In this document: in pieces, positions 1 through 64,000 of the stretch | How the letters are laid out: the number at the start of each line of letters is the position of its first letter | How positions within the stretch are numbered: position 1 is the stretch's first letter | Assembly: GCA_030646755.1 (NCBI GenBank) | Contig: JAUSKU010000092.1 | Span: 14,270-78,269, forward strand | Length of the DNA stretch: 64,000 bases | DNA from: Deltaproteobacteria bacterium | GTDB lineage: Bacteria; Desulfobacterota; JAENJC01 | Direction of reading: 5' to 3' | The notes under the pieces: generated by a model | What the model was told of the DNA's origin: nothing | Seen by the model: the letters and a program-made list of their open reading frames with translations, nothing else | The model's database searches: none | Program-made: the position numbers and the translations under genes

Positions 1-651
1 AACAGCATCAAGAACTGGCAGATACTAAAGGAGCACAATAAGCTGGTCGGTTCAAAAATGAACAATATCGTTAAAGCCTTGGGGAATTGCATCTTGCCTA
101 CCGCAGAGCTTGAGAAAGCAGCTATATGGCACGACTCAGGGAAGGCCCATGTGAAGTTTCAGGAATTTTTGTGCGGGGATGATGAGGCAAAAATGAAAGA
201 AGCAATCTGGGCAAAGTCTCCTTTCAGAAACCGAAAACACAAAAGGCCTTATTTCCGGCATGAGCTTGCCAGCGGGCTTGCGGCGCTCCAGAACGGGCAA
301 AGCGACCTTGTGGCATATCTTGCCGCGGCCCATCACGGGAAGGTGCGGCTGTCAATCCGCTCTCTTCCGGGAGAGAAAATACCGGACGACTCAAAGACCC
401 GTTTTGCGCGGGGCATTTGGGAAGGCGATGAACTGCCGCCAACCAAGCTTGCCGACGGTGTGATGATGGACAGGACTGTTCTGGATCTGGAGCCGATGGA
501 AATGGGAACTGGCAAAAACGGCCCCAGTTGGCTTGCCAGAACATTAAAACTGCGGGACGACTATGGACCATTTCGCCTTGCATATTTGGAGGCGCTGTTA
601 AAGGCCGCAGATGAAAGGGGGAGCAGAGAACAGGAGGCAGGCCATGAGTAA
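1..651 (+). CDS. cas3: Cas3 C-terminal HD nuclease domain (5'-partial; gene continues upstream of the window)
   Basis: The reading frame is open from base 1. HD-domain motifs are present: WHDSGKAHVKFQ (HDxGK), RHELASG and AAAHHGK. The stop at 649-651 overlaps the start of the next gene. Its position immediately upstream of csx17-csb1-csb2 matches type I-G loci, where Cas3 carries a C-terminal HD domain. Confidence 0.7.
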   Translation, partial: NSIKNWQILKEHNKLVGSKMNNIVKALGNCILPTAELEKAAIWHDSGKAHVKFQEFLCGDDEAKMKEAIWAKSPFRNRKHKRPYFRHELASGLAALQNGQSDLVAYLAAAHHGKVRLSIRSLPGEKIPDDSKTRFARGIWEGDELPPTKLADGVMMDRTVLDLEPMEMGTGKNGPSWLARTLKLRDDYGPFRLAYLEALLKAADERGSREQEAGHE

Positions 652-2812
652 TACCATCCGACTTGAAGGCTGCCGCCCTGAACCGTTGGCCCATTATCTG
701 AAGGCGCTTGCTGTCTTGCGCCTGGTCGCAGAACAGACAGACAGTGAAGCTGCCGGCTTCTGGGATGGGGACACATTCTGCCTCAACACAAGATTAACTG
801 AACAGGAGTTGGCTGAGTTCTTTCTGAAAGACTACACTCCAACGCCGATCATCGCACCGTGGAACGGTGGTAGCGGTTTTTATTATCAGGAAGAAAAGCT
901 CAAGGATAAAGACCCTATAACTGGCAAGCGGAAAAAGACCGGGCAGCGGAATCAGCCCACAGAGGCAACTAAAACCGTTGAACGATTGTTAAACAGCAAA
1001 TCTGAGCGGCTGTCCAATTATCGGAAAGTTCTTTCTGCAGCAAAACAAACCATTCAGTACTTGGGACTTGACGAAGCACCAAAAGACGACGGTAAATACG
1101 ATTTGCTTACCTCACTTCGGGGACGTTTACCCGAAGAAGCTTTAGCCTGGTTTGATGCAGCTGTATTGTTGGGAACAGAAAAAACCGGTTTTCCCCCGCT
1201 TCTTGGGACGGGTGGAAACGATGGCAATTTAGATTTCAGCAATAACTTCATGCAGCGGATAGTAGACATACTTGATGTAGATAGCGGTACTCCGCAATCT
1301 GAAGCAGTCAAATGGCTTAAAACTGCTCTATTTTCTGCAACAATGCCGGGTTTACAGCGCGACTCGGCAGTTGGACAATTCTACCCAGGTGCCGCTGGCG
1401 GCGCTAACGGTACGGCAGGGTTTGATGCCAAATCAATGCTCAACCCCTGGGACTTTTTACTTATGATAGAGGGTTCATTGGCTTTCGTGGCCGCCTCAAC
1501 AAAAAAACTGGGCAACAGATATGACGGCACCCTCAGTTATCCATTTACGTTCAGAGCTTCAGGTGTTAATTATGCAAGCGCCGATAAAAATGATGAAGAC
1601 CCGCGGGGAGAAATCTGGATGCCACTTTGGGAAAAACCTGCCGGAATTTCTGAAATAATGACGCTGTTTGCTGAAGGTCGAGCCACTGTTAACAGAAGAC
1701 AGGCTGTCAATGGAGTTGATTTTGCCCGTGCCGTCGCTACGCTCGGAACAGATCGTGGAATAACAGCATTCAACCGTTTTGGTTTTCAAAAAAGAAATGG
1801 CAAGGCCTACTTCGCTAATCCATTGGGTCGCTGGAAGGTGAACCCTGTCCCTGAAACCAACCTTATCTCTGAAATCGATGGATGGCTTGACAAATTCCGC
1901 CGCGCTGCATCGGGAGACAACGCTCCTGCAAGTATAGGACGCGCTTTACGAGATGTCGAATCCGCGATAATGGAACTTTGCCGCAGTGGCGCGAAAAGAA
2001 ATGCGCAGGCGCTTTGTATCGCGTTTGGAAAGGCAGAGCAGGCCCTGGCAAGGAGCAGCAGTTTTAGCAAGAAAGCGTTTGTCAAACCTATTCCGCTTCT
2101 TTCTGCAAACTGGCTGACCGCCTGTGATGACAACTCTTTGGAGTTCCGCCTTGCCAGTGCATTGGCTTCTGCGGCTATTCGAGAGAATATGGAACCTGTC
2201 CGAGTGAACAGATGGGTCGGTTGGGATGAAAACGACAAGCCGACCCACGTTGTCTGGGGAGAAGGGCGTTTGACTGAAAAGCTCATCTCAGTATTGGAGC
2301 GCCGCATAATTGACAGCAACAGCGATGATAAATATCAGGCATTCACGGCCTACTCAAGCCGTCCGGCTGAGCTTTCCGATATTGCGGCATTCATTAGAGG
2401 AGAGGTTGACGAAACCAGGCTGGAAGACCTATTGTGGGGGCTTAATCTTATAGACTGGCGCAGTGTTGAATATAAAAATAATCCGAGGGAAGAGGGTCGA
2501 CCTATTCCTATTGCATACGCTATGTTGAAGCTTTGTTTCCTCCCCGGTCTGCTTGACGATATAAAGATTCCCGTTCAGCCTGCCATTATTGCAAGGGCCA
2601 AAGCAGGCGATGCCCCGGCGGCCTCAAGGCTTTCCAGTAACCGCCTGACCGCCAGCGGTTTTGTGCCGAGAGTAAAAGGGATTTCAGAAGATCAGCAGAT
2701 TCTGCGGAGATGCGCTGCAGCCCTTTTGTTCCCGATAAAAAGAGAGGGTATACAGTTATTAGCCGGTATGGTTTTGCAACCAACCCAAAAATCGCAACAA
2801 AAAGGAGAATGA
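644..2812 (+). CDS. csx17: Csx17 / Cas8u2 large subunit of a type I-G (I-U) effector
   Basis: The ORF is 722 aa. An AGGAGG ribosome-binding site at 632-637 sits 6 nt before the ATG at 644, and the ORF-track start at 611 is an upstream extension. It lies between cas3 and the cas7 homologue, and its size fits the Csx17 family. Confidence 0.7.
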   Translation: MSNTIRLEGCRPEPLAHYLKALAVLRLVAEQTDSEAAGFWDGDTFCLNTRLTEQELAEFFLKDYTPTPIIAPWNGGSGFYYQEEKLKDKDPITGKRKKTGQRNQPTEATKTVERLLNSKSERLSNYRKVLSAAKQTIQYLGLDEAPKDDGKYDLLTSLRGRLPEEALAWFDAAVLLGTEKTGFPPLLGTGGNDGNLDFSNNFMQRIVDILDVDSGTPQSEAVKWLKTALFSATMPGLQRDSAVGQFYPGAAGGANGTAGFDAKSMLNPWDFLLMIEGSLAFVAASTKKLGNRYDGTLSYPFTFRASGVNYASADKNDEDPRGEIWMPLWEKPAGISEIMTLFAEGRATVNRRQAVNGVDFARAVATLGTDRGITAFNRFGFQKRNGKAYFANPLGRWKVNPVPETNLISEIDGWLDKFRRAASGDNAPASIGRALRDVESAIMELCRSGAKRNAQALCIAFGKAEQALARSSSFSKKAFVKPIPLLSANWLTACDDNSLEFRLASALASAAIRENMEPVRVNRWVGWDENDKPTHVVWGEGRLTEKLISVLERRIIDSNSDDKYQAFTAYSSRPAELSDIAAFIRGEVDETRLEDLLWGLNLIDWRSVEYKNNPREEGRPIPIAYAMLKLCFLPGLLDDIKIPVQPAIIARAKAGDAPAASRLSSNRLTASGFVPRVKGISEDQQILRRCAAALLFPIKREGIQLLAGMVLQPTQKSQQKGE

Positions 2813-2814
2813 AC

Positions 2815-3783
2815 ATGAGTATTAATCTTGATGCACTGAAAACAGTACCACGCCTGCTTATCGAGGCCGAACTCGCCCCCGTCCAGGGGAGCCGCTTTCA
2901 ACCAACGGGGTTCCCCGACCTTGGCGCCGCAACCTACACCCTGCATGATGGCACGGAGATGTGTCTCGTGGAATCGGCACAGAGCATGGCAAACCGCTTG
3001 GAGGCCGTTTGCTGGGATGGCGCGAATAGTGAGCTGATAGACCCGCTGAAGGGCATCCCATATATTAAGGTTGTGGAGGATGGCAAAACAGTTACAACCT
3101 CCATTCTTGATGCCCATCGGATGAATTCTCCATATATACTTGAAGGCGAAGACAAGAGTTTTTTGGAGACAATCAAAAAAGAAATTAATACAGCCAGTGA
3201 CCGTCCCGTGGATATGAGGGCACTAGCAAAATTTGTCTACAAGTACGACACAAATGCCCTGTTACACGGGATATTCATAGCTAAAAGTGATCTGGCAGGC
3301 GGGAGGTTTAAGATAGCGAGGTCACTCTCTTCTTTTATAGAAGCTCGCGGGATAAATGTAGTGGCATCCGGCGGAGTGAAAAATGACCCTGTTAACCCTT
3401 CCGGCGACACAGCCAAAGGTTACGGCAATGTTCCTTTTCACCGGGATGAGTATACTGCCCAGCAGATTACGGCATACTTCAATCTTGATTTAGCTCAGAT
3501 CCGTGGGTTCGGTTTGGGCGGAAATGCTGAAACTCTGCTGATTACACTGGCATTGTTTAAGATACAAAAGTTTCTACAGGAAGGCCTTCGTCTACGGACT
3601 GCTTGCGATTTGAAAGCAGTGTCAATTCAGGTTAAACAGCCAGCAAACTTCGTATTATCACCTCTCGAAGACCTAGGCATGGAGCTGCCAAAGTTAATTT
3701 CATCCTCGGCTGGTTTCGCAGAACCTAAAGTAACAACAGTAAAGTTTTCTCCGTCTAAGCCGAAAAAGGAGGTCATTGCATGA
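2815..3783 (+). CDS. csb1: Csb1 (Cas7 backbone subunit, GSU0053 family)
   Basis: The ORF is 322 aa. AAGGAG at 2802-2807 precedes the ATG at 2815, and the ORF-track start at 2710 lies inside the csx17 coding region. It carries the glycine-rich RAMP motif RFQPTGFPDLG and sits where cas7 belongs in a I-G operon. Confidence 0.75.
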   Translation: MSINLDALKTVPRLLIEAELAPVQGSRFQPTGFPDLGAATYTLHDGTEMCLVESAQSMANRLEAVCWDGANSELIDPLKGIPYIKVVEDGKTVTTSILDAHRMNSPYILEGEDKSFLETIKKEINTASDRPVDMRALAKFVYKYDTNALLHGIFIAKSDLAGGRFKIARSLSSFIEARGINVVASGGVKNDPVNPSGDTAKGYGNVPFHRDEYTAQQITAYFNLDLAQIRGFGLGGNAETLLITLALFKIQKFLQEGLRLRTACDLKAVSIQVKQPANFVLSPLEDLGMELPKLISSSAGFAEPKVTTVKFSPSKPKKEVIA

Positions 3784-5366
3784 TAGCCATCTCCTTTAAG
3801 TTTACGGGGGGCGGGTATCACGCCACTCCGTGGGGGAGGCATGTGAATGAAGGGGCAGTTGAGTGGCCGCCTTCGCCGTGGCGTATCCTGCGGGCTCTGC
3901 TTGCGACAGGGTATAATAAGCTTGGATGGGAGACTGGAAAGCCGGCATCCGAGGCGACAACCCTCATGGAGAAACTTGCGTCAGCGCCGCCTTCATTTAA
4001 CCTGCCGCCTGCGTCACTTGGACATGCGCGCTATTTCATGCCTGCACCTGAGACAAAGACGAAGATTTTTGACGCCTTTGTTGCCATCTCTCCTGAAGAA
4101 TCATTGGTTGCCATATGGGGCGATGTTGAACTAAGCCCGGATGAGACACAGTTGCTGGAGCGGCTTCTATCATCCCTTTCTTATCTTGGTCGTGCAGAAT
4201 CATGGGTAACTGCCAGCCTGCTCGACAAATGGGACGGCAATGCCAACTGCGTACCTTTAAATGGTCACGATATAAAGGAAGGCCAGCAGGTCCGTTTGCT
4301 TGCTGCGCAACCTTCCGAAGACTATAACTCATGGCGCACCGGATTTATTGAGGCTCAGGGGATAAAAGAGGGTGGTAAGAAGAAGGGTAAAGGTGTTTTT
4401 ACCGTGCCGGAAAGCATCTGGCATGTTCTTCATGCCGATACCGCCGAGCTTCAAAAAGAAGGCTGGTCAGTCCCCCCCGGCAGCCGCTGGGTTGAATATC
4501 TTTGTCCAGACGAGCTGTTTTCCGTCGCATACAGCCCTGTGAGAAAATCCGTGTTCCGTCCCACAGTTGCCCGTTATGCCCTCTCCGGTTCCGTCCTCCC
4601 GTTGTTTACTGATGCTCTCTTTCTTGGTGAACGGATGAGGCAGGCTCTGATGCATCATTCTAAGCGGATTAGCGGGGAAGAACATGCCCATCCTGTCTTT
4701 TCGGGCAAGACTGTGGATGGTAAAGCCGGCAAAGACTCCCATAAACACTCTTTTTATCTACCGGCAGATGACGACGGAGATGGACGGATAGACCACATCA
4801 CGGTATACGCATCCGATGGTTTCGATGATGCAGCTCAAAAGGCGCTTGGCGCTGTCAGGAAACTTTGGGGCAGCAGCGGTCACGATATCTACCTGGCCCT
4901 TGTAGGATTAGGAGAGGGGCCGACATATGGAGGATTCAATGTAAATGATGGGCAGACTCAGCAGCTTGCCGAATCAACGGTATGGGAATCTCGTACTCCT
5001 TTCGTCCTTACCCGACATCTCAAGGTAAAGGGCAGTGAACGTCACGACCCGGATGTTTACAGACGTGCTTACAGACGTGAACTGGAGAAGACACTAACTT
5101 TTGAATTGCAGCGAATTCGTCCGGCCCTGCCGGAAATTCTTAGCATTGAACATATAAACAGCACCGTAAACTCAATCGGAAAGGCAGTTCCGTGGTATAG
5201 CTTCAGACGGCAGCGTACAAAAGGCGGCGGAACCAGGGCGTCATTTCAGGGGCATGGATTTCGGGTAATATTCGCTTCGCCCGTACAAGGCCCTCTCATG
5301 GCGGGTTACGGCTGCCACTTTGGTTTGGGGCTCTTTACCCCAACTACCTTGCAAATTAGAGTTTGA
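3780..5366 (+). CDS. csb2: Csb2 (Cas5-Cas6 fusion, GSU0054 family)
   Basis: The ORF is 528 aa. The N-terminus HATPWG...EWPPSPWRILRAL is characteristic of the GSU0054 Cas5 family. Its start overlaps the csb1 stop as ATGA, and AGGAGG lies at 3765-3770. Confidence 0.75.
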   Translation: MIAISFKFTGGGYHATPWGRHVNEGAVEWPPSPWRILRALLATGYNKLGWETGKPASEATTLMEKLASAPPSFNLPPASLGHARYFMPAPETKTKIFDAFVAISPEESLVAIWGDVELSPDETQLLERLLSSLSYLGRAESWVTASLLDKWDGNANCVPLNGHDIKEGQQVRLLAAQPSEDYNSWRTGFIEAQGIKEGGKKKGKGVFTVPESIWHVLHADTAELQKEGWSVPPGSRWVEYLCPDELFSVAYSPVRKSVFRPTVARYALSGSVLPLFTDALFLGERMRQALMHHSKRISGEEHAHPVFSGKTVDGKAGKDSHKHSFYLPADDDGDGRIDHITVYASDGFDDAAQKALGAVRKLWGSSGHDIYLALVGLGEGPTYGGFNVNDGQTQQLAESTVWESRTPFVLTRHLKVKGSERHDPDVYRRAYRRELEKTLTFELQRIRPALPEILSIEHINSTVNSIGKAVPWYSFRRQRTKGGGTRASFQGHGFRVIFASPVQGPLMAGYGCHFGLGLFTPTTLQIRV

Positions 5367-5396
5367 CGAATTTACCACTGTTCTTTGACAAATGAA

Positions 5397-6165
5397 TATT
5401 GCCTCGGCAAAAGCCACGGCCCCATTGAAGCGACTACATCGAGCGCCTTAGTAATAGGGCGTTCCAGTGATTTCCGTGGCTGAAAAGCCACGGCCCCATT
5501 GAAGCAACGCCATATAAGAGAGATACTTTATTGGAACTTCCAGAATTTCCGTGGCTGAAAAGCCACGGCCCCATTGAAGCATATATTGCGGCATCGCTAT
5601 AGCCGCCCTGCCGGCGGCATTTCCGTGGCTGAAAAGCCACGGCCCCATTGAAGCGAGGCTGGCTTGGTATGCTATTCCGGCCCCTGCCCTCATTTCCGTG
5701 GCTGAAAAGCCACGGCCCCATTGAAGCGTTTCCATGCCGCCGGGTCAATAGTAACAACGTGCTTATATTTCCGTGGCTGAAAAGCCACGGCCCCATTGAA
5801 GCGTTTCCCACATCAAGCAGGCCTCGGAGGTTATAGATATTTCCGTGGCTGAAAAGCCACGGCCCCATTGAAGCGATGAGATTATGGACCTGGAAGAACT
5901 GGATATTTTAATTTCCGTGGCTGAAAAGCCACGGCCCCATTGAAGCGACACTATTCCAAGACTATTTGACAAGGAAGATGTCATTTCCGTGGCTGAAAAG
6001 CCACGGCCCCATTGAAGCAGCACCTGGTGAATAACCACTATGGCCGCGCTGATGTAATTTCCGTGGCTGAAAAGCCACGGCCCCATTGAAGCGTCAAGAC
6101 CAAGGAGCTGTTTGACACTTGCCTGACTCATTTCCGTGGCTGAAAAGCCACGGCCCCATTGACTA
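5397..6165 (+). CRISPR. CRISPR array of 11 repeats (36 bp, consensus ATTTCCGTGGCTGAAAAGCCACGGCCCCATTGAAGC) and 10 spacers of 36-39 bp
   Basis: Repeats start at 5397 (5'-degenerate, tattgcctcggcaaaagccacggccccattgaagc), 5470, 5545, 5619, 5692, 5767, 5839, 5911, 5983, 6057 and 6130 (3'-degenerate, ...CATTGACTA). The repeat has an internal hairpin GTGGCT-GAAA-AGCCAC and ends in ATTGAAGC, which resembles the type I 3' handle ATTGAAAC. That supports transcription on the + strand, in the same direction as the cas genes. Confidence 0.95.
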
Positions 6166-6177
6166 TGACCTCTGCTA

Positions 6178-6954
6178 CTATTTAAATATCTCGGCAAAGA
6201 ACATCCTCATCGCCTCCCAAGAGCGTCTATCGGCCTTTTCATCATATGCGACACCCTTGGATTTATCATTTTCAGACTCAGGATTGGTAAAGCTGTGGAC
6301 CGCACCGCCGTAAACTACAACCTGCCAATCCACCCCGGCCTTGCGCATCTCATCCTGAAAGGCCGCCATCTGCTCTGCTGTGACATAGGGGTCGTCCCCG
6401 CCATGAAGGACCAGGACCTTCCCCTTGATATTCGCAGCATCCTTTGGATCAGACGTATCAAGACCACCATGGAAGCTTACAAATCCTGCAAGGGGAGCGC
6501 CACTTCTCGCCAGTTCAAGGATGGTAGTCCCTCCAAAACAGTACCCTATTGCTGCCATCCGCTTTGTATCGGTCAATTCATGTTTCCTGAGAACCTCAAG
6601 CCCTGCATTGGCGCGCTCACGCATCAGCTTCCTGTCGCCCCTGTATTTGCCGGCCAGCGCTCCAGCCTCTTTTGCGTCCTTTGCAACCACTCCCTTCCCG
6701 TACATATCAAGGGCAAAGGCCACGTACCCGAGCCTGGCCAACTGCTCCGCACGCCTCTTCGAATACGCGTTATTCCCCCACCATTCATGAACAACCAGGA
6801 TGCCCGGCCGCTTCCCCTTGATGGAGGCGTCATAGGCAAGATAACCCTCCAGTACCGTGTCCCCATGCTTGTATTCAATAGTTTCAGTGCGCAGCTCGGC
6901 CCCGGCATTAACTGACCATAAACATAAGAAACATATTATCAGCAGATATCTCAT
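6178..6954 (-). CDS. secreted dienelactone hydrolase family protein
   Basis: The ORF is 258 aa with an N-terminal signal peptide. The alpha/beta hydrolase and dienelactone hydrolase motifs GYCFGG and HG are present. Confidence 0.8.
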   Translation of the reverse strand: MRYLLIICFLCLWSVNAGAELRTETIEYKHGDTVLEGYLAYDASIKGKRPGILVVHEWWGNNAYSKRRAEQLARLGYVAFALDMYGKGVVAKDAKEAGALAGKYRGDRKLMRERANAGLEVLRKHELTDTKRMAAIGYCFGGTTILELARSGAPLAGFVSFHGGLDTSDPKDAANIKGKVLVLHGGDDPYVTAEQMAAFQDEMRKAGVDWQVVVYGGAVHSFTNPESENDKSKGVAYDEKADRRSWEAMRMFFAEIFK

Positions 6955-7089
6955 AAAGACCTCCTTTTATTTACGTCAATTTTACACTTGAATTACCATC
7001 CGCGCAAAGTTCGGTGAAGGAGGTTTATTGGGAATGAGTAGAGGCGGATATTAACGGCAGTTAGTAGGGTGTTTATGAGTTCTTCGGCT

Positions 7090-7140
7090 TTGCCTCAGAA
7101 TGACAAACACACGACTGTCATTCTGAGCGAAGCGAAGGGT
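7090..7140. repeat. palindromic element GTCATTCTGAGCGAAGCGAAGGGTCTCA (CACCCTGAG..GAAGGG family)
   Basis: A longer palindromic copy lies at 39075-39135 (gtcaccctgagtgaagcgaagggtctaagattcttcgcttcgctcagaatgac). The motif also appears inside both MITE copies (ccgttcaccctgagcttgtcgaagggt). Confidence 0.65.
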
Positions 7141-7158
7141 CTCATACTTGAATGTTGC

Positions 7159-7875
7159 CTATTGATATTTTCTGTATCTGTATCTGTATCTTATCTTAGG
7201 TATCATCATCAGGCTCTGCCTCATTATCCTGCTGTTAAAAGTAGACTGGCCGACGGTCCTGTCCTCAAATATTATGGGAAGCTCCTTGATCCTGAAACCC
7301 TTTCTGTGGGCCATGAAAAGTATTTCCTGAAGGATAGAGGGTCCTGTTGAGATAAGGTTATTTAGGTCTACTGCCTCTAAAACCTCTCTTCTGAATATCC
7401 TGAACCCGGAAGTGGCGTCTTTGTAGGGGAGGCCCAGGACAAGCCTTATATATAGGTTTGCACCCTTGGTTATCAATTGCCTGAGGGGTCCCCTCCCTGT
7501 CTCCCCCCCACCTTTCACCATTCTGGAGCCTATTAGCAGATCGCAATCTCCCATCTCTCTTAAAAAGCCTGAGATATAGGACGGATTGTGGGAGAAGTCC
7601 GCATCCATCTCTATGACAAACTCCACGCCATGCTTGACCGCATACTGGAAACCTTCTATTCCCGCAGTCCCCCTACCCCTCCGCCCTATGCGCCTCAGAA
7701 GATGGACCCTGGGGTCTCTTTTGGAGTACTCCTCCACGATCTTCCATGTCCCATCCGGGGAGTCGTCATCCACGACCACCACGCCTACATCATCCCCCTG
7801 GGCTAATATCTCGGTTATAAGCCTCTCTATATTTCCCGACTCGTTATAGGTCGGGACCATTGCCATAGCCCTCAT
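7159..7875 (-). CDS. GT2 family glycosyltransferase (polyprenyl-phosphate sugar synthase-like)
   Basis: The N-terminus PTYNESGNIE...VVVVDDDSPDGT is a typical GT2 and dolichol-phosphate mannosyltransferase-like opening. The C-terminal RYRYRYR is encoded by a (TCTGTA)3 hexanucleotide repeat. Confidence 0.8.
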   Translation of the reverse strand: MRAMAMVPTYNESGNIERLITEILAQGDDVGVVVVDDDSPDGTWKIVEEYSKRDPRVHLLRRIGRRGRGTAGIEGFQYAVKHGVEFVIEMDADFSHNPSYISGFLREMGDCDLLIGSRMVKGGGETGRGPLRQLITKGANLYIRLVLGLPYKDATSGFRIFRREVLEAVDLNNLISTGPSILQEILFMAHRKGFRIKELPIIFEDRTVGQSTFNSRIMRQSLMMIPKIRYRYRYRKYQ

Positions 7876-8984
7876 TTATGGACCCACTTCTCAAGCCTCT
7901 TTACCGCATCATATACCTCATCGACAGTGATAGTATTCATGCAGTTCACTTCCTTTTCGCAGTGCTTCTTGTAGCATGGAGCGCAGTCCACCTTCGGGGT
8001 TATCTTTTCCCCCCTTCCATATAACTCAATCTCCTGGGAGCAGGTGGAGCCAAAAATGGCAAGGACCTGCTTCTTTAATGCGATGGCGATATGCATCCCA
8101 AGGGTGTCCCCTGTCACAACCACGTCGCAGCCGTTGACAATCCCGCAGAATTCGAGGAGCGAGTTGTCAGAGCCAGTATCAATGGCCTTTCCCTTGGACC
8201 TTGAGAGTATCTCCTGGTTCTTCTCTTTTTCGGCCTTCCCTCCGAGAAGCAGGACCTTAACATGCCTTTCCTTGGCAAATCTTTCGATAAGAGCGACGTA
8301 ACCTTCGGTAGTCCAGTCCTTGTGCGCAAAGACCCCCCCTGCCCCGGTATTCAGCCCGATAACCATGTCTTGCTTCGTAACGCCAAAAGATTCAAGCTTC
8401 TTTCTTCCCCACTCCAGGAACCTTTCAGGGACCTCAAGGACATAATCATCCTTATGATAGTCAAGTTTGAGGGCATCAAAAATCAGCTCCTGATAAGCCT
8501 TCCTGTTCTGAAAGAATTTGAGTTCATCGGAGAGCCCCAGGGAAAAGTAATACTCCTCTTCCGGGTTAAGGGGATAAACCGTCCCAAATGGAGAAAGGCC
8601 TATACCCAGCTTCTCATGGGCAATGGTTGTCATGGCAAGGGCAGCCACCCTCGGCTCCTTGTCAAGTGATATGAGGACATCAAACTCCTCCACAGCTAGC
8701 CTTGCCAGCGCTGAGGCATCATATACAAGGAGGGTATTAATAAATGAGTTATAGCGCAGGAGATCGGCAACAGCAGGGTCTGTCACCCATGTGATATGGG
8801 AATGAGGATATTTCCTCTTGAGGCCGTGAAGTATAGGGGTGGTCCTCAGGACATCACCCATGGCTGCGTGTTTCAGGACCAGGATCCTTACACCCATAGA
8901 CCTGTAATCCTCGCACCCTTCACACATCCTTCCGAACTTGCAGGGTTTCTCTCCAAGATAATATATGCAGTCAAGTCTTATCAT
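7872..8984 (-). CDS. GT9 family glycosyltransferase (heptosyltransferase-like) with an N-terminal Cys-rich extension
   Basis: The ORF is 370 aa and carries the GT9 motifs LKHAAMGDVLRTTP and TGDTLGMHIAIAL. Its 4-bp overlap with the upstream GT2 gene suggests an operon. Confidence 0.75.
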   Translation of the reverse strand: MIRLDCIYYLGEKPCKFGRMCEGCEDYRSMGVRILVLKHAAMGDVLRTTPILHGLKRKYPHSHITWVTDPAVADLLRYNSFINTLLVYDASALARLAVEEFDVLISLDKEPRVAALAMTTIAHEKLGIGLSPFGTVYPLNPEEEYYFSLGLSDELKFFQNRKAYQELIFDALKLDYHKDDYVLEVPERFLEWGRKKLESFGVTKQDMVIGLNTGAGGVFAHKDWTTEGYVALIERFAKERHVKVLLLGGKAEKEKNQEILSRSKGKAIDTGSDNSLLEFCGIVNGCDVVVTGDTLGMHIAIALKKQVLAIFGSTCSQEIELYGRGEKITPKVDCAPCYKKHCEKEVNCMNTITVDEVYDAVKRLEKWVHK

Positions 8985-9000
8985 TAAAGAACCTCTTTTA

Positions 9001-9145
9001 TAGATTTATCTCGCAAAGGCGCAAAGGCCGCAAAGTGTTTTTTGACACTGATTCACACTGATTTTAACATGATTTTCACTGTGCAAATCATAAGGAATCT
9101 GTGGTTATCTGTGTCTAATGCTTCCTCTGCGTCTCAGCGGTAAAT
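9001..9145. repeat. intergenic element of about 130 bp (TTGACACTGATT ... ATCTGTG ... CTCTGCG..CAGCGGTAAAT), copy A
   Basis: It is homologous to 40182-40310, sharing tttgacactgatt, aaatcata, atctgtgt and ctctgcg..ctgcggtaaaa. Related CTCTGTG/CACAGAG arrays lie at 39141-39190 and 56478-56560. Confidence 0.65.
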
Positions 9146-10228
9146 TTAATCTTTTTTCAGCTTAATCAAAAACAGGGACATAATTAAAATCAATGGTCCC
9201 GAAAATAGCGCAGGTATAGGGACTGACATTGATTCCATTGCAACCGCAATCCCTGCCGGTGAGGCAACCCATCCAACTACTGCCATTCCAGCGCCTATCT
9301 TGAATCCGGTGCCTATCCTGGAATCCACAGAAAACCAGACAATCAGCATAAGGATACCATAAAAAGAGACCGCAGTGTTATAGAAAACAGTTGATATAAG
9401 GCCTGTAAAAAAGCCTATGGGAAATAAGATAAGCAAGGCAAGAGATAAGGCAAATGCCGATAATGTGAACAAGAATATGGTCCTTTCCATCCTCCTGTCC
9501 CATAAAAGACCGGCAAATATGGCTGATACCGCATGGACGACGCCGTTCCAGAACCATCGCCCTTCCCATGTATGCCTGTAAAGCTCCTCCCTCTTGATCT
9601 CCAGGTGAAAAACAAAGGAATCAATTGCTACGAGAGCTGCAAGAAATAAGACAATTTTCAGGTATCCGCCGTGAAACTCACACGGGTCAGCGGATGGATG
9701 GATATCGGCCTTAGAGGACAAGCAGAGGGAGCCTATTATGACGGTAACGATCCCGTTTATCAGGGCAATCCGCTCAGGCATGGTTATAAAACCACCCATA
9801 AGATTGGCTGCAAGATATACCACGGCCATGATCCATCCTGCGGCGGTTCCACGCTTTTTGGCAGGCCAGGCCTCTACAACCCTTACAACAAGGACGCCAT
9901 TGATTCCCATCAGAAGGCCGATAGCAATGAAGAACGGAGTCAGAAGCCTGTGGTCATAAATAGTAATGGAATAGACAGCGGCAAATCCCTGGAGAATAGA
10001 TAAAAAGCAGGCTAGATTAAAGACCTTTCTCAAGGAAATTGAATATCTATCCAGAAGATACCCTGTCAAAATAGAGAGCGATGCGCCTGTAAGGGCCATA
10101 AGCCCAAGAGGGAGTCCCAGGGATTCTATGGATAGACCGAACCTTTTTTCAACCATACCGAGGAGGCTGAATTGAACAAAGGTTATATAGAAAATGAAGT
10201 TTGCAGAAATGAGGGAGGCGAGGGGCAT
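9146..10228 (-). CDS. polytopic membrane protein, MFS-like transporter
   Basis: The ORF is 360 aa with about 10-12 hydrophobic segments. No specific motif was recognised. Confidence 0.5.
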   Translation of the reverse strand: MPLASLISANFIFYITFVQFSLLGMVEKRFGLSIESLGLPLGLMALTGASLSILTGYLLDRYSISLRKVFNLACFLSILQGFAAVYSITIYDHRLLTPFFIAIGLLMGINGVLVVRVVEAWPAKKRGTAAGWIMAVVYLAANLMGGFITMPERIALINGIVTVIIGSLCLSSKADIHPSADPCEFHGGYLKIVLFLAALVAIDSFVFHLEIKREELYRHTWEGRWFWNGVVHAVSAIFAGLLWDRRMERTIFLFTLSAFALSLALLILFPIGFFTGLISTVFYNTAVSFYGILMLIVWFSVDSRIGTGFKIGAGMAVVGWVASPAGIAVAMESMSVPIPALFSGPLILIMSLFLIKLKKD

Positions 10229-11148
10229 CAGTTAAGTCCAGTCCATATTCCATAGATAAACCCTGCCGAAAGTATTATCCAGGTCAGCACGAATGTCTGT
10301 ATGGTCCCAGCTGAGGATGCTGTCATTGTGGGAATATCCTGAGGGGATACGGAAAGCCTTGTTACAATTCCATTTACCTTCGGTATGAGGAGGAGAGAAA
10401 TGGCAGATATCGCAGGAAGGATATGAAGCGCAAGGCCGATAAGTATGAGGCCGAAAGCAGAATATAATATCGCCCGGTACAGGACCACCCCTCTTTCAAG
10501 TCCCAATATAACTACGAGATTCCTCTTACCAGTCTCTTTATCAGCCTCAAAGTCAGGAAATTCGTTTACAGTAATGATCGCTGAGGAGAATAAGCCGATG
10601 ATTATCGATACAAACAGCGCGTCGAGAGTAAAGGTACGGGCCTGGCTGTAGTATGCGGTCATAAGGATGAAGGGACCGAAGTTCAGCCCTATGAATAACT
10701 CGCCCAGCCCCCGATATGCAAACTTGAACGGTGGTGCGGAATAAAAATATCCCGAAAAAGCGCCTGTAATGGCAAGGAGCAGTATAGTAAACCCTGAGAT
10801 ATATGCCAGGATGCAAAGGGGTATGAAGCCGATTGCAAAGGATGCTATGGCAACATTTCTTATGGCAACGGGGCTCAAAAGGCCTTCAATGATGACCCTC
10901 GTCCCGCCGCTGAAAGGGGTCTGAACCTTGTTTATGACATCGGTTTTAAAGATATAGTCGTAGTAATCGTTTATAAGGTTCGTCCCTATGTGGAAGGCCC
11001 AAATGCCTGAAATGGCAAGGATGAAATTTGTGAATGAAAAGGGATGGCCGCTTCGCAGGGCCAAAAGCAGACCTGTTGATGCCGGGATGAAACTGACGAT
11101 GAAGAATGCCCTGTAAAAACCTATGGCCCTGAGCCAGGACTCAATCAT
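10228..11148 (-). CDS. UbiA family prenyltransferase
   Basis: The ORF is a 306-aa membrane protein with the Asp-rich NDYYDYIFK motif typical of UbiA prenyltransferases. Confidence 0.7.
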   Translation of the reverse strand: MIESWLRAIGFYRAFFIVSFIPASTGLLLALRSGHPFSFTNFILAISGIWAFHIGTNLINDYYDYIFKTDVINKVQTPFSGGTRVIIEGLLSPVAIRNVAIASFAIGFIPLCILAYISGFTILLLAITGAFSGYFYSAPPFKFAYRGLGELFIGLNFGPFILMTAYYSQARTFTLDALFVSIIIGLFSSAIITVNEFPDFEADKETGKRNLVVILGLERGVVLYRAILYSAFGLILIGLALHILPAISAISLLLIPKVNGIVTRLSVSPQDIPTMTASSAGTIQTFVLTWIILSAGFIYGIWTGLN

Positions 11149-12707
11149 TAGAATCTCAACCTGAACTCGCCAACCAGATTTGCCGCATCCCCCGCACCCT
11201 TTCCAAAGTAATCACCGGTAACAAAGAGATGACCTCCGTAGAGGGAGAAGTTCACGTCCGGTGTGAAGTAATATTCAACTAAGCCGTCCAGTTCGAAGCC
11301 AATGTCGGATGAGTCTGTAACAGGATTTGGTTCGCTGGCCTTCAGGTATGCACCTCCGAAATAGAAGCGGTGCCTTGGAAGGCCTGTGTAGTCCCAGGAA
11401 AGCATGGCAAATGTAGTGTTCTCAAGGCCTCCTGTACCAAAGCTGTAATATCCTTTATTTGTGCCTATTGGATGCGGGCCTGGTTTTATATTCAGCATAC
11501 CGGGAACACCGGCACCCGGAGAAAGGTATTCATATACCTCCATATACTTTCCGATATATCTTTCAGTATATCCCTCACCGGTTCCAAAGTTGTTGTCAGG
11601 TGCAAAGAACCCTTCATAGTCAGTGGTCTCAGGATCATCTCCACTCCCGTAACCTGTAGAAAGGGCGATCCTGCTTGTCTCTGACATCTTGTAATCAACC
11701 TTTCCAAATAGGGCTAATCCCTTTATCTCTATATCCTCCTTTGCGGGGTTACTCGCATAGACATTCCCCCAGACATAAGAGCCTTCCAGCTTCGCCGTCA
11801 CTCTTTCATATTGCTTCTCTAACGCCACACCAAGGGCAGCCATATAACTCTCCTGCCCTTCGTAGTCTACCTGTGTAAATCCGGGCAGCAGATAAAGCGG
11901 TGAAAAATCGTTAAGGTCACCGGGCGCCTCGGAGATATGCATCTTGTTCAGCAGACCGAATAACTCCACCTCCAATGGGGTCTTTCTTTTCACATAGGCA
12001 ATATATGTGTCCTCATCATCATTGAGGGGTGAGCTCATCTCGGCATTCTCACCTTCCCACTGCCTTGTGTGCATTATTCCGATTTCATACTTTTCTCCCG
12101 GATAATAGAACCTGAAGCCGTCATGCCGGTTCCCAAACAGCAGGCCGTTCCCGATCTGCATATCCTGCCTTCCTATCCTGCCGCGCAAGCGAGACGGGTA
12201 AAGGCCTATGTCCATATAAAGCTGCTTGAACTCTACCTCCACGCTGTCGAACTTGTTTACAGTATCGCTATTCTGTCCCTCAAATATTGGAGATTGGTTC
12301 CCCCATACGGCATCCTCTATTTCCATGTCTACTATGAGCCTTGCCATAGAGTAAAAATCTGTCTCAGTATTTAACTGGAGCCGGTGGTCCCACCAGCCGT
12401 AATCATGACTTGTGGTCGATCCCTTCTCATAGGCCTTCAGAAGCTTTCCCCCCGTGTTTGTATAGTTGTTGGCGGTATTCACCTGGATCTGGGCCCTGTT
12501 CCTGTACTCTCCGCTTATCCTGAACCTTGAAACAGCCTCGTTGGCCGTCTCATTCTCCTTCTCTTTAAGCCTTTCGTTAAGCTCAGCAACCTGCTTTTCA
12601 AGGGAATCGAGCCTCTCCTCGAGATAGCTATCTTCCGCCATAGAAGCGCAAGGCGTCAGCATGATAAAAAAAATTAAAAACAGTATCTCAATCGTTGCCA
12701 TGATCAT
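11148..12707 (-). CDS. outer-membrane beta-barrel protein (porin or export-channel-like) with an N-terminal coiled coil
   Basis: The ORF is 519 aa. It has a signal peptide (MIMATIEILFLIFFIMLTPCASMA), an EERLDSLEKQVAELNERLKE coiled coil and a C-terminal aromatic residue (…RLRF), which is a hallmark of outer-membrane proteins. Confidence 0.55.
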   Translation of the reverse strand: MIMATIEILFLIFFIMLTPCASMAEDSYLEERLDSLEKQVAELNERLKEKENETANEAVSRFRISGEYRNRAQIQVNTANNYTNTGGKLLKAYEKGSTTSHDYGWWDHRLQLNTETDFYSMARLIVDMEIEDAVWGNQSPIFEGQNSDTVNKFDSVEVEFKQLYMDIGLYPSRLRGRIGRQDMQIGNGLLFGNRHDGFRFYYPGEKYEIGIMHTRQWEGENAEMSSPLNDDEDTYIAYVKRKTPLEVELFGLLNKMHISEAPGDLNDFSPLYLLPGFTQVDYEGQESYMAALGVALEKQYERVTAKLEGSYVWGNVYASNPAKEDIEIKGLALFGKVDYKMSETSRIALSTGYGSGDDPETTDYEGFFAPDNNFGTGEGYTERYIGKYMEVYEYLSPGAGVPGMLNIKPGPHPIGTNKGYYSFGTGGLENTTFAMLSWDYTGLPRHRFYFGGAYLKASEPNPVTDSSDIGFELDGLVEYYFTPDVNFSLYGGHLFVTGDYFGKGAGDAANLVGEFRLRF

Positions 12708-12715
12708 TCCTTAAG

Positions 12716-13201
12716 TCATCGAGAACAAGACGTAAGGTTTAAGAACCTTTCGTACTTTTCCCCGTTTGCAGTAACCTCTATCTCCCTCTCAGTCTCACCT
12801 ATTCTGTTAATGGTGATCCTCAGGCATTCAGCAGGTATCGCCTCTTCGACATTTGATGCCCATTCCAGGGCGGAAACGCCATCGCCATATAGATATTCCC
12901 TGTATCCAATCTCTTCCAATTCATCAAGGTCTGAGAGCCTATAAAGATCGAAGTGATAAAGGGGAATTCTTCCTTCGTGGACGTTCAGGATTGTAAAGGT
13001 GGGGCTCCTGACGTAAGATTCCTTAGATACTTCAAGCCCCTGTGCAAGCCCCTGAATCAGACAGGTCTTCCCAGCCCCCAGATCACCGTCAAGGGCTATG
13101 ACGTCTCCAGGTTGGCAAAGTCTGCCTATTTTGATCCCCAGCTTCCGGGTCTCTTCAGGACAATGACTGACCACTGACCACCGACCACTGACCACTGTCA
13201 T
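12716..13201 (-). CDS. tsaE: tRNA threonylcarbamoyladenosine biosynthesis protein TsaE
   Basis: GDVIALDGDLGAGKTCLIQGLAQGL carries the Walker A motif in TsaE/YjeE context. The annotated N-terminus runs through the GACCACT heptamer array, so the true start may be the internal GTG. Confidence 0.8.
   Translation of the reverse strand: MTVVSGRWSVVSHCPEETRKLGIKIGRLCQPGDVIALDGDLGAGKTCLIQGLAQGLEVSKESYVRSPTFTILNVHEGRIPLYHFDLYRLSDLDELEEIGYREYLYGDGVSALEWASNVEEAIPAECLRITINRIGETEREIEVTANGEKYERFLNLTSCSR
13168..13196. repeat. (GACCACT)n heptamer tandem array, site 1
   Basis: The sequence is gaccactgaccaccgaccactgaccactg. It sits at the 5' end of tsaE and the 3' end of the CBS gene. Confidence 0.9.
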
Positions 13202-13653
13202 CCCTTCGCTGATGCACGAACCACGTCTGCCTTGCCTATGATCCCGACCAGTTTATCTCCATCGACAACCGGTATGGTATAAACCTTCTTTTCTGACATT
13301 ATCGTGGCTATCTCACGAACAGGGGTATCAGAGGTAACAGTTATCGGGTCTTCGGTGTAGATGTCCTCTACCTTAGCCCCTGTCATCTTTTTCAGCTCCT
13401 TCTCAAAGTGTTTTTCGCTTTCGAGAAATATCACTGAGTCAAGAATAGTAAAGACCGTTGGGAGGTGAAGGGACTTGGACTGCTCCACCAGGTCGCTTTC
13501 CGTAACCACTCCTATGACCTTTCCAGAATTATCAACGACTGGGACACCGCTTATCCCGCTCATTGTAAATATTTCAGCCAGCTCAGAAACATTTGTTTCT
13601 TTCTTAACGGTTATTACATCCTTTGTCATTATATCTTTTGCTGTAAGCATCAT
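13198..13653 (-). CDS. CBS domain pair protein
   Basis: The ORF is 151 aa. MMLTAKDIMTKDVITV...GISGVPVVDNSGKVIGVVTESDL contains two CBS motifs. GGAG precedes the ATG at 13653, and the ORF-track extension to 13743 is a heptamer-repeat artefact. Confidence 0.75.
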   Translation of the reverse strand: MMLTAKDIMTKDVITVKKETNVSELAEIFTMSGISGVPVVDNSGKVIGVVTESDLVEQSKSLHLPTVFTILDSVIFLESEKHFEKELKKMTGAKVEDIYTEDPITVTSDTPVREIATIMSEKKVYTIPVVDGDKLVGIIGKADVVRASAKG

Positions 13654-13685
13654 CTGACTCCTTTTAGTGACCGGTGGCCAGTGGC

Positions 13686-13774
13686 CGGTGGTCAGTTGAA
13701 CTATTGATTTAATTGCAATTGCCGACCACTGATCACTGACCACTGACCACTGACTTTATTGCATAAGGTATCTT
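13686..13774. repeat. inverted pair of heptamer arrays: (AGTGRCC)n ... 27 bp ... (GACCACT)n, site 2
   Basis: The left array is agtgaccggtggccagtggccggtggtcagt and the right is gaccactgatcactgaccactgaccactgac. It lies between the CBS gene and nnr. Confidence 0.9.
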
Positions 13775-15274
13775 CTCTATCAGATCCGTTGCCATTATAC
13801 CATACTCGCCCTTTTCTTCCCTTACCATGTCCCCCGCAACTCCGTGAAGGTAAACCGATGCAATGGCTGCTTGTTCAGGGTTGAATCCCTGGGCGAGGAG
13901 TCCCCCTATCATGCCTGTAAGCGCATCTCCGGTTCCGGCTGTGGCCATCCCAGGATTCCCTGTGGTATTTATGAAGACCCTGCCTTCAGGCACCGCAATT
14001 ACCGTATGGGCCCCCTTTAATACGACAAAGACATTGTTCTCTTCGGCAAATGCCTTGGCTGTCCCTACCCTGTCAGCCTGGACATCCATGGAGGAGATGC
14101 CGAGCAGTCTTCCCATTTCCCCCGGATGGGGTGTTATAACTCTTGGCCCTTTGGCGTCTTTCAATATGCCCGGGTTGGCAATTATGGCATCTATCCCGCC
14201 TGCATCTATTACAACGGGCTGATAGAGCTCCTTGATAAGTCCTGCCATGACTTTAACGGCAGCGGAAGTTGGCTCAATCCCTGAGCCAAGGGCAACTGCA
14301 TTTTTATCTTCCGAAAGAGCGAGTATCTCTCCCAGGGCGTTTTCACCTATGGACCATTTCTCGGCCTCGGAAAGAGCTTCAGTCATAACCTCCGTTAATT
14401 TCACCTCGTAAATCGGCTGAAGGTTCTTGGGTGCCGCCAGTGTTACAAGACCTGCTCCGGACCTGAGGGCGGATGTACAGGCCATGGCGGCAGCCCCGGT
14501 TTTCCCCTTGCTTCCCGCAACTACAAGAAGGTGGCCGAATATCCCCTTGTGCGTATCTTTCGGTCTTTCAGGGAATAGCGGTGTGATATCCACTTTTTCT
14601 ATGATCCCGGTCTTAATACCCTCTCCCGAAACAAGGGCTTCCGGGAACCCTATATCTATAACCTCTATCTTGCCAGCGTAGTCACTTCCAGGGAAGAGAT
14701 ACAGGCCTACTTTGGGGATCCCGAAGGTTATGGTAAGCTCGGCCCTTATAGCAGCGCCCATTATCTGGCCTGTGTTCGGATCAATGCCTGACGGGATGTC
14801 CGCGGCAACGACCTTTTTATTTAAGGCGTTTACACCATCGATGACGGCCTTCAACCGTCCTGAGACACCTGAAATAAGCCCGGTCCCCAAGATCGCATCC
14901 ACTATTATATCTGCCTTTGCCGCGCCGGAAACGGTTTTCCTGAAGTCCTCCTCTTCAGATATCTCGAACAGCTTCCCCTTGAATTTATCAAGGTTTACCT
15001 TGGCATTACCATTGATCTCGTCTTTGCGGCACAGCAGGAAAACAACGACATTTGCCTTACCTGAAAGGTACCTGGCCGCAACAAGGCCATCTCCTCCGTT
15101 GTTCCCTTTACCGCAGAAGATGGCAATCCTTTTCGCATCAGGATAGTGCTTCTGGATAACCTTTGCCAGCCCCTTCCCTGCATTTTCCATGAGGTCAAGG
15201 GTTGGTGTCCCGAAGACCTCTGCGGCCGTCCTGTCAATCTCCTTCATCTCAGATGCTGTGACTAATGGTAGCAA
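13733..15274 (-). CDS. nnr: bifunctional NAD(P)H-hydrate repair enzyme Nnr (epimerase/dehydratase)
   Basis: The ORF is 513 aa. The N-terminal half is YjeF-N-like (GKGNNGGDGLV) and the C-terminal half is a carbohydrate-kinase-like dehydratase (GPGMATAGTGD). Confidence 0.85.
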   Translation of the reverse strand: MLPLVTASEMKEIDRTAAEVFGTPTLDLMENAGKGLAKVIQKHYPDAKRIAIFCGKGNNGGDGLVAARYLSGKANVVVFLLCRKDEINGNAKVNLDKFKGKLFEISEEEDFRKTVSGAAKADIIVDAILGTGLISGVSGRLKAVIDGVNALNKKVVAADIPSGIDPNTGQIMGAAIRAELTITFGIPKVGLYLFPGSDYAGKIEVIDIGFPEALVSGEGIKTGIIEKVDITPLFPERPKDTHKGIFGHLLVVAGSKGKTGAAAMACTSALRSGAGLVTLAAPKNLQPIYEVKLTEVMTEALSEAEKWSIGENALGEILALSEDKNAVALGSGIEPTSAAVKVMAGLIKELYQPVVIDAGGIDAIIANPGILKDAKGPRVITPHPGEMGRLLGISSMDVQADRVGTAKAFAEENNVFVVLKGAHTVIAVPEGRVFINTTGNPGMATAGTGDALTGMIGGLLAQGFNPEQAAIASVYLHGVAGDMVREEKGEYGIMATDLIEKIPYAIKSVVSGQ

Positions 15275-15372
15275 AAAAACCTCCGACTCATTTAGTCTTT
15301 GGAGCCTGTATTTATTAACATTTTGCTGACCTGCTTTTACAAAAAAAAACGCATCTGATTGCGCCCTCGCCC

Positions 15373-18063
15373 TTATTTTTTATTATCCCTTATCGCCGCC
15401 TGCGCTGCGGAAAGCCTTGCAATAGGCACCCTGAAAGGAGAACAGGATACATAATCAAGCCCGTTCTTATGGCAGAATTCAACGGATGCAGGGTCACCTC
15501 CGTGCTCGCCACATAGACCAAGCTTGAGCTTAGGCCGTGTTGCTCTCCCCTTCTCAACTGCCATCTTTATAAGGAAACCTACCCCGTCCTGGTCCAGGGA
15601 CTGGAAAGGGTCGGCCTTGAATACTCCGGCCTTTTTCTCATCCACGTAATCGGGGAGGAACCTTCCGGCGTCATCCCTCGACATCCCAAGGGTCATCTGC
15701 GTCAGGTCGTTGGTGCCGAAGGAAAAGAACTCCGCAACCTCTGCTATCCTGTCGGCAAGCAAAGCCGCCCTGGGAACCTCAATCATTGTGCCAACGAGGT
15801 ATTCAACCTTTACGCCCTTCTCGGCCATGACGGCATCGGCCACCTCTCTTGTCTTTGTCTCAAGTATCTTGAGTTCCTTTTTATCTATGACGAGTGGATG
15901 CATTATCTCAGGAAATACCTTCCCCCCGTTGGCTTGGCATTCACAGGCAGCCTCCATTATTGCCCGAACCTGCATCTCCAGTATCTCAGGATAGCTTATG
16001 GCGAGCCTGCATCCTCTGTGCCCCAGCATGGGGTTGGCCTCATGAAGTCTCTCGACCCTGCGCCTTACGAGTTCATAAGGGACATCAATCTTTCTGGCAA
16101 GTTGCTTCTGACCACCCTCATCCTGGGGAACAAATTCGTGAAGAGGAGGGTCAATAAGCCTGATGGTAACGGGCTTCCCGTCCATGGCCTTGAATATCCC
16201 TTTAAAATCCTCTCTCTGAAAGGGTAGTATCTTCTCAAGGGCAATAATCCGTTGCTCGAGAGTATCCGCAATTATCATCTCCTGTATGGCAAGGCGGCGT
16301 TCCTCGGTCTCAAAGAACATATGCTCCGTGCGGCAGAGACCTATGCCCTCGGCACCAAGTCTCACTCCATTTTGGGCGTCATGAGGGGTGTCGGCATTGG
16401 TCCTGACTCTAAGCTTCCTCACTTCATCGGCCCATTTCATGATGGCATAATAGGCCTCAGGAAGTTCGGGCTTTATAAGGCTAAGGGATGTCATGTATAT
16501 ATCGCCGGTTGAACCGTTTATAGTTATCTCATCCCCTTCGACCAGGGTCTTGCTCCCTATAACCATGGTCTTATTATTGTAGTCTACAGAAAGGGCCTCG
16601 CACCCGACAATGCAGCACTTTCCCCATCCTCTGGCAACGACAGCGGCATGAGATGTCTTCCCTCCTGTGGCTGTCAATATCCCCTGTGCCGCGTGCATAC
16701 CTCCAACGTCTTCAGGACTGGTCTCCTTGCGGACAAGTATGACCTTCTTCCCTTTTGCAGACCATTCCTCCGCGTCCTTGGCAGTGAACACTATCTTCCC
16801 CGCCGCTGCCCCCGGAACCGCATCAATTCCACTGGCAAGGTACTTTTCCTCCAGCTCACCCTGGGATATCTTAGAATCTATGACAGGGTAGAATAGCCCC
16901 TCTATCTCCTTGTCAGTCATGCGAAGAAGTGCTTCTTCCTTTGTTATGAGCCCCTCATTTACCATATCAACCGCTATCTTGAACGCAGCTAGAGGAGAAC
17001 GCTTGCCTGAACGGCACTGGAGGATGTAGAGTTTTTCCTCTTCCACTGTAAACTCTATGTCCTGCATGTCTTTGTAGTGTTTTTCCAGGTTCAGACGCAC
17101 ATCGCAGAGCTGCTCATAGACCTTAGGCAGCTGTACATTGAGTTCGCTCAGGTGTATAGGGGTCCTGATACCTGCAACCACGTCCTCGCCCTGGGCGTTC
17201 ATCAAAAGGTCGCCGTAAAAGGTATTCTCCCCCGTATTGGGGTCTCGGGTAAAACAGACGCCGGTACCGGATGTCTCACCCTTGTTTCCAAAGACCATCT
17301 GAACAACGTTCACGGCTGTACCGTGGAGACCGCTTATTTTTTCTATCTCCCTGTACGTTACGGCCTTATCCGCCATCCAAGAGCCGAATACAGCATTTAT
17401 TGCCCCCCACATCTGCTCTACAGGCTCCTGCGGGAAATCTTCTCCGGTATGTTTCTTATAGACACCCTTTAGCAGGGGGATCAACTGTTCAAGTTCGGCC
17501 TCATTTACATCGGTGTCGAGGACCTTCTGATTCTTGGGTATGTTGAGCCTCGCCCTTGTCTTATTCTCTTTTATCTCTTCAAACTTATGCTCGAACTCAT
17601 CCTTTTTAACCCCCATGGCAATGGAGCCGTACATGACAATAAAACGCCGGTATGCATCGAGAGCAAACCGGCGGTTACTTGTCTTCTTTGCAAGGCCTTC
17701 AACAGACTTGTCGTTAAGTCCAAGGTTTAGAATAGTCTCCATCATCCCCGGCATGGAGCGGGCAGCCCCTGAACGTACTGAGACCAGCAGTGGGTCATTG
17801 GCATCGCCAAGCCTCTTTCCAACAAGGGCTTCAAGCCTGTCGAGGTGCTCTTTTACCTCTTTATCAAGGCCGTTGGGGTAGCTCCGGTTGTTCTTGTAAA
17901 ACTGATCGCAGACCTCAGTGGTTATGGTAAAACCCGCGGGCACGGGCAACCCCAAGTTTGTCATCTCTGCAAGGCCTGCGCCCTTACCGCCAAGAAGGTC
18001 CTTCGCGTCTCCCCTGCCTTCGGCCTTTCCACCCCCGAAGAAATAGACATACTTCTGAGCCAT
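15373..18063 (-). CDS. ppdK: pyruvate, phosphate dikinase
   Basis: The ORF is 896 aa. It begins MAQKYVYFFGGGKAEG...GGKGAGLAEM and carries the PEP-utilising His motif GGKTSHAAVVARGWGK. A GGAGG ribosome-binding site precedes the ATG at 18063. Confidence 0.9.
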   Translation of the reverse strand: MAQKYVYFFGGGKAEGRGDAKDLLGGKGAGLAEMTNLGLPVPAGFTITTEVCDQFYKNNRSYPNGLDKEVKEHLDRLEALVGKRLGDANDPLLVSVRSGAARSMPGMMETILNLGLNDKSVEGLAKKTSNRRFALDAYRRFIVMYGSIAMGVKKDEFEHKFEEIKENKTRARLNIPKNQKVLDTDVNEAELEQLIPLLKGVYKKHTGEDFPQEPVEQMWGAINAVFGSWMADKAVTYREIEKISGLHGTAVNVVQMVFGNKGETSGTGVCFTRDPNTGENTFYGDLLMNAQGEDVVAGIRTPIHLSELNVQLPKVYEQLCDVRLNLEKHYKDMQDIEFTVEEEKLYILQCRSGKRSPLAAFKIAVDMVNEGLITKEEALLRMTDKEIEGLFYPVIDSKISQGELEEKYLASGIDAVPGAAAGKIVFTAKDAEEWSAKGKKVILVRKETSPEDVGGMHAAQGILTATGGKTSHAAVVARGWGKCCIVGCEALSVDYNNKTMVIGSKTLVEGDEITINGSTGDIYMTSLSLIKPELPEAYYAIMKWADEVRKLRVRTNADTPHDAQNGVRLGAEGIGLCRTEHMFFETEERRLAIQEMIIADTLEQRIIALEKILPFQREDFKGIFKAMDGKPVTIRLIDPPLHEFVPQDEGGQKQLARKIDVPYELVRRRVERLHEANPMLGHRGCRLAISYPEILEMQVRAIMEAACECQANGGKVFPEIMHPLVIDKKELKILETKTREVADAVMAEKGVKVEYLVGTMIEVPRAALLADRIAEVAEFFSFGTNDLTQMTLGMSRDDAGRFLPDYVDEKKAGVFKADPFQSLDQDGVGFLIKMAVEKGRATRPKLKLGLCGEHGGDPASVEFCHKNGLDYVSCSPFRVPIARLSAAQAAIRDNKK

Positions 18064-18087
18064 TAGAAAACCTCCTGAAATTTTATT

Positions 18088-18126
18088 AGTGGCCGGTTTA
18101 AGGGACCACTGATCACTGACCACTGG
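18088..18126. repeat. heptamer array, site 3 (partial inverted copy then direct copies)
   Basis: The sequence is agtggccggtttaagggaccactgatcactgaccactgg. It lies between ppdK and glyS. Confidence 0.85.
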
Positions 18127-20194
18127 TAGTTGTTATTTTTGAAAAATCTGCAAACCCTGAGAATATATCAGAGACCCCCCATAAAAGGGCAAGCCTGTTG
18201 TTTTTTATCTTCTCGTCCTTATCCATTACCATAACGCCGTCAAAAAAGGCATCTACAGGACCTTTAAGTGTTGAGACTTCAATCAACGCGGAGTCGAAAT
18301 CCTCTTGAAGTGTAAGTTTCGGAACCGTTACCCTAACCATGCTTGAAGAGTCATAAAGTACCCTCTCTGCCTGATGCTGAAACAGCGATGAATCAACAGT
18401 AGTTCTTGCTGTCCCCCTGGTGATATTTCCAGCTCTCTTAAATGCAATGGCCAAGGGCTCAAAATCAGGCCTCTTCTTAATCTCTGAGAGAGCCCTTACT
18501 ATCCTGGCTGACCTTACAATATCATCGAAATTAGCGGACAGCACTGCATCCACCACATCAGCAGGATATCCATCCCCAGTCAGGAGGTTCATAACCCTGA
18601 CTCTTATATACTCCATGACCTCTTTTTTTACGTCTTCGGCAGGCCTTGTAATCTTGCCGCTCAAAAGTTCTATTGCCTTATCTGCAAGCATTGAGATTGA
18701 AATCCTGTAGTTTCTTGTCAGTATGATGTTAATAATCGCTATGGTATGTCTTCTAAGGGCAAAAGGATCGGTTGCGCCGGTTGGAATCTGGCCTATGCCA
18801 AAACAGCCGCAGATAGTATCAATCCTGTCTGCTATGCTTAAAATAGCCCCGGCATCGCTCACAGGAACACCATCCTCCGCAAATCGAGGCAGATAATGGT
18901 CATAGATAGCTGCGGCAACTTCCGCATCCTCATTGGCAACACGGGCATACTCCCTGCCCATGATACCTTGAAGCTCAGGGAATTCACCTACCATACCTGT
19001 CACAAGGTCGGCCTTGCAAAGGTATGCAGCTCTTGAAACGGTTTCTTTTACTTCCGGCTTTAAGATATCGGCCAGAAACAGAGTGATACTCTTAAACCTC
19101 TCCATCTTTTCATAGACAGTGCCCAACTTGGCCTGAAAGACTACGCCTTTCAGCTTCTCCACCCTTTTTTCTAAAGGTATCTTCTTGTCCTCGTTATAGA
19201 AAAAGGCAGCATCTGAAAGCCTTGCCCTGAGAACTCTTTCATTTCCTTTTCTCACCACATCTATATCTTTAGCCGCAGTGTTGCTTACTGCTATGAAATG
19301 AGGGAGAAGGATTCCATCCTTGTCAACAAGCGAGAAGTACTTCTGATGCTTCCTCATGGCAGTAATCAAGACATCTTTAGGGAGATTCAGGAACTCCCCT
19401 TCAAAGCTGCCAAGTAAGGCTACCGGATATTCAACGAGAAATGCAACCGTATCAAGCAACTCCTTGTCCTCTATTACCAAGCCATTAGAAGAAGATGCCA
19501 GCTTATGAACCTGCTCCCTGATTATCGCCTTTCTCTTCTCATGGTCTACAATCACAAACCCCTTCTCAGTCTTGTCGAGATAATCCGCAAGGCCGCTTAC
19601 CTTGAATGACGCAGGCGCCATGAAACGATGCCCGCGAGACTCATTTCCGCTTTTTACCTCTCCAAAGCTGAAGGGTATTACATCGAAGCCAAACAGGGCG
19701 ACTATCCAGTGGATAGGCCTTGCAAACCTCACATCCAGGTCTCTCCAGCGCATAGACTTCCTGAAAGATATGGATGAAATGAGTCTTGGGAGTATTTCTT
19801 CCAAAAGGTCAGCAACAGGCCTTCCCTTCTCCTCTTTCTGTACAGCGAGGTACTCCCCCTTTGGGGTCTCGACTACCTTGAGGTCGGAGACATCAACACC
19901 CTGAGACCTGGCAAACCCTTCTGCCGCCTTTGTAAGGTTCCCTTTATCATCAAATGCAGCCTTCTTTGCAGGCCCCATCACCTGGATGGAGATGTCCTCC
20001 TGCATTTCCGCTACATTGGAGACGGAAAGGACAAGCCGCCTCGGAGTCCCGAAGGTCTTCACATCTCCATGCTTGATACGCAGGGAGGAAAGCTCCTTTC
20101 TAATAAGGGCATCCATCTCTTCAAGGGCCTTGGGGACAAACCCTGCGGGAATCTCCTCTGTGCCTATCTCTAAAAAAAGTTCTTTCAAAATCAC
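18113..20194 (-). CDS. glyS: glycine--tRNA ligase beta subunit
   Basis: The ORF is 693 aa with the N-terminus MILKELFLEIGTEEIPAGF typical of GlyS. It is adjacent to glyQ. Confidence 0.9.
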   Translation of the reverse strand: MILKELFLEIGTEEIPAGFVPKALEEMDALIRKELSSLRIKHGDVKTFGTPRRLVLSVSNVAEMQEDISIQVMGPAKKAAFDDKGNLTKAAEGFARSQGVDVSDLKVVETPKGEYLAVQKEEKGRPVADLLEEILPRLISSISFRKSMRWRDLDVRFARPIHWIVALFGFDVIPFSFGEVKSGNESRGHRFMAPASFKVSGLADYLDKTEKGFVIVDHEKRKAIIREQVHKLASSSNGLVIEDKELLDTVAFLVEYPVALLGSFEGEFLNLPKDVLITAMRKHQKYFSLVDKDGILLPHFIAVSNTAAKDIDVVRKGNERVLRARLSDAAFFYNEDKKIPLEKRVEKLKGVVFQAKLGTVYEKMERFKSITLFLADILKPEVKETVSRAAYLCKADLVTGMVGEFPELQGIMGREYARVANEDAEVAAAIYDHYLPRFAEDGVPVSDAGAILSIADRIDTICGCFGIGQIPTGATDPFALRRHTIAIINIILTRNYRISISMLADKAIELLSGKITRPAEDVKKEVMEYIRVRVMNLLTGDGYPADVVDAVLSANFDDIVRSARIVRALSEIKKRPDFEPLAIAFKRAGNITRGTARTTVDSSLFQHQAERVLYDSSSMVRVTVPKLTLQEDFDSALIEVSTLKGPVDAFFDGVMVMDKDEKIKNNRLALLWGVSDIFSGFADFSKITTTSGQ

Positions 20195-20206
20195 CTCATC
20201 TAAAAA

Positions 20207-20280
20207 TCCCCCTCAATCCCCCTTTTTCAAAGGGGGAGCTAATATTCCCCCCTTTAGCAAAGGGGGGCGAGGGGGGATTT
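20207..20280. repeat. GC-rich palindromic element (C5-7 T3-5 ... G5-7), family copy 1
   Basis: It contains cccccttttt-caaa-gggggag and ttcccccctttagcaaaggggggcgaggggggattt. It lies between glyS and glyQ. Confidence 0.7.
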
Positions 20281-20281
20281 A

Positions 20282-21154
20282 TTACGTGGTTTTCAACAGC
20301 GGAAACCCCAGCGTCTCCCTTTGCCTGAGATAACCTTCAGCGCATAACCTTGCCATGTTCCTTACCCTTCCTATAAACCTCGTCCTCTCAGTCACACTTA
20401 TGGCCCCTCTTGCGTCAAGGAGGTTGAAGGTGTGGGAGCACTTGAGGCAGTAGTCGTACGCAGGGAGTACAAGCCCTGTCTTAATAAGCCTCAATGCCTC
20501 CGCCTCATACATATCAAACAGCTTGAAGAGCATCTCTTTGTCGGCCTCTTCAAAGTTGTACTTTGAAAACTCCACCTCTGTCTGATAGTGGACTGCCCCG
20601 TATTTTATACCATGGCCCCACTCTATGTCGTAGACGTTGTTTCTCCCCTGGAGGTACATGGCAAGCCTCTCAACGCCGTATGTTATCTCTGCTGAAACAG
20701 GCTTGAGGTCTATCCCTCCCGCCTGCTGGAAGTAGGTGAACTGGGTTATCTCCATCCCGTCAAGCCACACCTCCCAGCCCAATCCCCAGGCGCCAAGGGT
20801 CGGGGACTCCCAGTCGTCCTCAACAAAACGGATGTCGTGCTCCATAGGATCTATCCCAATGGTCTTAAGGCTTTCAAGATAAAGCTCCTGGATATTGGAA
20901 GGTGAGGGCTTCATTATTACCTGGAACTGGTAGTAGTGCTGGAGGCGGTTTGGGTTTTCGCCGTACCTTCCATCAGTGGGCCTTCTTGATGGTTCAACGT
21001 AGGCCACGTTCCACGGTTCAGGCCCAAGGACCTGAAGAAATGTTGAGGGATTAAATGTCCCGGCCCCAACCTCAATGTCATAAGGCTGGCGGATGAGACA
21101 TCCTTTTTTTGCCCAGTAGTTTTGCAGAGAAAGGATCAGTTCCTGGAAGGTCAA
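20282..21154 (-). CDS. glyQ: glycine--tRNA ligase alpha subunit
   Basis: The ORF is 290 aa and begins [36 protein letters not shown]. Confidence 0.9.
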
Positions 21155-21305
21155 TGTCTACCTCAAAATTGTATACAATTTTAATAGATGGGGCTGAAAT
21201 TAGCACTTTCAGGGGCTTATGTCAAGACAATTCCATATTCTAAACTACATGCCAGCTCTTCGAACCCGCCACACGGTAAAGATTACTATTCAGGCAAGAT
21301 TATTC

Positions 21306-21335
21306 TTGACCCGGGATGCAAATAGCGGGTAAAAT
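21306..21335 (+). promoter_or_regulatory. predicted sigma70-type promoter for the cupin gene
   Basis: A TTGACC element at 21306-21311 and a TAAAAT element at 21330-21335 are separated by 18 nt. GGAGGAGG at 21349-21356 precedes the ATG at 21369. Confidence 0.4.
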
Positions 21336-21368
21336 CTCTGAACTATTTGGAGGAGGTGTGTAATTATA

Positions 21369-21722
21369 ATGTATACTGATGAACGTCCTTGGGGTTCTTA
21401 CACCGTACTTGACGAGAATAATGGGTATAAAATAAAGAGAGTGGAGGTAAAACCAAAGCAGAGGCTTTCCCTTCAGAAACATCATCATAGGAGCGAGCAC
21501 TGGATAGTTGTCTCCGGCACCGCCCTTGTAACAAACGGGGACAAAACGATAACAATCAATGTCAACGAAAGCACTTACATCCCCAAGGGAACTGTTCATC
21601 GACTGGAAAATCCGGGTATTATCCCGCTGGTGCTGATAGAGGTCCAGAATGGAGAATACCTTGGGGAGGACGACATAGTCAGGTATGATGATGACTATAA
21701 CAGGAAAGATGAAAATATATAA
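21369..21722 (+). CDS. cupin domain protein (mannose-6-phosphate isomerase type II C-terminal-like)
   Basis: The ORF is 117 aa. The metal-binding motifs QKHHHRSEHW and GTVHRLENPG are present in cupin_2 arrangement. Confidence 0.7.
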   Translation: MYTDERPWGSYTVLDENNGYKIKRVEVKPKQRLSLQKHHHRSEHWIVVSGTALVTNGDKTITINVNESTYIPKGTVHRLENPGIIPLVLIEVQNGEYLGEDDIVRYDDDYNRKDENI

Positions 21723-21753
21723 AAGCCAGATATTCCAAAAAAGAACTTGAGGA

Positions 21754-23667
21754 TTATTTGCCAGGCTTCATTATAACCATGCTGAGAGGTGGAAGCACCA
21801 TGGAAAGTGAAAAGGGCCGTCCGTGACATGGAACGGCTTCAGCCATTATCCCGCCGAAGTTCCCAATGTTCCCACCCCAGTATGCCCCGGAATCGCTGTT
21901 CATAGCCTCTTTATAGAATCCACCATTTGGAACCCCTACCCTGTAACCTATTCTCGCCACAGGAGTAAAATTATACACAAAGACAAGGAAGTCATCAGGG
22001 TTCTTTCCCCTTCTCATAAAGGATATGATACTCCCTTCCGCATCACGGAAGTCTATCCATTCAAACCCGTGATAATCAAAGTCCACCTCATACAGGGCAG
22101 GTTCCGACTGATAAAGCCTGTTTAAATCCCTCACATATCTCTGCAAGCCCTGGTGAGACTCATGTTGCAATAAGTGCCAGTGGACACTCTCATCATGATT
22201 CCACTCCCACCACTGCCCTATCTCCCCTCCCATAAAAAGAAGCTTTTTACCCGGGTGCCCGTACATATAACCAAACAATGCCCTGAGGTTTGCAAACCTC
22301 TGATGGAAGTCTCCGGGCATCTTGTCAAGTAGGGAGCGCTTTCCATGGACCACTTCGTCATGGGAAAGGACAAGGATAAAGTTCTCGGTAAATGCATAAA
22401 TAAGACTGAATGTCAGGTTGTCATGCTGGTATTTCCTGTGGATCGGGTCCTTGGAAAAGTAGCGCAGTGTATCGTTCATCCATCCCATGTTCCACTTCAG
22501 GCTGAAACCAAGCCCTCCAAGGTATGTGGGTCTGGAGACGCCAGTCCATGCTGTAGACTCCTCCGCAATGGTCAACACGCCGGGATATGTGGAATGGAGG
22601 ACCTCGTTGAATCTCTTGAGGAAATCTATCGCCTCCAGGTTTTCATTCCCGCCGTACTGATTAGAGATCCATTCACCCGGCTGCCTTGAATAGTCAAGGT
22701 ATATCATGGAAGCTACTGCATCCACCCTGAGGCCGTCTATATGGTATTTGTCGAGCCAGAAGAGGGCGTTGGACAGCAGGAAGTTTCGAACCTCATTCCT
22801 TCCATAATTGAATATAAGTGTCCCCCAGTCCTGATGTTCGCCCTTTCTTGGGTCCGCATGCTCATACAGGCAGGTCCCGTCAAAACGCGCTAGCCCGTGA
22901 CCATCCTTTGGAAAGTGGGCTGGAACCCAGTCCAATATAATCCCTATCCCTTTCTGGTGCATGTAATCAACAAAGTACATGAACTCTTCAGGTTTCCCGA
23001 AACGGCTGGTAGGGGCAAAGTATCCGATGGTCTGATAACCCCATGAGGCATCAAGAGGATACTCTGTCACAGGCATAAGCTGGACATGGGTGTATCCCAT
23101 TTCTTTTACATACTCTGCAAGTTTTTGGGCAAGTTCCCTGTATGTAAGATAGCGGTTTCCATCTTCCGGGACCCTCATCCATGACCCGAGGTGCACTTCG
23201 TACATAGAAATAGGCGCATCAAGGGCGTTGTGACGCTCCCTCTCAGACAGCCATTTAGCATCATTCCAGGTATATTTATCTATATCATAAACAATTGAGG
23301 CTGATTTTGGTCTAATCTCAGAACTGAAGGCGTATGGATCGGCCTTTTCCAGAACCTCTCCGCTCTTTGATTTAATATTGAATTTATATATCTCACCTTC
23401 GGACAAGCCAGGTATGAATGTCTCCCATATGCCCGAACTACCCAGCATCCTCATCTTATGACCGTTCCCATCCCATCTGTTGAAATCGCCTATCACGCTA
23501 ACAGCTTCAGCATTCGGGGCCCAGACGGCAAAATGGACGCCATTCACGCCTTTCACCTCTCTTACATGGGCTCCAAGCTTCTCATAGTTCTTATAATGGG
23601 TTCCCTCCCCTAATAGGTGAAGGTCAAAATCGGTAAGTATCTGTGGAAATGGATAATCTGCTTTCAT
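21754..23667 (-). CDS. glgB: 1,4-alpha-glucan branching enzyme
   Basis: The ORF is 637 aa. It has a CBM48 N-terminus ([23 protein letters not shown]) and the GH13 catalytic motifs GLRVDAV and EESTAW. Confidence 0.9.
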
Positions 23668-23748
23668 TTAGGCCTCTGTTAGTAAAATCATTTTCCTTGA
23701 CTCAAATAAAGTATACTAATAAATTAGAGCTGTCAATAAGGCTACCCT

Positions 23749-24147
23749 ATGAAGATAACTCAAACAATTATAGATGAAATATTGGTTCATGCCAGAGAGG
23801 GTTATCCTGATGAGGTCTGTGGACTTATGGCTGGAAGGGATGGAACCATATCAAGGGTTTTCAGGACAACAAATATAGATAAGAGCTCGATAAGTTATAT
23901 GATGGAACCTGCGGAGCAGTTCAGGGCATTTAAAGAGATGAGGGCAGAAGGGTTAGAGCTGCTGGCTATCTACCATTCCCATCCTACATCCCCTGCGTAT
24001 CCCTCTCAAACAGATGTCAGACTCGCATTTTATCCTGAGGCTGTCTATGTAATAGTGTCCTTACGGAAGGTGGGAAACACTGAGGTTAAGGGATTCAGGA
24101 TCTTGGATGGAAAGATATCCGAGGAGGTGCTGGAAATCATTCCCTGA
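23749..24147 (+). CDS. Mov34/MPN/JAMM family metalloprotease
   Basis: The ORF is 132 aa. The JAMM motif is present as E...HSHPTSPAYPSQTD. Confidence 0.8.
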   Translation: MKITQTIIDEILVHAREGYPDEVCGLMAGRDGTISRVFRTTNIDKSSISYMMEPAEQFRAFKEMRAEGLELLAIYHSHPTSPAYPSQTDVRLAFYPEAVYVIVSLRKVGNTEVKGFRILDGKISEEVLEIIP

Positions 24148-24679
24148 TATTCCTTGGGACACCGTATATCGTGGCCTTTCTCTGAAGCTCTTCCAATTCA
24201 TCCTTAAGCTTTTTTAGTTTTTCCTCAATAACAGGAATCTCAGTTCTATATTGCTCAAATCTTGAAGCCTCGTCTTTTGTTAATAGAATGCCATATATTC
24301 GTCCTCTTACATAGAAAGCTATGAAATCCTGTTTCTTTCCGAGATCTTCTTCAGTATCAGCGATATCCTTCCTCAACGCCTTAAACTTATAAACCCACCA
24401 GTCAAGCGGATAGTCCCCGTAAAGCTCTCTCTTTTCAGTTTCAGGACCTGGAGGTTGCTGGACAGGTTGCGCAGGTTTGGTTTCAGGAGCGGTTTTGACC
24501 TCTTCCTTCTTTACCTTTTCTTGCTCCCAATACTTGTCAGGGACCTTGGTGGGATCGTCTGTCACATGGATGACGCCTTCATCATCGGTCCATTTATATG
24601 TCTCGGCGGATGCGGAAAACGGGTCTAAGATCAAAACAAAGGCAATGATTAATATTACTTCAAGAGCCTTACTTTTCAT
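24137..24679 (-). CDS. secreted DUF4124-like protein
   Basis: It has a signal peptide (MKSKALEVILIIAFVLI). The sequence YKWTDDEGVIHVTDDP resembles DUF4124. The start is taken at the ATG at 24679, which carries a GGAGG ribosome-binding site. Confidence 0.5.
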   Translation of the reverse strand: MKSKALEVILIIAFVLILDPFSASAETYKWTDDEGVIHVTDDPTKVPDKYWEQEKVKKEEVKTAPETKPAQPVQQPPGPETEKRELYGDYPLDWWVYKFKALRKDIADTEEDLGKKQDFIAFYVRGRIYGILLTKDEASRFEQYRTEIPVIEEKLKKLKDELEELQRKATIYGVPRNIRE

Positions 24680-24690
24680 GGCCGCCTCCG

Positions 24691-25602
24691 TTATTCTATG
24701 ACAACAGCCTTCCACTCATCACTGTTTTTTATATCTTCCCATCCAGCCTTGCCATGATACCAGCCGTTGCAGAAACCTATCTTTTCCAAGGGTGATAGTC
24801 TGGTTTTTGCCTCTTCAAGAGTTATCTTACCGTCAAGCTTATCCTTGAAGATCTTTATAACATCCCCTGTAACTCCGTACTGGGGCGATATCCTGGCCTT
24901 TGCAATCCCGATATCCTTGAGTTCATCCAGATAATCAATAAGGTTCATGGTCAGGGCACTCATAATCTGGGTCCCGTTTACTATAAACAAGGGCCTCTTT
25001 TCAAGGGTCTCTATAAGCATCCCTTCAGGAAACTTGCGACAGTCTAACTTGCAGTTGCTCTTGAGGAGGCCGAAGGTCCTTGATGTATAACACCTCCAGG
25101 AAAAGGCCAGGGGAAGCTTACCGTATACAAACGCCTCGGTCTCTATATCAGTATTCTTTGCTATCGCTGCCATGGCATCTTTAGAAAGTTCCACCGGGAA
25201 TACTACTCGATTTACCCCGATACCTTTAAGGAACTCCACACTATCGTAATTATAGCTGGTTATATGAGGGCCTGCCACAAGACCTTTCTTCCCCTTTGCC
25301 AGTTGCAGGGCAGATGCGTCGTTTGCCTCTATTGCAAAGGGAAGCCGGCAAGCCTCTCTTACAACATCAAGCTCCGTATCGTCAGAGACCAAGGCGAGAG
25401 TAGACACAACCACATTCTTCCCAGCCTTCTGAAGCTCCTCCCCTACCCTCCTGATATCATCAAGAGTAAGCCCCCGCTTCCTATGGCAGACCACCTCCCC
25501 CAGATATACGTCGGATACAGGCCACCCGGCGGCCTCCTTATAAAATTCCAAAAGGTTATCCCTGCTCCAATCAAATAGGACAGGGCCTAAAGTAAATTCC
25601 AT
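24691..25602 (-). CDS. peptidase U32 family protein (YhbV/UbiV-like)
   Basis: The ORF is 303 aa with a U32 TIM-barrel-like N-terminus and conserved Cys residues. Confidence 0.65.
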   Translation of the reverse strand: MEFTLGPVLFDWSRDNLLEFYKEAAGWPVSDVYLGEVVCHRKRGLTLDDIRRVGEELQKAGKNVVVSTLALVSDDTELDVVREACRLPFAIEANDASALQLAKGKKGLVAGPHITSYNYDSVEFLKGIGVNRVVFPVELSKDAMAAIAKNTDIETEAFVYGKLPLAFSWRCYTSRTFGLLKSNCKLDCRKFPEGMLIETLEKRPLFIVNGTQIMSALTMNLIDYLDELKDIGIAKARISPQYGVTGDVIKIFKDKLDGKITLEEAKTRLSPLEKIGFCNGWYHGKAGWEDIKNSDEWKAVVIE

Positions 25603-25696
25603 TTACTTCTCCTGTAATGGTAAGTAATTCATGAAGATAATAACACAGGCAGGCAATATCAGCCAAATAGAAAGTTATAGAAGCAAAAACGGGGCT

Positions 25697-26209
25697 TTAA
25701 ACAACCGGCATCCAGAGAGTCAATCCTGGTACGCTTTTGAAATCATTATCGCCTGTTGCAATATGGCGAATGCCCTTCCTTTCCATCACTGCATAGTGGG
25801 CCGCATCTGCAGTAATCAAGCCATATTCCATTGTTTTTTGAAGCGCAGTCATAATATCGCTGTCCTTAAGCTCAAGAACCGTCATACCGGACTCTTTCAG
25901 CAAGGCAATATAGCCCATATACTTCAGGACAGAATCAAGTACCTGCTCCCTTTTCTTTTCGTTATGCAAAAGGGTCTTTACCTTCGGAACGGTAACTTTG
26001 TCGAGGAAATTTGATGCCGACTGCATCAAGAGCTTGAAAGAGACCTCTTCCAGTACAAGGGATGATGTGTATATCTTGAGATTATGCAGCTCTGCCATGT
26101 TTAAGAATTCTACCGAGACATGATTAATGTCAAAGGCATGATGGAGAAAGATATTAGAATCAATGAAAATGGCCTCTTTGCCGTTAAAATACCTAAGATT
26201 TTTCTGCAT
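25697..26209 (-). CDS. vapC: PIN domain toxin (VapC-like)
   Basis: The ORF is 170 aa. The acidic N-terminal motif IFIDSNIFL and its overlap with the upstream AbrB-type antitoxin support the call. Confidence 0.65.
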   Translation of the reverse strand: MQKNLRYFNGKEAIFIDSNIFLHHAFDINHVSVEFLNMAELHNLKIYTSSLVLEEVSFKLLMQSASNFLDKVTVPKVKTLLHNEKKREQVLDSVLKYMGYIALLKESGMTVLELKDSDIMTALQKTMEYGLITADAAHYAVMERKGIRHIATGDNDFKSVPGLTLWMPVV

Positions 26210-26441
26210 AGAGATCCTCCAGAGCCGCTAACGAAAGCTTCCCCCTCACAACCCCCTTATATTTATCCGCATGAGACTCTTTGATGGGAAGGATAAGTAT
26301 TCCCTCCTTCGTCATCTTTACTTCAACCTTGTCACCCTGGGAGATATGCGCCTTATCCCTTAACTCCTTCGGAATAACAATCTGCCCCTTAGCCAAAACC
26401 CTTGCCAAAGACATAAATAACACCTCCTTAAGTTTAACCAA
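26193..26441 (-). CDS. vapB: AbrB/SpoVT/MazE family antitoxin (VapB-like)
   Basis: The ORF is 82 aa. GQIVIPKELRDKAHISQGDKVEV is a swapped-hairpin motif. It overlaps the PIN gene by 17 bp. Confidence 0.65.
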   Translation of the reverse strand: MVKLKEVLFMSLARVLAKGQIVIPKELRDKAHISQGDKVEVKMTKEGILILPIKESHADKYKGVVRGKLSLAALEDLYAEKS

Positions 26442-26822
26442 ATCTTTAGTTTAACTGATAAAATAGTAATACCTTGTAGAGTGGGTGTCAAGGGGAAAAA
26501 GTGGTAGAGGAGAGCAGGATACGAAGCTGACTCAGGGATATTTCAGAAAAATCAGGGACGGGTTAAGATACCGAAATGCAAACCCGTCCCCGATTAGCGC
26601 TCACCCTACAAGGCTGCTTAAGGGTATTCGATTCTAAGGGGCCGCGCCATACGGTCTCCTCTGTTAAAATAAGTGGCCTCGTTTCCTTATAGCGGAAAAT
26701 ACCTTTCATTGCAAGACCCGACCCCAAATGCACCCGCAGCCGAAAACAAACCGCGTTCACCTCCAGACTTGGCGCAGAGAAATACCAGTTCGATTCACTT
26801 TCACTGGCATCTTCACTTGGAA

Positions 26823-29558
26823 TCACTGCTTCGCGCCAAACGAACCTATTAGGGTCATCCCGGGACCGGGAGTGCCACTCTGGACGTGGCTGATCGTGAA
26901 TGTGCCCGCAATTTCATCAGCGTTCGCTCCGTAGAAATAACCATTCATGACCCGGGTACCTGCTCCTGGTGAGGTTATGGTCGTGGTACCTGCTGCGGGT
27001 ATGGAAAGTGTCGTTACTGTGGGGTCGGTGAAACTATTGCCGTTGATGGTACCGTTCACCGTGATGTCACCGAACGTAAGAGGGAGCCCCTCAGATGGCG
27101 CATATAAGGCATATGTACATGAAGAAGCGGCCACAGGCCACACACATGGGGTGATAGTAGACGCACCGGGAAGAGGAGTGATATTAGTAATTAGCCCGGT
27201 AATCGTGCCCGTGCCGCCGGTATAGCTAACGGTCAGGCTTACATCGCCGCTCACGTCATCAGAGCCACCAATGGGCGAGTGCGACAAAACGCCTGTCATC
27301 TTCCCGGTGTAGGTTATCGCAATGGGGTTCGGCATGGTGGTCGTCAGCGTGCCGCCGGCATACGCACTGTAGGTCATGACCGGGACTGGTGACGGCGGCT
27401 GGTTGGGGATGTCGTTCGTTATCGCCCACACACCAAAATCCGCAGAGGCCAACGGGATCGTGTTCCACAAGCTTGTGGCAGTCATAGATAGCGCAGGAGC
27501 ACCCGAAGCCAGTAAAATCGAGCTGGGTAGTGTGGCAATGGCTCCGACGAGGGTAGTCTCGGTGGGAGTGCTCGAAAGAGTGAATATGCTGTCGGGGGCG
27601 ACGCCGAAGGGGCCGGCAGTCACATTGGCAGTACCGCTATTACCACTGATAGTGCTGGTAAAGTCGGTCGACGTTTGTAGCGCGGTGGGAATCATGGCGA
27701 TCGTAGAAACTTGCAGCGTTGGCCCACCAGTCGCTGTGAAAGGGGTCGGGTTGGTCAGATTCTCATTGATGAAGGTGCAGGTGACGTTAGCCCCGGCCTC
27801 CAGATTCACGGTGAAGGTTCGGTTGAGTTGGTCCGTGAAGGTGGTCGTCGAGCCCGGAACCGCGACAAGACATTGAATGGAGGGCACGGTCCAGCCGCTC
27901 ACCGCGTCCTCGGTCACCGTGAAGTCGACACCAGCCGCAAGATTGATGAATGTTTTCGTGTTGGAAAGCGTGGTGTTTGTCGGGTCATCGTCCAGATCGA
28001 AGGCGCTCAGACCCGTTCCCACGGTGGTGAAGTGGAAGTCCTGCGGGCCATCGGGTTGCGCGTCCTTCACGATCGTGAGCGTGCCGGTGCCCGCCGTAGT
28101 CATGACGTTGACGAAGGTGCAGGTGACGTCAGACCCGGCCTTCAGAATCACGGTGAAGGTACCGTTGAGTGGGTCGGTGAAGATTGAGGCGCCCGGCGAG
28201 CCCGGGCTCATGGCCGAGCCCGGGATAGCGGCCGCGTCAGTGCATTGAATGGAGTTCACGGTCCAGCCGCTCACCGCGTCCTCGGTTACAGTGAAGGGGA
28301 CGCCAACCGCCGGTGTGAATGTCTTCGTGTTGGGAAGCGTGGCGTTTGTCGGGTCATCGTCCAGATCGAAGGCGCTCAGGCCCGCTCCCAGGGTGGTGAA
28401 GTGGAAGTCCTGCGGACCATCGGGCTGCGCGTCTTTCACGATCGTGAGCGTGCCGGTGGCGGGTATCGTCAGCTCCAGGCAGGCAGCCGACTCCGTGATG
28501 TTGCTGGTACCCGTTATTATCGCGAGCGCCACGGAGACCACATTGCCATTCACTGCCTGGATGGAGGCGGCGGCATTGCTTTTCACCGCCACGGTGAAGT
28601 TGCCGTTGGCGTTCGTCGTGGTAGATGCAGTACCGGTGTAGTCCGTACCTGTCGAGGTCACTAGAGCCCCCGCCACAGGATTGCCGTTGATGTCCTCAAC
28701 ACAACTGGTGTAGGTGACGGTCTCCAGGATCTGATCCGCGTTCCAGAAGCTGAAGTGGGTCACGCTACCTTCGTAGTACTGATTCGGTGCTGTGCCTTTC
28801 AGCGTCGCCGTGCCTTCTTGCACCCACAGCCCCGTGCTGGTATTGAAGAAGAACAGGGGGATGAAGTTGGGAAGTGTTTGACCCGGAAGCGAGGAGACCG
28901 GGATGCGGATAGTCGATGTCTGACCGCTGGCCAGATTGAGCGGGCTGCCGTTGGCATCGGTGAACGCCACATTGATGGCGCCAAAGCTTTCGATGGACAC
29001 GCTGGAGCCGCTCTGAGTAGTGGCGAGGTAATTGCCGGGCATTGTGCCAAGGTTGTTGGCAGGATCGATGGGCGTCACCTGCGCCGTCACCTGGCCGACT
29101 GGCAAACTGTTACTCGCAGTGCGCAGCCCGCCTGCGGGTAGCGTCACCTGCGCCGTGGAGTTCGGATCGCTGATGGTTTGTGCCACAGTTGGATCGAACG
29201 TCGCCGTGTGCGCCACGGCCAGCATGGGCACGTTGATAGACACCTGCGAACTGGAGGTGGTGTAGGCCGTCGTCGTGCGGTTCTGCGGAACGAAGCCAGT
29301 CTTGGCAAAGGTCACGATTAACGAAGATGCAGGACTCGCGCCGCTAAGTGTGTAAGCACCGCTGCTGTCCGTGATCGTGCTCTTGTTGCCCGCACTCACC
29401 TGCACACCCTGCACGCCGCTATAATTCGCGGCATTGGTGACGAAGCCGGAAATCGTGCCCGACGTCACGGGGGTGTCGCCTCCGCCGCCTCCGCCGCACC
29501 CTGCTACAATAACGGCTGATAGTAATCCCATAAAGCAGAACCTTAATAGCATCTTCAT
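26823..29558 (-). CDS. large surface lipoprotein with Thr/Ser/Gly-rich repeats and duplicated beta-sandwich-like domains
   Basis: The ORF is 911 aa. It has a lipoprotein signal (MKMLLRFCFMGLLSAVIVAGCGGGGGGD). An internal domain of about 120 aa is duplicated (TGTLTIVKDAQPDGPQDFHFTT...FDLDDDPTN...TVTEDAVSGWTV). Ala, Thr, Ser and Gly are strongly enriched. Confidence 0.7.
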   Translation of the reverse strand: MKMLLRFCFMGLLSAVIVAGCGGGGGGDTPVTSGTISGFVTNAANYSGVQGVQVSAGNKSTITDSSGAYTLSGASPASSLIVTFAKTGFVPQNRTTTAYTTSSSQVSINVPMLAVAHTATFDPTVAQTISDPNSTAQVTLPAGGLRTASNSLPVGQVTAQVTPIDPANNLGTMPGNYLATTQSGSSVSIESFGAINVAFTDANGSPLNLASGQTSTIRIPVSSLPGQTLPNFIPLFFFNTSTGLWVQEGTATLKGTAPNQYYEGSVTHFSFWNADQILETVTYTSCVEDINGNPVAGALVTSTGTDYTGTASTTTNANGNFTVAVKSNAAASIQAVNGNVVSVALAIITGTSNITESAACLELTIPATGTLTIVKDAQPDGPQDFHFTTLGAGLSAFDLDDDPTNATLPNTKTFTPAVGVPFTVTEDAVSGWTVNSIQCTDAAAIPGSAMSPGSPGASIFTDPLNGTFTVILKAGSDVTCTFVNVMTTAGTGTLTIVKDAQPDGPQDFHFTTVGTGLSAFDLDDDPTNTTLSNTKTFINLAAGVDFTVTEDAVSGWTVPSIQCLVAVPGSTTTFTDQLNRTFTVNLEAGANVTCTFINENLTNPTPFTATGGPTLQVSTIAMIPTALQTSTDFTSTISGNSGTANVTAGPFGVAPDSIFTLSSTPTETTLVGAIATLPSSILLASGAPALSMTATSLWNTIPLASADFGVWAITNDIPNQPPSPVPVMTYSAYAGGTLTTTMPNPIAITYTGKMTGVLSHSPIGGSDDVSGDVSLTVSYTGGTGTITGLITNITPLPGASTITPCVWPVAASSCTYALYAPSEGLPLTFGDITVNGTINGNSFTDPTVTTLSIPAAGTTTITSPGAGTRVMNGYFYGANADEIAGTFTISHVQSGTPGPGMTLIGSFGAKQ
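27765..28465. repeat. intragenic tandem duplication with a period of about 365 bp and about 2 copies, inside the lipoprotein gene
   Basis: Positions 27880-28130 are nearly identical to 28245-28465, for example ggtccagccgctcaccgcgtcctcgg and gtggtgaagtggaagtcctgcgg. A third partial copy sits at 27770-27860. Confidence 0.8.
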
Positions 29559-29703
29559 TTCTGAACCCTCCTTTTTATGGCTTCATGGCAATTTAGAAAA
29601 ACCGCTGGATACCGAAAATAAAAATGCCCTTCCCGTAAATTTACAGGGAAAGGCATTTTATACCCACCCGGGTATAAATAAAGATCATTAACGACGGTGC
29701 TAT

Positions 29704-29764
29704 GAGTTGAGTTGAGTTGAGTTGAGTTGAGTTGAGTTGAGTTGAGTTGAGTTGAGTTGAGTTG
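29704..29764. repeat. (GAGTT)12 pentanucleotide microsatellite
   Basis: The tract is a perfect tandem gagtt repeat. It lies 146-206 bp upstream of the lipoprotein start codon at 29558 and 70 bp downstream of the coiled-coil gene stop. Confidence 0.95.
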
Positions 29765-29785
29765 CAGTATGTATGCCATCTTTAT

Positions 29786-29830
29786 TCCCCTCACCCTAAC
29801 CCTCTCCCACAAGGGGCGAGGGGACTTTCC
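29786..29830. repeat. GC-rich palindromic element, copy 2 (TCACCCTAACCCTCTCCC-ACAA-GGGGCGAGGGG)
   Basis: It shares the core CACCCT(A/G)ACCCTC(T)CCC...GGGGCGAGGG with copies 4 and 5. Confidence 0.75.
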
Positions 29831-29833
29831 TTT

Positions 29834-30145
29834 TTACGCATGAACCGCCTTGCCCTTTATCTGCTTCACTTCTCTCGACGTTTCCAGCAATGCATCAGCA
29901 AGGGCGTTGACAGTAGTCTTTACATCGGACACATCGTCTTCCAGGACATCCATCCGGCCTTCGAAGTTATCCATTCTGCCTTCGAAATTGTCCATTCTGC
30001 CTTCGAGCCTGTCCATCCGGCCATCAAGTCTCTGTTGACCTTCTTTAAGAATAGTGACATCTTCTTTAAGCTCAAACTGGCCCTTTTTCAAGTCACCAAT
30101 GTCAGCCTTTATGTCCAACAGGATATTTATGATCCGTTCTTCCAT
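29834..30145 (-). CDS. small coiled-coil protein with heptad EGRMDNF repeats
   Basis: The ORF is 103 aa. It contains RMDRLEGRMDNFEGRMDNFEGRMDVLE, a 7-aa tandem periodicity reflecting a 21-bp DNA repeat. Confidence 0.5.
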   Translation of the reverse strand: MEERIINILLDIKADIGDLKKGQFELKEDVTILKEGQQRLDGRMDRLEGRMDNFEGRMDNFEGRMDVLEDDVSDVKTTVNALADALLETSREVKQIKGKAVHA

Positions 30146-30230
30146 ACATACACCTGTGTTTTTATATCCTTAAACTCGAATATATGTCAAGTTTTTTTAT
30201 CACCTAAAATAGAGGTTGATCTCCCGTTTT

Positions 30231-30332
30231 CCTCCTCCCCCTTGATGGGGGAGGATTGAGGTGGGGGTGAGGAACTATCGATAAGGTGCCCCCTCCCCTT
30301 CATCCCCTCCCGCCAGGGGAGGGGAGTTATTG
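30231..30332. repeat. GC-rich palindromic element, copy 3 (two stem-loops)
   Basis: It contains cctcccccttgatgggggagg and ccctccccttcatcccctcccgccaggggagggg. Confidence 0.7.
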
Positions 30333-30398
30333 TGGGTTGATATTTTCATGTCTATTTTTAAGTATCAAACGATGTTGCAACTCCAGCATGAAGCCCTC

Positions 30399-31406
30399 TT
30401 ATTTCTCTAAATAACACCCAAGCGTCGGCGTTGATCCTTCAAATGAGGAGTTTGCCTGCCTTATCCACTCCTCCTTCATGACAAATCTGGATGGATTCTG
30501 ATAATAGTTGTCAACTGCCGTCCTCAGGGTCTTTGTCACCAGGGCCACATAAGACTTTGTCCTCTGCCTTCCCTCTACCTTCAGTGCGTCAATCCCTGCA
30601 TCTGCAAGCTTTGGTATCAGTTCCATTATATTCAGTGATTCCGGGTCTTCGAAGGCATAAAAAGGCCTTCCGTCAACATAATAACGCCCCTTGCAGCATG
30701 TGGGATATGGGGAAGACTCATCTGGGCCGAGTTCATTCAGGCGGATGCCATTCAGGGTGATCCTGAGCTTGTCCTCCTTATTGTCGAACCTCACGAATCT
30801 GGACGGCGAGCAGACTCCCCCTGTGTTACAGGATACACCTGTTACGTATGATGAGAGATAACAGCGCCCCTCGACATTTATACAGAGTCCTCCCAGGGCA
30901 AAGACCTCCAGTTCAACATCTGTCTTTGACCTCAGTATCTTCATCTCATTAACAGTCATGACCCTTGGGAGGACAACTCTCTTGACGCCGAAGTTTTCTT
31001 TATAAAAGTTTATACTTTCTATATTGGAACAGCTTGCCTGGACGCTAAGATGGAGGTTCATATCAGGATACCTGTCACGGGCGTATCTCAATACACCCAT
31101 ATTTGCAAGAATTACGGCGTCAGCCTTGAGCTTATAGGCGTCGTCCACTGCCTGAAACCATATCTTTGCATCATCAAACTGGGGGAATGTATTTATTGCG
31201 ATAAAAACCTTCTTACCTCTCGCATGAGCGTATGCCACCCCTTCTTCTATGTCCTTTAAGGAAAAATTCAGCCCTTCGAAGTTCCTGGCATTGGTGGCAT
31301 TCTGAAATCCAAGATAGGCAACATCTGCACCATTATCAATGGCTGCCTTGAGCGACGGGAGACTTCCTGCAGGGCAGCATAATTCAAGTTTTTTCATAAT
31401 CGGCAC
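30399..31406 (-). CDS. peptidase U32 family protein (YhbU/UbiU-like)
   Basis: The ORF is 335 aa. The N-terminus MKKLELCCPAGSLPSLKAAIDNGADVAYLG is typical of the U32 family. Confidence 0.75.
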   Translation of the reverse strand: MPIMKKLELCCPAGSLPSLKAAIDNGADVAYLGFQNATNARNFEGLNFSLKDIEEGVAYAHARGKKVFIAINTFPQFDDAKIWFQAVDDAYKLKADAVILANMGVLRYARDRYPDMNLHLSVQASCSNIESINFYKENFGVKRVVLPRVMTVNEMKILRSKTDVELEVFALGGLCINVEGRCYLSSYVTGVSCNTGGVCSPSRFVRFDNKEDKLRITLNGIRLNELGPDESSPYPTCCKGRYYVDGRPFYAFEDPESLNIMELIPKLADAGIDALKVEGRQRTKSYVALVTKTLRTAVDNYYQNPSRFVMKEEWIRQANSSFEGSTPTLGCYLEK

Positions 31407-31624
31407 TCCCTAATGTACTTACAATTGACGGTTACATATAGCAAATAACTGATATTTTTACAAGAGACCAATACCACCCAGGGTAACATCAAAGTCCTTT
31501 GATGGATTCGGCCTGCGGCCTTAATCCACCCTACTTTCTCCAGGGAACTTTTTTCTTGATTTTTTTCGGCAATGTGATAAAGTGTCGCAATGCAATATCT
31601 ATGCGAAAGGAGGTGAACAATTAA

Positions 31625-31806
31625 TGCGTAAACTCTTGATTATGGCCGCTATGGTCCTTGCCATGGCTGTAACATTTGGCTGCAAGAAGGCTGAGGAACC
31701 AGCTCCTGCCCCTGTTGCCGCTCCAGTTCCAGAAGCTGCTCCAGCACCTGAGACTGCCCCAGCACCAGAAGCCGCTCCGGCTGCTCCTGCTCCTGCAGGT
31801 CATTAG
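31625..31806 (+). CDS. small Pro/Ala-rich lipoprotein
   Basis: An AAAGGAGG ribosome-binding site precedes the ATG at 31625. The lipobox is LAMAVTFGC and the mature part consists of (APxPE)n-like repeats. Confidence 0.55.
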
Positions 31807-31840
31807 TATGTTAGGGGCGTAATTGCGCCCCTACAAAGTA

Positions 31841-31871
31841 AAAAGGCCTGTATACATTACAGGCCTTTTAT
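31841..31871. terminator. bidirectional rho-independent terminator hairpin
   Basis: AAAAGGCCTGTATACATTACAGGCCTTTTATTTTTT has a perfect 9-bp stem flanked by A and T runs. It sits between convergent genes. Confidence 0.55.
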
Positions 31872-32726
31872 TTTTTCGTTCATACTGCCGGTGCGGTAAC
31901 CCTCTATATCAAGGGTTACATAGGTAAACCCTTCTTTCTTAAACACACTCACTACTTGTTCCTTTATATCCTTGTTCAAGAATAACTGTATCTCAGCCTC
32001 AGGAACTTCTATTCTCGCTAATTCCCCATGATACCTTACCCTGAACTGGCTGAATCCAAGCCTCTTTAAGGTATCTTCACAATTGCCGACCTTTTTCAGC
32101 TTATCAATCGTAATCTCTGTTCCATAAGGAAATCTCGAGGACAAACAGGCAAAGGAGGGTTTGTCCCAGGTAAAAAGCCCGAGTCCCCTGCTCAATTCCC
32201 TTATTTCGTCCTTGGAAAGTCCGGCCTCCATAAGGGGGCTCCTGACGCCTAATTCAATGGCCGCATCCCTCCCAGGCCTGTAATCCCTTAAATCGTCAGA
32301 GTTAGAACCATCCGCAACCCATGAGAAACCGAGATCTCCAGCTTTTTCCTTCAGCTTTTCAAAAAGCTCACTCTTGCAGAAATAGCACCTTTTTAGGTTG
32401 TTCTCGGAAAAGCCAGGGATTTCGAGTTCATTGGAGTCGAAGATGATATGCCTGACACCCATTTCGGCGGCAAGCCTTACTGCATCCGTTAACTCTGATT
32501 CAGGGTATGTAGGAGATGTGGCAGTAGCCGCAATAACCCTGTCACCGAGGGTATCCTTCGCGACTTTAAGGAGAAAGGTAGAATCAACTCCACCTGAAAA
32601 GGCCACTATAACAGAGCCCATTTCTTTCAAGATATGCTTGAGATGGAGAAGCTTCGAGTTTCGGGCTTCGGATTTAGAGTCAGGTATTTCCGATCGCTGA
32701 CCACTGTCTTGGAAGCTTTCCATCAT
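31857..32726 (-). CDS. PP-loop ATPase of the LarE/TIGR00268 family (ATP-dependent sulfur transferase-like)
   Basis: The ORF is 289 aa. It has the SGGVDS PP-loop and the CYFCK and FACLSSRFPYGT motifs. Confidence 0.7.
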   Translation of the reverse strand: MMESFQDSGQRSEIPDSKSEARNSKLLHLKHILKEMGSVIVAFSGGVDSTFLLKVAKDTLGDRVIAATATSPTYPESELTDAVRLAAEMGVRHIIFDSNELEIPGFSENNLKRCYFCKSELFEKLKEKAGDLGFSWVADGSNSDDLRDYRPGRDAAIELGVRSPLMEAGLSKDEIRELSRGLGLFTWDKPSFACLSSRFPYGTEITIDKLKKVGNCEDTLKRLGFSQFRVRYHGELARIEVPEAEIQLFLNKDIKEQVVSVFKKEGFTYVTLDIEGYRTGSMNEKIKGL

Positions 32727-33730
32727 ATCCTCATAGAGTCTAAAACTGACTCTTCTATTGGCGCCGTCACCGTGAGGTTCCCCGATGAACTCCCATTCTG
32801 ATATTCAACAGAAGGCATTTCATCGTCCTTTACCTTGCCGTATCTGAGGATTATGGAGCCTATCAATTCTCTATCTTCCTCGGTCAACTCTCCCTTTGCC
32901 AGAGCGACCGGCCCAGAAAATCCAGCAGCTTCGAAGAAAGTATCGCCATTGCCTTTGAATGCCAAAAGCTTCTTATTGTCGTCTTCATCCCTGCCGACTA
33001 TGACCTTAAGGTCACTGCTGACCCTGAAATGACGCCCTATTTGAAGGAGCTTCATCTCAGACCAGACATTCCTTTCTGAGTGGCCAAAATAGTCTTTGAG
33101 GCGTCTTCCAAAATTCTGATCTGTTAGGAGACACCCCCCGGAAGAGCATGGATAGTCCTCTACCTCAAACTCTTTAGCTATCTTTATCTGTTCCTTCCTT
33201 GATCTGCCTGATATGCCAAGCATCTTTTCTCTGTCAATTATTCCCATCTTTTCCGGTATAGTAATGGGCAGAAGCTTTGCAGAAAGAGGCCTGACTATCA
33301 GACCTTCAAGCCCAGCTTCTTTCTCTATTGTAAACATGGGGTCCCTTCTCTGGGACATCGGCCTCTGACCGAGGACCTCTCCTGTTATTATGAATGATGC
33401 CCCGACCTTCGGCAGAAGGTCCTTCGCCATCTGGAAGGAGAATATCCTGCAGTCGACACAGGGGTTCATCCCGCTTCCATACCCATATTTTGGATGCCTC
33501 ACAACCTCAAGGTACTCCAGCCCCTTGTGTACAACCTTTATATCCACCTGAAAATCTTCAGCCACCTTTATGGCGTGGGACTTACACCCCTCCCTGTCCT
33601 TACCATCACAATTACAGAAGGGTGACTTGAAGTTCAGCGCAACCACCTCAATCCCCTGTTCCAGCATAAGCTTTACAGCCAGTGTACTGTCAAGCCCGCC
33701 GGACAACAGGGCAATAGCCTTTTTGTTCAA
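32723..33730 (-). CDS. PP-loop ATPase, MnmA/ThiI-like putative tRNA thiolation enzyme
   Basis: The ORF is 335 aa. SGGLDS lies at residues 10-15, and NPCVDCRIFSF resembles the catalytic Cys region of MnmA. It overlaps the downstream LarE-like gene by 4 bp. Confidence 0.55.
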   Translation of the reverse strand: MNKKAIALLSGGLDSTLAVKLMLEQGIEVVALNFKSPFCNCDGKDREGCKSHAIKVAEDFQVDIKVVHKGLEYLEVVRHPKYGYGSGMNPCVDCRIFSFQMAKDLLPKVGASFIITGEVLGQRPMSQRRDPMFTIEKEAGLEGLIVRPLSAKLLPITIPEKMGIIDREKMLGISGRSRKEQIKIAKEFEVEDYPCSSGGCLLTDQNFGRRLKDYFGHSERNVWSEMKLLQIGRHFRVSSDLKVIVGRDEDDNKKLLAFKGNGDTFFEAAGFSGPVALAKGELTEEDRELIGSIILRYGKVKDDEMPSVEYQNGSSSGNLTVTAPIEESVLDSMRI

Positions 33731-33870
33731 TCCTAAACCTCCCTCTTTGGATGTTAGTGGTTAACATTTTCGATATACAGCTATAAATCTCTTTTAGAGT
33801 TTGGTACGAAGGTAACTCGAGTTGCATTAATACTGATTTTTAAGGAGTAGTGCAACGTATCGAAACCGCT

Positions 33871-34539
33871 TTATGGTCTTATTTCCCATACAAGCTCTCC
33901 TCTGCCTGGAGGGCCGGTCATCACAAACTTTACAGATTTAGTCTCATTTGTTATCAGCTGCCTCTGATCAAGCAAATTCAAGGGGAATTTCACAGAATAC
34001 CCAACGCTCCAATCATCGAAATACGGAAAAAACCGAGTGATGTTCGGCCCTTTCCCCTTGAGTTTTTTTATCTCCAGGGGAGATACCCTTTCACCCATTT
34101 CATTTACAAGGTAAAGGGCCCATATAGGCTCTTTTCTTTCCAAATCACTCCATTCCTGAATCGGGGTATGAATTGAAATAAAGAACTCATGATATCCCCT
34201 TGGGGCCTCTATCTCATCCTCAGCAAGTTTTTTCACCTTCTCTGTGTCAAGCATGTAAACTGTTGAATATTCTCTGACATAAGACTCCCTGAACTCTTCG
34301 GTCTTAAAGGTCGCGTTAATAAGCAATTTCGTTTCAAAATTACTATAAACTTTACCTTCCCTTGTCCATTTTTTAAGGACAGACCCGTATCCATTCTCAG
34401 TAGGCTTTGTCACCTTTTGGGTAGCGCAGGAGGTTAAAAGGAGGCAACAAATAACGTAAGACGTGAGACGTGAGACGTGAAACGTCTGATACCGAGCACT
34501 GACCACTGACCACTGACCACCGACCACTGTTTTCATCAT
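33871..34539 (-). CDS. hypothetical lipoprotein (start uncertain)
   Basis: The lipobox is LLLTSCATQ. The annotated N-terminus is translated from the heptamer-repeat arrays GACCACT and GACGTGA, so the true start is probably downstream, giving a protein of about 190-200 aa. Confidence 0.45.
   Translation of the reverse strand: MMKTVVGGQWSVVSARYQTFHVSRLTSYVICCLLLTSCATQKVTKPTENGYGSVLKKWTREGKVYSNFETKLLINATFKTEEFRESYVREYSTVYMLDTEKVKKLAEDEIEAPRGYHEFFISIHTPIQEWSDLERKEPIWALYLVNEMGERVSPLEIKKLKGKGPNITRFFPYFDDWSVGYSVKFPLNLLDQRQLITNETKSVKFVMTGPPGRGELVWEIRP
34459..34530. repeat. (GACGTGA)3 followed by (GACCACT)4, site 4
   Basis: The sequence is gacgtgagacgtgagacgtgaaacgtc...gcactgaccactgaccactgaccaccgaccactg. 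It lies between pyrE and the lipoprotein gene. Confidence 0.9.
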
Positions 34540-35087
34540 TTCCCTTCAACATCTCTCTTTGTAAACAACACTTCCAGATCGTAACCTGCCTCTTTGACAG
34601 CCTCCATTCCACCTTCCTCCCTGTCAACGAGGGCCAGGACCCTGACAACGTTGAACCCCTCTGCTTTGACCCTTTCAATGGCCTTGATCATGGAACCGCC
34701 GGTTGTCACCACATCCTCTACAACAGCTACATTGGCCCCTTCTCCCAGGTTCTTTCTACCCTCTATCCACTGGCCTGTGCCATGACCTTTAGGCTCTTTC
34801 CTCACTATAAACGCGGGAACAGGATTGCCCTCCATGTAACTCGTCATGGATATGGCTGTAACAATAGGGTCGGCCCCTAAGGTAGGCCCGCCAACGCCTT
34901 CTACCTGTTTGCCTTGCTTAAGCATACCATACATGAGCCTGCCTATCAAACAGGCACCCTCCGCATTAAGCGCGGTCTGCCGGCAGTCTATATAAAAGTC
35001 GCTCTCCCTGCCTGATGCAAGGGTGACCTTTTTCTTCTGGTATGATTTATCCCTGAGTATCTCTAAAAGCCTGGCTTTATCATCCAT
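34536..35087 (-). CDS. pyrE: orotate phosphoribosyltransferase
   Basis: The ORF is 183 aa. The PRPP-binding motif VAVVEDVVTTGGS is present, and the short-form PyrE architecture fits. Confidence 0.8.
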   Translation of the reverse strand: MDDKARLLEILRDKSYQKKKVTLASGRESDFYIDCRQTALNAEGACLIGRLMYGMLKQGKQVEGVGGPTLGADPIVTAISMTSYMEGNPVPAFIVRKEPKGHGTGQWIEGRKNLGEGANVAVVEDVVTTGGSMIKAIERVKAEGFNVVRVLALVDREEGGMEAVKEAGYDLEVLFTKRDVEGK

Positions 35088-35141
35088 AATGGAAATTAAA
35101 CCTCCGGTTACTGTAGGGGCAGGGATTGCCCCTACAAATAT

Positions 35142-36533
35142 TTATTTTTCAAACAGCCTTAACTGACCCTGCCCCATCCATGGGAATTCCACTGGATAAC
35201 GCCCGCTGAAACATGCGTCGCAAAAGTAATCACCTTTTGCTACAGAAAGCATCCCTTCTGTGCTCAGATAACCGAGGGTGTCGGATGTAATATACTTATT
35301 TGTTTCTTCAACTGTATGAGTTGAGGCAATCAGCTCCTGCCTCGATGGCGTATCTACGCCGTAAAAGCACGGGAACATAGTAGGAGGGGAAGAGATGCGG
35401 AAATGGATCTCTTTGGCCCCGGCAGCCTTTATCATCTTTATTATCTTCCTGGCCGTCGTTCCCCTCACGATAGAATCATCCACAACGACAACCCTTTTAC
35501 CGGAAAAGGCCCCCCGGACCGCATTCAATTTTATCTTTACTCCGAAGTGGCGAATAGACTGTCTCGGCTCTATGAAGGTACGTCCTATGTAATGGTTCCT
35601 GATAAGCCCCGTCTCAAAAGGAAGACCGGCCTCTTCGGCATATCCTATGGCCGCAGGAACTCCTGAGTCAGGCACGGGAATGACCATGTCCGCCTCAACA
35701 GGATGTTCCCTCGCGAGCTGTTTCCCGAATCCCTTCCTCACCTCATAGACGTTACTTCCGAAGACGTTACTGTCAGGCCTGGCAAAGTATATAAATTCAA
35801 AGATACAGGGTGAAGGCTTGACCTCCGGAAATGGTTTGTATGAGTGCAGACCTTTCTCATCTATAACCAAAATCTCACCGGGTTCAATATCCCTGACATA
35901 TTCCGCCTCTACCAGGTCAAGGGCACAGGTCTCAGAGGCCACCACATAAGAATCCTTCATCCTGCCGAGACAGAGTGGCCTGAACCCGTTCGGGTCTCTC
36001 ACCGCCACCATGGAGGTCTCTGTAAGGAAGAGTAGGGAATAGGCCCCTCTCACCTGTTCCAATGCACTTACAAGCCTTTCAAATAATGCCCCCTCCTTAG
36101 AGGTTGCAATCAGGTGGACGATTACCTCCGTATCGGTAGTCGACTGGAATATTGACCCATGGGCCTCCAATTCATCCCTGAGAATAGCGGCATTGACCAG
36201 GTTCCCGTTATGGGCAACGGCCAGAGGCCCCCTGGCATAATCAACAACGATAGGCTGGACATTTTTTAGATGGCTCTCTCCGGCGGTGGAATATCTAACA
36301 TGCCCTATGGCGTTGTTGCCGGGAAGCCTTTTTAAGACATCCTCACTAAAGATGTCAGCCACAAGTCCCATTTCCTTATGGCTGTGTAATTTACTACCGT
36401 CGGAAGAAACTATCCCGGCGCCTTCCTGTCCTCTGTGCTGCAATGCATAGAGCCCAAGATAAGTGAGGTTTGCCGCCTCCGGATGACCGTATATGCCGAA
36501 TATCCCGCATTCGTCTTTGAATTTATCAAACAT
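35142..36533 (-). CDS. purF: amidophosphoribosyltransferase
   Basis: The ORF is 463 aa. It begins [16 protein letters not shown] with an Ntn Cys, carries a PRTase motif and ends in a Cys cluster. Confidence 0.9.
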
Positions 36534-36582
36534 TTTACCCCTTATATTATATAGGGGCAGGTTTTAAACTTGCCCCTACGGT

Positions 36583-38796
36583 TTACACCCCTAATCTCCT
36601 CGGTATCGCTTCGCTCCAGGCCTTTTCCATCTCCTGAACCGGCAGCTCTATAAGATCATTTATAGAAAGCCTTTCTCCCCCTACCCTTCCTATGACCGTC
36701 ACTGGAGCCTTACAATTCTCAGCTATCCCTTTAAACTCCTGCAAATCCGTTTCAGAAACCGTAACGACAATCCTAGACTGAGATTCACCGAAGAGGAGGG
36801 CATCCTTTCTTATATCCACAGGCAGCTCGATCCTTGCCCCTATCCTGTGCCCTTCTGCCGTAAAACAGCACTCGGCCAAAGATACGGCAAGGCCTCCCTC
36901 AGAACAGTCATGGGCCGATTTTATAAGCCCCTTCTGAATGCCTTCGAGACATGAATCCTGCACCGCCTTTTCAAGAGTCAAATCCAGAGATGGCGGCATC
37001 CCCTTTTCAAGGGCGTGGATCACCTTCAGGTACTCGCTTCCTCCTATCTCCTCCCTGTTCAGCCCCAGGAGGATTATCACATCCCCATCGTTCTTGAACC
37101 AAGAGGTACAGTGATGAGCGACATCATCCAGTAGGCCGACCATTCCGACTGTCGGTGTCGGATGTATGGCAACCCCCTGGGTCTCGTTGTAAAGACTGAC
37201 GTTTCCGCCGATAACAGGTGTATCAAGCGTACTGCAGGCCTTGCTCAGGCCAAGGGTGGCTTGCTGGAACTGCCACATGATTTCAGGCTTTTCTGGATTG
37301 CCGAAGTTCAGACAGTCCGTAACGGCCATGGGCTTACCGCCGGAACAGACAATGTTCCTCGCAGCCTCGGCAACTGCAATCATCCCCCCTGTGTACGGGT
37401 CCAGATAACAGTAACGGGAATTGCAGTCGGTGGTCATTGCCAGGCCCTTAGTTGTCCCCTTCACCCTTATGACTGCTGCATCAGAGCCAGGCAGAACAAC
37501 AGTGTTGGTCCTTACCATATGGTCATACTGCCTGTAAATCCATCTCTTGCTTGCAATAGTCGGAGAGTCCAGCAGTTTCAGCAGGACATCGTTATAATCT
37601 ACAGGCTCTTTGATTGTTTTCAGATCAAGGGTCTGTAGCTCGGTTTGATACTCCGGTCTCTTTACAGGCCTATTGTATAAGGGGGCTCCGTCTGCGAGAG
37701 GTTTCACAGGAAGCTCTGCGACGGTCTGTCCATGCATCTTGATGCGCATGAATCCGTCGTCAGTTACCCTTCCAACTACAACTGCATCCAGGTCCCATTT
37801 CTTAAATATCTCAACAATCTTCTCTTCAGTCCCTTCCCTTGCAACCAGGAGCATGCGCTCCTGGGACTCGGAAAGCATTATCTCATATGGGGTCATCCCC
37901 TCTTCCCTCATAGGAACATCGTCAAGGACCATCTCTATGCCTGTCCCTGCCCTGGAGGCCATCTCAAAAGACGAAGAAGTAAGTCCTGCTGCCCCCATGT
38001 CCTGGATACCAACCACATAGTCGGTCTTGAAGACTTCGAGGCAGGCCTCAAGGAGGAGCTTCTCCGTAAACGGGTCTCCAACCTGCACTGTAGGTCTCTT
38101 TTCTTCCGACCCCTCGCCGAACTCGGCAGACGCCATTGTCGCCCCGTGGATACCATCCCTACCTGTCTTGGACCCCACATAAACCACAGGGTTTCCTATA
38201 CCGGAGGCGTTCCCCTTGAATATCTTGTCTACCCTCACAAGGCCGACCGTCATGGCATTGACAAGGATATTCCCTTTATAGCAATCATTAAAATAGACCT
38301 CTCCTCCCACTGTCGGAATCCCCATGCAGTTTCCGTATCCTGCGATACCGGCCACAACACCATTCAATAGATACCTCTGCTTCGGCTCTTCAAGACTACC
38401 AAATCTCAGGGAGTTAAGATTTGCAACAGGTCTTGCACCCATGGTGAAGATATCTCTCAGGATGCCTCCAACTCCAGTAGCAGCACCCTGATAAGGCTCT
38501 ATAAAGGATGGATGGTTGTGAGACTCCATTTTGAAGACCACTCCAATGCCTTCACCTATATATATGACTCCGGCATTTTCTCCCGGCCCCTGAATGACCC
38601 ACTGCGCAGTCGTAGGGAAGTTCTTCAGGTAAACCTTGGAGGATTTATAAGAGCAATGCTCACTCCACATGACAGAGAATATCCCAAGTTCAACCAGATT
38701 TGGTTCGCGGCCAAGGATCTCAAGAACCTTCTGGTATTCCTCCACACTGAGGCCGTGGGATGCAACAACTTCTTTTGTAATTTTTGTGTCTGTCAT
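36583..38796 (-). CDS. purL: phosphoribosylformylglycinamidine synthase subunit PurL
   Basis: The ORF is 737 aa with the N-terminus [27 protein letters not shown]. Confidence 0.9.
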
Positions 38797-38996
38797 CCCA
38801 TCTTCTCCGAAATCTCGTCCACAGCAACCTTAAGGTCTTCCACAGCCGTTTCCATAGAGTCTATAGCGAACTTGATCTCTGTCAGAAGACCGTAAAGCTC
38901 ATCATTCATGGCAATAAAGGTGCATTTCTTGGAATCCTTTGAAAAAAGTTCACATTCAGTGGTGCACTCGCATTTCATAAACGGGCATAAAGCCAT
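38793..38996 (-). CDS. small Cys-rich protein translationally coupled to purL
   Basis: The ORF is 67 aa. [25 protein letters not shown] has 6 Cys in the first 25 residues. Its stop overlaps the purL start as ATGA. Confidence 0.45.
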
Positions 38997-39163
38997 ATCT
39001 TTCTCCTGAAATCGTAAAATTTACCGCAGAGGCGCAGCCAAAAGTAGACGCTTCTAAGCGAGACGCAGAGTTTTATTGTCACCCTGAGTGAAGCGAAGGG
39101 TCTAAGATTCTTCGCTTCGCTCAGAATGACATGTTTAATGAGCTTTCTCTGTGCCCTCTGTGG

Positions 39164-39850
39164 CTAAAAGGAACTTAACACTGATTCAAAAAACCTCTTC
39201 CCGTCAACATTCCCGAGTATGTCCTCCGCACACCTCTCCGGGTGCGGCATAATGCCAAGGACGTTCCTTTTTTCATTGCAGATCCCGGCAATATTCAGGA
39301 GGGAGCCGTTGGGATTTGCATTCTCTGTAATATTTCCATCCGCATCGCAGTAGCGGAAGATTATCTGGCCATTATCCTGAATCCTTTTTAATGTCTCATC
39401 ATCTGCAAAATAGTTCCCGTCCGCATGGGCGATAGGCATCCTTACAACCTCCCCTTTCTTATAAAGCCTTGTAAATGGAAAATCATTGCTTTCCACACGA
39501 ATATACCTGTTTTCGCAGATGAACTTTAAATCTTTGTTTCTCATCAATACGCCTGGAAGAAGCCCTGCCTCAACCAGTATCTGAAAGCCGTTGCATATCC
39601 CTATGACAAGTCCGCCTTCATCCGCAAACTCCTTCACTTCTTTCATAACAGGAGAGAACATGGCTATTGCCCCTGTCCTCAGGTAATCGCCATAGGAAAA
39701 CCCTCCGGGAAGTATAAGGCAGTCAAACCCGTTTATTTGGGTCTCCTTATGCCAGATATACTCTGCCTCCTGCCCAAGAACATTTTTTACGACATGATAG
39801 CAGTCATGGTCGCAGTTTGAACCAGGAAATACAACTATTCCGAATTTCAT
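39164..39850 (-). CDS. purQ: phosphoribosylformylglycinamidine synthase glutaminase subunit PurQ
   Basis: The ORF is 228 aa. It begins [16 protein letters not shown], and the class I glutamine amidotransferase motif GICNGFQ is present. Confidence 0.85.
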
Positions 39851-39917
39851 ATTTCACCTTTTTGTAGGGGCAACCCTGTGTGGTTGCCCTAATTGGGACG
39901 GCCACATAGGGCCGCCC

Positions 39918-40157
39918 TTACAATATTTCAAACCTGTAATTCTCAATCACCGTATTTGCAAGGAGCTTCTCGCACATCTCTTTGACCTTCTTCTCTGCAT
40001 CAGGCTTAGGGATATCGGCAAGCTTAATCTCTATAAACTTCCCTATCCTTACATCCTCCGCCTCTTTATAACCGATCGACTCCAGGGAGTGCTGAACTGC
40101 TTTCCCCTGCGGGTCCAAGACCCCTTTTTTAAGCGTAACATAAACCTTTGCAATCAT
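39918..40157 (-). CDS. purS: PurS
   Basis: The ORF is 79 aa. It begins MIAKVYVTLKKGVLDPQG. A GAGGAG ribosome-binding site lies 8 nt before the ATG at 40157, and the ORF-track start at 40181 would include that site. Confidence 0.8.
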   Translation of the reverse strand: MIAKVYVTLKKGVLDPQGKAVQHSLESIGYKEAEDVRIGKFIEIKLADIPKPDAEKKVKEMCEKLLANTVIENYRFEIL

Positions 40158-40181
40158 AATAGAACTCCTCTCATTTGACAC

Positions 40182-40310
40182 TGATTAATACCGATTCAAT
40201 GTGATCTTCACTGATGCTTTTTTGAAAATCTGTGTAAATCATAGTTCTTCTGTGTCAATCTGTGTCGAAAATGTTTTTCTCTGCGCTCTCTGCGGTAAAA
40301 TAATTTTACT
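40182..40310. repeat. intergenic element of about 130 bp, copy B (between purS and mscS)
   Basis: See copy A for the shared sequence blocks. Confidence 0.65.
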
Positions 40311-41337
40311 TTGAATATACGACTCTTGTCGGAAACGGTATCTCTATCCCATTTTCCTGAAACCTCTTTAATATTAACATGTTAATAGCATCCTGACTCG
40401 GGACCTTGTCTCCAAACTTTTCAGTGGTATAAATCAACAGCAGTTCAAGGGAAAAATCGCCAAACTTGGTTAAAAAGACATCGGGGGCAGGCTCCTTTAC
40501 TATAGAAGAAACCGAAAGAGCGCTTTCCTTCATGATCTGTTTGGCCTTCTCTACATCGCTACCATAGGCAACACCGACAGATATCATGTTCTTTATCTTT
40601 GGACTTGGAAAGCTGAGATTTACGACCTTTGTGTTTACCAGTTCCGCGTTGGGCACCACCAGGACGTTCTGCTCAGGGGTCATTATCTTTGTACTCCTTA
40701 GTCCTATATCAAGGACATCTCCGATCTGCCCGCCCGTAAGCTCAATCCTGTCTCCTATCCCGAAAGGCCTGTCCACCATGATAGTGAATCCAGACAGCAT
40801 ATTGGTCAGGGTTTCCTTTGCGGCAAGACCTATGGCCAGAGAGCCGACTCCCAGAGCCGTTAGAAGGGAAAGGACGTCATACCCAAAATGCCTGAGCACC
40901 GTTATGAGTCCCATCACAAAGATAAAAATATTTATAATCTTTTCTACCAGCGGGATGAGCTGATCATCAACAGTTGATTCGGTCTTTGCAGCAATCTCAC
41001 TGGCATACCACTCTATGATGGTATCAGCAACCTTCAGCGCCAGGGTTATGACAATAATTACTCCAAAGACAAAGACTATCCCGTCTGCTATTGACTTGAC
41101 CTTTGGAGAAAGAGGAAGTCTGGCGATGGCTATATACAAGCCTATAAGAACAATTATGAAAGAGATCGGCTTCTTTACTGCCTCGATAATACGGTCATCC
41201 AGGTCGCTGGCTGTAAACTTGGTAAACTTGGGAGCCCAATGGGTAAGTATATAAAGGGTTATCTTGCCGGCTACCCACGAAATAGCGAGGATGCCAAAGG
41301 AGACCAAAGTTTCGCTAAGCCAGAGGGGTATTTGCAT
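40306..41337 (-). CDS. mechanosensitive ion channel, MscS family
   Basis: The ORF is 343 aa. It has N-terminal transmembrane helices and an MscS beta-domain (VDRPFGIGDRIELTGGQIGDVLDIGLRSTKI). Confidence 0.8.
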   Translation of the reverse strand: MQIPLWLSETLVSFGILAISWVAGKITLYILTHWAPKFTKFTASDLDDRIIEAVKKPISFIIVLIGLYIAIARLPLSPKVKSIADGIVFVFGVIIVITLALKVADTIIEWYASEIAAKTESTVDDQLIPLVEKIINIFIFVMGLITVLRHFGYDVLSLLTALGVGSLAIGLAAKETLTNMLSGFTIMVDRPFGIGDRIELTGGQIGDVLDIGLRSTKIMTPEQNVLVVPNAELVNTKVVNLSFPSPKIKNMISVGVAYGSDVEKAKQIMKESALSVSSIVKEPAPDVFLTKFGDFSLELLLIYTTEKFGDKVPSQDAINMLILKRFQENGIEIPFPTRVVYSK

Positions 41338-41339
41338 CT

Positions 41340-42632
41340 TTATTTAAAAACCCTATTGAATATGTAGTCTACGTTCTTAAGATGATAGTTTAAATCGAAC
41401 GAATTTTCAATCTCTTTTTTGTCAAGGTACCTTGTCACATCTTGGTCTGAAAGGAGGAGTTCCTTGAAATCCTTCCCCTCAGCCCATACCCTCATGGCGT
41501 TCCTCTGAACCAGGTTGTAGGCCTCCTCCCTGCTTGCCCCCTTTACCGTCAAGGCAAGCAATACCCTCTGTGAATGGATAAGGCCGTGGAGTTGGTTAAT
41601 GTTCTTCATCATGTTTTCAGGGTAGACGATGAGCCTGTCCATCAGGTCCGCAAATCGGTTGAGCATATAGTTCATCATGATGGTGCTGTCGGGGCCTATG
41701 ACCCTCTCTACGGATGAGTGGCTTATATCCCTCTCATGCCACAGCGCCACATTCTCCATGGCAGCAAAGGAGTTGGACCTAACCAGCCTTGCAAGACCTG
41801 TCAGATTCTCGGCTGATATGGGGTTCCTCTTGTGAGGCATGGCTGAGGACCCCTTCTGTCCGGGAGAGAAATATTCTTCAGCCTCCAACACCTCTGTCCT
41901 CTGAAGGTGCCTCAGTTCAACGGAGAAATTCTCTATGGACGATGCTATCAAGGCAAGGGTTGTAAAGAACTCGGCGTGCCTGTCCCTCTGGACCACTTGG
42001 GTTGATACAGGCTCAGGCGTCAGCCCCAGGTGCTTACAAACATACTCTTCCACGAACGGAGGGATATTGGCGAATGTCCCGACAGCCCCGGATATGGCCC
42101 CGCAGGATATCACATCCTTCGCCCTCTCCATCCTCGCAAGGTTTCTTTTCATCTCTTCATACATCAAGGCCATCTTCAGGCCGAAGGTCACAGGCTCGGC
42201 ATGAATGCCGTGGGAACGCCCCATAGCAGGGGTCATCTTGTGCTCCATCGCCCTCCTCTTCAAGACCTCCATGCACCTCTTTATGTCGGATATGATTATC
42301 TCCGACGCCTCTTTTAGCAGGACTGCAAATGATGTGTCAATAAGGTCCGAGGATGTCATCCCCTTATGCAGGAACCGCGATTCAGGCCCTATGCTCTCGT
42401 TGACGGATGTGAGAAACGCTATCACGTCATGCTTCACCACCTTCTCAATCTCATCAATCTTCTTGGGATCGAAGCAGGCCTTCTTCTTAATGACCTCAAT
42501 CGCCTCCCTCGGCACCTCCCCAAGCTCCGCCCAAGCCTCAGTGGCCAGTATCTCCACCTTTAACCATGTCTGGTACCTCTTCTCCACTGTCCATATCGCC
42601 GCCATCTCCGGCCTTGTATAACGCTCGATCAT
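41340..42632 (-). CDS. purB: adenylosuccinate lyase
   Basis: The ORF is 430 aa. It begins [14 protein letters not shown] and carries the fumarate-lyase signature [11 protein letters not shown]. Confidence 0.9.
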
Positions 42633-42662
42633 TTACGATTCTCCTTTTGTTCTAATATTATG

Positions 42663-42791
42663 AGGTTCTTGCAAAAGTCTAATTTGTGGTTCGACAGGCT
42701 CACCACGAACGGGAAAAATCAATAAATTCAACTGAACCACCGTTCACCCTGAGCTTGTCGAAGGGTATTCGAAGAGCTTTGCAAGAGCCTC
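42663..42791. mobile_element. MITE-like element, copy 1 (about 129 bp, 18-bp terminal inverted repeats)
   Basis: The left terminal repeat is GAGGTTCTTGCAAAAGTC and the right is GAGCTTTGCAAGAGCCTC. The core TGTGGTTCGACAGGCTCACCACGAACGGGAAAAA...CCACCGTTCACCCTGAGCTTGTCGAAGGGTA is about 90% identical to copy 2. Confidence 0.6.
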
Positions 42792-42820
42792 ATTATCATT
42801 ATCAGCTTCTTTTCATGGGG

Positions 42821-43009
42821 CTATTTATCTTGAACTATATCTTCGGGCTTTAACCAGACTGTCTTTCCGTCACGCCAGACAGCAACAGGGTTTCCGGCCT
42901 GTTTGTGCCGTAAGAGGGCTTCATGGACGCCATCTGGCAATGCTTGAGTGATTTTTTCTTTATTCTCAAATATCTCGGAAATTCTATCTCTGACTTTTTC
43001 TTGTGACAT
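42821..43009 (-). CDS. hypothetical small protein of 62 aa
   Basis: The ORF encodes MSQEKVRDRISEIFENKEKITQALPDGVHEALLRHKQAGNPVAVWRDGKTVWLKPEDIVQDK. No family was recognised, and it is bracketed by the MITE and the inverted repeat at 43041-43113. Confidence 0.35.
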   Translation of the reverse strand: MSQEKVRDRISEIFENKEKITQALPDGVHEALLRHKQAGNPVAVWRDGKTVWLKPEDIVQDK

Positions 43010-43113
43010 TATATTCCTCCTCTATCTGCTGCCAGATACCGTAGGATGGGTGAAACCCATCACACAAAACCTACATTATAACGATGGGTTGCGTTTCACT
43101 TCACCCATCCTAC

Positions 43114-43560
43114 TTACTGATGAACCAGGACGTTACGACTCCAGCCATGTTCGATGGCCTTCCGGGCATACCATTCCCGTTCTTTTCTGGATTTGAGCTT
43201 GGTAATAATGGTGATATTTTGCCCCCACGGTATTTGTCCAACGAGCTGTTGGACAATTTGCTCTGTATCCCATGCTTCGGCAAAGCTTCGCATATACATG
43301 AGATTCGCCCTCGAAAACCCTTTCATATCCGGGAACTCCCGTCGAAGGTCTGTTGCCAGGCGCTCGACAACCTTTGCTCCCCAGCCTTCCTGTTCCTGTC
43401 GGGTCAGGATGTCACGGCCAATCTGCCAGTAGAGCAAAACCAGTTCGCTGTTGACCGCCAAAGCGGCCCGCACTTGGGCCTGGCGGATTCGCGCCTTCAG
43501 GTCGCGCAGGAACTCTTCATATCCCTTGAAAGTGGTAATGTTCATCCCCTTCCCCTTCAC
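43114..43560 (-). pseudogene. DUF1016/YhcG-like N-terminal fragment (the PD-(D/E)xK nuclease C-terminal domain is missing)
   Basis: The ORF is 148 aa and ends at ...AIEHGWSRNVLVHQ, where YhcG-like proteins continue into the nuclease domain. The truncation coincides with a long imperfect inverted repeat at 43041-43113. Confidence 0.5.
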
Positions 43561-43996
43561 AACCGCCTTTCCGCCGCCTGCCGCAAGAGACGCAGGCCTT
43601 TAAATACTGACAAATATGCAACGACTGGTTATTCCGCAGAGCCTATTGTTCCCTTTCCCATATCTGGCAATTCAGCAATTCAGTGTCATGTCCTCAAAAT
43701 TCCAGGTTTCCTTGGTCTCTGGTCAACGGGGCAGACGACAAGCAACTGATGCACAGCACAGTAATAAGCAAAGCTTTGATCTTAGATACTGTTTTGTTCA
43801 TCATGTTTTTGTTCTCCTGTATGTTCATATGCACCTCCGAATTGAGTTTAATGCCTTTGGCCACCTGCAAGGTTGCACTTGCAGCTACTATTGGCTGTGC
43901 TATGGCATCAGGATGCCTATGTATCGTATGCCCTATCTCCCCCGAAGGCCAGAGATCAAGGAATATTAATTATGCTTTATTAAATTTGTCTCTTAT

Positions 43997-44126
43997 GAAC
44001 CTCTTGCAAAAGTCTTTTTGTGGTTCGACAGGCTCACCACGAACGGGAAAAAGTCAATGATTCCAACCCGACCACCGTTCACCCTGAGCTTGCCGAAGGG
44101 TAATTTCGGACTTTTGCAAGAGGCTC
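43997..44126. mobile_element. MITE-like element, copy 2 (about 130 bp)
   Basis: The left terminal repeat is GAACCTCTTGCAAAAGTC and the right is GACTTTTGCAAGAGGCTC. The core is the same as copy 1. Confidence 0.6.
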
Positions 44127-44235
44127 CCATCTCAGACAATTCAGTATCAAGTCACCGGGTTACATTACCTAATTCGTCGTTTCCTTCTCTAAGGGACTTT
44201 GGTAAATACTAAAATACCGTTTTTGATAGGTCAAA

Positions 44236-44312
44236 CCCATCCCCACCCTAACCCTCCCCTTGAAAGGGAGGGAGGTTTACTTCTCCCCCTATATTGAGAG
44301 GGGGATGGGTTG
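44236..44312. repeat. GC-rich palindromic element, copy 4
   Basis: It contains ccccaccctaaccctccccttgaaagggagggagg and tctccccctatattgagagggggatggg. Confidence 0.75.
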
Positions 44313-44342
44313 TTAAGCGGTATGTTTGAATGTTCTAAGTCC

Positions 44343-45353
44343 CTAACTTACAATTGTTTTTATCCAGCAATTTTCGCTGCATGAATCAAAAAAATCAATG
44401 TCTGCTTTAATCCCAGCACGATTTAATTGCTGCTCCATCCGATTGATGTCTTTGTAAATCTCCACTTGTGGCCGATCTGTATAAACAGATACAGCAATAT
44501 CTGTTAGACGTGCTTTCGCTAATTGTTTCAGTATATGAAAATCCATCTCTTCCATGGACCAGCCATAAATCACCAATGTTGGCCCCACTGCCGGCAAAAC
44601 AGAATCATATAATGTGCTTAAATAGTGACTTCTCTTAATAGCCTTTAATTTCTGTTCCGATAATCCTTCACTTACAAATAATGGAATGGTAGTCCCAGAT
44701 TCCCATTGCTTCAATATCTTGTTCAAGAGGTTAATCCCGTCTGTAACATTTATCTTGGTTTCATTCCCGTAAATATCAGTAGATAAAACAAGATTTCCAT
44801 GAGGATAGAAAAGCAGTGAAGCCCCTTTTGCATTATAGGGTTTTGAAAAGCCTGACCAGTTATCGGGAAACGATCCACTTACAAAGCAGTCCTTAAACCA
44901 GTTGCCAAGTTCATTATTCCCTTCCAAGATAGACCAATAAATTATCAAGTCATAATTTAAACTTACTATCACTGAAAACCTTTTTAGAAAATTATATATA
45001 GACTTAATAAATGGTCTTACTGCTTCAACTGTAGTGTGATTGTGTCTAACAGTGCCTATTAAGGCGTTACGCAATTCTTGATACGTATGATAAGAAACCG
45101 ATTCTTTTATCTGCAAAGCTGTATTAATGTGATATGTATGCCAAAGTAGACTTAAAACATATTCAAAATCCTCTGTTTCCAGATATTTGAAAATCATATC
45201 TATGTTTGTGCTGATTAACTTTATATCTTTTGAAGTCTTCAGAAGCGACTTATACGAAAAACAGCCATCTATAGCAATGCTGGCTCCATTGCCTAGTAAA
45301 ATACTATGTTGGTATTTCTCTGAGATATCATTCCAATCATGAATATTCGTCAT
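44343..45353 (-). CDS. DUF4917 family protein
   Basis: The ORF is 336 aa. The N-terminal motif SILLGNGASIAIDGCFSY matches the LLGNGFSIA signature of DUF4917. The gene is markedly AT-rich (about 38% GC against about 50% in the flanks), which suggests horizontal acquisition. Confidence 0.55.
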   Translation of the reverse strand: MTNIHDWNDISEKYQHSILLGNGASIAIDGCFSYKSLLKTSKDIKLISTNIDMIFKYLETEDFEYVLSLLWHTYHINTALQIKESVSYHTYQELRNALIGTVRHNHTTVEAVRPFIKSIYNFLKRFSVIVSLNYDLIIYWSILEGNNELGNWFKDCFVSGSFPDNWSGFSKPYNAKGASLLFYPHGNLVLSTDIYGNETKINVTDGINLLNKILKQWESGTTIPLFVSEGLSEQKLKAIKRSHYLSTLYDSVLPAVGPTLVIYGWSMEEMDFHILKQLAKARLTDIAVSVYTDRPQVEIYKDINRMEQQLNRAGIKADIDFFDSCSENCWIKTIVS

Positions 45354-45558
45354 AGCTTTTTCTTGTATATCCCTTTAGGGAATTCTCCGCTTCTTCCGAG
45401 GACTACGAACTATATGTAACGTCTTAAATAATAGCGCATAGCGTGCGCAATACCCCATTTGGAAATTCGGGGGACCTTTTTCCGCCCCCCTCTTTACCGA
45501 ACTGATTTTTCATAACGCCCTTTAATTCCTTTATGCCCTTGGGTACTCTTACCTTAAG

Positions 45559-45618
45559 AGGGGGAACGTGCCAGTTGGCCCCTCACCCTGACCCTCTCCC
45601 CCCTTTTGGGGCGAGGGA
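45559..45618. repeat. GC-rich palindromic element, copy 5
   Basis: The sequence is cccctcaccctgaccctctcccccttttggggcgaggg. Confidence 0.75.
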
Positions 45619-45654
45619 ATAATGGATTGCGGAAATGACAATTTCAAATCTCCC

Positions 45655-45852
45655 TCACTCCAGCCCCTCAAACCTCGCATCAGTAATCGCCCTTTTTTTG
45701 AAACCTATAGTCTTGTTGATGAAAAGGTTTGCCTCTTCAAGCCACTGGAGCCGCTGTCTGACCGACATATCCTTGAACTCCTCCAGCTTCTCCTTGGTGA
45801 AGGTATACACGATGTCTATATGTTCCTTGCTATCATCGCCCACTTTTTTCAA
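45655..45852 (-). CDS. small protein of 65 aa, downstream partner of the nucleotidyltransferase
   Basis: It overlaps the 3' end of the upstream nucleotidyltransferase gene by 20 bp. No family was recognised. Confidence 0.35.
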   Translation of the reverse strand: MKKVGDDSKEHIDIVYTFTKEKLEEFKDMSVRQRLQWLEEANLFINKTIGFKKRAITDARFEGLE

Positions 45853-46324
45853 TCTCCTTCAGCGCCGCAATGTCGGCAAGATCCTGGGGTCTGCCGGAAA
45901 TCTCCTTAAGTCTAATGAGATTTTTTACAGAGACAACAGGTATGGGAACGTTGCCGGACATTATTTCGACTGCATCAGACATTATCAGGCCGTAGTCCAC
46001 TGGTTCTTCAACAAACACGTCAACCAGATTGATCGGCATCTGAGGATGGAAAAAACTGAAGACCTTCATATTCTTTTCGCTGATCCAGGTTGCCCTATTC
46101 TTAGCACTGATAAAGTCTTCTGCTTTTATAGGCACCTTTGGCCTGTATCCAAGCTCGTTCATGACATTAACGAACTTGCTGAGATTCTCCTCTTCCAGAT
46201 GGACCATAAGGTCAAGGTCTGCCGTCAGCCGGACGACTCCATGAAGGACGAGGGCGACTCCCCCCACAACAACGTAATCAACATTACTGCTATTCAGTTT
46301 TTCAAATAATTCCTCGTAAAACAT
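45833..46324 (-). CDS. minimal nucleotidyltransferase (Pol-beta superfamily, MNT/AbiEii-like)
   Basis: The ORF is 163 aa. NVDYVVVGGVALVLHGVVRLTADLDLMV fits the hG[GS]x9-13DhD nucleotidyltransferase motif. Confidence 0.55.
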   Translation of the reverse strand: MFYEELFEKLNSSNVDYVVVGGVALVLHGVVRLTADLDLMVHLEEENLSKFVNVMNELGYRPKVPIKAEDFISAKNRATWISEKNMKVFSFFHPQMPINLVDVFVEEPVDYGLIMSDAVEIMSGNVPIPVVSVKNLIRLKEISGRPQDLADIAALKEIEKSGR

Positions 46325-46386
46325 CCTTACCCCTCTCTACTTCTTTACTCCCACTCAAACACCTCCAAATCCCCTCATCCCTTCCC

Positions 46387-46710
46387 TTATCTCAACACCC
46401 TTTTCTGCAAAAGTTCTTGCAGGTCGCGCCTTCCGTCAAGAACACAATGGACAAAGACCTCTGATTTGCGAATCTCGTAGATTATTCTGAATGGCTTGTA
46501 ATGGATCTCCTTGAAATCAAAAACGCCTATCCGTTCCAACTCCGGCGGAATATGGCCGCGCAAAGGAAAGGTTTCGAGCCTTTGAACAGCTTCTTCAATA
46601 TGGTCAAGCAGCGTGTCGGCCTGTTCCACTGAATCGTTCATTGCAATATATTGATAGATATCGAGGAGGTCTTTTTCTGCATCTTCAATCAGATGGACAG
46701 TGAATCTCAT
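46387..46710 (-). CDS. parE: type II toxin, RelE/ParE family
   Basis: The ORF is 107 aa. Its size and pattern (…FDFKEIHYKPFRIIYEIRKSEVFVHCVLDGRRD) fit ParE, and it overlaps the antitoxin gene by 4 bp. Confidence 0.7.
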   Translation of the reverse strand: MRFTVHLIEDAEKDLLDIYQYIAMNDSVEQADTLLDHIEEAVQRLETFPLRGHIPPELERIGVFDFKEIHYKPFRIIYEIRKSEVFVHCVLDGRRDLQELLQKRVLR

Positions 46711-46991
46711 TTCTCACGAAGTCCCGCGGCTCTTTTCCTCACATCCCTGAAAGCCTCTTTGAAAGGCTTGATTTTCCCATCTTCAAGATTTTTCCTGCTC
46801 ATTGCCAGGATTTTCAACAATGCAAGGGACTCCTGCATCTTTTCATATTCGTTTATGTCCTGCAAGATCACTTTCGCCTCACCGTTTTGCGTGATTACCA
46901 TAGTCTTGTGGCCTTCGACAATATCTCTAATGACCTCCGACGCATGCGCCTTAAAATAACTTATTGGTTTAATATCTTCGCTAAGTTTCAT
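46707..46991 (-). CDS. type II antitoxin, Phd/YefM family
   Basis: The ORF is 94 aa. The N-terminus ISYFKAHASEVIRDIVEGHKTMVITQNGEAKVILQDINEYE is typical of YefM. Confidence 0.75.
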   Translation of the reverse strand: MKLSEDIKPISYFKAHASEVIRDIVEGHKTMVITQNGEAKVILQDINEYEKMQESLALLKILAMSRKNLEDGKIKPFKEAFRDVRKRAAGLREK

Positions 46992-47243
46992 CTTCCCCTC
47001 CCGCAGATTGACTAAAATATAGTCTATATTTTAGTCGTTCGCAATGCAACTTCTTTTCGCCCGTCCTTATGATATGAATAAAAAGGAATAAAAAGGGTAG
47101 ATTTATTTCCCTTTCCCCGCTTCCAGCCGCGCCTCGCTTACTCTTTGATAACCTTTAAATCTGTGTCAGTGGCTTCGTTTATCTTTGGCATAACCGCCCT
47201 TAGATTCCCGCTTGAACACTTCGGGAATGACAAAATAAGAGGC

Positions 47244-47469
47244 TTATCTGTATACTTCTCTGCGATGGGCAACACGGTAAACCTTGACAATCCTTTGTGC
47301 ATCATCAAGCTCGTAGAGTATCTTGTAATCACCCACTCTGATGCGCCATTTCGAGCCGCCGCCGCTGAGCTTTTTAGAGTTCCGTGGCGTATAGGCCAAG
47401 AATCGCATCCTCAAGCCTCGTTAAAAGCCGGTCAGAAAAACAGTCAAGGTCTTTCTGGGCTTTCGGCAT
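47244..47469 (-). pseudogene. RelE/ParE-family toxin gene with a frameshift
   Basis: Manual translation on the minus strand gives MPKAQKDLDCFSDRLLTRLEDAILGLYATEL* and then, in another frame, PRNSKKLSGGGSKWRIRVGDYKILYELDDAQRIVKVYRVAHRREVYR*. The second stretch is the RelE C-terminal signature. Confidence 0.55.
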
Positions 47470-47488
47470 TATCTGCACATCGTATTGA

Positions 47489-47710
47489 TTCAAGCTGTAT
47501 CCCCGGTTTTACGCCGTTTTGTGAAATAATCTTTGGCAGAGACAGGTTTACCCTTTACCTTCTTTGCCTCATCAATCAATGCAGCATCCATAAGGTCTTC
47601 CCTGATCCGGCGGTTTTTTAATATTTTTTCAAAAAAGCCTCTCGCACGCTACTGTCAAGCACCTTGAATGCCGTAAAGAAAACCTCTGCCGTGGCCTGAT
47701 TTGCCTTCAT
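47489..47710 (-). pseudogene. cognate antitoxin gene interrupted by a stop codon
   Basis: Manual translation gives MKANQATAEVFFTAFKVLDSSVREAFLKKY* and then ...MDAALIDEAKKVKGKPVSAKDYFTKRRKTGDTA*. It lies immediately upstream of the decayed RelE gene. Confidence 0.4.
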
Positions 47711-47800
47711 AAATTAACCTTCTTACTCTATTTCCCTCTGATACACCGGGCATTTCCTGCGCAACTGATGTTGATGGTGCGTGGGACGCACCCTACAAAA

Positions 47801-48202
47801 CTATGCCTTAAGTTTATCAAGAACAAACCCTTTAACTTTCACCGCTATCTCATACGCCTGCTTTGACTCTTCTATCGTGGGTTCATACCACTCATCAGGA
47901 TACCGAATCTCAACTGCATAATCTGTCAGGACATCGGCCTCTGATAAGTCCTCTTTAAACGACTTATCCACCTTAGAACAAAGGTTTAGAAGCATCATTA
48001 TGCTGTGCGTCTTTGAAAACTCAATCTGGTGTTTAACTAAAAAAGCCTTTAAATACTTCTCTACCGCCTGCTGGCAATGAAAACTCACAGTTTCTGTAAC
48101 GACGGTTTCAGCCTCCAGGCCCTGTTTAGCAGTCAGCAAATCCCTTTCTGCTATATGAATCCATTGATGAACCAAATCCTGTATGGTCTTCCCTTTATCC
48201 AT
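47801..48202 (-). CDS. HEPN domain protein (toxin of a HEPN/MNT pair)
   Basis: The ORF is 133 aa with the all-alpha HEPN pattern (…FHCQQAVEKYLKAFL…EIRYPD). It overlaps the upstream MNT gene by 8 bp. Confidence 0.65.
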   Translation of the reverse strand: MDKGKTIQDLVHQWIHIAERDLLTAKQGLEAETVVTETVSFHCQQAVEKYLKAFLVKHQIEFSKTHSIMMLLNLCSKVDKSFKEDLSEADVLTDYAVEIRYPDEWYEPTIEESKQAYEIAVKVKGFVLDKLKA

Positions 48203-48506
48203 ATACTATCCTGCCATATTTGTTGGCCGTATAAACTATTGTTCCAACAACATCTTTGAGGGTCTCAAACTCTTTTCTTGTCTTTACGATAACATCAACC
48301 GGGAATGTAAAGTCCCTCAGATAACTTCTTGCCACGCGATTCCTCTTGATTATAGGCAATTCATCATCTTTGATCACCAGTAAATCAACGTCACTATCCT
48401 TTGTCGGCTCCCCGTAGGCGTAAGAACCGAACAAGATGATCTTTTCCGGCTTATAACCGTTGACAATAGCCGTAATTGCCTGATTTATCTGTTCCTGAGT
48501 TATCAT
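48195..48506 (-). CDS. minimal nucleotidyltransferase (MNT antitoxin)
   Basis: The ORF is 103 aa. ILFGSYAYGEPTKDSDVDLLV is the GSx10DxD nucleotidyltransferase motif. Confidence 0.75.
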   Translation of the reverse strand: MITQEQINQAITAIVNGYKPEKIILFGSYAYGEPTKDSDVDLLVIKDDELPIIKRNRVARSYLRDFTFPVDVIVKTRKEFETLKDVVGTIVYTANKYGRIVYG

Positions 48507-48688
48507 CTCCCCTCATCACCACTCAATCCCCTGCCTCCTCAACCAATCCTGCTCCCCTTTATGCCACAATCCCGGCAGTCTCGCAGGGTGCGTGGGACGC
48601 ACCCTGCGAACTCCTTATGTTTTATTATCAGCGCGGCATGACTTGAAGCTTCATAGATTCAAAATAACTATCAAAAGAAAAGGCAGTC

Positions 48689-48967
48689 TCAATCTTTAAT
48701 CGCTCCATTACTGCAAAGCTGGTGCAGTTTTGCATAGAGGTATTTGTCATGCTCTCTTGCAACAGGGGAACCGTCTCCGGCCCCGATCCCAATTATCTTC
48801 ATTATCGGGTCACTTTTCGTGATTGCGGTCTGCCTGGAAAACTTTTCGGTCACAAGCTCTCTGACAATACTGGAAAGACTCTTCTTCGTTTTTCTGGATG
48901 TCTCAAGCAACACTTGATACTGCCAATCTTCAAGCGACACCTGTGTTCTATGTTTTGCACGTTCCAT
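48689..48967 (-). CDS. ribbon-helix-helix (CopG/Arc-like) DNA-binding protein
   Basis: It begins MERAKHRTQVSLEDWQYQVLLETSRKTKKSLSSIVRELV, which has an RHH pattern. An AGGAGG ribosome-binding site lies 8 nt before the ATG at 48967. Confidence 0.5.
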   Translation of the reverse strand: MERAKHRTQVSLEDWQYQVLLETSRKTKKSLSSIVRELVTEKFSRQTAITKSDPIMKIIGIGAGDGSPVAREHDKYLYAKLHQLCSNGAIKD

Positions 48968-49022
48968 AAGGTCACCTCCTGAGTTACACCTTACATCATT
49001 CAAAATCTGATGTCAATTTACC

Positions 49023-49454
49023 TTATTCCCACTCAAACGCCTCATAAATTCCCTCTTCCCTCCTCCTCTGGGCAGTCTTGCTCTTATAGCTCCCTTTCTT
49101 CACCTTAACACCTTTCCGACTAAGTATCTTTTCGATATAGTCAAGATGCGGGCATGGCGGGTAATGGGCGCTGTCTGTGACCATGCAGGATGAGAGGTGT
49201 ATCACTATCTCGTCCTTCTCTATGTTCGCCTTCTTCTTTGCCCTCTTTATAAGGTTTTCAGTGACCCTCCCGATCCTTCTGCCGGGGCATCCGCCGCAGT
49301 TGAAAGGGACGACCATTATCTTATCTTCGTTTGAATAGCCGGTAAATGCATCAATCCTATCATGAAAAGAGTTGACGCAGGCGAACCCGCTGCATCGCTC
49401 CTTTGCGAAGTCGCACTGGATGATGCCTATGAGCTTGATGTTTTTATTTTCCAT
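49023..49454 (-). CDS. CGGC domain protein
   Basis: The ORF is 143 aa. The Cys-rich motifs CGGCPGR, CSGFAC and CPHLD are present. Confidence 0.55.
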   Translation of the reverse strand: MENKNIKLIGIIQCDFAKERCSGFACVNSFHDRIDAFTGYSNEDKIMVVPFNCGGCPGRRIGRVTENLIKRAKKKANIEKDEIVIHLSSCMVTDSAHYPPCPHLDYIEKILSRKGVKVKKGSYKSKTAQRRREEGIYEAFEWE

Positions 49455-49554
49455 TGTTTATTACTCCCTTGCCGGGGACAGTCCCGATTCTACCACCCCG
49501 CACTTCGTGCTCCCCTCCTTATTAAGGAGGGGAATTAAAGGGGTGGTTAAATCC

Positions 49555-52500
49555 TTACTCAACCACCATTGCCTTGTACCCAAACAGTTTCTCCACCCCT
49601 TCTTCAAGGGCAGGAGTTGGCGAAACACCGTCGTGCAGGGCGATTACAGTCTCACCTGTATTTGGAATAGAAATATGCAGGAATGACGGACAGTTACCAT
49701 TATACCCTTCAAGTAATTTCTTAAGTTTTACCAGGTGATCTTTTGTCAAGCCAAGGGCATTTATTTTGAAGTGTACAGCCTTAACTGTCTTCTCCTTTGC
49801 CTGTGTAAGGGACATTATCTCAGAGGCAACGATCTTTGCTCCCTTCTTCGGAGTCTTGTTCCCGTTCCCTTCATCCTCACCGTTTTCATCCTTCCCATCC
49901 TCTCCAAGGTCAAGGTTTCCCTTCACAAGTATCGGCTCGTCCCCAAAGAAGAGGTGGGAGGACTTTTTGAATATCTCCGGCAGTACAATGACCTCCACGA
50001 ACCCGTCCAGGTCTTCCAAGGTAATAAACGCCATCCTATCGCCCTTTTTGGTGTTTATCTCCTTTGATGCCGCAACTATCCCTGCCACCCTGACCTCCGA
50101 CCTGTCAGCCATCTCCGAAAGGGTCACTGTTGAGGCATTGGCAAGTTTCTTTATGTCATCACTGAATCTTGCCAGGGGATGACCGGTTATAAAGAAGCCG
50201 AGGGCCTCCTTCTCGTTGGCAAGGAGGATATTTTCAGGCCATTCAGGGATATCAGGAAGGTTAAAGTCTGTCGTGCTCTTCAATGCCGCACCGCCGAACA
50301 GCCCCATCTGCCCGGCATTTGTGTCCTTCCGCAACGACTGCCCGACCTCCATGGCCCTGTCGAGCCCCTCCATCATCTGGGCCCTGGCGGCTCCAGTGGA
50401 ATCAAAGGCCCCGCATTTAATAAGACCCTCCATGACCTTCCTGTTGACCTTCCTCAGGTCAACCCTCTCGCAGAAATCAAGGAGGGCTGCAAAACCGCCT
50501 CCCTTCTCCCTCTCTTCTATCACAATGTCTACGGCAGCAGCGCCAACTCCCTTCACTGCCGCAAGACCGAACCTGATCTTGCCGTCTATGACGGAGAAGT
50601 CCCTCTGGCTATCATTTACATCCGGAGGAAGTACAGTAATATTATGATCTCGGCATTCGCCAATGTACTTTATTATCTTGTCCGTGTTGCTGACCTCGCA
50701 GGTCAGGAGGGCAGCCGTGAACTCCACAGGATAATGGGCCTTCAGATACGCAGTGTTATAGGCGATCAGGGCATATGCGGCGCTGTGGGACTTGTTGAAC
50801 CCGTATTCGGCAAACTTGGCCATAAGGTCAAAGATCTTCTCTGCCTTTTTGGGATTGACCTTCTTGTGCCTTGCACCTTCCAGGAACCGCTCCTTCTGCT
50901 TGGCCATCTCATCGGCCTTCTTCTTACCCATGGCGCGCCTGAGAATATCGGCTTCACCAAGGGAGTACCCGGCCACAGCCTGGCTTATCTGCATCACCTG
51001 TTCCTGGTAGACCATAACGCCGTAAGTATCCTTGAGGATCGGTTCAAGCTCAGGGATCTCATACTTGATCTCAACCCTCCCATGCTTACGGTCTATAAAC
51101 TCAGGGATCATATTCATCGGCCCGGGCCTGTATAAGGCGATAAGGGCTATGATATCCTCAAAGGTAGAGGGTTTGAGTCTTGCAAGGAGGTCCTTCATTC
51201 CAGAGCTCTCAAGCTGGAAGACCCCTGTTGTATCCCCTGAAGAGAGGAGCCTGTATGTGGCCTCATCGTTTAGGGGAAGCTTGGTCATGTCAATCGTCTC
51301 ACCCCTTACAGCCTTTATAAGCTTTAGTGCATCCTCTATAAGCGTCAGGGTCTGAAGCCCAAGGAAATCGAATTTTATGAGCCCCAGCTTCTCTATGTAT
51401 TTCATGTCGTACTGGGTGGTCACCTCATCATCGGCAAGATAGAGAGGGGTATATTCTACAAGAGGCCTGTTGGCTATGACAACTCCTGCTGCGTGCTTGG
51501 ATGCATGCCTTGTAAGACCTTCAAGGGCCTGGGCGATATCCAAGAGATCCTTTACCTGTGGAGATGACTTGTAGAGTTCATTGAGCCTTGGCTCCTGCTT
51601 CAGGGCGTCTTTTATAGTGATGCCGAGGGTGTTGGGAACGAGCTTTGCGATCCTGTCCACCTCGCCGTAAGGTACGTCCATCCCCCGACCGACATCCCGG
51701 ATTGCCGCCTTTGCCTTCATGGTGCCGAAGGTTATTATCTGGGAGACGTTCTCCCTTCCATACTTATCCCTGACGTATTTGATGACTTCATCCCTCCCGG
51801 CGATGCAGAAGTCCACGTCTATATCGGGCATTGATACCCTTTCAGGGTTCAGGAACCTCTCGAAGAGGAGGTTGTAAGGCAACGGGTCCAGGTCCGTGAT
51901 CCTCATGGCATAAGCCACAAGGCTTCCGGCAGCGGAGCCCCTTCCCGGTCCGACAGGGATACCCCTCTCCTTTGCATGGTTGATGAAGTCCGCTACTATA
52001 AGGAGATACCCCGGAAACCTCATCTTCTTTATCATCTCTATCTCGAATTCAAGCCTGTTCCGGTAAACCTCCCTTTGGTCATCAGAGAGGTTCATGACGG
52101 CAAACCTGCCCTCCAGCCCTTTCCTGGCCTCCTCCTCAAAATACAGGTCCATATCTGTATGCCCTTCCGGGAGGTGATAATGAGGAAGGTGGTACTTCCC
52201 GAACTCCAGCTTCAGGTTGCACCTTTCCGCAATCTCTATGGTATTCTTTATCGCGTCAGGGCAGTATGAAAATGCCTCTATCATCTCTTCGGGGGACTTC
52301 ACGTAGAACTGGTCCGTTGAAAATCTCATCCTTTTGGGATCGTTTATCGTCGCCCCGGTCTGGATGCAGAGAAGCACCTCGTGGGCCTTGGCATCTGCCT
52401 TTTTAAGGTAATGGCAGTCGTTGGTGGCAACCAGAGGAATGTCCAACTCCTTTGAAAGCTCCAGCAGAGCCTTATTGGCTATGGTCTGCTCCTTTATGCC

Positions 52501-53052
52501 GTTCTCCTGTATCTCCAGGAAGAACCTCCTGTCAGGGAATATGGACTTGTACTCCTCTGCGACCTGGTACGCCTTTTCCTTATTCCCCCTGGTCAGGTGA
52601 TAAGGTATCTCTCCCTTCAGGCAGGCCGACAGGGCTATTAGCCCTTCGCTGTGCTGCCTTAGAAGCTCCTTGTCGATCCTGGGTTTCCTGTAAAAGCCTT
52701 CGATATACCCAACGGACACCAGTTTCATCAGGTTCTTATACCCGGTCTCGTTCTTAACAAGAAGGACAATATGATAAGCAGTGGCCTCCTCGGACTCACC
52801 CTTTATCCCAGTCTTCTCGAACCTGCTCCCTGGCGCAACATAGACCTCGCAGCCTATGATCGGCTTTATCCCGTGTTTAACGGCAGATTCATAGAACTCC
52901 ATGGCCCCGAACATGTTCCCGTGGTCTGTAATGGCAATGGCAGGCATCTTGAACTCTCTGGCCTTCTCCATCAGGTCATTGATGCGGTTTGCCCCGTCAA
53001 GGAGTGAGTATTGGGTATGTAAGTGAAGGTGTACGAAATCGGAGTGATGCAT
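49555..53052 (-). CDS. dnaE: DNA polymerase III alpha subunit
   Basis: The ORF is 1165 aa. The N-terminus MHHSDFVHLHLHTQYSLLDGA is a PHP domain, and the polymerase core and OB fold follow. Confidence 0.95.
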   Translation of the reverse strand: MHHSDFVHLHLHTQYSLLDGANRINDLMEKAREFKMPAIAITDHGNMFGAMEFYESAVKHGIKPIIGCEVYVAPGSRFEKTGIKGESEEATAYHIVLLVKNETGYKNLMKLVSVGYIEGFYRKPRIDKELLRQHSEGLIALSACLKGEIPYHLTRGNKEKAYQVAEEYKSIFPDRRFFLEIQENGIKEQTIANKALLELSKELDIPLVATNDCHYLKKADAKAHEVLLCIQTGATINDPKRMRFSTDQFYVKSPEEMIEAFSYCPDAIKNTIEIAERCNLKLEFGKYHLPHYHLPEGHTDMDLYFEEEARKGLEGRFAVMNLSDDQREVYRNRLEFEIEMIKKMRFPGYLLIVADFINHAKERGIPVGPGRGSAAGSLVAYAMRITDLDPLPYNLLFERFLNPERVSMPDIDVDFCIAGRDEVIKYVRDKYGRENVSQIITFGTMKAKAAIRDVGRGMDVPYGEVDRIAKLVPNTLGITIKDALKQEPRLNELYKSSPQVKDLLDIAQALEGLTRHASKHAAGVVIANRPLVEYTPLYLADDEVTTQYDMKYIEKLGLIKFDFLGLQTLTLIEDALKLIKAVRGETIDMTKLPLNDEATYRLLSSGDTTGVFQLESSGMKDLLARLKPSTFEDIIALIALYRPGPMNMIPEFIDRKHGRVEIKYEIPELEPILKDTYGVMVYQEQVMQISQAVAGYSLGEADILRRAMGKKKADEMAKQKERFLEGARHKKVNPKKAEKIFDLMAKFAEYGFNKSHSAAYALIAYNTAYLKAHYPVEFTAALLTCEVSNTDKIIKYIGECRDHNITVLPPDVNDSQRDFSVIDGKIRFGLAAVKGVGAAAVDIVIEEREKGGGFAALLDFCERVDLRKVNRKVMEGLIKCGAFDSTGAARAQMMEGLDRAMEVGQSLRKDTNAGQMGLFGGAALKSTTDFNLPDIPEWPENILLANEKEALGFFITGHPLARFSDDIKKLANASTVTLSEMADRSEVRVAGIVAASKEINTKKGDRMAFITLEDLDGFVEVIVLPEIFKKSSHLFFGDEPILVKGNLDLGEDGKDENGEDEGNGNKTPKKGAKIVASEIMSLTQAKEKTVKAVHFKINALGLTKDHLVKLKKLLEGYNGNCPSFLHISIPNTGETVIALHDGVSPTPALEEGVEKLFGYKAMVVE

Positions 53053-53258
53053 AGGGGAGAGATATTAACACAATAGGATGTAGATTTGAAGGAACTTATT
53101 CAGGAATGATTCAAGCGAGTTACGGGGTCACCTTACTTATTGTACACTGAGTTGAGAATGGTCCGAGATTCTTAGCTTTGCTCAGATTGACAATCCCTCG
53201 TGTGCTGGATTTTTCACCAACCCACACACCCCCTTATTATTCCCCCCTCGATTAACAT

Positions 53259-55310
53259 TTACTGAACACAAACCAGGTTTCTTCCACTACTCTTTGCTTC
53301 ATACAGTGCCTCATCCACCCTTTTTATGATGGTCGAGGCGTCGTCAGTTTTACAGTATTCTGTAACCCCGAAGCTGCATGTGAGGCTACTGGAGTAAAAA
53401 CTGGTCGATTCTATATCCCTTCTGAGCTTTTCAGCAAAGCTCTTTGCGTCTTCAGCATGAGTCTCCAGAACCAGAATGACAAACTCCTCACCTCCCCATC
53501 TGGCGAACATATCAATTGTCCTGATATGTACTGAGATAATTTGGGTCAGTTTCCTGAGTACATTGTCTCCCACCTCGTGGCCAAAGGAGTCATTTATCTT
53601 TTTGAAATGGTCTACATCGAACATTATGAGCGAGAACGTCCTGCTATGCCTCCTGGCCCTCTGGATTTCAGTTTCGAGGACATTCTCGAATTTCAGCCTG
53701 TTGAATATCTGGGTCAAATGGTCTGTCACGGACAAGCGTTCAAGGGCTGCTTCTGCCTTTTCGCGCTCAAAGATACTCACAAAAAACTCTCCAACTATCC
53801 TGAGAAGCGAGATCTCTTGTTCCGTCCACTTCCTTTCAATCCTGATGGAATTAAACCCCAGAAATCCGATGGCTGTCCCGTGGTATCCCAGAGGAATGAT
53901 GAGTATGGAATTTACGCCGGTGGCCTGCCATACGGCTTTTTCTGCGCTTGCCTCGGAAGGAAGATCTTCCACACTAGGGATATTGAGGCTTTCGAAATTC
54001 TTAAGCTTTCTTATTGCCCACGGGAGCTTGTCAACGGGTAGTTGAGTGTAAACGTCTTTTTGAGGCTCGATCCCTTCAGAGCACCATTCGTAGAGAGTAT
54101 CTATCATAAGGCCGTCGCTTGAGAAAAGGGATACATAACACGTATCAACATGAACAAACTCACCGATCTTTTGCAATGCCTCGCTCATCAGACTCACTGT
54201 ATTTCCATTCGAAGTGTTGACAAACCTGGTTGAGATGGAAGCAACGAGTTTTTCAAATTCAACCTGGTGTCTTAGATCGTCTCTAGCAACCCCAAGAGTG
54301 ACCGTATTTCTTGCGAATGCGATGAATAGATAAAGAAATATGGTAAATATAGACAAAGGGACGGCAATGAAGATAATTTTTTCGGTCTGATATCTGGATA
54401 TGCGCGCCTGCAAGAGATTGTCCAAAGAGGGGTATACCGCATCATATAGTTTAAAGGCTGCGTTTAGCGCATCTGTAGCATCCCTATAATAGACGCCTTC
54501 ATTTACTTTTATTTCCGGCGCATCAATGATCTTGTTATCGATTATTCCAAGAAAACTGTTTACCTTAGTATCAAGTTCATTAACAGCGCCCTCCAATGGA
54601 ACCATAATGTCCGGCTCGCTTAAGATGGCCTTTTTAACCCTAACTTCGGTTTCTGCCATTGAGTATATTATAGACCCAGTCAGGACTGTGAGCCGCCTTT
54701 TATTATCTGGAGTAATCTTGCGACTTATCGCTGCCATCACACCAAGTACCCTTGATTGGCCGAGGCTATCAATCAATATGGGGAGGTGAATAGTTATAGA
54801 ATCCATCAGGTAGTAAGTTGTTATGTGAGGGTCGAGGATCAGATTGGATGTCTCGCCAATATAGGAAATTAACTCTATGGTATTATCAATTATCTTTGTG
54901 TGTGTGTCAAAGCTCTCTTCTATTGAGGAGGTGTGCTCTGAAAATTCTAATTTCTGCCATTCCTTCTTAAAATCTTCCCATTTGTACTCCATTTTTAATG
55001 AAGTACCGTATCTCTTACTTAATGAGTCAACGGCCTCAATCTCTGTTACTATTAAGGAATGTTCATTCTCAATGTCGGTCTTGAAAGAGGCATCGCCTGT
55101 AAGATATGCCACCATCATCCCCCTGTGATGCAGGAGATGCTCCATCAATCTTCTTAAAGACCTGTTGACCTCGGCCCCCATCCGCTCTTTTCGGGTAAAG
55201 TCTATCCGCCTGTTTACTTCTTTGATCTCAAGGAATAGCAGAACTGTCAAGGGGACAACAAACAACAGGAACAGCACGGTCATTATTGATTTGGCATATC
55301 GTTGGGTCAT
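53259..55310 (-). CDS. sensor diguanylate cyclase (transmembrane, periplasmic sensor, GAF-like domain, GGDEF)
   Basis: The ORF is 683 aa. The C-terminus has the GGDEF domain (RWGGEEF, FDVDHFKKINDSFGHEVGD). Confidence 0.85.
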   Translation of the reverse strand: MTQRYAKSIMTVLFLLFVVPLTVLLFLEIKEVNRRIDFTRKERMGAEVNRSLRRLMEHLLHHRGMMVAYLTGDASFKTDIENEHSLIVTEIEAVDSLSKRYGTSLKMEYKWEDFKKEWQKLEFSEHTSSIEESFDTHTKIIDNTIELISYIGETSNLILDPHITTYYLMDSITIHLPILIDSLGQSRVLGVMAAISRKITPDNKRRLTVLTGSIIYSMAETEVRVKKAILSEPDIMVPLEGAVNELDTKVNSFLGIIDNKIIDAPEIKVNEGVYYRDATDALNAAFKLYDAVYPSLDNLLQARISRYQTEKIIFIAVPLSIFTIFLYLFIAFARNTVTLGVARDDLRHQVEFEKLVASISTRFVNTSNGNTVSLMSEALQKIGEFVHVDTCYVSLFSSDGLMIDTLYEWCSEGIEPQKDVYTQLPVDKLPWAIRKLKNFESLNIPSVEDLPSEASAEKAVWQATGVNSILIIPLGYHGTAIGFLGFNSIRIERKWTEQEISLLRIVGEFFVSIFEREKAEAALERLSVTDHLTQIFNRLKFENVLETEIQRARRHSRTFSLIMFDVDHFKKINDSFGHEVGDNVLRKLTQIISVHIRTIDMFARWGGEEFVILVLETHAEDAKSFAEKLRRDIESTSFYSSSLTCSFGVTEYCKTDDASTIIKRVDEALYEAKSSGRNLVCVQ

Positions 55311-55610
55311 TTTTTAATGCTATCATAGAAGCAGCAAACTTGCCAGAATTTGCTCAGAATTTGCTCTGACTTTCAAATCTGCTAAGCTGAACCCAGGGAC
55401 AACCCCCAGTGGGAAAATGGTTCTATTTTTTAAAGCTATAGACATTCAATGCTTGAAGGCTCCCTGGTATCAAGGATAAAAAGGAATTAGCGCATACACC
55501 CGATGTCAAACCTAAAGGTTTTAGTTACAAGGATTTTACCTCCGATGTCTATTTCCCGGCCTTTAAATTCTCTGGACTCTATGCCTTTTTTCATGTAATC
55601 TGTCCAGCCA

Positions 55611-56522
55611 ATGATTGACCTCCACATCCATACTATAGCAAGCTCCGACGGCCAGCACACACCGAGGGAGATATTCGGGATGGCCAAAGAAATCGGGCTT
55701 GAGGCCATTGCCTTTGCTGACCATAATACGGTGGCGAGTCTGGACGAAGGATTCGAGCTTTCCAAGGAGTTCGGGATTGAATTTGTACCGTGTATAGAGA
55801 TAAACACCGTATTCGAGGAACTCGACCTGCACCTCCTGGCTTATTATGTGGATTACAAAAAACCTGAGTTCCTGAAATGGCTGGGTGACATAAACCAGGA
55901 AAAGATAGAGCAGGGATTCAAAAGGTTTGAAAGGCTTAGAGAACTTGGTTTTGTATTTGACATTGAAGATGTGGAAAGGATATCGAAAGGCCAGATACCG
56001 AGCGGAGCCACATTCCTTAAGGCCATCCTGAGCAGGAAGGAAAATGCTGGAGACCTGAGGCTTCAACCTTACATAGACGGGGACAGGTCTGACTCCCCTT
56101 CCCTGAACTTCTATCTCGATTACCTTAGAGGAGGGAAGCCTGCATATATCCCCCTTACGGCATGTGATACGATTAACGGGATCAAGAAGGTAAAGACCTT
56201 CGGGGGTATACCTGTCCTGGCACATCCTTCAGATACGCCGATAGAGGCCATAGACCATTTGATAGAAGAAGGTCTCGCAGGGCTTGAGGTGTACTCCTCC
56301 CGTCATACGCCTGAAGAAAGCATCTTTTTTATGGGACTGGCTGAAAGATACGGCATCCTCTATACCGCCGGTTCTGACTTCCATGGGAAACTCATCAAGC
56401 CGAATGTAGAACTGGCATCTATCAAAGGTAACGGGTATGAGGTGCTTCAAAGACTGAAGGATTATAAGAAAAACATGCAAATAAACTTGCCACAGAGCAC
56501 ACAGAGACCACAGAGACAATAG
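55611..56522 (+). CDS. PHP family metal-dependent phosphoesterase
   Basis: The ORF is 303 aa. It begins MIDLHIHTIASSDG...AFADHN, which carries the PHP His motifs. Confidence 0.8.
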   Translation: MIDLHIHTIASSDGQHTPREIFGMAKEIGLEAIAFADHNTVASLDEGFELSKEFGIEFVPCIEINTVFEELDLHLLAYYVDYKKPEFLKWLGDINQEKIEQGFKRFERLRELGFVFDIEDVERISKGQIPSGATFLKAILSRKENAGDLRLQPYIDGDRSDSPSLNFYLDYLRGGKPAYIPLTACDTINGIKKVKTFGGIPVLAHPSDTPIEAIDHLIEEGLAGLEVYSSRHTPEESIFFMGLAERYGILYTAGSDFHGKLIKPNVELASIKGNGYEVLQRLKDYKKNMQINLPQSTQRPQRQ

Positions 56523-56649
56523 AAATAAAAAGCCTTCTCTGAGAACTCTGTGAACTCTGTGGCTGTCAAGATGGTCACGTTGAAATTCTTTACAATCCAT
56601 AATTTTTTAAGTATACTTTCGCCTCATAATCAAATTACAGGAGGTCTTT

Positions 56650-57495
56650 ATGGCTACTATTATTGATGGAAAGGCTATTTCTGAAAAGATAAGGTCAGAG
56701 GTAAAGGCAGCAACTGAAAAACTTATAAAGGAAAAGGGCGTAACCCCAGGCCTGGCTGTTGTCCTTGTGGGCGATAACCCTGCTTCAAAGGTCTATGTGG
56801 GTAGCAAGGAGAAGGCCTGTTTAGAGATGGGGTTCTACTCTGAGAAACATGTCCTTCCTGTCGATGCAAGCCAGGATGAGCTTCTAAAACTAATTGATAA
56901 ACTGAACAAGGACAAAAAGATCCACGGCATTCTCGTTCAGCTCCCTCTGCCTAAGCAAATAAACGAGGATTTAGTCCTTGAGGCCATATCTCCTGAAAAG
57001 GATGTAGACGGGTTCCATCCATACAATGTCGGAAGGCTTGCTGTAGGGAAACCTCTCTTTCAGCCATGCACACCCTATGGCATGATGAAGATGCTTGAAT
57101 ATTCCAATATCAGCGTTGAAGGTAAGCATGCAGTGATAATCGGACGCAGCAACATCGTCGGCAAGCCTATCGCCCTTATGCTTTTACAGAAAAGCGCCAC
57201 AGTAACCATATGTCATTCAAAGACAAAAGACCTGAAAGAGGAAGTAAAGAGGGCGGATATCGTTGTGGCAGCCATTGGTAAACCTGGATTTGTAACAGGG
57301 GACATGCTGAAAGAAGGTGCTGTAGTCCTCGACGTTGGAATCAACAGGCTTGAAAGCGGAAAGCTTGTAGGCGACGTGGATTTTGCATCCGCCGAAAAAG
57401 TTGCCTCGGCCATCACCCCGGTCCCAGGCGGCGTGGGCCCCATGACCATAGCCATGCTTATGTATAATACGCTGGAATCTGCAAAGAGGGTTTAA
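56650..57495 (+). CDS. folD: bifunctional methylenetetrahydrofolate dehydrogenase/cyclohydrolase
   Basis: The ORF is 281 aa. The motifs [26 protein letters not shown] and [10 protein letters not shown] are present. Confidence 0.9.
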
Positions 57496-57501
57496 CAAAA
57501 A

Positions 57502-57524
57502 GGAGCGAATATTCGCCCCTTTTG
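57502..57524 (+). terminator. rho-independent terminator after folD
   Basis: GGAGCGAATATTCGCCCCTTTT forms a stem-loop followed by a T run. Confidence 0.55.
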
Positions 57525-57589
57525 CATCTGAGATAAGCTGAAAAAAGTGGACACCAAAGTATCGTATAATACGAAACGGAGGTGTCGGT

Positions 57590-57892
57590 ATGAAAAGGAT
57601 TCCAAACGGTAGGTACACAAAGGAGTTTCGGGTAGAAGCAGTAAAATTAGTGACAGAAGGAGGGCTGTCAGTCCCTGAGGCTGGACGCAGGTTGTCATTG
57701 CCGCCTTCTACGCTAAACACGTGGGTAAGAGCTTATAAATCTGGAAAACTCGGAGAAGTCGGCAAGAACCAGAAGCCACTTTCTGAAGTAGAAATGGAAC
57801 TGTCGAAAGTCAGGCGAGAACTGGCAGAAGTAAAGATGGAGCGGGACATCTTAAAAAAAGCCGCCGCGTACTTTGCGAAAGAGTCGCTGTGA
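57590..57892 (+). CDS. IS3 family transposase OrfA (HTH)
   Basis: The ORF is 100 aa. It begins MKRIPNGRYTKEFRVEAVKLVTEGGLSVPEAGRRLS, and a leucine zipper follows. Confidence 0.85.
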   Translation: MKRIPNGRYTKEFRVEAVKLVTEGGLSVPEAGRRLSLPPSTLNTWVRAYKSGKLGEVGKNQKPLSEVEMELSKVRRELAEVKMERDILKKAAAYFAKESL

Positions 57893-58764
57893 GGTACGCG
57901 ATGATCCATGAGATGCGACTCCAGTATCAGGTTCCAGCCATGTGCCGGATATTTGAGGTATCTGCAAGCGGCTATTACTCGTGGCGCAGCCGCCCTATAA
58001 GCAAGCGTGCCCAAGAAGACCAGAGACTTGAAATAGAGATACAGGCATCCCATAAGCGCACCCGTAAAACCTGTGGTCCAAAACGAATACAGGAGGATTT
58101 AACGGAGCATGGGATAAATATAGGGACTCATCGCATCAGGCGCATCCGCAAGAAGCTTGGGATAAGGTGCATACAAAAGAAGAAGCTCAAGGCAACAACC
58201 GATTCAAATCACAACCTTCCTGTAGCGGAGAACCTGTTGGAACAGAACTTTGATGCAACGGCTCCCAACCAGGTATGGGTTACGGACATAACGTACATTC
58301 CGACAGATGAAGGGTGGCTCTACCTTGCCGGACACAAGGATATATTTACCAAAGAGGTAGTAGGTTATGCAATGGATGGACGGATGACAAAGGGCCTTGT
58401 CAGCAGGTCGTTATCCAGGGCAGTACGAGCAAAACAGCCGGATGCAGGTCTTATCCATCATTCAGATCGTGGAAGCCAATACTGCTCCTATGAATACAGA
58501 GACTTGCTAAAGCAATTCGGCATGAAGGCATCAATGAGCAGAAGAGGTAACTGCTATGACAACGCTCCTATGGAAAGTTTCTGGGGTACCTTAAAGAGTG
58601 AGGTTGTGCATCATCGTCGTTACAGAACACGGCAAGAAGCTATGCAGGAGATTACAGAATACATTGAGATATTTTACAATCGTCAGAGAAGGCAGGCAAA
58701 ACTAGGGTTTCTCTCTCCAGCAGTCTATGAACAAAAGTTTTATGAAAGGAAACTTGCAGCATGA
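57889..58764 (+). CDS. IS3 family transposase OrfB (DDE integrase core)
   Basis: The ORF is 291 aa. The DDE motifs WVTDITY...HSDRGSQY...NAPMESFW are present. The frame stays open upstream through the slippery site, so an OrfAB fusion by -1 frameshifting is predicted. Confidence 0.85.
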   Translation: MRYAMIHEMRLQYQVPAMCRIFEVSASGYYSWRSRPISKRAQEDQRLEIEIQASHKRTRKTCGPKRIQEDLTEHGINIGTHRIRRIRKKLGIRCIQKKKLKATTDSNHNLPVAENLLEQNFDATAPNQVWVTDITYIPTDEGWLYLAGHKDIFTKEVVGYAMDGRMTKGLVSRSLSRAVRAKQPDAGLIHHSDRGSQYCSYEYRDLLKQFGMKASMSRRGNCYDNAPMESFWGTLKSEVVHHRRYRTRQEAMQEITEYIEIFYNRQRRQAKLGFLSPAVYEQKFYERKLAA

Positions 58765-58782
58765 GGTATTTCGTGTCCACTA

Positions 58783-59040
58783 TTGACAGCACACCTCAAT
58801 GCCACTGTCGTCAAGTTTATGGACAGGATAAAGGATACCCGCATAAACGTCCTTAGAATAACCGAAGATATTGAAACCGCTGCAAAGACAATGTTCAGAA
58901 AGTTTGATGATAGAAAACTTAGCTTTACCGACTGCACAAGCTTTGCCGTGATAAACCATCTCGACCTCCGCGCTGTCTTTGTCTTCGACGACCATTTCAG
59001 ATACCACCCCTATTCGCATCCTGTAGAGTTCTTGGGATAA
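58783..59040 (+). pseudogene. vapC: vapC (PIN) C-terminal fragment abutting the IS3 right end
   Basis: The ORF is 85 aa, and ...LSFTDCTSFAVINHLDLRAVFVFDDHF matches a VapC C-terminus. It begins 4 bp after the IS3 right end, and the N-terminal catalytic Asp region is missing. Confidence 0.5.
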
Positions 59041-59085
59041 TCCCCCCCTCATTGAATCCTGTAAAGGTTTTTAAATGTGTCAGTT

Positions 59086-59143
59086 GTGAGTGAGTGAGTG
59101 AGTGAGTGAGTGAGTGAGTGAGTGAGTGAGTGAGTGAGTGAGT
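59086..59143. repeat. (GTGA) tetranucleotide microsatellite, about 14 units
   Basis: The tract is a perfect tandem repeat. It lies between the vapC fragment and the helicase-nuclease gene, 527 bp upstream of the start at 59670. Confidence 0.95.
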
Positions 59144-59669
59144 GCAATTCAGGTGCCACAGAATCTCCCAGGTGAGTTGCGTGATAAATAACAATCTCTA
59201 TTATTATTGAGATTGTATTACTGGAGCACAGAATCAAACTTTTTTCAATAGTTTATTTATTTTTCGTTTTTGCCTTAAATACCAAGACGTTACAAGATCA
59301 GCAAAAATCACAAAAAGCAAGATCGTCCATGTGGAATAAGAAAAACCTGGATTCGCAGGTTATTGAGCAGGTCAACAAACTCTTTGCTACCAGGCATCTG
59401 AACACCATCACTCTGCGCATAACTATAGCTGTGACTTGGCTACAAGTGAAGTCATGGGCACCCTGCGGATGAATATCTTCTCGCATTGACAAATAAATAC
59501 ATTAACCCTATCATAAAAGTTAACAAGGAGCACCGCGAAACCCTCAGGAAGCTTCCAAAGTAAATGATATGAGCGATATCCTCTTTTTGACCCTGGCCAA
59601 GGTTATAGAAATTCCTTCAGACCAGATAGATTTGCTGATATTCTGAAAACTCTTAAAGCATAAGGACAG

Positions 59670-62600
59670 ATGATTAACGGTACTGATTCAATCCCTGATC
59701 TGAAAGAAAGGGAAGAGGCGCTTGACCCTTCCAGGTCTTTCATAGTCCAGGCCCCTGCCGGTTCAGGCAAGACAGAGCTTCTGATGCAGAGGTTCCTGAG
59801 GCTCCTGGCAATAGTTGAAAGGCCTGAGCAGATACTGGCCATAACGTTCACAAGAAAGGCGGCTGGCGAGATGCAGAGCCGCATCATACAGGCCCTTCAG
59901 AGCGGCAAGGAAGTTCTCCCCCCATCCGAAAGGCCTAATGTAAAGAAGACCCATGAACTGGCAAAGACAGCTCTGAAAAGGGATTCGGAGATGGGGTGGA
60001 ACCTCCTGGAAAACCCTGGAAGGCTGAGGGTCCAGACAATAGACTCCCTCTGTTCGTCCCTCACAAGACAGATGCCGCTGCTCTCCCATTTAGGCAGGCA
60101 GCCGTCCATAACAGAGACACCTGATGAGCTTTACAGGGAGGCCTCAAGGCAGACCATCCTTATGGTCGAGAAAGACGGCAGGACCGGGGATTCGGTACGC
60201 AAGGCGCTGAGGCATCTGGATAACTCCGTCCAGGGGCTGGAAGACCGGCTTGTTATAATGCTTCAGAAGAGGGACCAGTGGCTGAGGCATGTGAACAGGG
60301 AAGTGAACGAGGATGATCTGAGAGAACTGCTGGAGGGCTCTGTCAGGAGGCTCGTGGAGGACTCCCTGGAAAAGGCAAAGGAAGAGCTCCCTGGCCACCT
60401 TATCGATGACCTGACAGTATCTGCAAGATACGCCGCCTCAAATCTCTTAAAAGAAGGTAACAGTTCTCGCATAAGCTGTCTGACTGCTCTGCATAACCTG
60501 CCGGATACGGTGGCAGACAACCTCCCAATATGGCAGGGGATAACAGAACTCCTTCTGACAAAGGAAGGTGAGTGGAGGAAGCCAGGCGGCATAAACAAGA
60601 AGTTAGGTTTCCCTGCCGATAAGACCGACGATGCAAAGAAAAACAAGGAAATGTTTCAGGGGCTTCTCACTACCCTGTCGGACAACGAACGGCTCCGCGA
60701 GGCCCTGGCTGTCATTCCCACTCTTCCCGGTGCTGGATACGATGAAGAGGAATGGCAGATACTCGATGCCCTCCTGCACCTCCTCCCTGTGGCGGAGAGG
60801 CGCCTCAAAAAGGTATTTGGCGAGGAAGGGGTTGTAGACTTTGCGGCCATTGCCATCTCTGCGTTAAATGCCCTGGGCACTGACGACAATCCTACAGACC
60901 TCATGCTCTCGCTGGATTACAGGATCCAGCACATACTTGCTGATGAATACCAGGACACATCACGGACCCAGCTCGAACTTGTAAAGGCCCTTACAAGAGG
61001 ATGGGAGCCTCACGACGGCAGGACCCTCTTTATAGTTGGAGACCCGATGCAGTCTATCTATCTCTTCAGGGAGGCGGTAGTCGGCCTTTTTCTTGAAGCC
61101 AGAAATATCGGGGTTGGGCACGTAGAGCTGCATCCGTTGACCTTGACAAGCAACTTCAGGTCACAGCAAAAAATAGTCGAATGGGTAAATGAGACATTTC
61201 AGGATGCATTCCCGGAAATAGAAGACAGCCTGACAGGCGCGATAAGTTATGCCCCTTTCGAGGCGACCCATCCGCCTCTGGACGGAACAACCGTTGATCT
61301 CCGCCTGTTCAGGGAAAGGGACGATATCAGGGAGGCCGAGGAGATTTCCGGGATAATAAAAGAGATAGACAGGTCAGGGGAAAGCGTTGCCATACTGGTG
61401 CGCTCGCGGCCCCATCTCGGCGAGATAGTAAAGAGGCTGAAGAAGGAAGGGATAGAGTTCAAGTCTGAGGAGATTGACCCGTTGATAGACAGGCCGGTTG
61501 TCCAGGACCTCTTTTCACTCTTGAGGTCTCTGATGCACCCCTGCGACAGGGCTGCATGGCTTGCCATATTGCGTGCTCCCTGGTGCGGCCTGACACTCTC
61601 CGACATCCACAAACTCTGCCTTGGGGACAGAGAGACACCTGTCTGGGCGCTGATGAACGATCAAGATCGCATAACCTCCATTTCTGAAGACGGGCAGAGA
61701 CGCCTTTCAATGATAAGCCGGAGACTGAGTAATGCCCTGAGATTATGGGGCAGGGTCTCCCCGAGGGTCTTGCTGGAAGGGTTGTGGGTAGAGCTTGGAG
61801 GCCCTGCGTGCATAGATGATTCTTCCATGAAGGATGCGGATGCCTTCTTCGAGATGCTGGATTCTGTGAGCACAGGCGGAGAGGTCGGCTCCATGGGCAG
61901 CCTTGAGTTCAGGATAAAGACCCTTTATGCCAGTCCATCAGGAAGGGGCGAAAAAGCAGTTGAGATAATGACCATCCACAAGGCAAAGGGGCTTGAGTTC
62001 GACCATGTGATCCTCCCAGGGCTCGCTAAGCCCACCAGGGGCAGGGACAAAAAGCTGCTCCTCTGGCTGGAAAGAGGTGAAGACCTGCTCCTTGCGCCGA
62101 TCGACAGCAAAGGAGGGGACACGGAAAGCGCCATCTACCGGTACATGGACGGAGTCGATGCGTTGAAGGAGGATCTTGAAAGAACGAGACTTTTCTATGT
62201 TGCAGCCACAAGGGCAAGGAAGAGGCTCTATCTATTCGGGGACGTCAAGGTAAAGGATACAGGGGAGATCAGTGTCCAGTCAAGGTCGCTCCTCTCATGC
62301 ATACAGCACATTATCATTCAAGTCCCCTCACCCTCACCCTCGCCCCCTCCGGTCAAGGTAGGGGAAAATACTTATCTCCGTCTCAGGAGGCTTCCGTCGT
62401 CGTGGGAGCTTCCTGAACCGGCCAGGCCTGTAGAGGTCGACAGCAAAGGGGCTGAAACTGCCTCCATATCTGTTGAACCAGAATTTAATTGGGCTGGAGA
62501 GGCGGTTAAGCATCTTGGGACAGTTGTGCATAAGTATCTGTGCAGAATGGCTGGCGAAGGCCTTTCGGAATGGAATGATGTGAGGGTGAGCATGGAAAAA

Positions 62601-63020
62601 GAGCGCATGACGGCCATGCTTTGTCAGCTTGGACTGAATAAGGGTGAGGCAGAAGAGACGGCTAAAAAAGGGATCGATATACTCATCAGAACCATCAAGG
62701 ATGAGGTCGGACGCTGGAGCCTTGAGAACCATCCAGAAGGCCATTCCGAGCTGCCGATAACCGGCGTGATTGAAGGAAAGGTCATCCATGCAGTCATAGA
62801 CCGGACATTTGTTGATAATGATATACGCTGGATAATAGACTACAAGACCTCTCTCCATGAAGGCGGGAAGATTGAGGCATTTCTTGAAGAGGAGAAGGAG
62901 AGGTACAGGAAACAGCTCAAAACATATGCGGAACTGCTTAAGGCCAGTGGTGAAAAGAGGGAGATCAGGAAGGGGCTTTACTACCCTGCCCTGTCGGCAT
63001 GGGTTGAGCTTACGGACTGA
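59670..63020 (+). CDS. UvrD-family helicase fused to a PD-(D/E)xK nuclease (AddA-like)
   Basis: The ORF is 1116 aa. It has a Walker A motif (QAPAGSGKTE), helicase motifs (ILADEYQDTS, TIHKAKGLEFDHV) and a C-terminal nuclease motif (IIDYKTS). Confidence 0.8.
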   Translation: MINGTDSIPDLKEREEALDPSRSFIVQAPAGSGKTELLMQRFLRLLAIVERPEQILAITFTRKAAGEMQSRIIQALQSGKEVLPPSERPNVKKTHELAKTALKRDSEMGWNLLENPGRLRVQTIDSLCSSLTRQMPLLSHLGRQPSITETPDELYREASRQTILMVEKDGRTGDSVRKALRHLDNSVQGLEDRLVIMLQKRDQWLRHVNREVNEDDLRELLEGSVRRLVEDSLEKAKEELPGHLIDDLTVSARYAASNLLKEGNSSRISCLTALHNLPDTVADNLPIWQGITELLLTKEGEWRKPGGINKKLGFPADKTDDAKKNKEMFQGLLTTLSDNERLREALAVIPTLPGAGYDEEEWQILDALLHLLPVAERRLKKVFGEEGVVDFAAIAISALNALGTDDNPTDLMLSLDYRIQHILADEYQDTSRTQLELVKALTRGWEPHDGRTLFIVGDPMQSIYLFREAVVGLFLEARNIGVGHVELHPLTLTSNFRSQQKIVEWVNETFQDAFPEIEDSLTGAISYAPFEATHPPLDGTTVDLRLFRERDDIREAEEISGIIKEIDRSGESVAILVRSRPHLGEIVKRLKKEGIEFKSEEIDPLIDRPVVQDLFSLLRSLMHPCDRAAWLAILRAPWCGLTLSDIHKLCLGDRETPVWALMNDQDRITSISEDGQRRLSMISRRLSNALRLWGRVSPRVLLEGLWVELGGPACIDDSSMKDADAFFEMLDSVSTGGEVGSMGSLEFRIKTLYASPSGRGEKAVEIMTIHKAKGLEFDHVILPGLAKPTRGRDKKLLLWLERGEDLLLAPIDSKGGDTESAIYRYMDGVDALKEDLERTRLFYVAATRARKRLYLFGDVKVKDTGEISVQSRSLLSCIQHIIIQVPSPSPSPPPVKVGENTYLRLRRLPSSWELPEPARPVEVDSKGAETASISVEPEFNWAGEAVKHLGTVVHKYLCRMAGEGLSEWNDVRVSMEKERMTAMLCQLGLNKGEAEETAKKGIDILIRTIKDEVGRWSLENHPEGHSELPITGVIEGKVIHAVIDRTFVDNDIRWIIDYKTSLHEGGKIEAFLEEEKERYRKQLKTYAELLKASGEKREIRKGLYYPALSAWVELTD

Positions 63021-63025
63021 TTGTT

Positions 63026-63361
63026 CTAAGCCGCCACCTTTTCTTCCAATGCCTTCTGTACCAATTGATTCAGGGATATCCCAAGTCTTATTGCCTTTTC
63101 TACCGCCTTTCTGTGCAAGTCAAGGGGAACCCTTACGTTGAAGCTGCCTTTGTATGACTTCTCAGGCTCTTTGCCGACCTCCTTGCAAAGTTCCAGGTAA
63201 TCTTCCACAGCCTCATGAAACGCCGTTGTCAATTCTGCTACGCTCTGCCCTTCAAACAGAATGAGGTCTCTGATACCTTCAATCTTTCCGTGAAAAACCT
63301 CATCCGCTGCACTGAAATGCACAGACCCGGTAAAGTCTTTGTAGATCAATACATCCTTCAT
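63026..63361 (-). CDS. hicB: HicB family antitoxin
   Basis: The ORF is 111 aa. A HicB/UPF0150 N-terminal fold is followed by a C-terminal RHH (KAVEKAIRLGISLNQLVQKALEE). It overlaps hicA by 4 bp. Confidence 0.7.
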   Translation of the reverse strand: MKDVLIYKDFTGSVHFSAADEVFHGKIEGIRDLILFEGQSVAELTTAFHEAVEDYLELCKEVGKEPEKSYKGSFNVRVPLDLHRKAVEKAIRLGISLNQLVQKALEEKVAA

Positions 63362-63618
63362 TTAATCACCCCCGCCTTTTTTAATACCTCTTCTACGTCG
63401 TTCAACTGATACCGTTTAAGCTCCAGATTTGGATGCGGTTTATGCATCCTGATTACGCTCTTGGTCTGTTTATTGAGAAATGCCACCCGTGAGCCTGATG
63501 TCTTGCCGGTCTTTGCCTCCTCATAGCCAAAGCCCTTCAGGAACCTTTCAAGTTCATCAAAGGTAAAATCCGTTGGTTTTGCCAGGAACCTCTGTAACAG
63601 CTTTTCGGCTTTGCTCAT
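63358..63618 (-). CDS. hicA: HicA family toxin
   Basis: It begins MSKAEKLLQRFLAKPTDFTFDELERFLKGFGYEEAKTGKTSGSRVAF...MHKPHP, which fits a YcfA/HicA dsRBD-like fold. The ORF-track start at 63642 is an extension. Confidence 0.75.
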   Translation of the reverse strand: MSKAEKLLQRFLAKPTDFTFDELERFLKGFGYEEAKTGKTSGSRVAFLNKQTKSVIRMHKPHPNLELKRYQLNDVEEVLKKAGVIK

Positions 63619-64000
63619 GAAGAAATAATAGCACCGGGTCAAGATTTATGCAACTGTTTTTTAGTGGCAAGCATAACCTCCCCGCGCCAGATGGAACGAT
63701 GCCTGGACGAATGAAGAAGGTAAATACATCCGGCATGCCTTTTACTCACCCGCCAAAGACAATACCTCCAGCCCCCAAAGAGCTCCCAAATACGTATAAT
63801 GGCTTGAAAATGCTTGAAAGCTAAAGAGAGATTGTGATATTATCTGACCGATTTTTAGGCTTACCATCGGTGCATTTGAGAGCAATAAAGAGCAAATCTA
63901 TAAAATAGGGAGACCCTGACTCGAATGCAGAATTTACTTGAAGAACTAAAAACCCTTCTTGGACAGGATGAACGACTGACTGCGGAAGGGAAAGCTCCGC

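What the first reader, a model, noticed from the sequence alone, without database searches (positions are those of the whole stretch)
1..6165. Type I-G CRISPR-Cas locus without an adaptation module: the array starts 30 bp after csb2 and its first repeat has lost its 5' half
The sequence shows the order cas3(HD C-terminus)-csx17-csb1-csb2 and then an 11-repeat array. In the canonical type I-G (I-U) loci described in the literature, a cas4-cas1 fusion and cas2 lie between csb2 and the array. Here there is no room: csb2 stops at 5366 and the first repeat-like unit begins at 5397. That first unit (tattgcctcggc-aaaagccacggccccattgaagc) retains only the 3' two-thirds of the consensus. This is what a deletion with one endpoint inside a repeat would leave, so the deletion would have removed cas4/1-cas2 and the leader. 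The far end is equally constrained: the last repeat is 3'-degenerate and a convergent hydrolase gene stops 12 bp beyond it. The array therefore has no recognisable leader on either side. This would leave an interference-only, adaptation-dead system whose crRNA transcription must come from read-through of the cas operon. Alternatively the adaptation genes lie upstream of cas3, outside the window.
Basis: partly seen in the sequence, partly recalled or inferred. Interest (0 to 1): 0.7.

Follow-up and report, generated by a model that had tools for sequence, protein, structure and literature searches.

The report
Adaptation-less type I-G CRISPR island
This is a compact bacterial CRISPR immune locus that kept its DNA-cutting genes and its spacer array but lost, through a deletion of about 2.3 kb that sister strains share, the genes and leader needed to record new infections; this is a familiar kind of loss, here mapped to the base.

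Summary
The window holds cas3g (3' end), csx17/cas8g, csb1/cas7g and csb2. An 11-unit CRISPR array starts 31 nt after the csb2 stop. It ends 12 nt before a convergent dienelactone-hydrolase gene. No cas1, cas2 or cas4 lies in the 64 kb window or directly upstream of cas3, where the neighbour is bioA.

Very close relatives (Csb2 84-94% identical) carry csb2, cas4/cas1, cas2, a leader of about 200 nt, and then the same repeat. Loss of about 2.3 kb is therefore well supported. Two other assemblies share the identical junction.

One detail is wrong. The first unit has not lost its 5' half. It is a whole repeat, joined at its first base, with a shared 2-nt loop deletion and lineage-specific substitutions.

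New findings:
- The whole locus is an indel of about 8.1 kb between bioA and the hydrolase gene. A relative has the empty site.
- The far boundary cuts the last repeat after nt 33.
- The cas genes are under purifying selection.
- Differing first spacers, and a compensatory stem change fixed in every repeat, argue against a frozen array.

"Adaptation-dead" remains untested. This is an ordinary kind of loss, documented in unusual detail.

The parts
1..651 (+). 3' end of cas3g (helicase-nuclease, C-terminal HD domain). The full 806-aa gene is on the identical contig L001.
   Evidence: NCBIfam TIGR02621 cas3_GSU0051 (E 2e-54) and cas3_HD. L001 is 100% identical over window 1-5433.
611..2812 (+). 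csx17 / cas8g, the large subunit. Segment 829-1825 is recombinant relative to the closest loci.
   Evidence: TIGR04113 E 5.6e-219. Mosaic structure.
2815..3783 (+). csb1 / cas7g, the backbone subunit.
   Evidence: TIGR02570 and PF09617. Gene start taken from the called gene on L001.
3780..5366 (+). csb2, the Cas5-Cas6 fusion and pre-crRNA endonuclease.
   Evidence: TIGR02165 E 3e-51. Columns invariant across the 23 aligned sequences are by definition retained in the window protein, among them H513 in the C-terminal GYGCHFGLG motif.
5380..5398 (+). Conserved 19-nt element GTTCTTTGACAAnTGAATA that follows csb2 in related I-G loci. The deletion's left breakpoint lies at its last base.
   Evidence: Found at the equivalent place in L002, L003, L141, L143, L016, L008 and L009. 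Homology to L002 ends at 5398.
5398..5431 (+). First array unit (U1). It is a complete but decayed repeat of 34 nt, with a 2-nt loop deletion and 3 substitutions in the 5' arm. Its hairpin is weakened.
   Evidence: Alignment A2. Fold energy -8.4 against -15.2 kcal/mol for the consensus repeat. Not detected by Rfam CRISPR-DR16, unlike the other 10 repeats.
5432..6129 (+). Ten unique spacers (36-39 nt) and nine perfect 36-nt repeats. The repeats start at 5470, 5545, 5619, 5692, 5767, 5839, 5911, 5983 and 6057.
   Evidence: Rfam CRISPR-DR16 hits lie on the + strand.
6130..6165 (+). Terminal repeat. It matches the consensus to nt 33 (6162). The island boundary lies at 6162|6163.
   Evidence: Homology to the empty site in L145 begins at 6163.
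6163..6177 (.). Remnant of the native bioA-hydrolase intergenic spacer.
   Evidence: Aligns to the 29-nt spacer of L145.
6178..6954 (-). Dienelactone-hydrolase gene. It is a flanking host gene that is convergent with the cas operon, not part of the system.
   Evidence: PF01738, E 2e-48, full-length match. Syntenic with L145.

Best explanation
The region is an island of about 8.1 kb that carries the interference half of a type I-G CRISPR-Cas system: cas3g, cas8g/csx17, cas7g/csb1 and csb2, plus an 11-unit array. It sits between bioA and a dienelactone-hydrolase gene in a chromosome annotated by its submitter as a Deltaproteobacteria MAG.

It derives from a canonical I-G locus by a deletion of about 2.2-2.3 kb. 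That deletion removed cas4/cas1, cas2, their promoter-like site and the whole leader of about 200 nt. The left breakpoint lies at the end of a conserved 19-nt element just 3' of csb2. The right breakpoint lies at the first base of a CRISPR repeat. That repeat (U1) has since decayed. The distal end of the array is a repeat cut after nt 33 at the island boundary.

Shown:
- the anatomy of the locus;
- the presence/absence comparison with close relatives;
- the shared junction in three haplotypes;
- purifying selection on the cas genes;
- the empty site in a relative.

Inferred:
- The interference module is still functional.
- The pre-crRNA is made by read-through from the cas operon. Csb2 cuts it 4 nt 3' of the 7-8 bp stem, giving crRNAs with an 8-nt AUUGAAGC 5' handle.
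- No spacer has been added in the canonical way at U1 since its 2-nt deletion arose, because that deletion was never copied into repeat 2.
- The array has nevertheless changed since the deletion, by recombination at repeats or by acquisition machinery encoded elsewhere.
For: No adaptation genes:
- None in the window.
- bioA lies upstream of cas3.

Comparison with canonical relatives:
- L002, L003, L141, L143 and L004 have csb2, cas4/1, cas2, leader and array.
- Homology to L002 ends at window 5398.

Shared junction:
- L005 and L142 have the identical junction, and U1 carries the same 2-nt deletion in all three loci.

Selection:
- dN/dS among the deletion-type loci is 0.06-0.34 for the cas3 3' part, csb1 and csb2 (0.25-0.45 for csx17), and every cas ORF that is complete on its contig is intact.
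- Csb2 retains the family's invariant columns, including H513.

Repeat and processing:
- The repeat folds into an 8-bp hairpin. Eight nt, ATTGAAGC, lie 4 nt past the stem.
- This matches the Csb2 cleavage geometry measured for Thioalkalivibrio type I-G (PMC9638904).
- Orientation on the + strand is supported by Rfam CRISPR-DR16 and by the leader position in L002 and L144.

Transcription:
- No promoter-like or terminator-like site lies between csb2 and U1.
- The promoter-like site of the canonical locus lies in the deleted segment.

Empty site:
- L145 has bioA and the hydrolase gene 29 nt apart, with synteny on both sides.

Array turnover:
- First spacers differ in all three deletion-type loci.
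- The derived U-A stem pair is present in all 11 units of the window.
Against: - No expression or interference data exist. Read-through and activity are inferred.
- The rest of the genome could not be retrieved, so cas1/cas2 elsewhere cannot be excluded.
- Only 3 kb upstream of cas3 was seen, while the source contig is 78.5 kb.
- Gene trees do not separate deletion-type from canonical loci. A single origin of the deletion therefore rests on the shared junction, the shared 2-nt deletion and the shared A at the variable position of the element, not on phylogeny.
- Whether the 8.1 kb indel is an insertion here or a deletion in L145 is not resolved.
- No spacer target was found.
Confidence: 0.75

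Rival explanations
1. The locus is not adaptation-dead. Cas1-Cas2(-Cas4) encoded elsewhere in the genome still adds spacers to this array in trans, at an intact internal repeat rather than at the decayed first unit.
For: - First spacers differ in the three loci that share the junction.
- All repeats of the window's array carry a derived compensatory G-to-A change absent from L002, L005, L142 and L144. Serial duplication of one founder repeat is the simplest way to produce this.
- All 10 spacers are unique.
- Trans use of acquisition machinery is documented for other systems (abstract of PMC8092290).
Against: - No cas1/2/4 lies in the 64 kb window.
- Among more than 8000 Cas4/1 homologues, the only close ones (87% identity or more) come from other samples.
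- The leader is gone.
- Insertion at repeat 2 would leave spacer 1 unchanged, yet spacer 1 differs between lineages.
- The 2-nt deletion of U1 was never propagated.
Confidence: 0.3
2. The locus is a decaying, non-functional remnant of a type I-G system.
For: - The adaptation genes, the leader and the promoter-like site are lost.
- The first repeat is degenerating and the terminal repeat is truncated.
- No spacer targets were found.
Against: - All four cas ORFs are intact.
- dN/dS is 0.07-0.17 between the window and L005.
- Csb2 retains the family's invariant columns.
- Nine repeats are perfect, with a compensatory change that restores a Watson-Crick pair in the stem.
Confidence: 0.1
3. The csb2-array adjacency is an assembly artefact, for example a contig mis-join at repeats.
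For: Short-read assemblies break at CRISPR repeats. L001, L005 and L142 all end in the array.
Against: - The same junction, with lineage-specific point differences, is present in the source contig and in three further contigs assembled from three different sequencing runs. One of these (L001, SRR13727527) is 100% identical to the window and may derive from the same reads.
- The junction sequence upstream of U1 is unique sequence, not repeat.
Confidence: 0.02
4. Array-after-csb2 is the ancestral state, and the relatives gained cas4/cas1-cas2-leader by insertion.
For: The cas genes are mosaic and the modules recombine.
Against: - The canonical order is found in progressively more distant relatives (L004 at 69% Csb2 identity; L008, L009 and L016 at about 37%) and in the literature (PMC10333696).
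- U1 carries derived defects.
Confidence: 0.03

Closest known systems
Canonical type I-G (formerly I-U) CRISPR-Cas, e.g. Geobacter sulfurreducens GSU0051-0058, Thioalkalivibrio sulfidiphilus, Bifidobacterium, Mycobacterium innocens
   Same: The effector and nuclease genes are the same: cas3g with a C-terminal HD domain, csx17/cas8g, csb1/cas7g and csb2. The repeat is 36 nt with a 7-8 bp stem, and an 8-nt handle starts 4 nt 3' of the stem. The array is co-oriented with the cas genes.
   Different: There is no cas4/cas1 fusion, no cas2 and no leader. The array abuts csb2 with a 31-nt gap. The first repeat is decayed and the last is truncated.
Sister loci L002, L003, L141 and L143 (metagenomic, Csb2 84-94% identical)
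   Same: The cas3-csb2 genes are near-identical. They share the 19-nt post-csb2 element and the same repeat family.
   Different: They retain about 2.2-2.3 kb holding a promoter-like site, cas4/cas1, cas2 and a leader of about 198 nt. Their repeats have the U.G wobble form of the stem, whereas the window has U-A.
CRISPR-Cas loci that naturally lack adaptation modules (Tn7-associated I-F3/I-B, type IV, many type III, VI-B)
   Same: Interference genes plus an array, without cas1/cas2. Spacer variation between strains despite this (abstracts; PMC12669027).
   Different: Those are established lineages, often with changed function: no Cas3, or association with a transposon or plasmid. This locus keeps Cas3. 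It is a recent deletion allele that co-exists with the intact allele among close relatives.

Membership tests
Type I-G CRISPR-Cas | Cas8g/Csx17 large subunit | tested here: met
   TIGR04113, 729 bits against a cut-off of 150, full length.
Type I-G CRISPR-Cas | Csb1/Cas7g and the Csb2 (Cas5-Cas6 fusion) subunits | tested here: met
   TIGR02570 (113 bits, cut-off 38), TIGR02165 (175 bits, cut-off 45) and PF09617. Csb2 invariant columns are kept.
Type I-G CRISPR-Cas | Cas3g helicase with a C-terminal HD nuclease domain | tested here: met
   The window fragment matches positions 666-853 of TIGR02621 and cas3_HD. The 806-aa gene on L001 has DEAD, Helicase_C, Cas3-like_C_2 and Cas3_HD at residues 631-705.
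Type I-G CRISPR-Cas | Cas4-Cas1 fusion and Cas2 in the locus | tested here: not met
   No tblastn hit in the 64 kb window. bioA lies upstream of cas3 and the array lies 31 nt after csb2. This is a partial I-G locus: the effector module qualifies it, and the adaptation module is absent.
Type I-G CRISPR-Cas | 36-nt hairpin repeat processed by Csb2 4 nt 3' of the stem to give an 8-nt 5' handle | tested here: inconclusive
   The sequence geometry fits (against PMC9638904). Cleavage itself was not tested.
Functional CRISPR array | Leader with promoter and integration signals upstream of the first repeat | tested here: not met
   The 198-nt leader conserved in L002 and L144 is absent. No promoter-like site lies between 5000 and the first repeat on the + strand.
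Functional CRISPR array | Regularly spaced identical repeats with unique spacers | tested here: met
   Eleven units with spacing of 72-75 nt and 10 unique spacers.

The most novel reading that the evidence does not exclude
The deletion allele may be maintained in the population as an interference-only 'free-rider'. Under this reading it avoids the cost of carrying an active integrase. Its array is refreshed not by its own acquisition but by homologous recombination at repeats with arrays of adaptation-competent kin.

A related possibility concerns how the deletion arose. Cas1-Cas2 may itself have caused it, by joining a free 3' end downstream of csb2 to the leader-repeat junction. That would explain why the breakpoint sits exactly at the first base of a repeat.
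Probability: 0.15. Interest if true: 0.65.

Novelty: new member of a known kind. Interest (0 to 1): 0.3.

Why it matters
Partial CRISPR-Cas loci without adaptation genes are common, but how they arise is rarely resolved. Here the intact allele, the deletion allele and an empty site are all available among close relatives. The loss can therefore be mapped to the base.

The locus is also a natural case of a leaderless type I array that still looks selected. Its cas genes are under purifying selection, and a compensatory stem change is fixed in every repeat. It could be used to ask whether such arrays are expressed by operon read-through. It could also be used to ask how their spacer content changes without a local integrase.

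None of this changes what is known about the type I-G mechanism.

Tried and rejected
1. Metagenome scan with the 19-nt element. Only 1 of 120 loci had cas context, so it gave no survey of junction types.

2. Repeat scan of the GTDB representative genomes. It found the repeat family in Planctomycetota, Nitrospira, Thermoanaerobaculales and a Nitrosopumilaceae MAG, but not the source genome. Other arrays or cas1 in the same genome could therefore not be checked.

3. Search for a Cas4/1 from the same NCBI MAG through its accession block. The cluster listing returned no accessions, so the result is uninformative.

4. Spacer targets. There were no hits in GenBank phages. The only plasmid hit was another CRISPR array. 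Four IMG/VR scans and a self-match search of the window all found nothing.

5. Two 9-mers are shared between the array's left and right flanks: CTCGGCAAA direct and TGTTCTTTG inverted. I considered them as a duplication or recombination-site signature and rejected that. The right copy lies in the native C-terminal coding sequence of the hydrolase. It is also present, with one mismatch, in the empty-site relative L145.

6. The TTGACA inside the 19-nt element as a -35 box for the array. No acceptable -10 lies at 16-18 nt, here or in any relative.

7. The first spacer as a leader remnant. L005's first spacer shares CTC-CTATTATATCTCC with the L002 leader (shuffle p about 0.001). The window's first spacer does not, and the offsets differ. 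This is left unexplained.
Full report
**What is in the window**

NCBIfam and Pfam assign window 1-651 to the C-terminal HD-containing end of the type I-G helicase-nuclease Cas3g. They assign 611-2812 to Cas8g1/Csx17 (E 5.6e-219), 2710/2815-3783 to Csb1/Cas7g, and 3780-5366 to Csb2.

A CRISPR array follows. Its 19-nt repeat core occurs 11 times, against 0.01 expected by chance. Unit spacing is 72-75 nt. Nine units are perfect 36-mers, ATTTCCGTGGCTGAAAAGCCACGGCCCCATTGAAGC. The last unit (6130-6165) differs only in its final three bases. The first unit is aberrant.

ORF 6178-6954 on the minus strand is a full-length dienelactone hydrolase. It stops 12 nt beyond the last repeat. The rest of the window is ordinary chromosome, with dnaE, glyQS, purL, ppdK, glgB and others.

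tblastn with Cas4/1 and Cas2 of the closest relatives finds nothing anywhere in the 64 kb.

**Source and upstream side**

The window's Csb2 is identical to NCBI protein MDO8446744.1. It comes from a MAG labelled Deltaproteobacteria bacterium, on a 78.5 kb contig.

An independent Logan contig (L001, run SRR13727527) is 100% identical to window 1-5433 and extends 3 kb further left. It shows the full 806-aa cas3. Upstream of a 194-nt spacer lies a class-III aminotransferase, not cas1, cas2 or cas4.

More distant parts of the genome could not be examined.

**The deletion**

Exact-protein look-ups of the nearest Csb2 relatives gave two architectures.

- Canonical type: L002 and L003 (Csb2 84% identical), L141 and L143 (91-92%), and L004 (69%). 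These have csb2, about 135 nt, the cas4/cas1 fusion and cas2. L002 continues with a leader of about 200 nt and a 20-repeat array of the same repeat with one base different. L144 gives the leader-repeat junction of the lineage closest to L141.
- Deletion type: L005 (93%) and L142 (93%). These have exactly the window's arrangement.

Nucleotide homology between the window and L002 runs through csb2 and stops at window 5398. The multiple alignment shows all loci sharing a 19-nt element, GTTCTTTGACAAnTGAATA, just after csb2. After it, the canonical loci continue into a conserved intergenic region. That region holds a promoter-like TTGCAA-16-TATGAT. The three deletion-type loci instead continue directly into repeat sequence.

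The missing segment is 2,275 nt in L002 coordinates (7690-9964). Because the canonical order is also found in much more distant loci (L008, L009, L016) and in the literature, loss is the parsimonious direction.

**The first unit is a whole repeat**

Aligned with intact repeats and with the leader-repeat junctions of L002 and L144, the first unit matches the repeat from its first base, ATT. All three deletion-type loci share a 2-nt deletion (TG) in the loop.

- L142 otherwise differs from the consensus by one substitution (ATTCCCGTGGC--AAAAGCC...).
- L005 and the window share GT-to-TC in the 5' arm.
- The window has a further T-to-G.

The right breakpoint is therefore at a leader-repeat or spacer-repeat boundary, overlapping the element by a single A at 5398. 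It is not inside a repeat, and the 5' half is mutated rather than lost.

The changes weaken the hairpin. Fold energy is -15.2 kcal/mol for the consensus, -12.9 for L142's U1, -8.8 for L005's and -8.4 for the window's. Rfam's CRISPR-DR16 model detects the other ten repeats on the + strand but not U1.

The 2-nt deletion is shared by three diverged haplotypes, yet repeat 2 is consensus in all of them. Canonical integration duplicates the first repeat. It follows that no canonical leader-proximal integration has occurred at U1 since the 2-nt deletion arose. This last step is an inference from the established integration mechanism.

**The far end and the island**

A hydrolase homologue that is 90% identical lies on NCBI contig JBFONE010000098.1 (L145). 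There the hydrolase gene and bioA are convergent, with only 29 nt between their stop codons.

Both flanks are syntenic with the window. L145 matches window 6163-8988 at 88% and 9165-12712 at 85%. It matches L001 48-1057 at 85%. Alignments place the boundaries 1-2 nt after the bioA stop and between window 6162 and 6163.

The whole I-G locus is therefore an indel of about 8.1 kb between bioA and the hydrolase gene. Its right boundary cuts the terminal repeat after nt 33, and 6163-6177 is native intergenic sequence. This explains the '3'-degenerate last repeat 12 bp from the hydrolase'.

Homology among L001, L005 and L002 begins only about 25-35 nt upstream of the cas3 start. The upstream neighbours differ: bioA, a HIT-family gene and a small ORF. 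The cassette thus sits in different contexts in different strains, which makes insertion here more likely than precise deletion in L145. This is not proven.

**Is it still in use?**

All cas ORFs are intact. Between the window and L005, dN/dS is 0.07 for cas3, 0.17 for csb1 and 0.17 for csb2. Across all deletion-type pairs it is 0.06-0.34 for the cas3 3' part, csb1 and csb2, and 0.25-0.45 for csx17.

Csb2 keeps the columns that are invariant across 23 aligned sequences, including H513 in the C-terminal GYGCHFGLG motif.

The repeat folds into an 8-bp stem. The last 8 nt, ATTGAAGC, begin 4 nt beyond the stem. This is the geometry at which Thioalkalivibrio Csb2 cleaves to leave an 8-nt handle (PMC9638904).

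No sigma-70-like promoter and no terminator-like site lies between csb2 and the array. A promoter-like site lies upstream of cas3 on L001. Read-through from the cas operon is therefore the most economical source of pre-crRNA. This is inferred, not shown.

No spacer matched phage, plasmid or IMG/VR sequences, or the window itself.

**Is the array frozen?**

Two observations argue that it is not.

1. The first spacer is different in each of the three deletion-type loci. No spacer is shared among any of the arrays examined.
2. The repeat stem shows stepwise compensatory change. Distant relatives have CCGCGGC/GCCGCGG. L002, L005, L142 and L144 have CCGTGGC/GCCGCGG, a U.G wobble. The window has CCGTGGC/GCCACGG, a U-A pair, in all ten full repeats, in the 3' arm of U1 and in the terminal repeat.

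A point change cannot reach every unit of a frozen array. The array was rebuilt or homogenised after the deletion allele arose.

The cas genes are themselves mosaic. The window's csx17 segment 829-1825 is far closer to L002 than to its otherwise nearest relatives. Gene distances do not separate deletion-type from canonical loci (dS 0.05-0.24).

Given that mosaicism, recombination at repeats with other arrays, or between U1 and downstream repeats, is a sufficient explanation. Acquisition machinery acting in trans is the alternative. The data do not decide between them. 'Adaptation-dead' is thus unproven for the cell. The evidence does indicate that U1 itself is not used as an integration site.

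**Comparison with what is known, and verdict**

By its effector module this is a type I-G locus. By its missing Cas4/1-Cas2 and leader it is a partial one. Loci without adaptation modules are a well-known phenomenon.

What is specific here is the resolution:
- the intact allele, the deletion allele and an empty site are all seen among close relatives;
- both array ends coincide with rearrangement breakpoints at or in repeats;
- there is evidence of continued selection.

I rate this a new member of a known kind, of modest interest. The most novel reading not excluded is an interference-only allele maintained alongside adaptation-competent kin and refreshed by recombination. A related possibility is that the integrase itself made the deletion at the leader-repeat junction. 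I give this about 15%.

Noticed in passing
window 829-1825 (inside csx17/cas8g): The large-subunit gene is a mosaic. The window's Csx17 is only 63% identical to that of L005, although Cas3 is 98.8%, Csb1 96% and Csb2 93% identical. It is 90% identical to L002's Csx17. L005, L142, L141 and L143 are nearly identical to each other in this gene (dS 0.03-0.09, against 0.6 to the window). A segment of about 1 kb of cas8g has been swapped by recombination.
   Followed up: partly
window 5380-5398; also L002 7671, L016 4518 and 5341 (-), L008 3428 (-), L009 5637 (-), L004 13136: A conserved element, GTTCTTTGACAAnTGAATA, sits just 3' of csb2 and 5' of cas4/cas1 in I-G loci from several phyla. In L004 it lies in the leader instead. 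In L016 two copies 823 nt apart flank a partial cas4 duplicate. It contains TTGACA, but no -10 box follows at 16-18 nt. Its function is unknown.
   Followed up: partly
window repeats 5470-6165; L002, L005, L142, L144; L006-L020: There is stepwise compensatory evolution at one base pair of the repeat stem: C-G in Planctomycetota and Nitrospira loci, U.G in the sister loci, and U-A in every unit of the window's array.
   Followed up: yes
L005 8034-8071 and L142 6238-6275 (first spacers); L002 9912-9928 (leader): The first spacers of the two other deletion-type loci share the 9-mer ATATCTCCG near their 3' ends. L005's first spacer matches a conserved leader motif (CTC-CTATTATATCTCC against CTCGCTTTTATATCTCC; shuffle p about 0.001). 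The window's first spacer does not. This is unexplained.
   Followed up: partly
L019 (OZ220738.1, Nitrosopumilaceae archaeon chromosome): An archaeal MAG carries the same repeat family and I-G genes in a different order: csb2, cas3, csx17, an array in the opposite orientation, then cas4/cas1. This suggests cross-domain transfer and plasticity of I-G architecture.
   Followed up: no
L014 5821-5848, with L015 and L016 (Nitrospira sp. JZ-3_Bin7): The same MAG has a 40-repeat I-G array on one contig. On another contig it has a single copy of the same repeat next to distantly related cas4-like and cas1-like genes.
   Followed up: no
window 13166-13197, 13724-13754, 34491-34529: Tandem heptanucleotide repeats (CACTGAC, about 4-5 copies) lie at the 5' ends or gene junctions of tsaE, a CBS-domain gene and an unannotated 222-aa ORF. 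A second heptamer, ACGTGAG, lies at 34454-34485. A 7-nt unit changes the reading frame when the copy number changes.
   Followed up: partly
window 29703-29764 and 59086-59144: There are two perfect simple-sequence repeats. (TGAGT)12 lies between a 911-aa surface-protein-like gene (SpaA_4/TbpB_B_D domains) and ORF 29762-30259. (GTGA)15 lies just downstream of an rve-integrase (IS-like) transposase gene at 57889-58764.
   Followed up: no
L001 1074-1240, L005 576-780, L002 229-490: Homology among near-identical I-G loci begins only about 25-35 nt upstream of the cas3 start codon. The upstream neighbours all differ: bioA, a HIT-family gene and a small ORF. The cassette is therefore found in different genomic contexts, with no recognisable mobility gene beside it.
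   Followed up: partly

Follow-up and report, generated by a model that had tools for sequence, protein, structure and literature searches.

The heptanucleotide GACCACT, which reads AGTGGTC on the other strand, is the unit of a dispersed family of tandem arrays in the metagenome-assembled genome (MAG) of an uncultured member of the 'Deltaproteobacteria', whose nearest cultured relatives are Geobacteraceae (GlyS approximately 58% identical). The arrays are an STRR-like heptanucleotide repeat and represent one more member of an already known kind of repeat. Here and in many other phyla, a strict rule ties their orientation to the stop and start codons nearby, a feature overlooked in the initial annotation of this DNA, and this rule may help explain what such repeats do. 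Orthologous loci show that the arrays change by whole 7-nt units between relatives, come and go at given junctions and share these junction slots with REP-like palindromes of sister lineages. The best explanation, to which we give about an even chance, is that the arrays are born by slippage, are filtered by translation signals and would serve in the mRNA as intercistronic stem-loops of a REP-like kind. Few unexplained repeats of bacterial genomes are as common as heptanucleotide arrays. The recurrence of the unit across phyla, the swapping with REP-like palindromes and the strict polarity lead to testable hypotheses on translation coupling and operon mRNA processing.

Occurrence in the window

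All genes of the window, i.e. the whole 64-kb stretch of DNA analyzed here, are on the minus strand, thus the mRNA carries the arrays as (AGUGGUC)n. Coordinates (Table 1) refer to the plus strand and come from Tandem Repeats Finder (TRF) plus direct reading. TRF gives the arrays a period of 7, with 3.1–5.5 copies and an 86–92% match. A two-unit pattern with ≤2 mismatches shows 14 matches in the 64 kb vs. 0.36 expected, a number reached by 0 of 100 shuffles, and GACCACT itself is found 15 times on the plus strand and once on the minus strand. In total there are five arrays, one inverted arm and one relic, situated at five junctions and each 0–7 nt from a stop codon. All four direct arrays have the stop codon of the upstream gene 0–7 nt away; the chance of this is 3.4% per array and about 1e-6 for all four. 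The initial proposal that STRR-like tandem heptamers sit exactly at cistron junctions is borne out, far above chance, and Pfam and homology confirm the gene identities given for the tsaE/CBS, CBS/nnr and ppdK/glyS junctions. Two of the array positions first reported are correct (13168–13196 and 18088–18126), whereas 13686–13716 and 13744–13774 are each 20 nt too high. The sites named are all real, but a fifth array (34491–34529) and a two-unit relic (32692–32705) had been overlooked.

Table 1. Host genes, arrays and associated signals, in plus-strand coordinates of the window
Feature	Position	Strand	Description
Host genes, transcription order	12716..20194	-	glyS, ppdK, intrinsic terminator, nnr, CBS-domain gene, tsaE
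glyS	20194-18113	-	GlyS, by Pfam and homology
glyS stop TGA	18115-18113	-	inside variant AGTGATC unit of array 3
Array 3	18104..18125	-	sense (AGTGGTC)x3.1; contains glyS stop
Single inverted unit	18088..18094	-	sense GGCCACT, upstream of ppdK Shine-Dalgarno
ppdK	18063-15373	-	PPDK, by Pfam and homology
Intrinsic terminator	15368-15345	-	between ppdK and nnr
nnr	15274-13733	-	Pfam YjeF_N and Carb_kinase
Array 2, 5′ arm of foldback	13722..13754	-	sense (AGTGGTC)x4.4, 91% match; contains nnr stop
nnr stop TGA	13735-13733	-	made by variant unit AGTGATC inside array 2
Foldback loop	13699..13721	-	non-repeat spacer
3′ arm of foldback	13666..13698	-	sense GACCACC GGCCACT GGCCACC GGTCACT, degenerate GACCACT units
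CBS Shine-Dalgarno AAAGGAG	13664-13658	-	3′ arm ends 2 nt before
CBS-domain gene	13653-13198	-	by Pfam and homology
ATGA overlap	CBS stop 13200-13198, tsaE start 13201-13199	-	array 1 begins 1 nt after
tsaE	13201-12716	-	TsaE, by Pfam and homology
Array 1	13166..13199	-	sense (AGTGGTC)x4.6, 92% match; in-frame tsaE codons 2-12
ATGA overlap	phosphoribosyltransferase gene stop 34538-34536, lipoprotein gene start 34539	-	array 4 begins 7 nt after
Array 4	34491..34529	-	sense (AGTGGTC)x5.5; lipoprotein frame, encodes MMKTVVGGQWSVVS...
Second heptamer array	34454..34485	-	sense (CACGTCT)x4.6, plus strand (GACGTGA)n; abuts array 4
Two-unit relic	32692..32705	-	sense AGTGGTC AGCGATC, codons 8-12 of PP-loop ATPase gene

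The arrays are located within operons and not at operon ends, and four of the five array hosts have a housekeeping role. The same variant unit supplies the stop codon of both nnr and glyS. Prediction showed no promoter or terminator at the arrays, the operon terminator being situated elsewhere, and a role as either is rejected as consensus sites are absent there. The nnr/CBS stem is followed by AAAAGGAG and not by the U-tract that follows the GC-rich hairpin of an intrinsic terminator. Rfam covariance models at gathering thresholds gave 0 matches over the whole window, and no tRNA or tmRNA genes were found in it. Perfect (TGAGT)12 and (GTGA)15 tracts are present in the window too, the former approximately 145 nt upstream of a large surface-protein gene.

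Foldbacks at the nnr/CBS and glyS/ppdK junctions

Read on the plus strand, the 3′ arm at the nnr/CBS junction is AGTGACC GGTGGCC AGTGGCC GGTGGTC. The inverted arms (13666–13693 and 13724–13751) are 28 nt in length, 75% Watson-Crick complementary and 30 nt apart, with the spacer varying from 23 to 30 nt according to the placement of the arm ends. As RNA, the region folds with −43 kcal/mol and z = −3.7, no shuffle of 200 being equally good, and the predicted stem has 28 bp. The DNA fold, with an essentially unfolded centroid, reaches only −15.9 kcal/mol. Thus of the hairpin or cruciform originally suggested for this pair, a long RNA stem is supported, but a DNA cruciform is unlikely because of the incomplete complementarity of the arms and the weak DNA fold. 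The N-terminal extension of the CBS open reading frame, which starts at a GTG at position 13743, had been regarded as spurious. This is correct: AAAGGAG and the ATG at 13653 form the start used by relatives, and the 181-aa CBS open reading frame is a wrong gene call.

In the relative L124, Nnr ends natively in ...KSVVG* and there is no array at the junction. Compared with L124, the foldback resembles an insertion of approximately 85 nt just before TAAaaggag. This slot, empty in L124, contains a GTAGGGGC...GCCCCTAC element in L123 and L203 and a different hairpin in L125. The window itself carries four REP-like palindromes of the GTAGGGGC type at other junctions.

At the glyS/ppdK junction, the GlyS tail ...TTSGQ* is common to relatives with 72–86% GlyS identity. 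L122 and L207 display a longer foldback here, with a 3′ arm of about 3.7 units, and the window differs from them by 7 nt in the 5′ arm and by exactly 21 nt in the 3′ arm. These differences agree with the earlier view that the arrays are slippage-prone. By this comparison the single unit at 18088–18094 is the remnant of the 3′ arm kept in L122 and L207, with 18088–18125 forming a vestigial inverted pair. The 18.1-kb stem, a decayed copy of the L122/L207 foldback, does not reach significance (z = −0.7). The slot holds in L203-205 a REP-like palindrome, as seen at nnr/CBS in L123 and L203, and a plain hairpin in L206.

Arrays in the first codons of genes

The N-terminal extension of tsaE, MTVVSGRWSVVS, had also been called spurious, but it probably belongs to the coding region of the gene. 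Its ATG and the CBS stop codon together form an ATGA, which matches the position found in array-free relatives, where the N-terminus is MKKITIRTHSPEET. Array 1 preserves the tsaE reading frame. In L123 and L203 the ATGA is present and the array absent. L125 has the array but has lost the tsaE ATG, therefore only a GTG within the array can start tsaE. Gene callers misplace starts and stops at arrays; the 'extended' tsaE and lipoprotein open reading frames, in turn, are probably correct. Short-read assemblies break at arrays: the L121 contig breaks exactly within array 1.

Array 4 is kept in frame in the relatives L210, L208 and L211, its length over these three and the window being 3–5.5 units. 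Lipoprotein homologues of 59–84% identity keep MKTVV(G/D/S)...WS in frame, and the AGTGGTC units are near-perfect even where the proteins are only 59–60% identical. The adjoining (CACGTCT)n array encodes ...HVSRLTS... of the signal-peptide n-region. It is present in L209, with (ACGGCTT)n found instead in L210 and L208. Across relatives this one junction displays four different units: AGTGGTC, CACGTCT, ACGGCTT and AAGTTCA. The two-unit relic lies directly after another ATGA-overlap junction.

Comparison with known repeats

Cyanobacterial STRRs are short tandemly repeated repetitive heptamers, with units such as CCCCAGT, TTGGTCA and CAACAGT. The arrays reported here likewise consist of head-to-tail 7-nt units beyond chance length. 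One unit is dispersed over many loci in the 64-kb window, mainly outside of gene bodies, copy number shifts by whole units between related genomes, and the position is at gene boundaries, often touching the start codon. They differ in their deltaproteobacterial host, in a unit that is none of the STRR units named above and is spread over at least eight phyla, and in the opposite orientation on the sense strand, where the window arrays run into coding sequence. The units nevertheless show some kinship: GGTCAGT has the CAGT core too, and GACCACT is one base off the Nostoc GACCAAT, a form of the GAC(C/T)AAT unit found eight times in an array at Nostoc recO (bioRxiv 10.1101/2022.06.06.494920).

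The initial annotation stated that heptamers of the STRR type are not generally known outside of cyanobacteria. This does not hold, given reports from Beggiatoaceae, Bacteroidetes and Geobacter and the presence of (GACCACT)3 in at least 120 loci that span at least eight phyla. TAACTGA direct repeats occur in marine Beggiatoaceae, some cyanobacteria and Bacteroidetes (MacGregor 2015, PMC4679880). Both these and the GACCACT arrays are heptamers, in 2–6 copies and mostly in one orientation in the TAACTGA case, placed a few nucleotides from start codons, essential genes included, with a patchy distribution across phyla; the TAACTGA unit contains ACTG (PMC4679880). However, TAACTGA arrays stand upstream of the start in place of the ribosome-binding site, whereas the window arrays follow the stop or start and a canonical Shine-Dalgarno is kept at CBS and ppdK. 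In addition, only one inverted repeat is reported among 170 TAACTGA sets (PMC4679880), compared with approximately 43% of GACCACT arrays in inverted pairs among the matches listed.

Among the systems compared, the closest cultured relative of the host is Geobacter metallireducens. Its paired tandem-repeat sites were described as 'global regulator binding sites' of classes 1–3, e.g. MTYCTGA x5 (Aklujkar 2009, PMC2700814), and interpreted, as a proposal only, as DNA sites of the IHF/HU type (PMC2700814). They consist of three to five units of 7–9 nt and occur within operons as opposite-strand pairs at variable distances (PMC2700814), and the arms at 13666–13698 and 13722–13754 have this architecture. 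One such site lies between proB and proA, where a sister species has a different element (PMC2700814). (CTTCTGA)n pairs were found again in the Geobacter-like loci L157, L160 and L162. The unit sequences are different from GACCACT, and neither the overlap with coding ends nor the polarity rule is described for these sites (PMC2700814).

Heptanucleotides are the commonest long simple-sequence repeat in many prokaryotes and have been ascribed to polymerase slippage (Mrazek 2007, as cited in PMC4679880). Period 7 is dominant in the loci examined here as well, among TRF hits of period 6–12 in two independent locus sets, although as summarized in PMC4679880 the long simple-sequence repeats are treated as a mutational category, without junction placement, inverted pairing or polarity. 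The GACCACT unit is absent from the 56 heptamer arrays in 80 unselected loci.

REP/BIME extragenic palindromes are tagged by GTAG or CGTC (PMC3733652). The nnr/CBS foldback is, as these are, an imperfect multi-copy palindrome able to form a hairpin between genes of an operon, just past a stop codon, and heptamer foldbacks fill the exact slots of the GTAGGGGC...GCCCCTAC palindromes of sister lineages. But the foldback arms consist of tandem units, the loop is variable, the arms carry no conserved GTAG or CGTC head and a RAYT transposase is not in evidence; the window ORFs scanned, a part of the total, include no Y1 transposase.

Orientation in other phyla

The polarity of (GACCACT)3 loci in other phyla was counted with the window excluded and with crude, ORF-based gene calls. 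Among the matches listed, inverted pairs ≤150 nt apart read AGTGGTC...GACCACT in 56 cases and the opposite in none (49:0 under a stricter length cut). The first array after a stop codon reads AGTGGTC in sense in 67 cases vs. 15 (p = 5e-9, among the matches listed). This tally is anchored on the stop codon, an earlier gene-relative orientation tally having been confounded by short intergenic regions. Where a tandem junction has a lone array, the sense reading is GACCACT (17:6, again among the matches listed) and the array abuts the ATG. In the window, all four stops and both starts conform.

The handedness is not fully explained by codons. Inverted pairs keep it at convergent junctions, where codon content predicts nothing. 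Unrelated heptamer units have G>C after the stop in 44 cases vs. 17, and the 5′ arms of other repeat classes show a significant excess of G over C (24:7), with a weak start-codon asymmetry (13:5, not significant). A 'stop-free 5′ arm' fails as a general rule, since stops in these other classes divide 9:8. An excess of G over C describes the handedness better than codon content.

Two further causes were considered. Over the 31 foldbacks at tandem junctions among the matches listed, sense and antisense transcripts fold with no difference, and the same is seen in the window (sense −38.3 vs. antisense −37.0). Since sense folds no better than antisense, there is no strand-specific RNA signature, and selection through G-U wobble is rejected. 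Avoidance of Rho is not supported as the cause of handedness either, single C-rich arrays being common on the sense strand in other phyla, as the count at tandem junctions shows.

Origin and possible role

By sequence logic, (AGUGGUC)n in sense has a stop codon in no frame and a GUG start in every frame. In the complement (GACCACU)n, UGA occurs in each of the frames and ATG, GTG or TTG in none. Slipped-strand mispairing would create and resize the arrays, sometimes seeded in the last codons of a gene (nnr ...TCT GTG GTT), and selection would weed out placements that are incompatible with translation, leaving the open AGUGGUC strand on the stop-codon side or within the first or last codons of a gene, and the closed GACCACU strand directly in front of the next ribosome-binding site. 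The downstream gene would survive a change in copy number because every frame has GUG and no stop. A slippage-prone repeat can in this way live inside the ends of essential genes. The two arms together would form a long intercistronic mRNA stem-loop, from at or before the upstream stop to beside the downstream Shine-Dalgarno. Such a stem-loop may, as a REP hairpin, protect or mark the 3′ end of the upstream cistron, and may make downstream initiation depend on ribosomes melting the stem. Both the translation of the arrays and a possible effect of the stem are deduced from sequence.

A wider reading is tentative and less likely than not: that heptamer foldbacks form a widespread, unrecognized class of elements between cistrons, always of the same handedness and in use across the phyla of bacteria, and that they reflect an active, conserved process rather than passive slippage. 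The 56:0 ratio of close pairs, the 67:15 ratio after stops and the 44:17 ratio of unrelated heptamers point in this direction. Each cistron may then be bracketed as 5′-(GACCACU)n [start...stop] (AGUGGUC)n-3′, with the G-rich array after the stop and the C-rich array before the start. The process may be a hand-over of ribosomes from one cistron to the next, the punctuation of operon transcripts by RNase III, a means of avoiding Rho loading, or the work of a dedicated protein that makes or binds arrays. If this is true, the 35-year-old question of what STRRs do would gain a concrete function that can be tested.

That the arrays are binding sites for a dedicated protein reading 7-nt units in register seems improbable, although several observations fit. 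The protein could bind DNA, as a global regulator or nucleoid protein of the type suggested for the paired repeats of G. metallireducens (PMC2700814), or RNA, as a translational regulator (S1, Csp or CsrA-like) of the type suggested for the TAACTGA repeats of Beggiatoaceae. The same unit, handedness and stop/start placement recur in at least eight phyla, and in other phyla the arrays adjoin or overlap ATG and Shine-Dalgarno sequences just as TAACTGA and Nostoc GAC(C/T)AAT do (PMC4679880; bioRxiv 10.1101/2022.06.06.494920). The near-uniform lipoprotein-junction units at about 60% protein identity could mean selection on the sequence itself, e.g. as a binding site, and not slippage. However, many unrelated units coexist in one genome, even at one junction, and form the same inverted pairs, so that many specific proteins would be required. 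Sister lineages can also dispense with the arrays or exchange them for REP-like palindromes, neither copy number nor unit sequence is strict, as in the 3′ arm at 13666–13698 with its complementarity of only 75%, and no candidate protein came to light.

Insertion of the inverted pair as a whole, as a MITE-like or REP-like mobile foldback moved by a transposase or RAYT-type enzyme with single arrays as decayed halves, is less probable again. The nnr/CBS foldback does look like an insertion relative to L124, GTAG-headed REP-like palindromes occupy the same two slots in sister lineages, the handedness is fixed, variant units are mirrored between both arms in several loci, and the contig break in L121 is as expected of a multi-copy element. 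Against this, no target-site duplication or conserved spacer was seen, spacers being 4 to 122 nt long and unrelated between loci, and arm lengths differ by single units. No transposase was found between or beside the arms, distant arms included, and the long-range inverted pairs just bracket ordinary genes. The head that defines REP sequences is absent.

In Neisseria opa, a CTCTT repeat in the signal-peptide region forms a frame-shifting on/off switch. A contingency locus of this type, where slippage of a 7-nt unit in the 5′ part of the coding region puts the gene in or out of frame, is a very doubtful description of the arrays. The unit length is not a multiple of 3 and arrays occupy the first codons of the tsaE, lipoprotein and PP-loop ATPase genes. 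The lipoprotein signal-peptide region carries two heptamer arrays, with (ACGGCTT)n of relatives encoding the hydrophobic core, and the (TGAGT)12 and (GTGA)15 tracts, the first near a surface-protein gene, would suit such a system. But the hosts are mostly housekeeping or essential genes (glyS, tsaE, nnr, ppdK) and not surface or virulence genes, the arrays are short (3–5 units) and imperfect, those at 3′ ends are unable to switch anything, and slippage would leave the gene on, since each sense frame contains a GUG and none a stop.

An origin as low-complexity sequence arisen by chance, or as an artefact of assembly, conceivable since the source is a short-read MAG in which repeats can be mis-assembled, is refuted by the excess of matches over expectation, by reading frames preserved across arrays and by orthologous arrays in independent assemblies from other samples (L121, L122, L125, L207, L208, L210 and L211).

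Heptanucleotide arrays in the window

Four direct arrays of the unit GACCACT (AGTGGTC in the sense of the window genes) were located by direct sequence reading and Tandem Repeats Finder at period 7. The two-unit pattern with ≤2 mismatches has 14 matches in the window vs. 0.36 expected, and the exact unit is found 15 times on the + strand and once on the − strand. The arrays are real and well above chance. The initial annotation had described STRR-like arrays at gene boundaries. This observation stands, its interpretation in part only. The inverted pair is present but had been placed 20 nt too high; direct reading and Tandem Repeats Finder agree with the coordinates given for the remaining arrays, and the gene names are confirmed by Pfam and homology.

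Features of the window and of related loci (L numbers)
Feature	Location	Orientation	Remarks
Array 1, GACCACT	13166–13199	unit on +	4.6 units (Tandem Repeats Finder)
Array 2, GACCACT	13722–13754	unit on +	4.4 units (Tandem Repeats Finder)
Array 3, GACCACT	18104–18125	unit on +	3.1 units (Tandem Repeats Finder)
Array 4, GACCACT	34491–34529	unit on +	5.5 units; absent from initial annotation
Degenerate inverted array	13666–13698	inverted to array 2	
Inverted arms, repeat search	13666–13693, 13724–13751		28 nt, 75% complementary, 30 nt apart
Single inverted unit	18088–18094	inverted to array 3	
(GACGTGA)n array	34454–34485		different heptamer
Two-unit GACCACT relic	32692–32705		
TsaE	12716–13201	minus	
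CBS-pair protein	13198–13653	minus	
Nnr	13733–15274	minus	YjeF_N, Carb_kinase
PPDK	15373–18063	minus	
GlyS	18113–20194	minus	
REP-like palindromes, window	31806–31834, 35113–35135, 36545–36579, 39864–39900		
REP-like palindromes, relatives	L123 1074–1124, L203 2135–2162, L204 9879–9906, L206 1084–1136 and 6634–6661		
Heptamer arrays, lipoprotein signal-peptide region	L210 290–400, L208 625–740, L209 43–140		
Cas3 HD domain	58–651		
Cas_GSU0053-family protein	2710–3783		
CRISPR repeat-spacer blocks	5545–5728, 5911–6162		period ~74 nt, repeat ATTTCCGTGGCTGAAAAGCCACGGCCCCATTGAAGC

Junction anatomy

All genes from ~6 kb to 55 kb are on the minus strand, thus the mRNA carries (AGUGGUC)n. The sole predicted terminator of the tsaE–glyS stretch follows ppdK (15368–15345) and no promoter-like site is predicted at any array, which places the arrays inside operons. 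The distance to the stop codon upstream is 0–7 nt for each of the four direct arrays. Random placement would give this for 3.4% of arrays, and for all four with a probability of ~1e-6.

At nnr/CBS, the Nnr frame enters array 2 and ends ...KSVVSGQ*, the TGA stop (13735–13733) being made by a variant unit, AGTGATC. A 23-nt spacer separates the array from the complementary arm, GACCACC GGCCACT GGCCACC GGTCACT, and 2 bases past this arm come the CBS Shine-Dalgarno AAAGGAG and the CBS ATG. As RNA, this junction has a folding energy of −43 kcal/mol (z = −3.7), which none of 200 shuffles equalled. The hairpin proposed initially is therefore retained as an RNA stem. The cruciform proposed with it is unlikely, because the DNA fold reaches only −15.9 kcal/mol at best, with an unfolded centroid. 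GlyS ends ...TTSGQ*, with TGA within an AGTGATC unit, and the ppdK Shine-Dalgarno has one inverted unit ahead of it; the fold of this glyS/ppdK junction in the window is not significant.

At CBS/tsaE, the CBS stop overlaps an ATG (ATGA) and array 1 is directly next, in frame with tsaE (MTVVSGRWSVVSHCPEET...). The phosphoribosyltransferase/lipoprotein junction shows an ATGA overlap, then (AGTGGTC)5.5 and (CACGTCT)4.6, which are read in the frame of a lipobox signal peptide (...VICCLLLTSC). A third ATGA junction, at 32726, is followed by the two-unit relic. On the sense strand, AGT GGT CAG TGG TCA GTG GTC is free of stops in all three frames, each of which offers a GTG; on the complement strand each frame is closed by a TGA, and ATG, GTG and TTG are absent. 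This explains the finding of coding-overlapping arrays in the AGTGGTC orientation only.

Comparison with relatives

GlyS shows 72–86% identity to uncultured relatives and ~58% to Geobacteraceae. In L122 and L207 (84–86% GlyS identity to the window) glyS/ppdK carries a complete foldback, i.e. an inverted pair: AGTGGTC AGTGATC AGTGGTC AGGGGTC AGT, ttaaacc, then ~3.7 inverted units. Compared with this foldback, the window shows a length difference of 7 nt in its first arm and of exactly 21 nt in its second, thus of whole units, in line with the slippage raised in the initial annotation. L203–L205 (78%) have the palindrome GTAGGGGCAGGGGTGACCCCGCCCCTAC instead of the foldback, and L206 a plain hairpin. 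At nnr/CBS the L124 slot is empty (...AAA TCT GTG GTT GGA TAA aaggag; Nnr ends KSVVG*), so the native last codons are already unit-like; L123 and L203 show a GTAG...CTAC double palindrome and L125 another hairpin.

At CBS/tsaE, the ATGA overlap of L123 and L203 leads into MKKITIRTHSPEET, with no array. L125 has a four-unit array and ATAA in place of ATGA, thus its tsaE can start only at a GTG within the array. At the lipoprotein junction, L210, L208 and L211 (84–59% identity) keep ATG-AAR-AC(AGTGGTC)3–4 in frame. The second array varies. The window and L209 carry (CACGTCT)n, and in L210 and L208 the array is (ACGGCTT/ACAGCTT)n and codes for the signal peptide's hydrophobic core; the first array, too, is of another type in L209, (AAGTTCA)n. 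Thus one junction generates new heptamer arrays repeatedly. N-terminal extensions through the arrays had been considered spurious, which applies to the CBS open reading frame from GTG 13743. The tsaE and lipoprotein N-termini are most likely genuine, since the ATGA keeps its position whether or not an array is present, the reading frame is preserved and L125 lacks an alternative start.

A second junction-filling family consists of REP-like palindromes, (G/T)TAGGGGC...GCCCCTAC, in intergenic gaps, and four GTAGGGGC-type palindromes are found at other junctions of the window. The slots of the window foldbacks are exactly those of REP-like palindromes in sister lineages. L121, an independent short-read (Logan) contig of the same organism, begins exactly inside array 1 (L121 1–30), an assembly break; the arrays thus break assemblies, which implies many genomic copies.

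Distribution and polarity

An exact scan for (GACCACT)3, with one genome per GTDB species, gave at least 120 loci. Among the matches listed are Acidobacteriota, Planctomycetota, Chloroflexota, Cyanobacteria, Bacteroidota, Verrucomicrobiota, Nitrospinota, Actinomycetota and others, hence the earlier statement that such repeats are not general outside cyanobacteria is wrong. Among short tandem repeats, period 7 is the dominant one in the scan loci and likewise in 80 loci taken without selection (58 of ~170 Tandem Repeats Finder hits of period 6–12), with dozens of different units; the scan is thus no proof that GACCACT is special. Heptanucleotides are the commonest long SSR in many prokaryotes according to Mrazek (2007), as quoted in PMC4679880. 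Arrays of TAACTGA are found ahead of start codons in Beggiatoaceae, cyanobacteria and Bacteroidetes (PMC4679880), and in Nostoc GAC(C/T)AAT ×8 overlaps the recO start (bioRxiv 10.1101/2022.06.06.494920). The element belongs to a known but functionally unexplained kind of repeat.

Polarity was counted in the 120 listed scan loci with crude, ORF-based gene calls; the GACCACT-family pair counts add the window and stop-anchored counts exclude it. GACCACT-family segments ≤150 nt apart have the order 5′-(AGTGGTC)n...(GACCACT)n-3′ in 56 cases and the reverse in 0 (49:0 under a stricter length cut), and ~43% of segments are in inverted pairs. At gene-sized distances (1–2 kb) the order flips (opposite 5:0), thus genes appear bracketed as (GACCACU)n-start...stop-(AGUGGUC)n. 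In the 60 nt after the stops of ORFs ≥150 aa, the first array reads AGTGGTC in the sense of that ORF 67 times and GACCACT 15 times (p = 5e-9). Arrays that stand alone at a tandem junction have GACCACT as their sense sequence 17:6 and usually border directly on the ATG or Shine-Dalgarno. The bias extends to unrelated heptamer units. Of the 31 informative classes among them, 24 have more G than C in the 5′ arm of their inverted pairs (24:7), and arrays after a stop have G>C in sense 44:17 (p = 7e-4, window excluded). The window fits at 4/4 stops and 2/2 starts. This cross-phylum polarity rule is outside the original finding and is the part that deserves follow-up. Codon content alone is insufficient to explain foldback handedness, and no strand-specific RNA signature of foldbacks was found.

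Origin and possible action

The best-supported reading combines slippage origin, filtering by translation and REP-like stem-loop action, the last of which we infer. The arrays would be heptanucleotide SSRs created and resized through slipped-strand mispairing, as suggested by the whole-unit differences, the several unrelated units at one junction and the seeding in native codons. Translation signals would sift their placements, given the way the arrays are oriented within coding ends and their polarity with respect to stop and start codons. With both arms present, a REP-like stem-loop may act on the operon transcript; the slots common with REP-like palindromes point to this, as does the extent of the stem, from the stop or a position before it to right beside the next Shine-Dalgarno, so that a terminating ribosome would have to melt it.

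Specific protein-binding sites are a less probable reading; in G. metallireducens, paired tandem 7–9-nt repeat sites on opposite strands inside operons are annotated as putative global-regulator sites (PMC2700814). It is doubtful that the inverted pair is a mobile foldback element: variant units frequently mirrored between the two arms would fit it, but the spacers (4–122 nt) are unrelated to each other. Phase-variation loci are more improbable still, as slippage in the AGTGGTC strand, stop-free with GTG in every frame, would not inactivate these genes. An artefact is practically out of the question.

The 3′ end of 16S rRNA carries a GAUCACC stretch directly 5′ of the anti-Shine-Dalgarno; the window contains no rRNA gene. 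The variant units GGUGGUC and AGUGAUC (13731–13737, 18111–18117) are complementary to this stretch with G-U pairs allowed, and GAUCACU and GACCACU resemble the stretch itself. From these likenesses, a link of the variant units to ribosome binding is possible.

Other features of the window

A CRISPR-Cas locus occupies 58–6162. A perfect (TGAGT)12 tract (29703–29764) is found in a ~200-nt gap, ~145 nt upstream of the start (29558) of a minus-strand gene for a 911-aa surface-type protein with SpaA_4, CarboxypepD_reg and TbpB_B_D domains, and looks like a classical phase-variation tract. A perfect intergenic (GTGA)14.8 tract (59086–59144) is situated between an IS-type integrase gene (rve, 57889–58764) and a UvrD/PD-(D/E)XK helicase-nuclease gene (59670–63020). 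A conserved intergenic element of ~130 nt (...TTATGATTTGCACAGTGAAAATCAT...AATCAGTGTxAATCAGTGTCAAAAAAC...) is present at 8985–9150 (minus strand) and at L207 150–310. It precedes different genes in the two loci; a dispersed non-coding element and a shared regulatory region are both conceivable.

Follow-up and report, generated by a model that had tools for sequence, protein, structure and literature searches.

A perfect pentanucleotide repeat fused to a sigma-54-type box within a conserved module upstream of an exchanged surface-lipoprotein gene in an uncultivated deltaproteobacterium

A simple-sequence repeat, (CAACT)12.4 on the minus strand at 29703-29764, shares its first bases with a sigma-54-type -24/-12 box and stands, with a short hairpin motif and an intrinsic terminator behind it, in a module that is found at the same place and with other unit numbers in related lineages. 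The window analysed here is a 64,000-nucleotide stretch of DNA from a Deltaproteobacteria bacterium, and all positions are counted from its first letter. Our analyses tentatively favour, with a likelihood that we put a little short of even, the explanation that the tract is transcribed within a short sigma-54-driven RNA or an attenuated leader and forms the mutable core of this conserved module. To our knowledge, nearly all repeat-driven contingency loci described so far are those of host-adapted pathogens, in which they alter promoter spacing or reading frame. The setting here is an uncultivated groundwater or sediment bacterium in which the repeat is kept across lineages and in which the register with the box is fixed at two loci, and what sets the locus apart is the unusual position of a contingency-type repeat, fused to a sigma-54-type box, and the unusual organism that carries it.

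Tandem Repeats Finder describes the tract at 29703-29764 as a perfect period-5 array of 12.4 copies, a count taken from a metagenome assembly, with 100% matches, no indels and a score of 124, and a regex census returns 12 perfect units at 29703-29762; the perfect (GAGTT)12 pentanucleotide reported in a first-pass annotation of this DNA is thereby confirmed. The plus strand of the tract reads (TGAGT)12.4, or (GAGTT), and the minus strand, which is the gene-sense strand, reads (CAACT)12.4, with 25 A, 25 C, 12 T and 0 G over a length of 62 bp. That annotation had placed the tract 146-206 bp upstream of the start codon of a large lipoprotein gene and just past the stop of a coiled-coil gene, and the ORF coordinates agree on both points (lipoprotein gene at 26823-29558, minus strand; coiled-coil gene at 29834-30145, minus strand, with the tract 70 nt downstream of its stop). 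In the regex census of the 64 kb, only two perfect repeats of at least 25 nt with units of 1-9 bases were present, the (CAACT)12 tract and a (GTGA)14 tract at 59086-59141. A 15-nt (CAACT)3 probe, allowed up to three mismatches, had 12 matches in the window versus 1.6 expected from shuffles; 11 of these lay in or at the edge of the tract, and the other was a 3-mismatch match at 27816-27830. The tract is not a product of chance. In RNA fold predictions for the window and for a related contig described below (L013), the tract RNA is unpaired in both the minimum-energy and the centroid folds, and no sequence complementary to either repeat was found elsewhere in the window. Comparison of the whole window with the known RNA families of Rfam gave no match at gathering thresholds, the surroundings of both repeats scoring at chance level only.

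On the minus strand, the repeat is preceded by a predicted sigma-54-type -24/-12 box, TGGCATACATACTGCA (29763-29778, minus strand), which was recognized as a consensus match with GG and GC at canonical spacing. Read from 29778 to 29763, it is TGGCAT-N5-CTGCA, with two mismatches to TGGCAC-N5-TTGCA, GG and GC being kept. The final CA of the box is at the same time the first two bases of the tract, and the -12 C (29764) opens the repeat. The second long repeat of the window, (CTCA)14.8 on the minus strand at 59086-59144 (Tandem Repeats Finder; (GTGA)14.8 on the plus strand), has the same junction: the minus strand reads GTGGCACCTGAATTGCA and then (CTCA)14.8, and a both-strand scan of the window for TGGCAC-N5-TTGCA places a perfect sigma-54 consensus, TGGCACCTGAATTGCA, at 59143-59158 (minus strand). 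Neither strand of the window has a perfect match other than this one (59158-59143). On the minus strand, the second repeat is likewise free of G (15 A, 30 C and 14 T); its length is 59 nt versus 62 nt for the first tract, and both boxes overlap their own repeat by the identical two bases, CA, giving the same register at two unrelated loci. For a perfect 11-base core, the expectation is ~0.03 occurrences in 128 kb and the probability at one given position is ~2e-7, and a match with up to two mismatches at one fixed position has a p of ~1.3e-4 (529/4^11). Across the window, box matches with up to two mismatches are not enriched (18 found versus 17 expected), so that the coincidence of box and repeat is positional and does not reflect a general enrichment.

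The TGGCAY and YTG blocks are kept across the window, three related contigs (L021, L013 and L011) and the second locus, YTG being CTG in the first four, and the 5-nt spacers between the blocks read ACATA in the window, ATCTC in L021, ATCTC in L013, ATATC in L011 and CTGAA at the second locus. Kept blocks with a varying 5-nt spacer are the pattern expected of an evolving -24/-12 box. The box of L021 is TGGCAC-N5-CTGCA; L013 and L011 carry GA at -12, a 30-nt hairpin element between CTG and tract having changed the -12 GC to GA, a change expected to impair or abolish the activity of a sigma-54 promoter. Other points that count against a sigma-54 reading are the two mismatches of the box at the first locus and the base before TGGCA there, which is a purine where a pyrimidine is usual. 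No gene for an activator (enhancer-binding protein) was found among the window ORFs scanned, and no activator site was recognized. The combination of box and repeat had no matches in the viral contigs scanned, and in the full-text literature on sigma-54 promoters combined with simple repeats, no description of such a fusion was found; the Geobacter metallireducens genome paper describes other multicopy repeats and not the box-repeat arrangement.

The remaining parts of the module lie on both sides of this junction. Between the coiled-coil stop and the box is a G/C-rich REP-like hairpin (29786-29824, minus strand; -22.5 kcal/mol), of which related copies occur in L013 and in another contig, L014. 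Beyond the tract and a spacer of 25 nt comes an 18-nt motif, TTTATACCCGGGTGGGTA (29661-29678, minus strand), which forms a small hairpin and has a matching copy in L013; among the window and all fetched loci, that copy (L013 1855-1872) is the only other one, and it occupies the same place relative to the tract. An intrinsic terminator follows at 29611-29659 (minus strand), recognized by its fold energy and made up of a stem of 16-17 pairs (29659-29621) and then UUUUUAUUUU; it folds at -22.2 kcal/mol (z = -5.4) and ends 53 nt before the lipoprotein ATG. Its counterpart in L013 is a hairpin of similar sequence (-26.6 kcal/mol, z = -6.2) followed by a U-tract, and both are predicted to be canonical intrinsic terminators for minus-strand transcripts. 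A simple terminator scan had missed 29611-29659, its loop and stem rules being unsuited to this hairpin. The 53 nt between the terminator and the ATG include AAGGAGGG. Consensus scans gave no sigma-70-like promoter between the tract and the lipoprotein ATG and no sigma-70-like hexamers flanking the tract. The earlier suggestion that changes in 5-bp steps would alter promoter geometry was therefore not supported, because a 62-bp tract without flanking hexamers is too long for a -35/-10 spacer and does not lie inside a sigma-70 spacer of 16-18 bp. The only conserved promoter-like element is the box, which stands upstream of the tract in a fixed register, so that unit changes would spare the promoter and alter the transcript.

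Comparison with related contigs indicates that the place of the repeat is kept and that its copy number differs. L013, a JGI metagenome contig with ~80% DNA identity in the U32 peptidase gene, carries in order the U32 gene, the coiled-coil gene, a REP-like hairpin, ATGGCACATCTCCTG, the 30-nt hairpin element and then a perfect (CTCAA)8.2 array, which is followed by TTTATGCCCGGATGGGTA, a strong hairpin with a U-tract, a gene for a probable 140-aa lipoprotein and MazE. L021, a Logan contig representing another genomic context, carries the coiled-coil gene, a DUF2442 gene, AATGGCACATCTCCTG and then CAACTCAACTC at the start of the array; the contig stops after 5.6 units, an end inside the tract being what would be expected of short-k assembly within a repeat. 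In L011 (~90% identical), the box and the 30-nt element are present, and the contig stops where the L013 tract begins. The samples behind L013, L011 and L021 are Ga0209342, SRR22387835 and SRR22388351. Unit numbers in these three related but distinct lineages are 12.4 in the window, 8.2 in L013 and at least 5.6 in L021, which are differences between lineages and not evidence of switching within a population. That at least three lineages carry an identical, error-free unit at one and the same junction, in differing copy numbers, supports a slippage-prone and maintained repeat. Conservation between the window and L013 spans the box, the tract, the 18-nt motif and the terminator; beyond these, the downstream genes and their 5' UTRs are unrelated, and the tract is 146 nt from the ATG in the window versus ~310 nt in L013. 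The tract thus behaves, as far as comparison of sequences can tell, like a contingency-type locus, and this part of the earlier proposal stands, with a long, perfect, slippage-prone repeat that has another copy number at the same site in L013, whereas the part that concerned promoter geometry does not. A scan of GTDB species-representative genomes with the neighbouring U32 protein returned no close relative (best 50% identity), exact-protein look-ups of the coiled-coil protein and the lipoprotein of the window gave no matching record, and the contigs found by a near-identical MazE protein represented other contexts, none of them reaching the repeat.

The gene downstream of the module in the window (26823-29558, minus strand) encodes a 911-aa lipoprotein with a signal peptide, a lipobox VAGC, a CarboxypepD_reg domain, two SpaA_4 units and a C-terminal TbpB-type barrel (TbpB_B_D, PF01298; 33.9 bits, cutoff 26), in agreement with its earlier annotation as a large surface-type lipoprotein. 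Against the NCBIfam model slam_lipo ('Slam-dependent surface lipoprotein'), the protein scored 46.5 bits, below the cutoff of 80, and no Slam gene was seen beside the lipoprotein gene. The gene body at 26762-29483 (minus strand) has a GC content of 57-64% versus ~45% around it and is 92% identical at the DNA level to the ENA contigs L005 and L007 (89-92% over L005, L006 and L007). In L005 and L007, the signal peptide, the upstream region and the neighbouring genes are all different, the contexts being unrelated and more GC-rich. The GC contrast and the 92% identity in an unrelated context mark the mature-protein part as a recent horizontal acquisition. The homology with L005-L007 starts just past the signal peptide, which suggests that exchange joined the exposed part to an export signal already in place; resident DNA comprises the signal peptide, the 5' UTR and all that lies upstream, including the repeat. 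The upstream regions of these orthologues (L005-L007) are unrelated and have no repeat, so that the repeat is part of the resident locus and not of the imported gene. The locus shows surface-lipoprotein genes exchanged as cassettes behind a conserved, putatively regulatory module. The proposed link between the tract and the surface lipoprotein is only partly upheld: a lipoprotein gene does follow in both the window and L013, where it encodes a probable lipoprotein of 140 aa that differs from the 911-aa one, but a terminator intervenes and the downstream gene is swapped. Because the terminator lies between tract and ATG and the module is conserved only as far as the terminator, this link is weaker than had been assumed. 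L007 is without one of the two SpaA_4 repeat units. A translational fusion of an upstream ATG to the lipoprotein was considered and rejected, the lipoprotein frame having stops just upstream of its ATG.

Under the explanation that we tentatively prefer, the minus strand would present, in this order, a sigma-54-type box, a G-less (CAACT)n, a short conserved hairpin and a strong intrinsic terminator. The start site would lie ~12 nt inside each tract, which at the first locus would be near 29752 and within the first two or three units, and the repeat would form the unstructured 5' part of a transcript of ~140 nt. Stopping at the terminator, with a 3' end near 29612, would give an sRNA-like product, and read-through would give the leader of whichever lipoprotein gene lies downstream. 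Gain or loss of units by slipped-strand events would make the RNA longer or shorter and alter how many CAACU units it contains, and would leave the spacing of the promoter elements unaltered; any effect on the lipoprotein would be indirect, via attenuation or read-through. From the sequence features described above, we infer that the box may work as a sigma-54 promoter, that the repeat is probably transcribed from it and that repeat length is likely to matter. Both repeats being free of G on the box strand and the first tract being predicted to be unpaired count in favour of this explanation. On the other hand, the tract could also be read as a 3' UTR from the promoter of the coiled-coil gene itself, and the second locus, read from its box, runs antisense into a PIN gene truncated by an insertion sequence. 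Neither a terminator nor a gene was found behind the second repeat.

A wider, and in our view decidedly unlikely, version of this explanation would see in the two loci a class of sigma-54-driven transcripts with hypermutable G-less 5' repeats of ~60 nt, (CAACU)n and (CUCA)n, whose repeat number would set the capacity for a factor preferring C-rich, G-poor, unstructured RNA, examples being Rho, for which the repeat would be a rut-like loading site tuning premature termination, or an RNA-binding protein for which it would be a sponge. If true, this would represent a heritable and reversible RNA-level rheostat in a free-living environmental bacterium.

Other explanations account for parts of these observations. 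The tract might be a neutral by-product, a microsatellite in the 3' UTR of the coiled-coil gene that has no regulatory role, is kept perfect by slippage and may have been seeded beside a roadblock such as a stably bound sigma-54 closed complex. The exchange of the downstream gene between genomes, its recent import in the window, the lack of an obvious target gene for the second repeat and the heptamer arrays at several gene junctions, which suggest a general tendency to tandem repeats, all fit a neutral origin. We nevertheless hold it to be unlikely, because lineages whose neighbouring genes have diverged by ~20% still carry the same unit, without errors, at this junction, because two unrelated loci agree in the register of repeat and box, because conservation extends downstream of the tract, and because long perfect repeats are otherwise missing from the 64 kb. 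The box could instead be a ribosome-binding site with an ATG (29779) that opens a small ORF transcribed from the coiled-coil promoter, in which the repeat would supply codons 6-25. With 12 units, the ORF would run through the terminator, and the translating ribosome would melt it and couple translation to the lipoprotein gene, whereas with 11 or 14 units a stop right after the tract would let the terminator form. All five boxes do start with ATG or GTG and have a G-rich, Shine-Dalgarno-like run upstream (5-9 nt before the start codon at 5/5 loci), which fits a small ORF instead of a promoter. Simulated unit numbers give ORFs of 74, 47 and 24-29 aa in the three frames; the 12-unit ORF ends exactly at an ATGA on the lipoprotein start codon, and the other frames stop right after the tract or in the terminator loop. 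L013 behaves likewise, with one frame stopping immediately and two reaching or crossing the terminator, and the 30-nt element of L013 and L011 is in frame and stop-free. Such attenuation by a small ORF is nonetheless improbable, since the peptides encoded beyond the tract show no conservation, a start codon arises almost automatically in front of TGGCA (A, G or T each gives one), and neither a terminator nor a gene lies behind the second repeat; conserved GCA and YTG blocks with a variable spacer are, moreover, predicted by a -24/-12 box and not by a small ORF.

Promoter geometry could still enter in a different form, if the lipoprotein promoter lay in the 53 nt after the terminator and the tract set its distance and helical phase (5 bp being half a turn) to an upstream regulator site. 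The Neisseria meningitidis nadA repeat, which lies upstream of -35, is a precedent for such a mechanism (PMC2791445). The tract does lie upstream of a surface lipoprotein ATG in two genomes, and a weak -10-like TAAATT is present at ~29593-29588; the consensus scan of the post-terminator segment, however, gives no promoter, the segment is not conserved between the window and L013, the tract-to-ATG distance differs between the two (146 nt and ~310 nt), no operator-like sites were recognized flanking the tract, and the box-repeat junction of the second locus is left unexplained. This arrangement would accordingly have a small chance of being correct. It is also conceivable, by analogy with the TRAP protein, that a plus-strand (GAGUU)12 RNA serves as a protein-binding array. 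Bacillus TRAP binds GAG or UAG triplets with spacers of 2-3 nt, and the plus strand reads GAG-UU twelve times; in addition, the plus-strand REP hairpin at 29786-29824 is followed by a U-rich run and is terminator-like. We would give this idea hardly any weight, as no plus-strand promoter was found in the consensus scan, the box and the canonical terminator are oriented the opposite way, the GAG triplets of the second repeat are spaced by 1 nt only, and TRAP is known from Firmicutes.

Among characterized systems, the closest functional analogue would be the heptamer repeat of hmw1A. The 5' UTR of the Haemophilus influenzae surface-adhesin genes hmw1A/hmw2A includes a heptamer repeat whose number of units tunes expression at a stage after transcription start; base pairing of the repeat with a G-rich arm gives a long hairpin, which RNase III cuts (PMC12721329). 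The present locus resembles hmw1A/hmw2A in having a multi-unit repeat between a promoter, here predicted, and the start codon of a surface protein, and differs from it in that the tract is predicted to be unpaired and has no complementary partner in the window, that a sigma-54-type box touches the tract and a terminator follows it, and that the organism is an uncultivated environmental bacterium. In N. meningitidis nadA, repressor operators flank a TAAA tract that is located upstream of -35 and exerts its effect through DNA geometry, changes in its unit number altering expression with the core promoter unaltered (PMC2791445). The tract described here is likewise an intergenic repeat of 4-5-base units upstream of a surface protein gene, but unlike that of nadA it lies downstream of the sole recognizable promoter box and upstream of a terminator. 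A pentamer, (CTCTT)n, is found in the Neisseria opa genes, which encode surface proteins, within the signal-peptide coding region. Both loci have a pentanucleotide repeat near a start codon, each unit of which shifts the frame, and an associated gene for a surface protein; in contrast to opa, the lipoprotein frame here is closed by stops before the ATG, so that no fusion is possible and only a separate small ORF could be affected. The small RNAs CrcZ, Qrr, GlmY and Pxr combine a -24/-12 promoter with a transcript of ~100-400 nt that ends at an intrinsic terminator, and in CrcZ, several short A/C-rich motif copies titrate a protein. The module shares with these RNAs the type of promoter, here predicted, and the terminator, but unlike the dispersed and imperfect motifs of CrcZ-type RNAs it has a perfect, potentially hypermutable tandem array that begins at -12, and it shows no Rfam homology. 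In Campylobacter, phase-variable homopolymer repeats in the coding sequences of the activator FlgR and the kinase FlgS (flgR/flgS) affect sigma-54-dependent expression; simple repeats are thus tied to sigma-54 in both cases, the repeat here being located at the box and not in the coding sequence of an activator or kinase. If the box-repeat junction is functional, bet-hedging by simple repeats would extend to free-living bacteria, and the first transcribed bases of an activator-dependent promoter would be a new point of action for such repeats. It would also provide a signature that can be searched for in metagenomes, namely TGGCAC-N5-TTGC followed immediately by a short-unit tandem repeat.

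The module lies in an island at 25614-30395 (minus strand), delimited by the adjacency of the flanking U32 peptidase genes in relatives. These genes are at 30399-31406 and 24691-25602, and the island between them contains the coiled-coil gene, the repeat module, the lipoprotein cassette and a MazE-PIN pair. The U32 pair is directly adjacent or overlapping in L012 and L015, has REP-like hairpins only between its members in L014 and the coiled-coil gene only in L020, and these graded arrangements indicate that 25614-30395 is an island that has grown stepwise. The 103-aa coiled-coil gene (29834-30145, minus strand) has its own sigma-70-like promoter, with TTGACA at 30191-30186. It belongs to a multicopy family (window; L008, L009, L011, L013 and L019-L021): one related assembly has two or more copies, in different contexts, and L019 has a tandem pair. 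The N- and C-termini of the family are conserved, 7-aa EGRMDxF repeats vary in number (a 21-bp tandem repeat at 29948-30029), and the promoter is nearly invariant, reading CTTGACATATATTC...GGATATAAA. The MazE-PIN pair (25697-26596) has a conserved promoter and an upstream terminator at 26550-26596 and is near-identical in several genomic contexts (L022-L024), a third kind of secreted protein gene lying upstream of it in L023. Short G/C-rich REP-like hairpins of several kinds occur in the intergenic DNA of this lineage (29786-29824, 30229-30324 and L014 3058-3138), and the hairpin GGGCGTATGCGATACGCCC of L011 and L013 is the 30-nt element inserted exactly between box and repeat.

Other features of the window were recorded in the course of the analysis. 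The second repeat lies between an IS3-truncated PIN gene and a divergent gene for a UvrD/PD-(D/E)XK helicase-nuclease; the IS3-family element (orfA/orfB, 57590-58764) is inserted in the PIN-domain gene, of which the C-terminal 85 codons remain (58783-59040). Heptamer arrays of 3-5 copies, (CAGTGGT)n and at one site (CGTCTCA)n, occur at 13166-13197, 13666-13754, 18104-18125 and 34454-34529, exactly at the junctions of co-directional genes (CBS/TsaE, YjeF/CBS, GlyS/PPDK and phosphoribosyltransferase/lipoprotein). The array at 34454-34529 lies inside the apparent 5' coding region of the lipoprotein gene at 33871-34539, where a change of one unit would shift the frame. A type I-G CRISPR-Cas locus occupies 58-6162 and comprises the C-terminal part of Cas3g, Cas8g/Csx17 and Csb2, together with an array of ~11 copies of a 36-37-nt repeat, ATTTCCGTGGCTGAAAAGCCACGGCCCCATTGAAGC, separated by spacers of ~37 nt.
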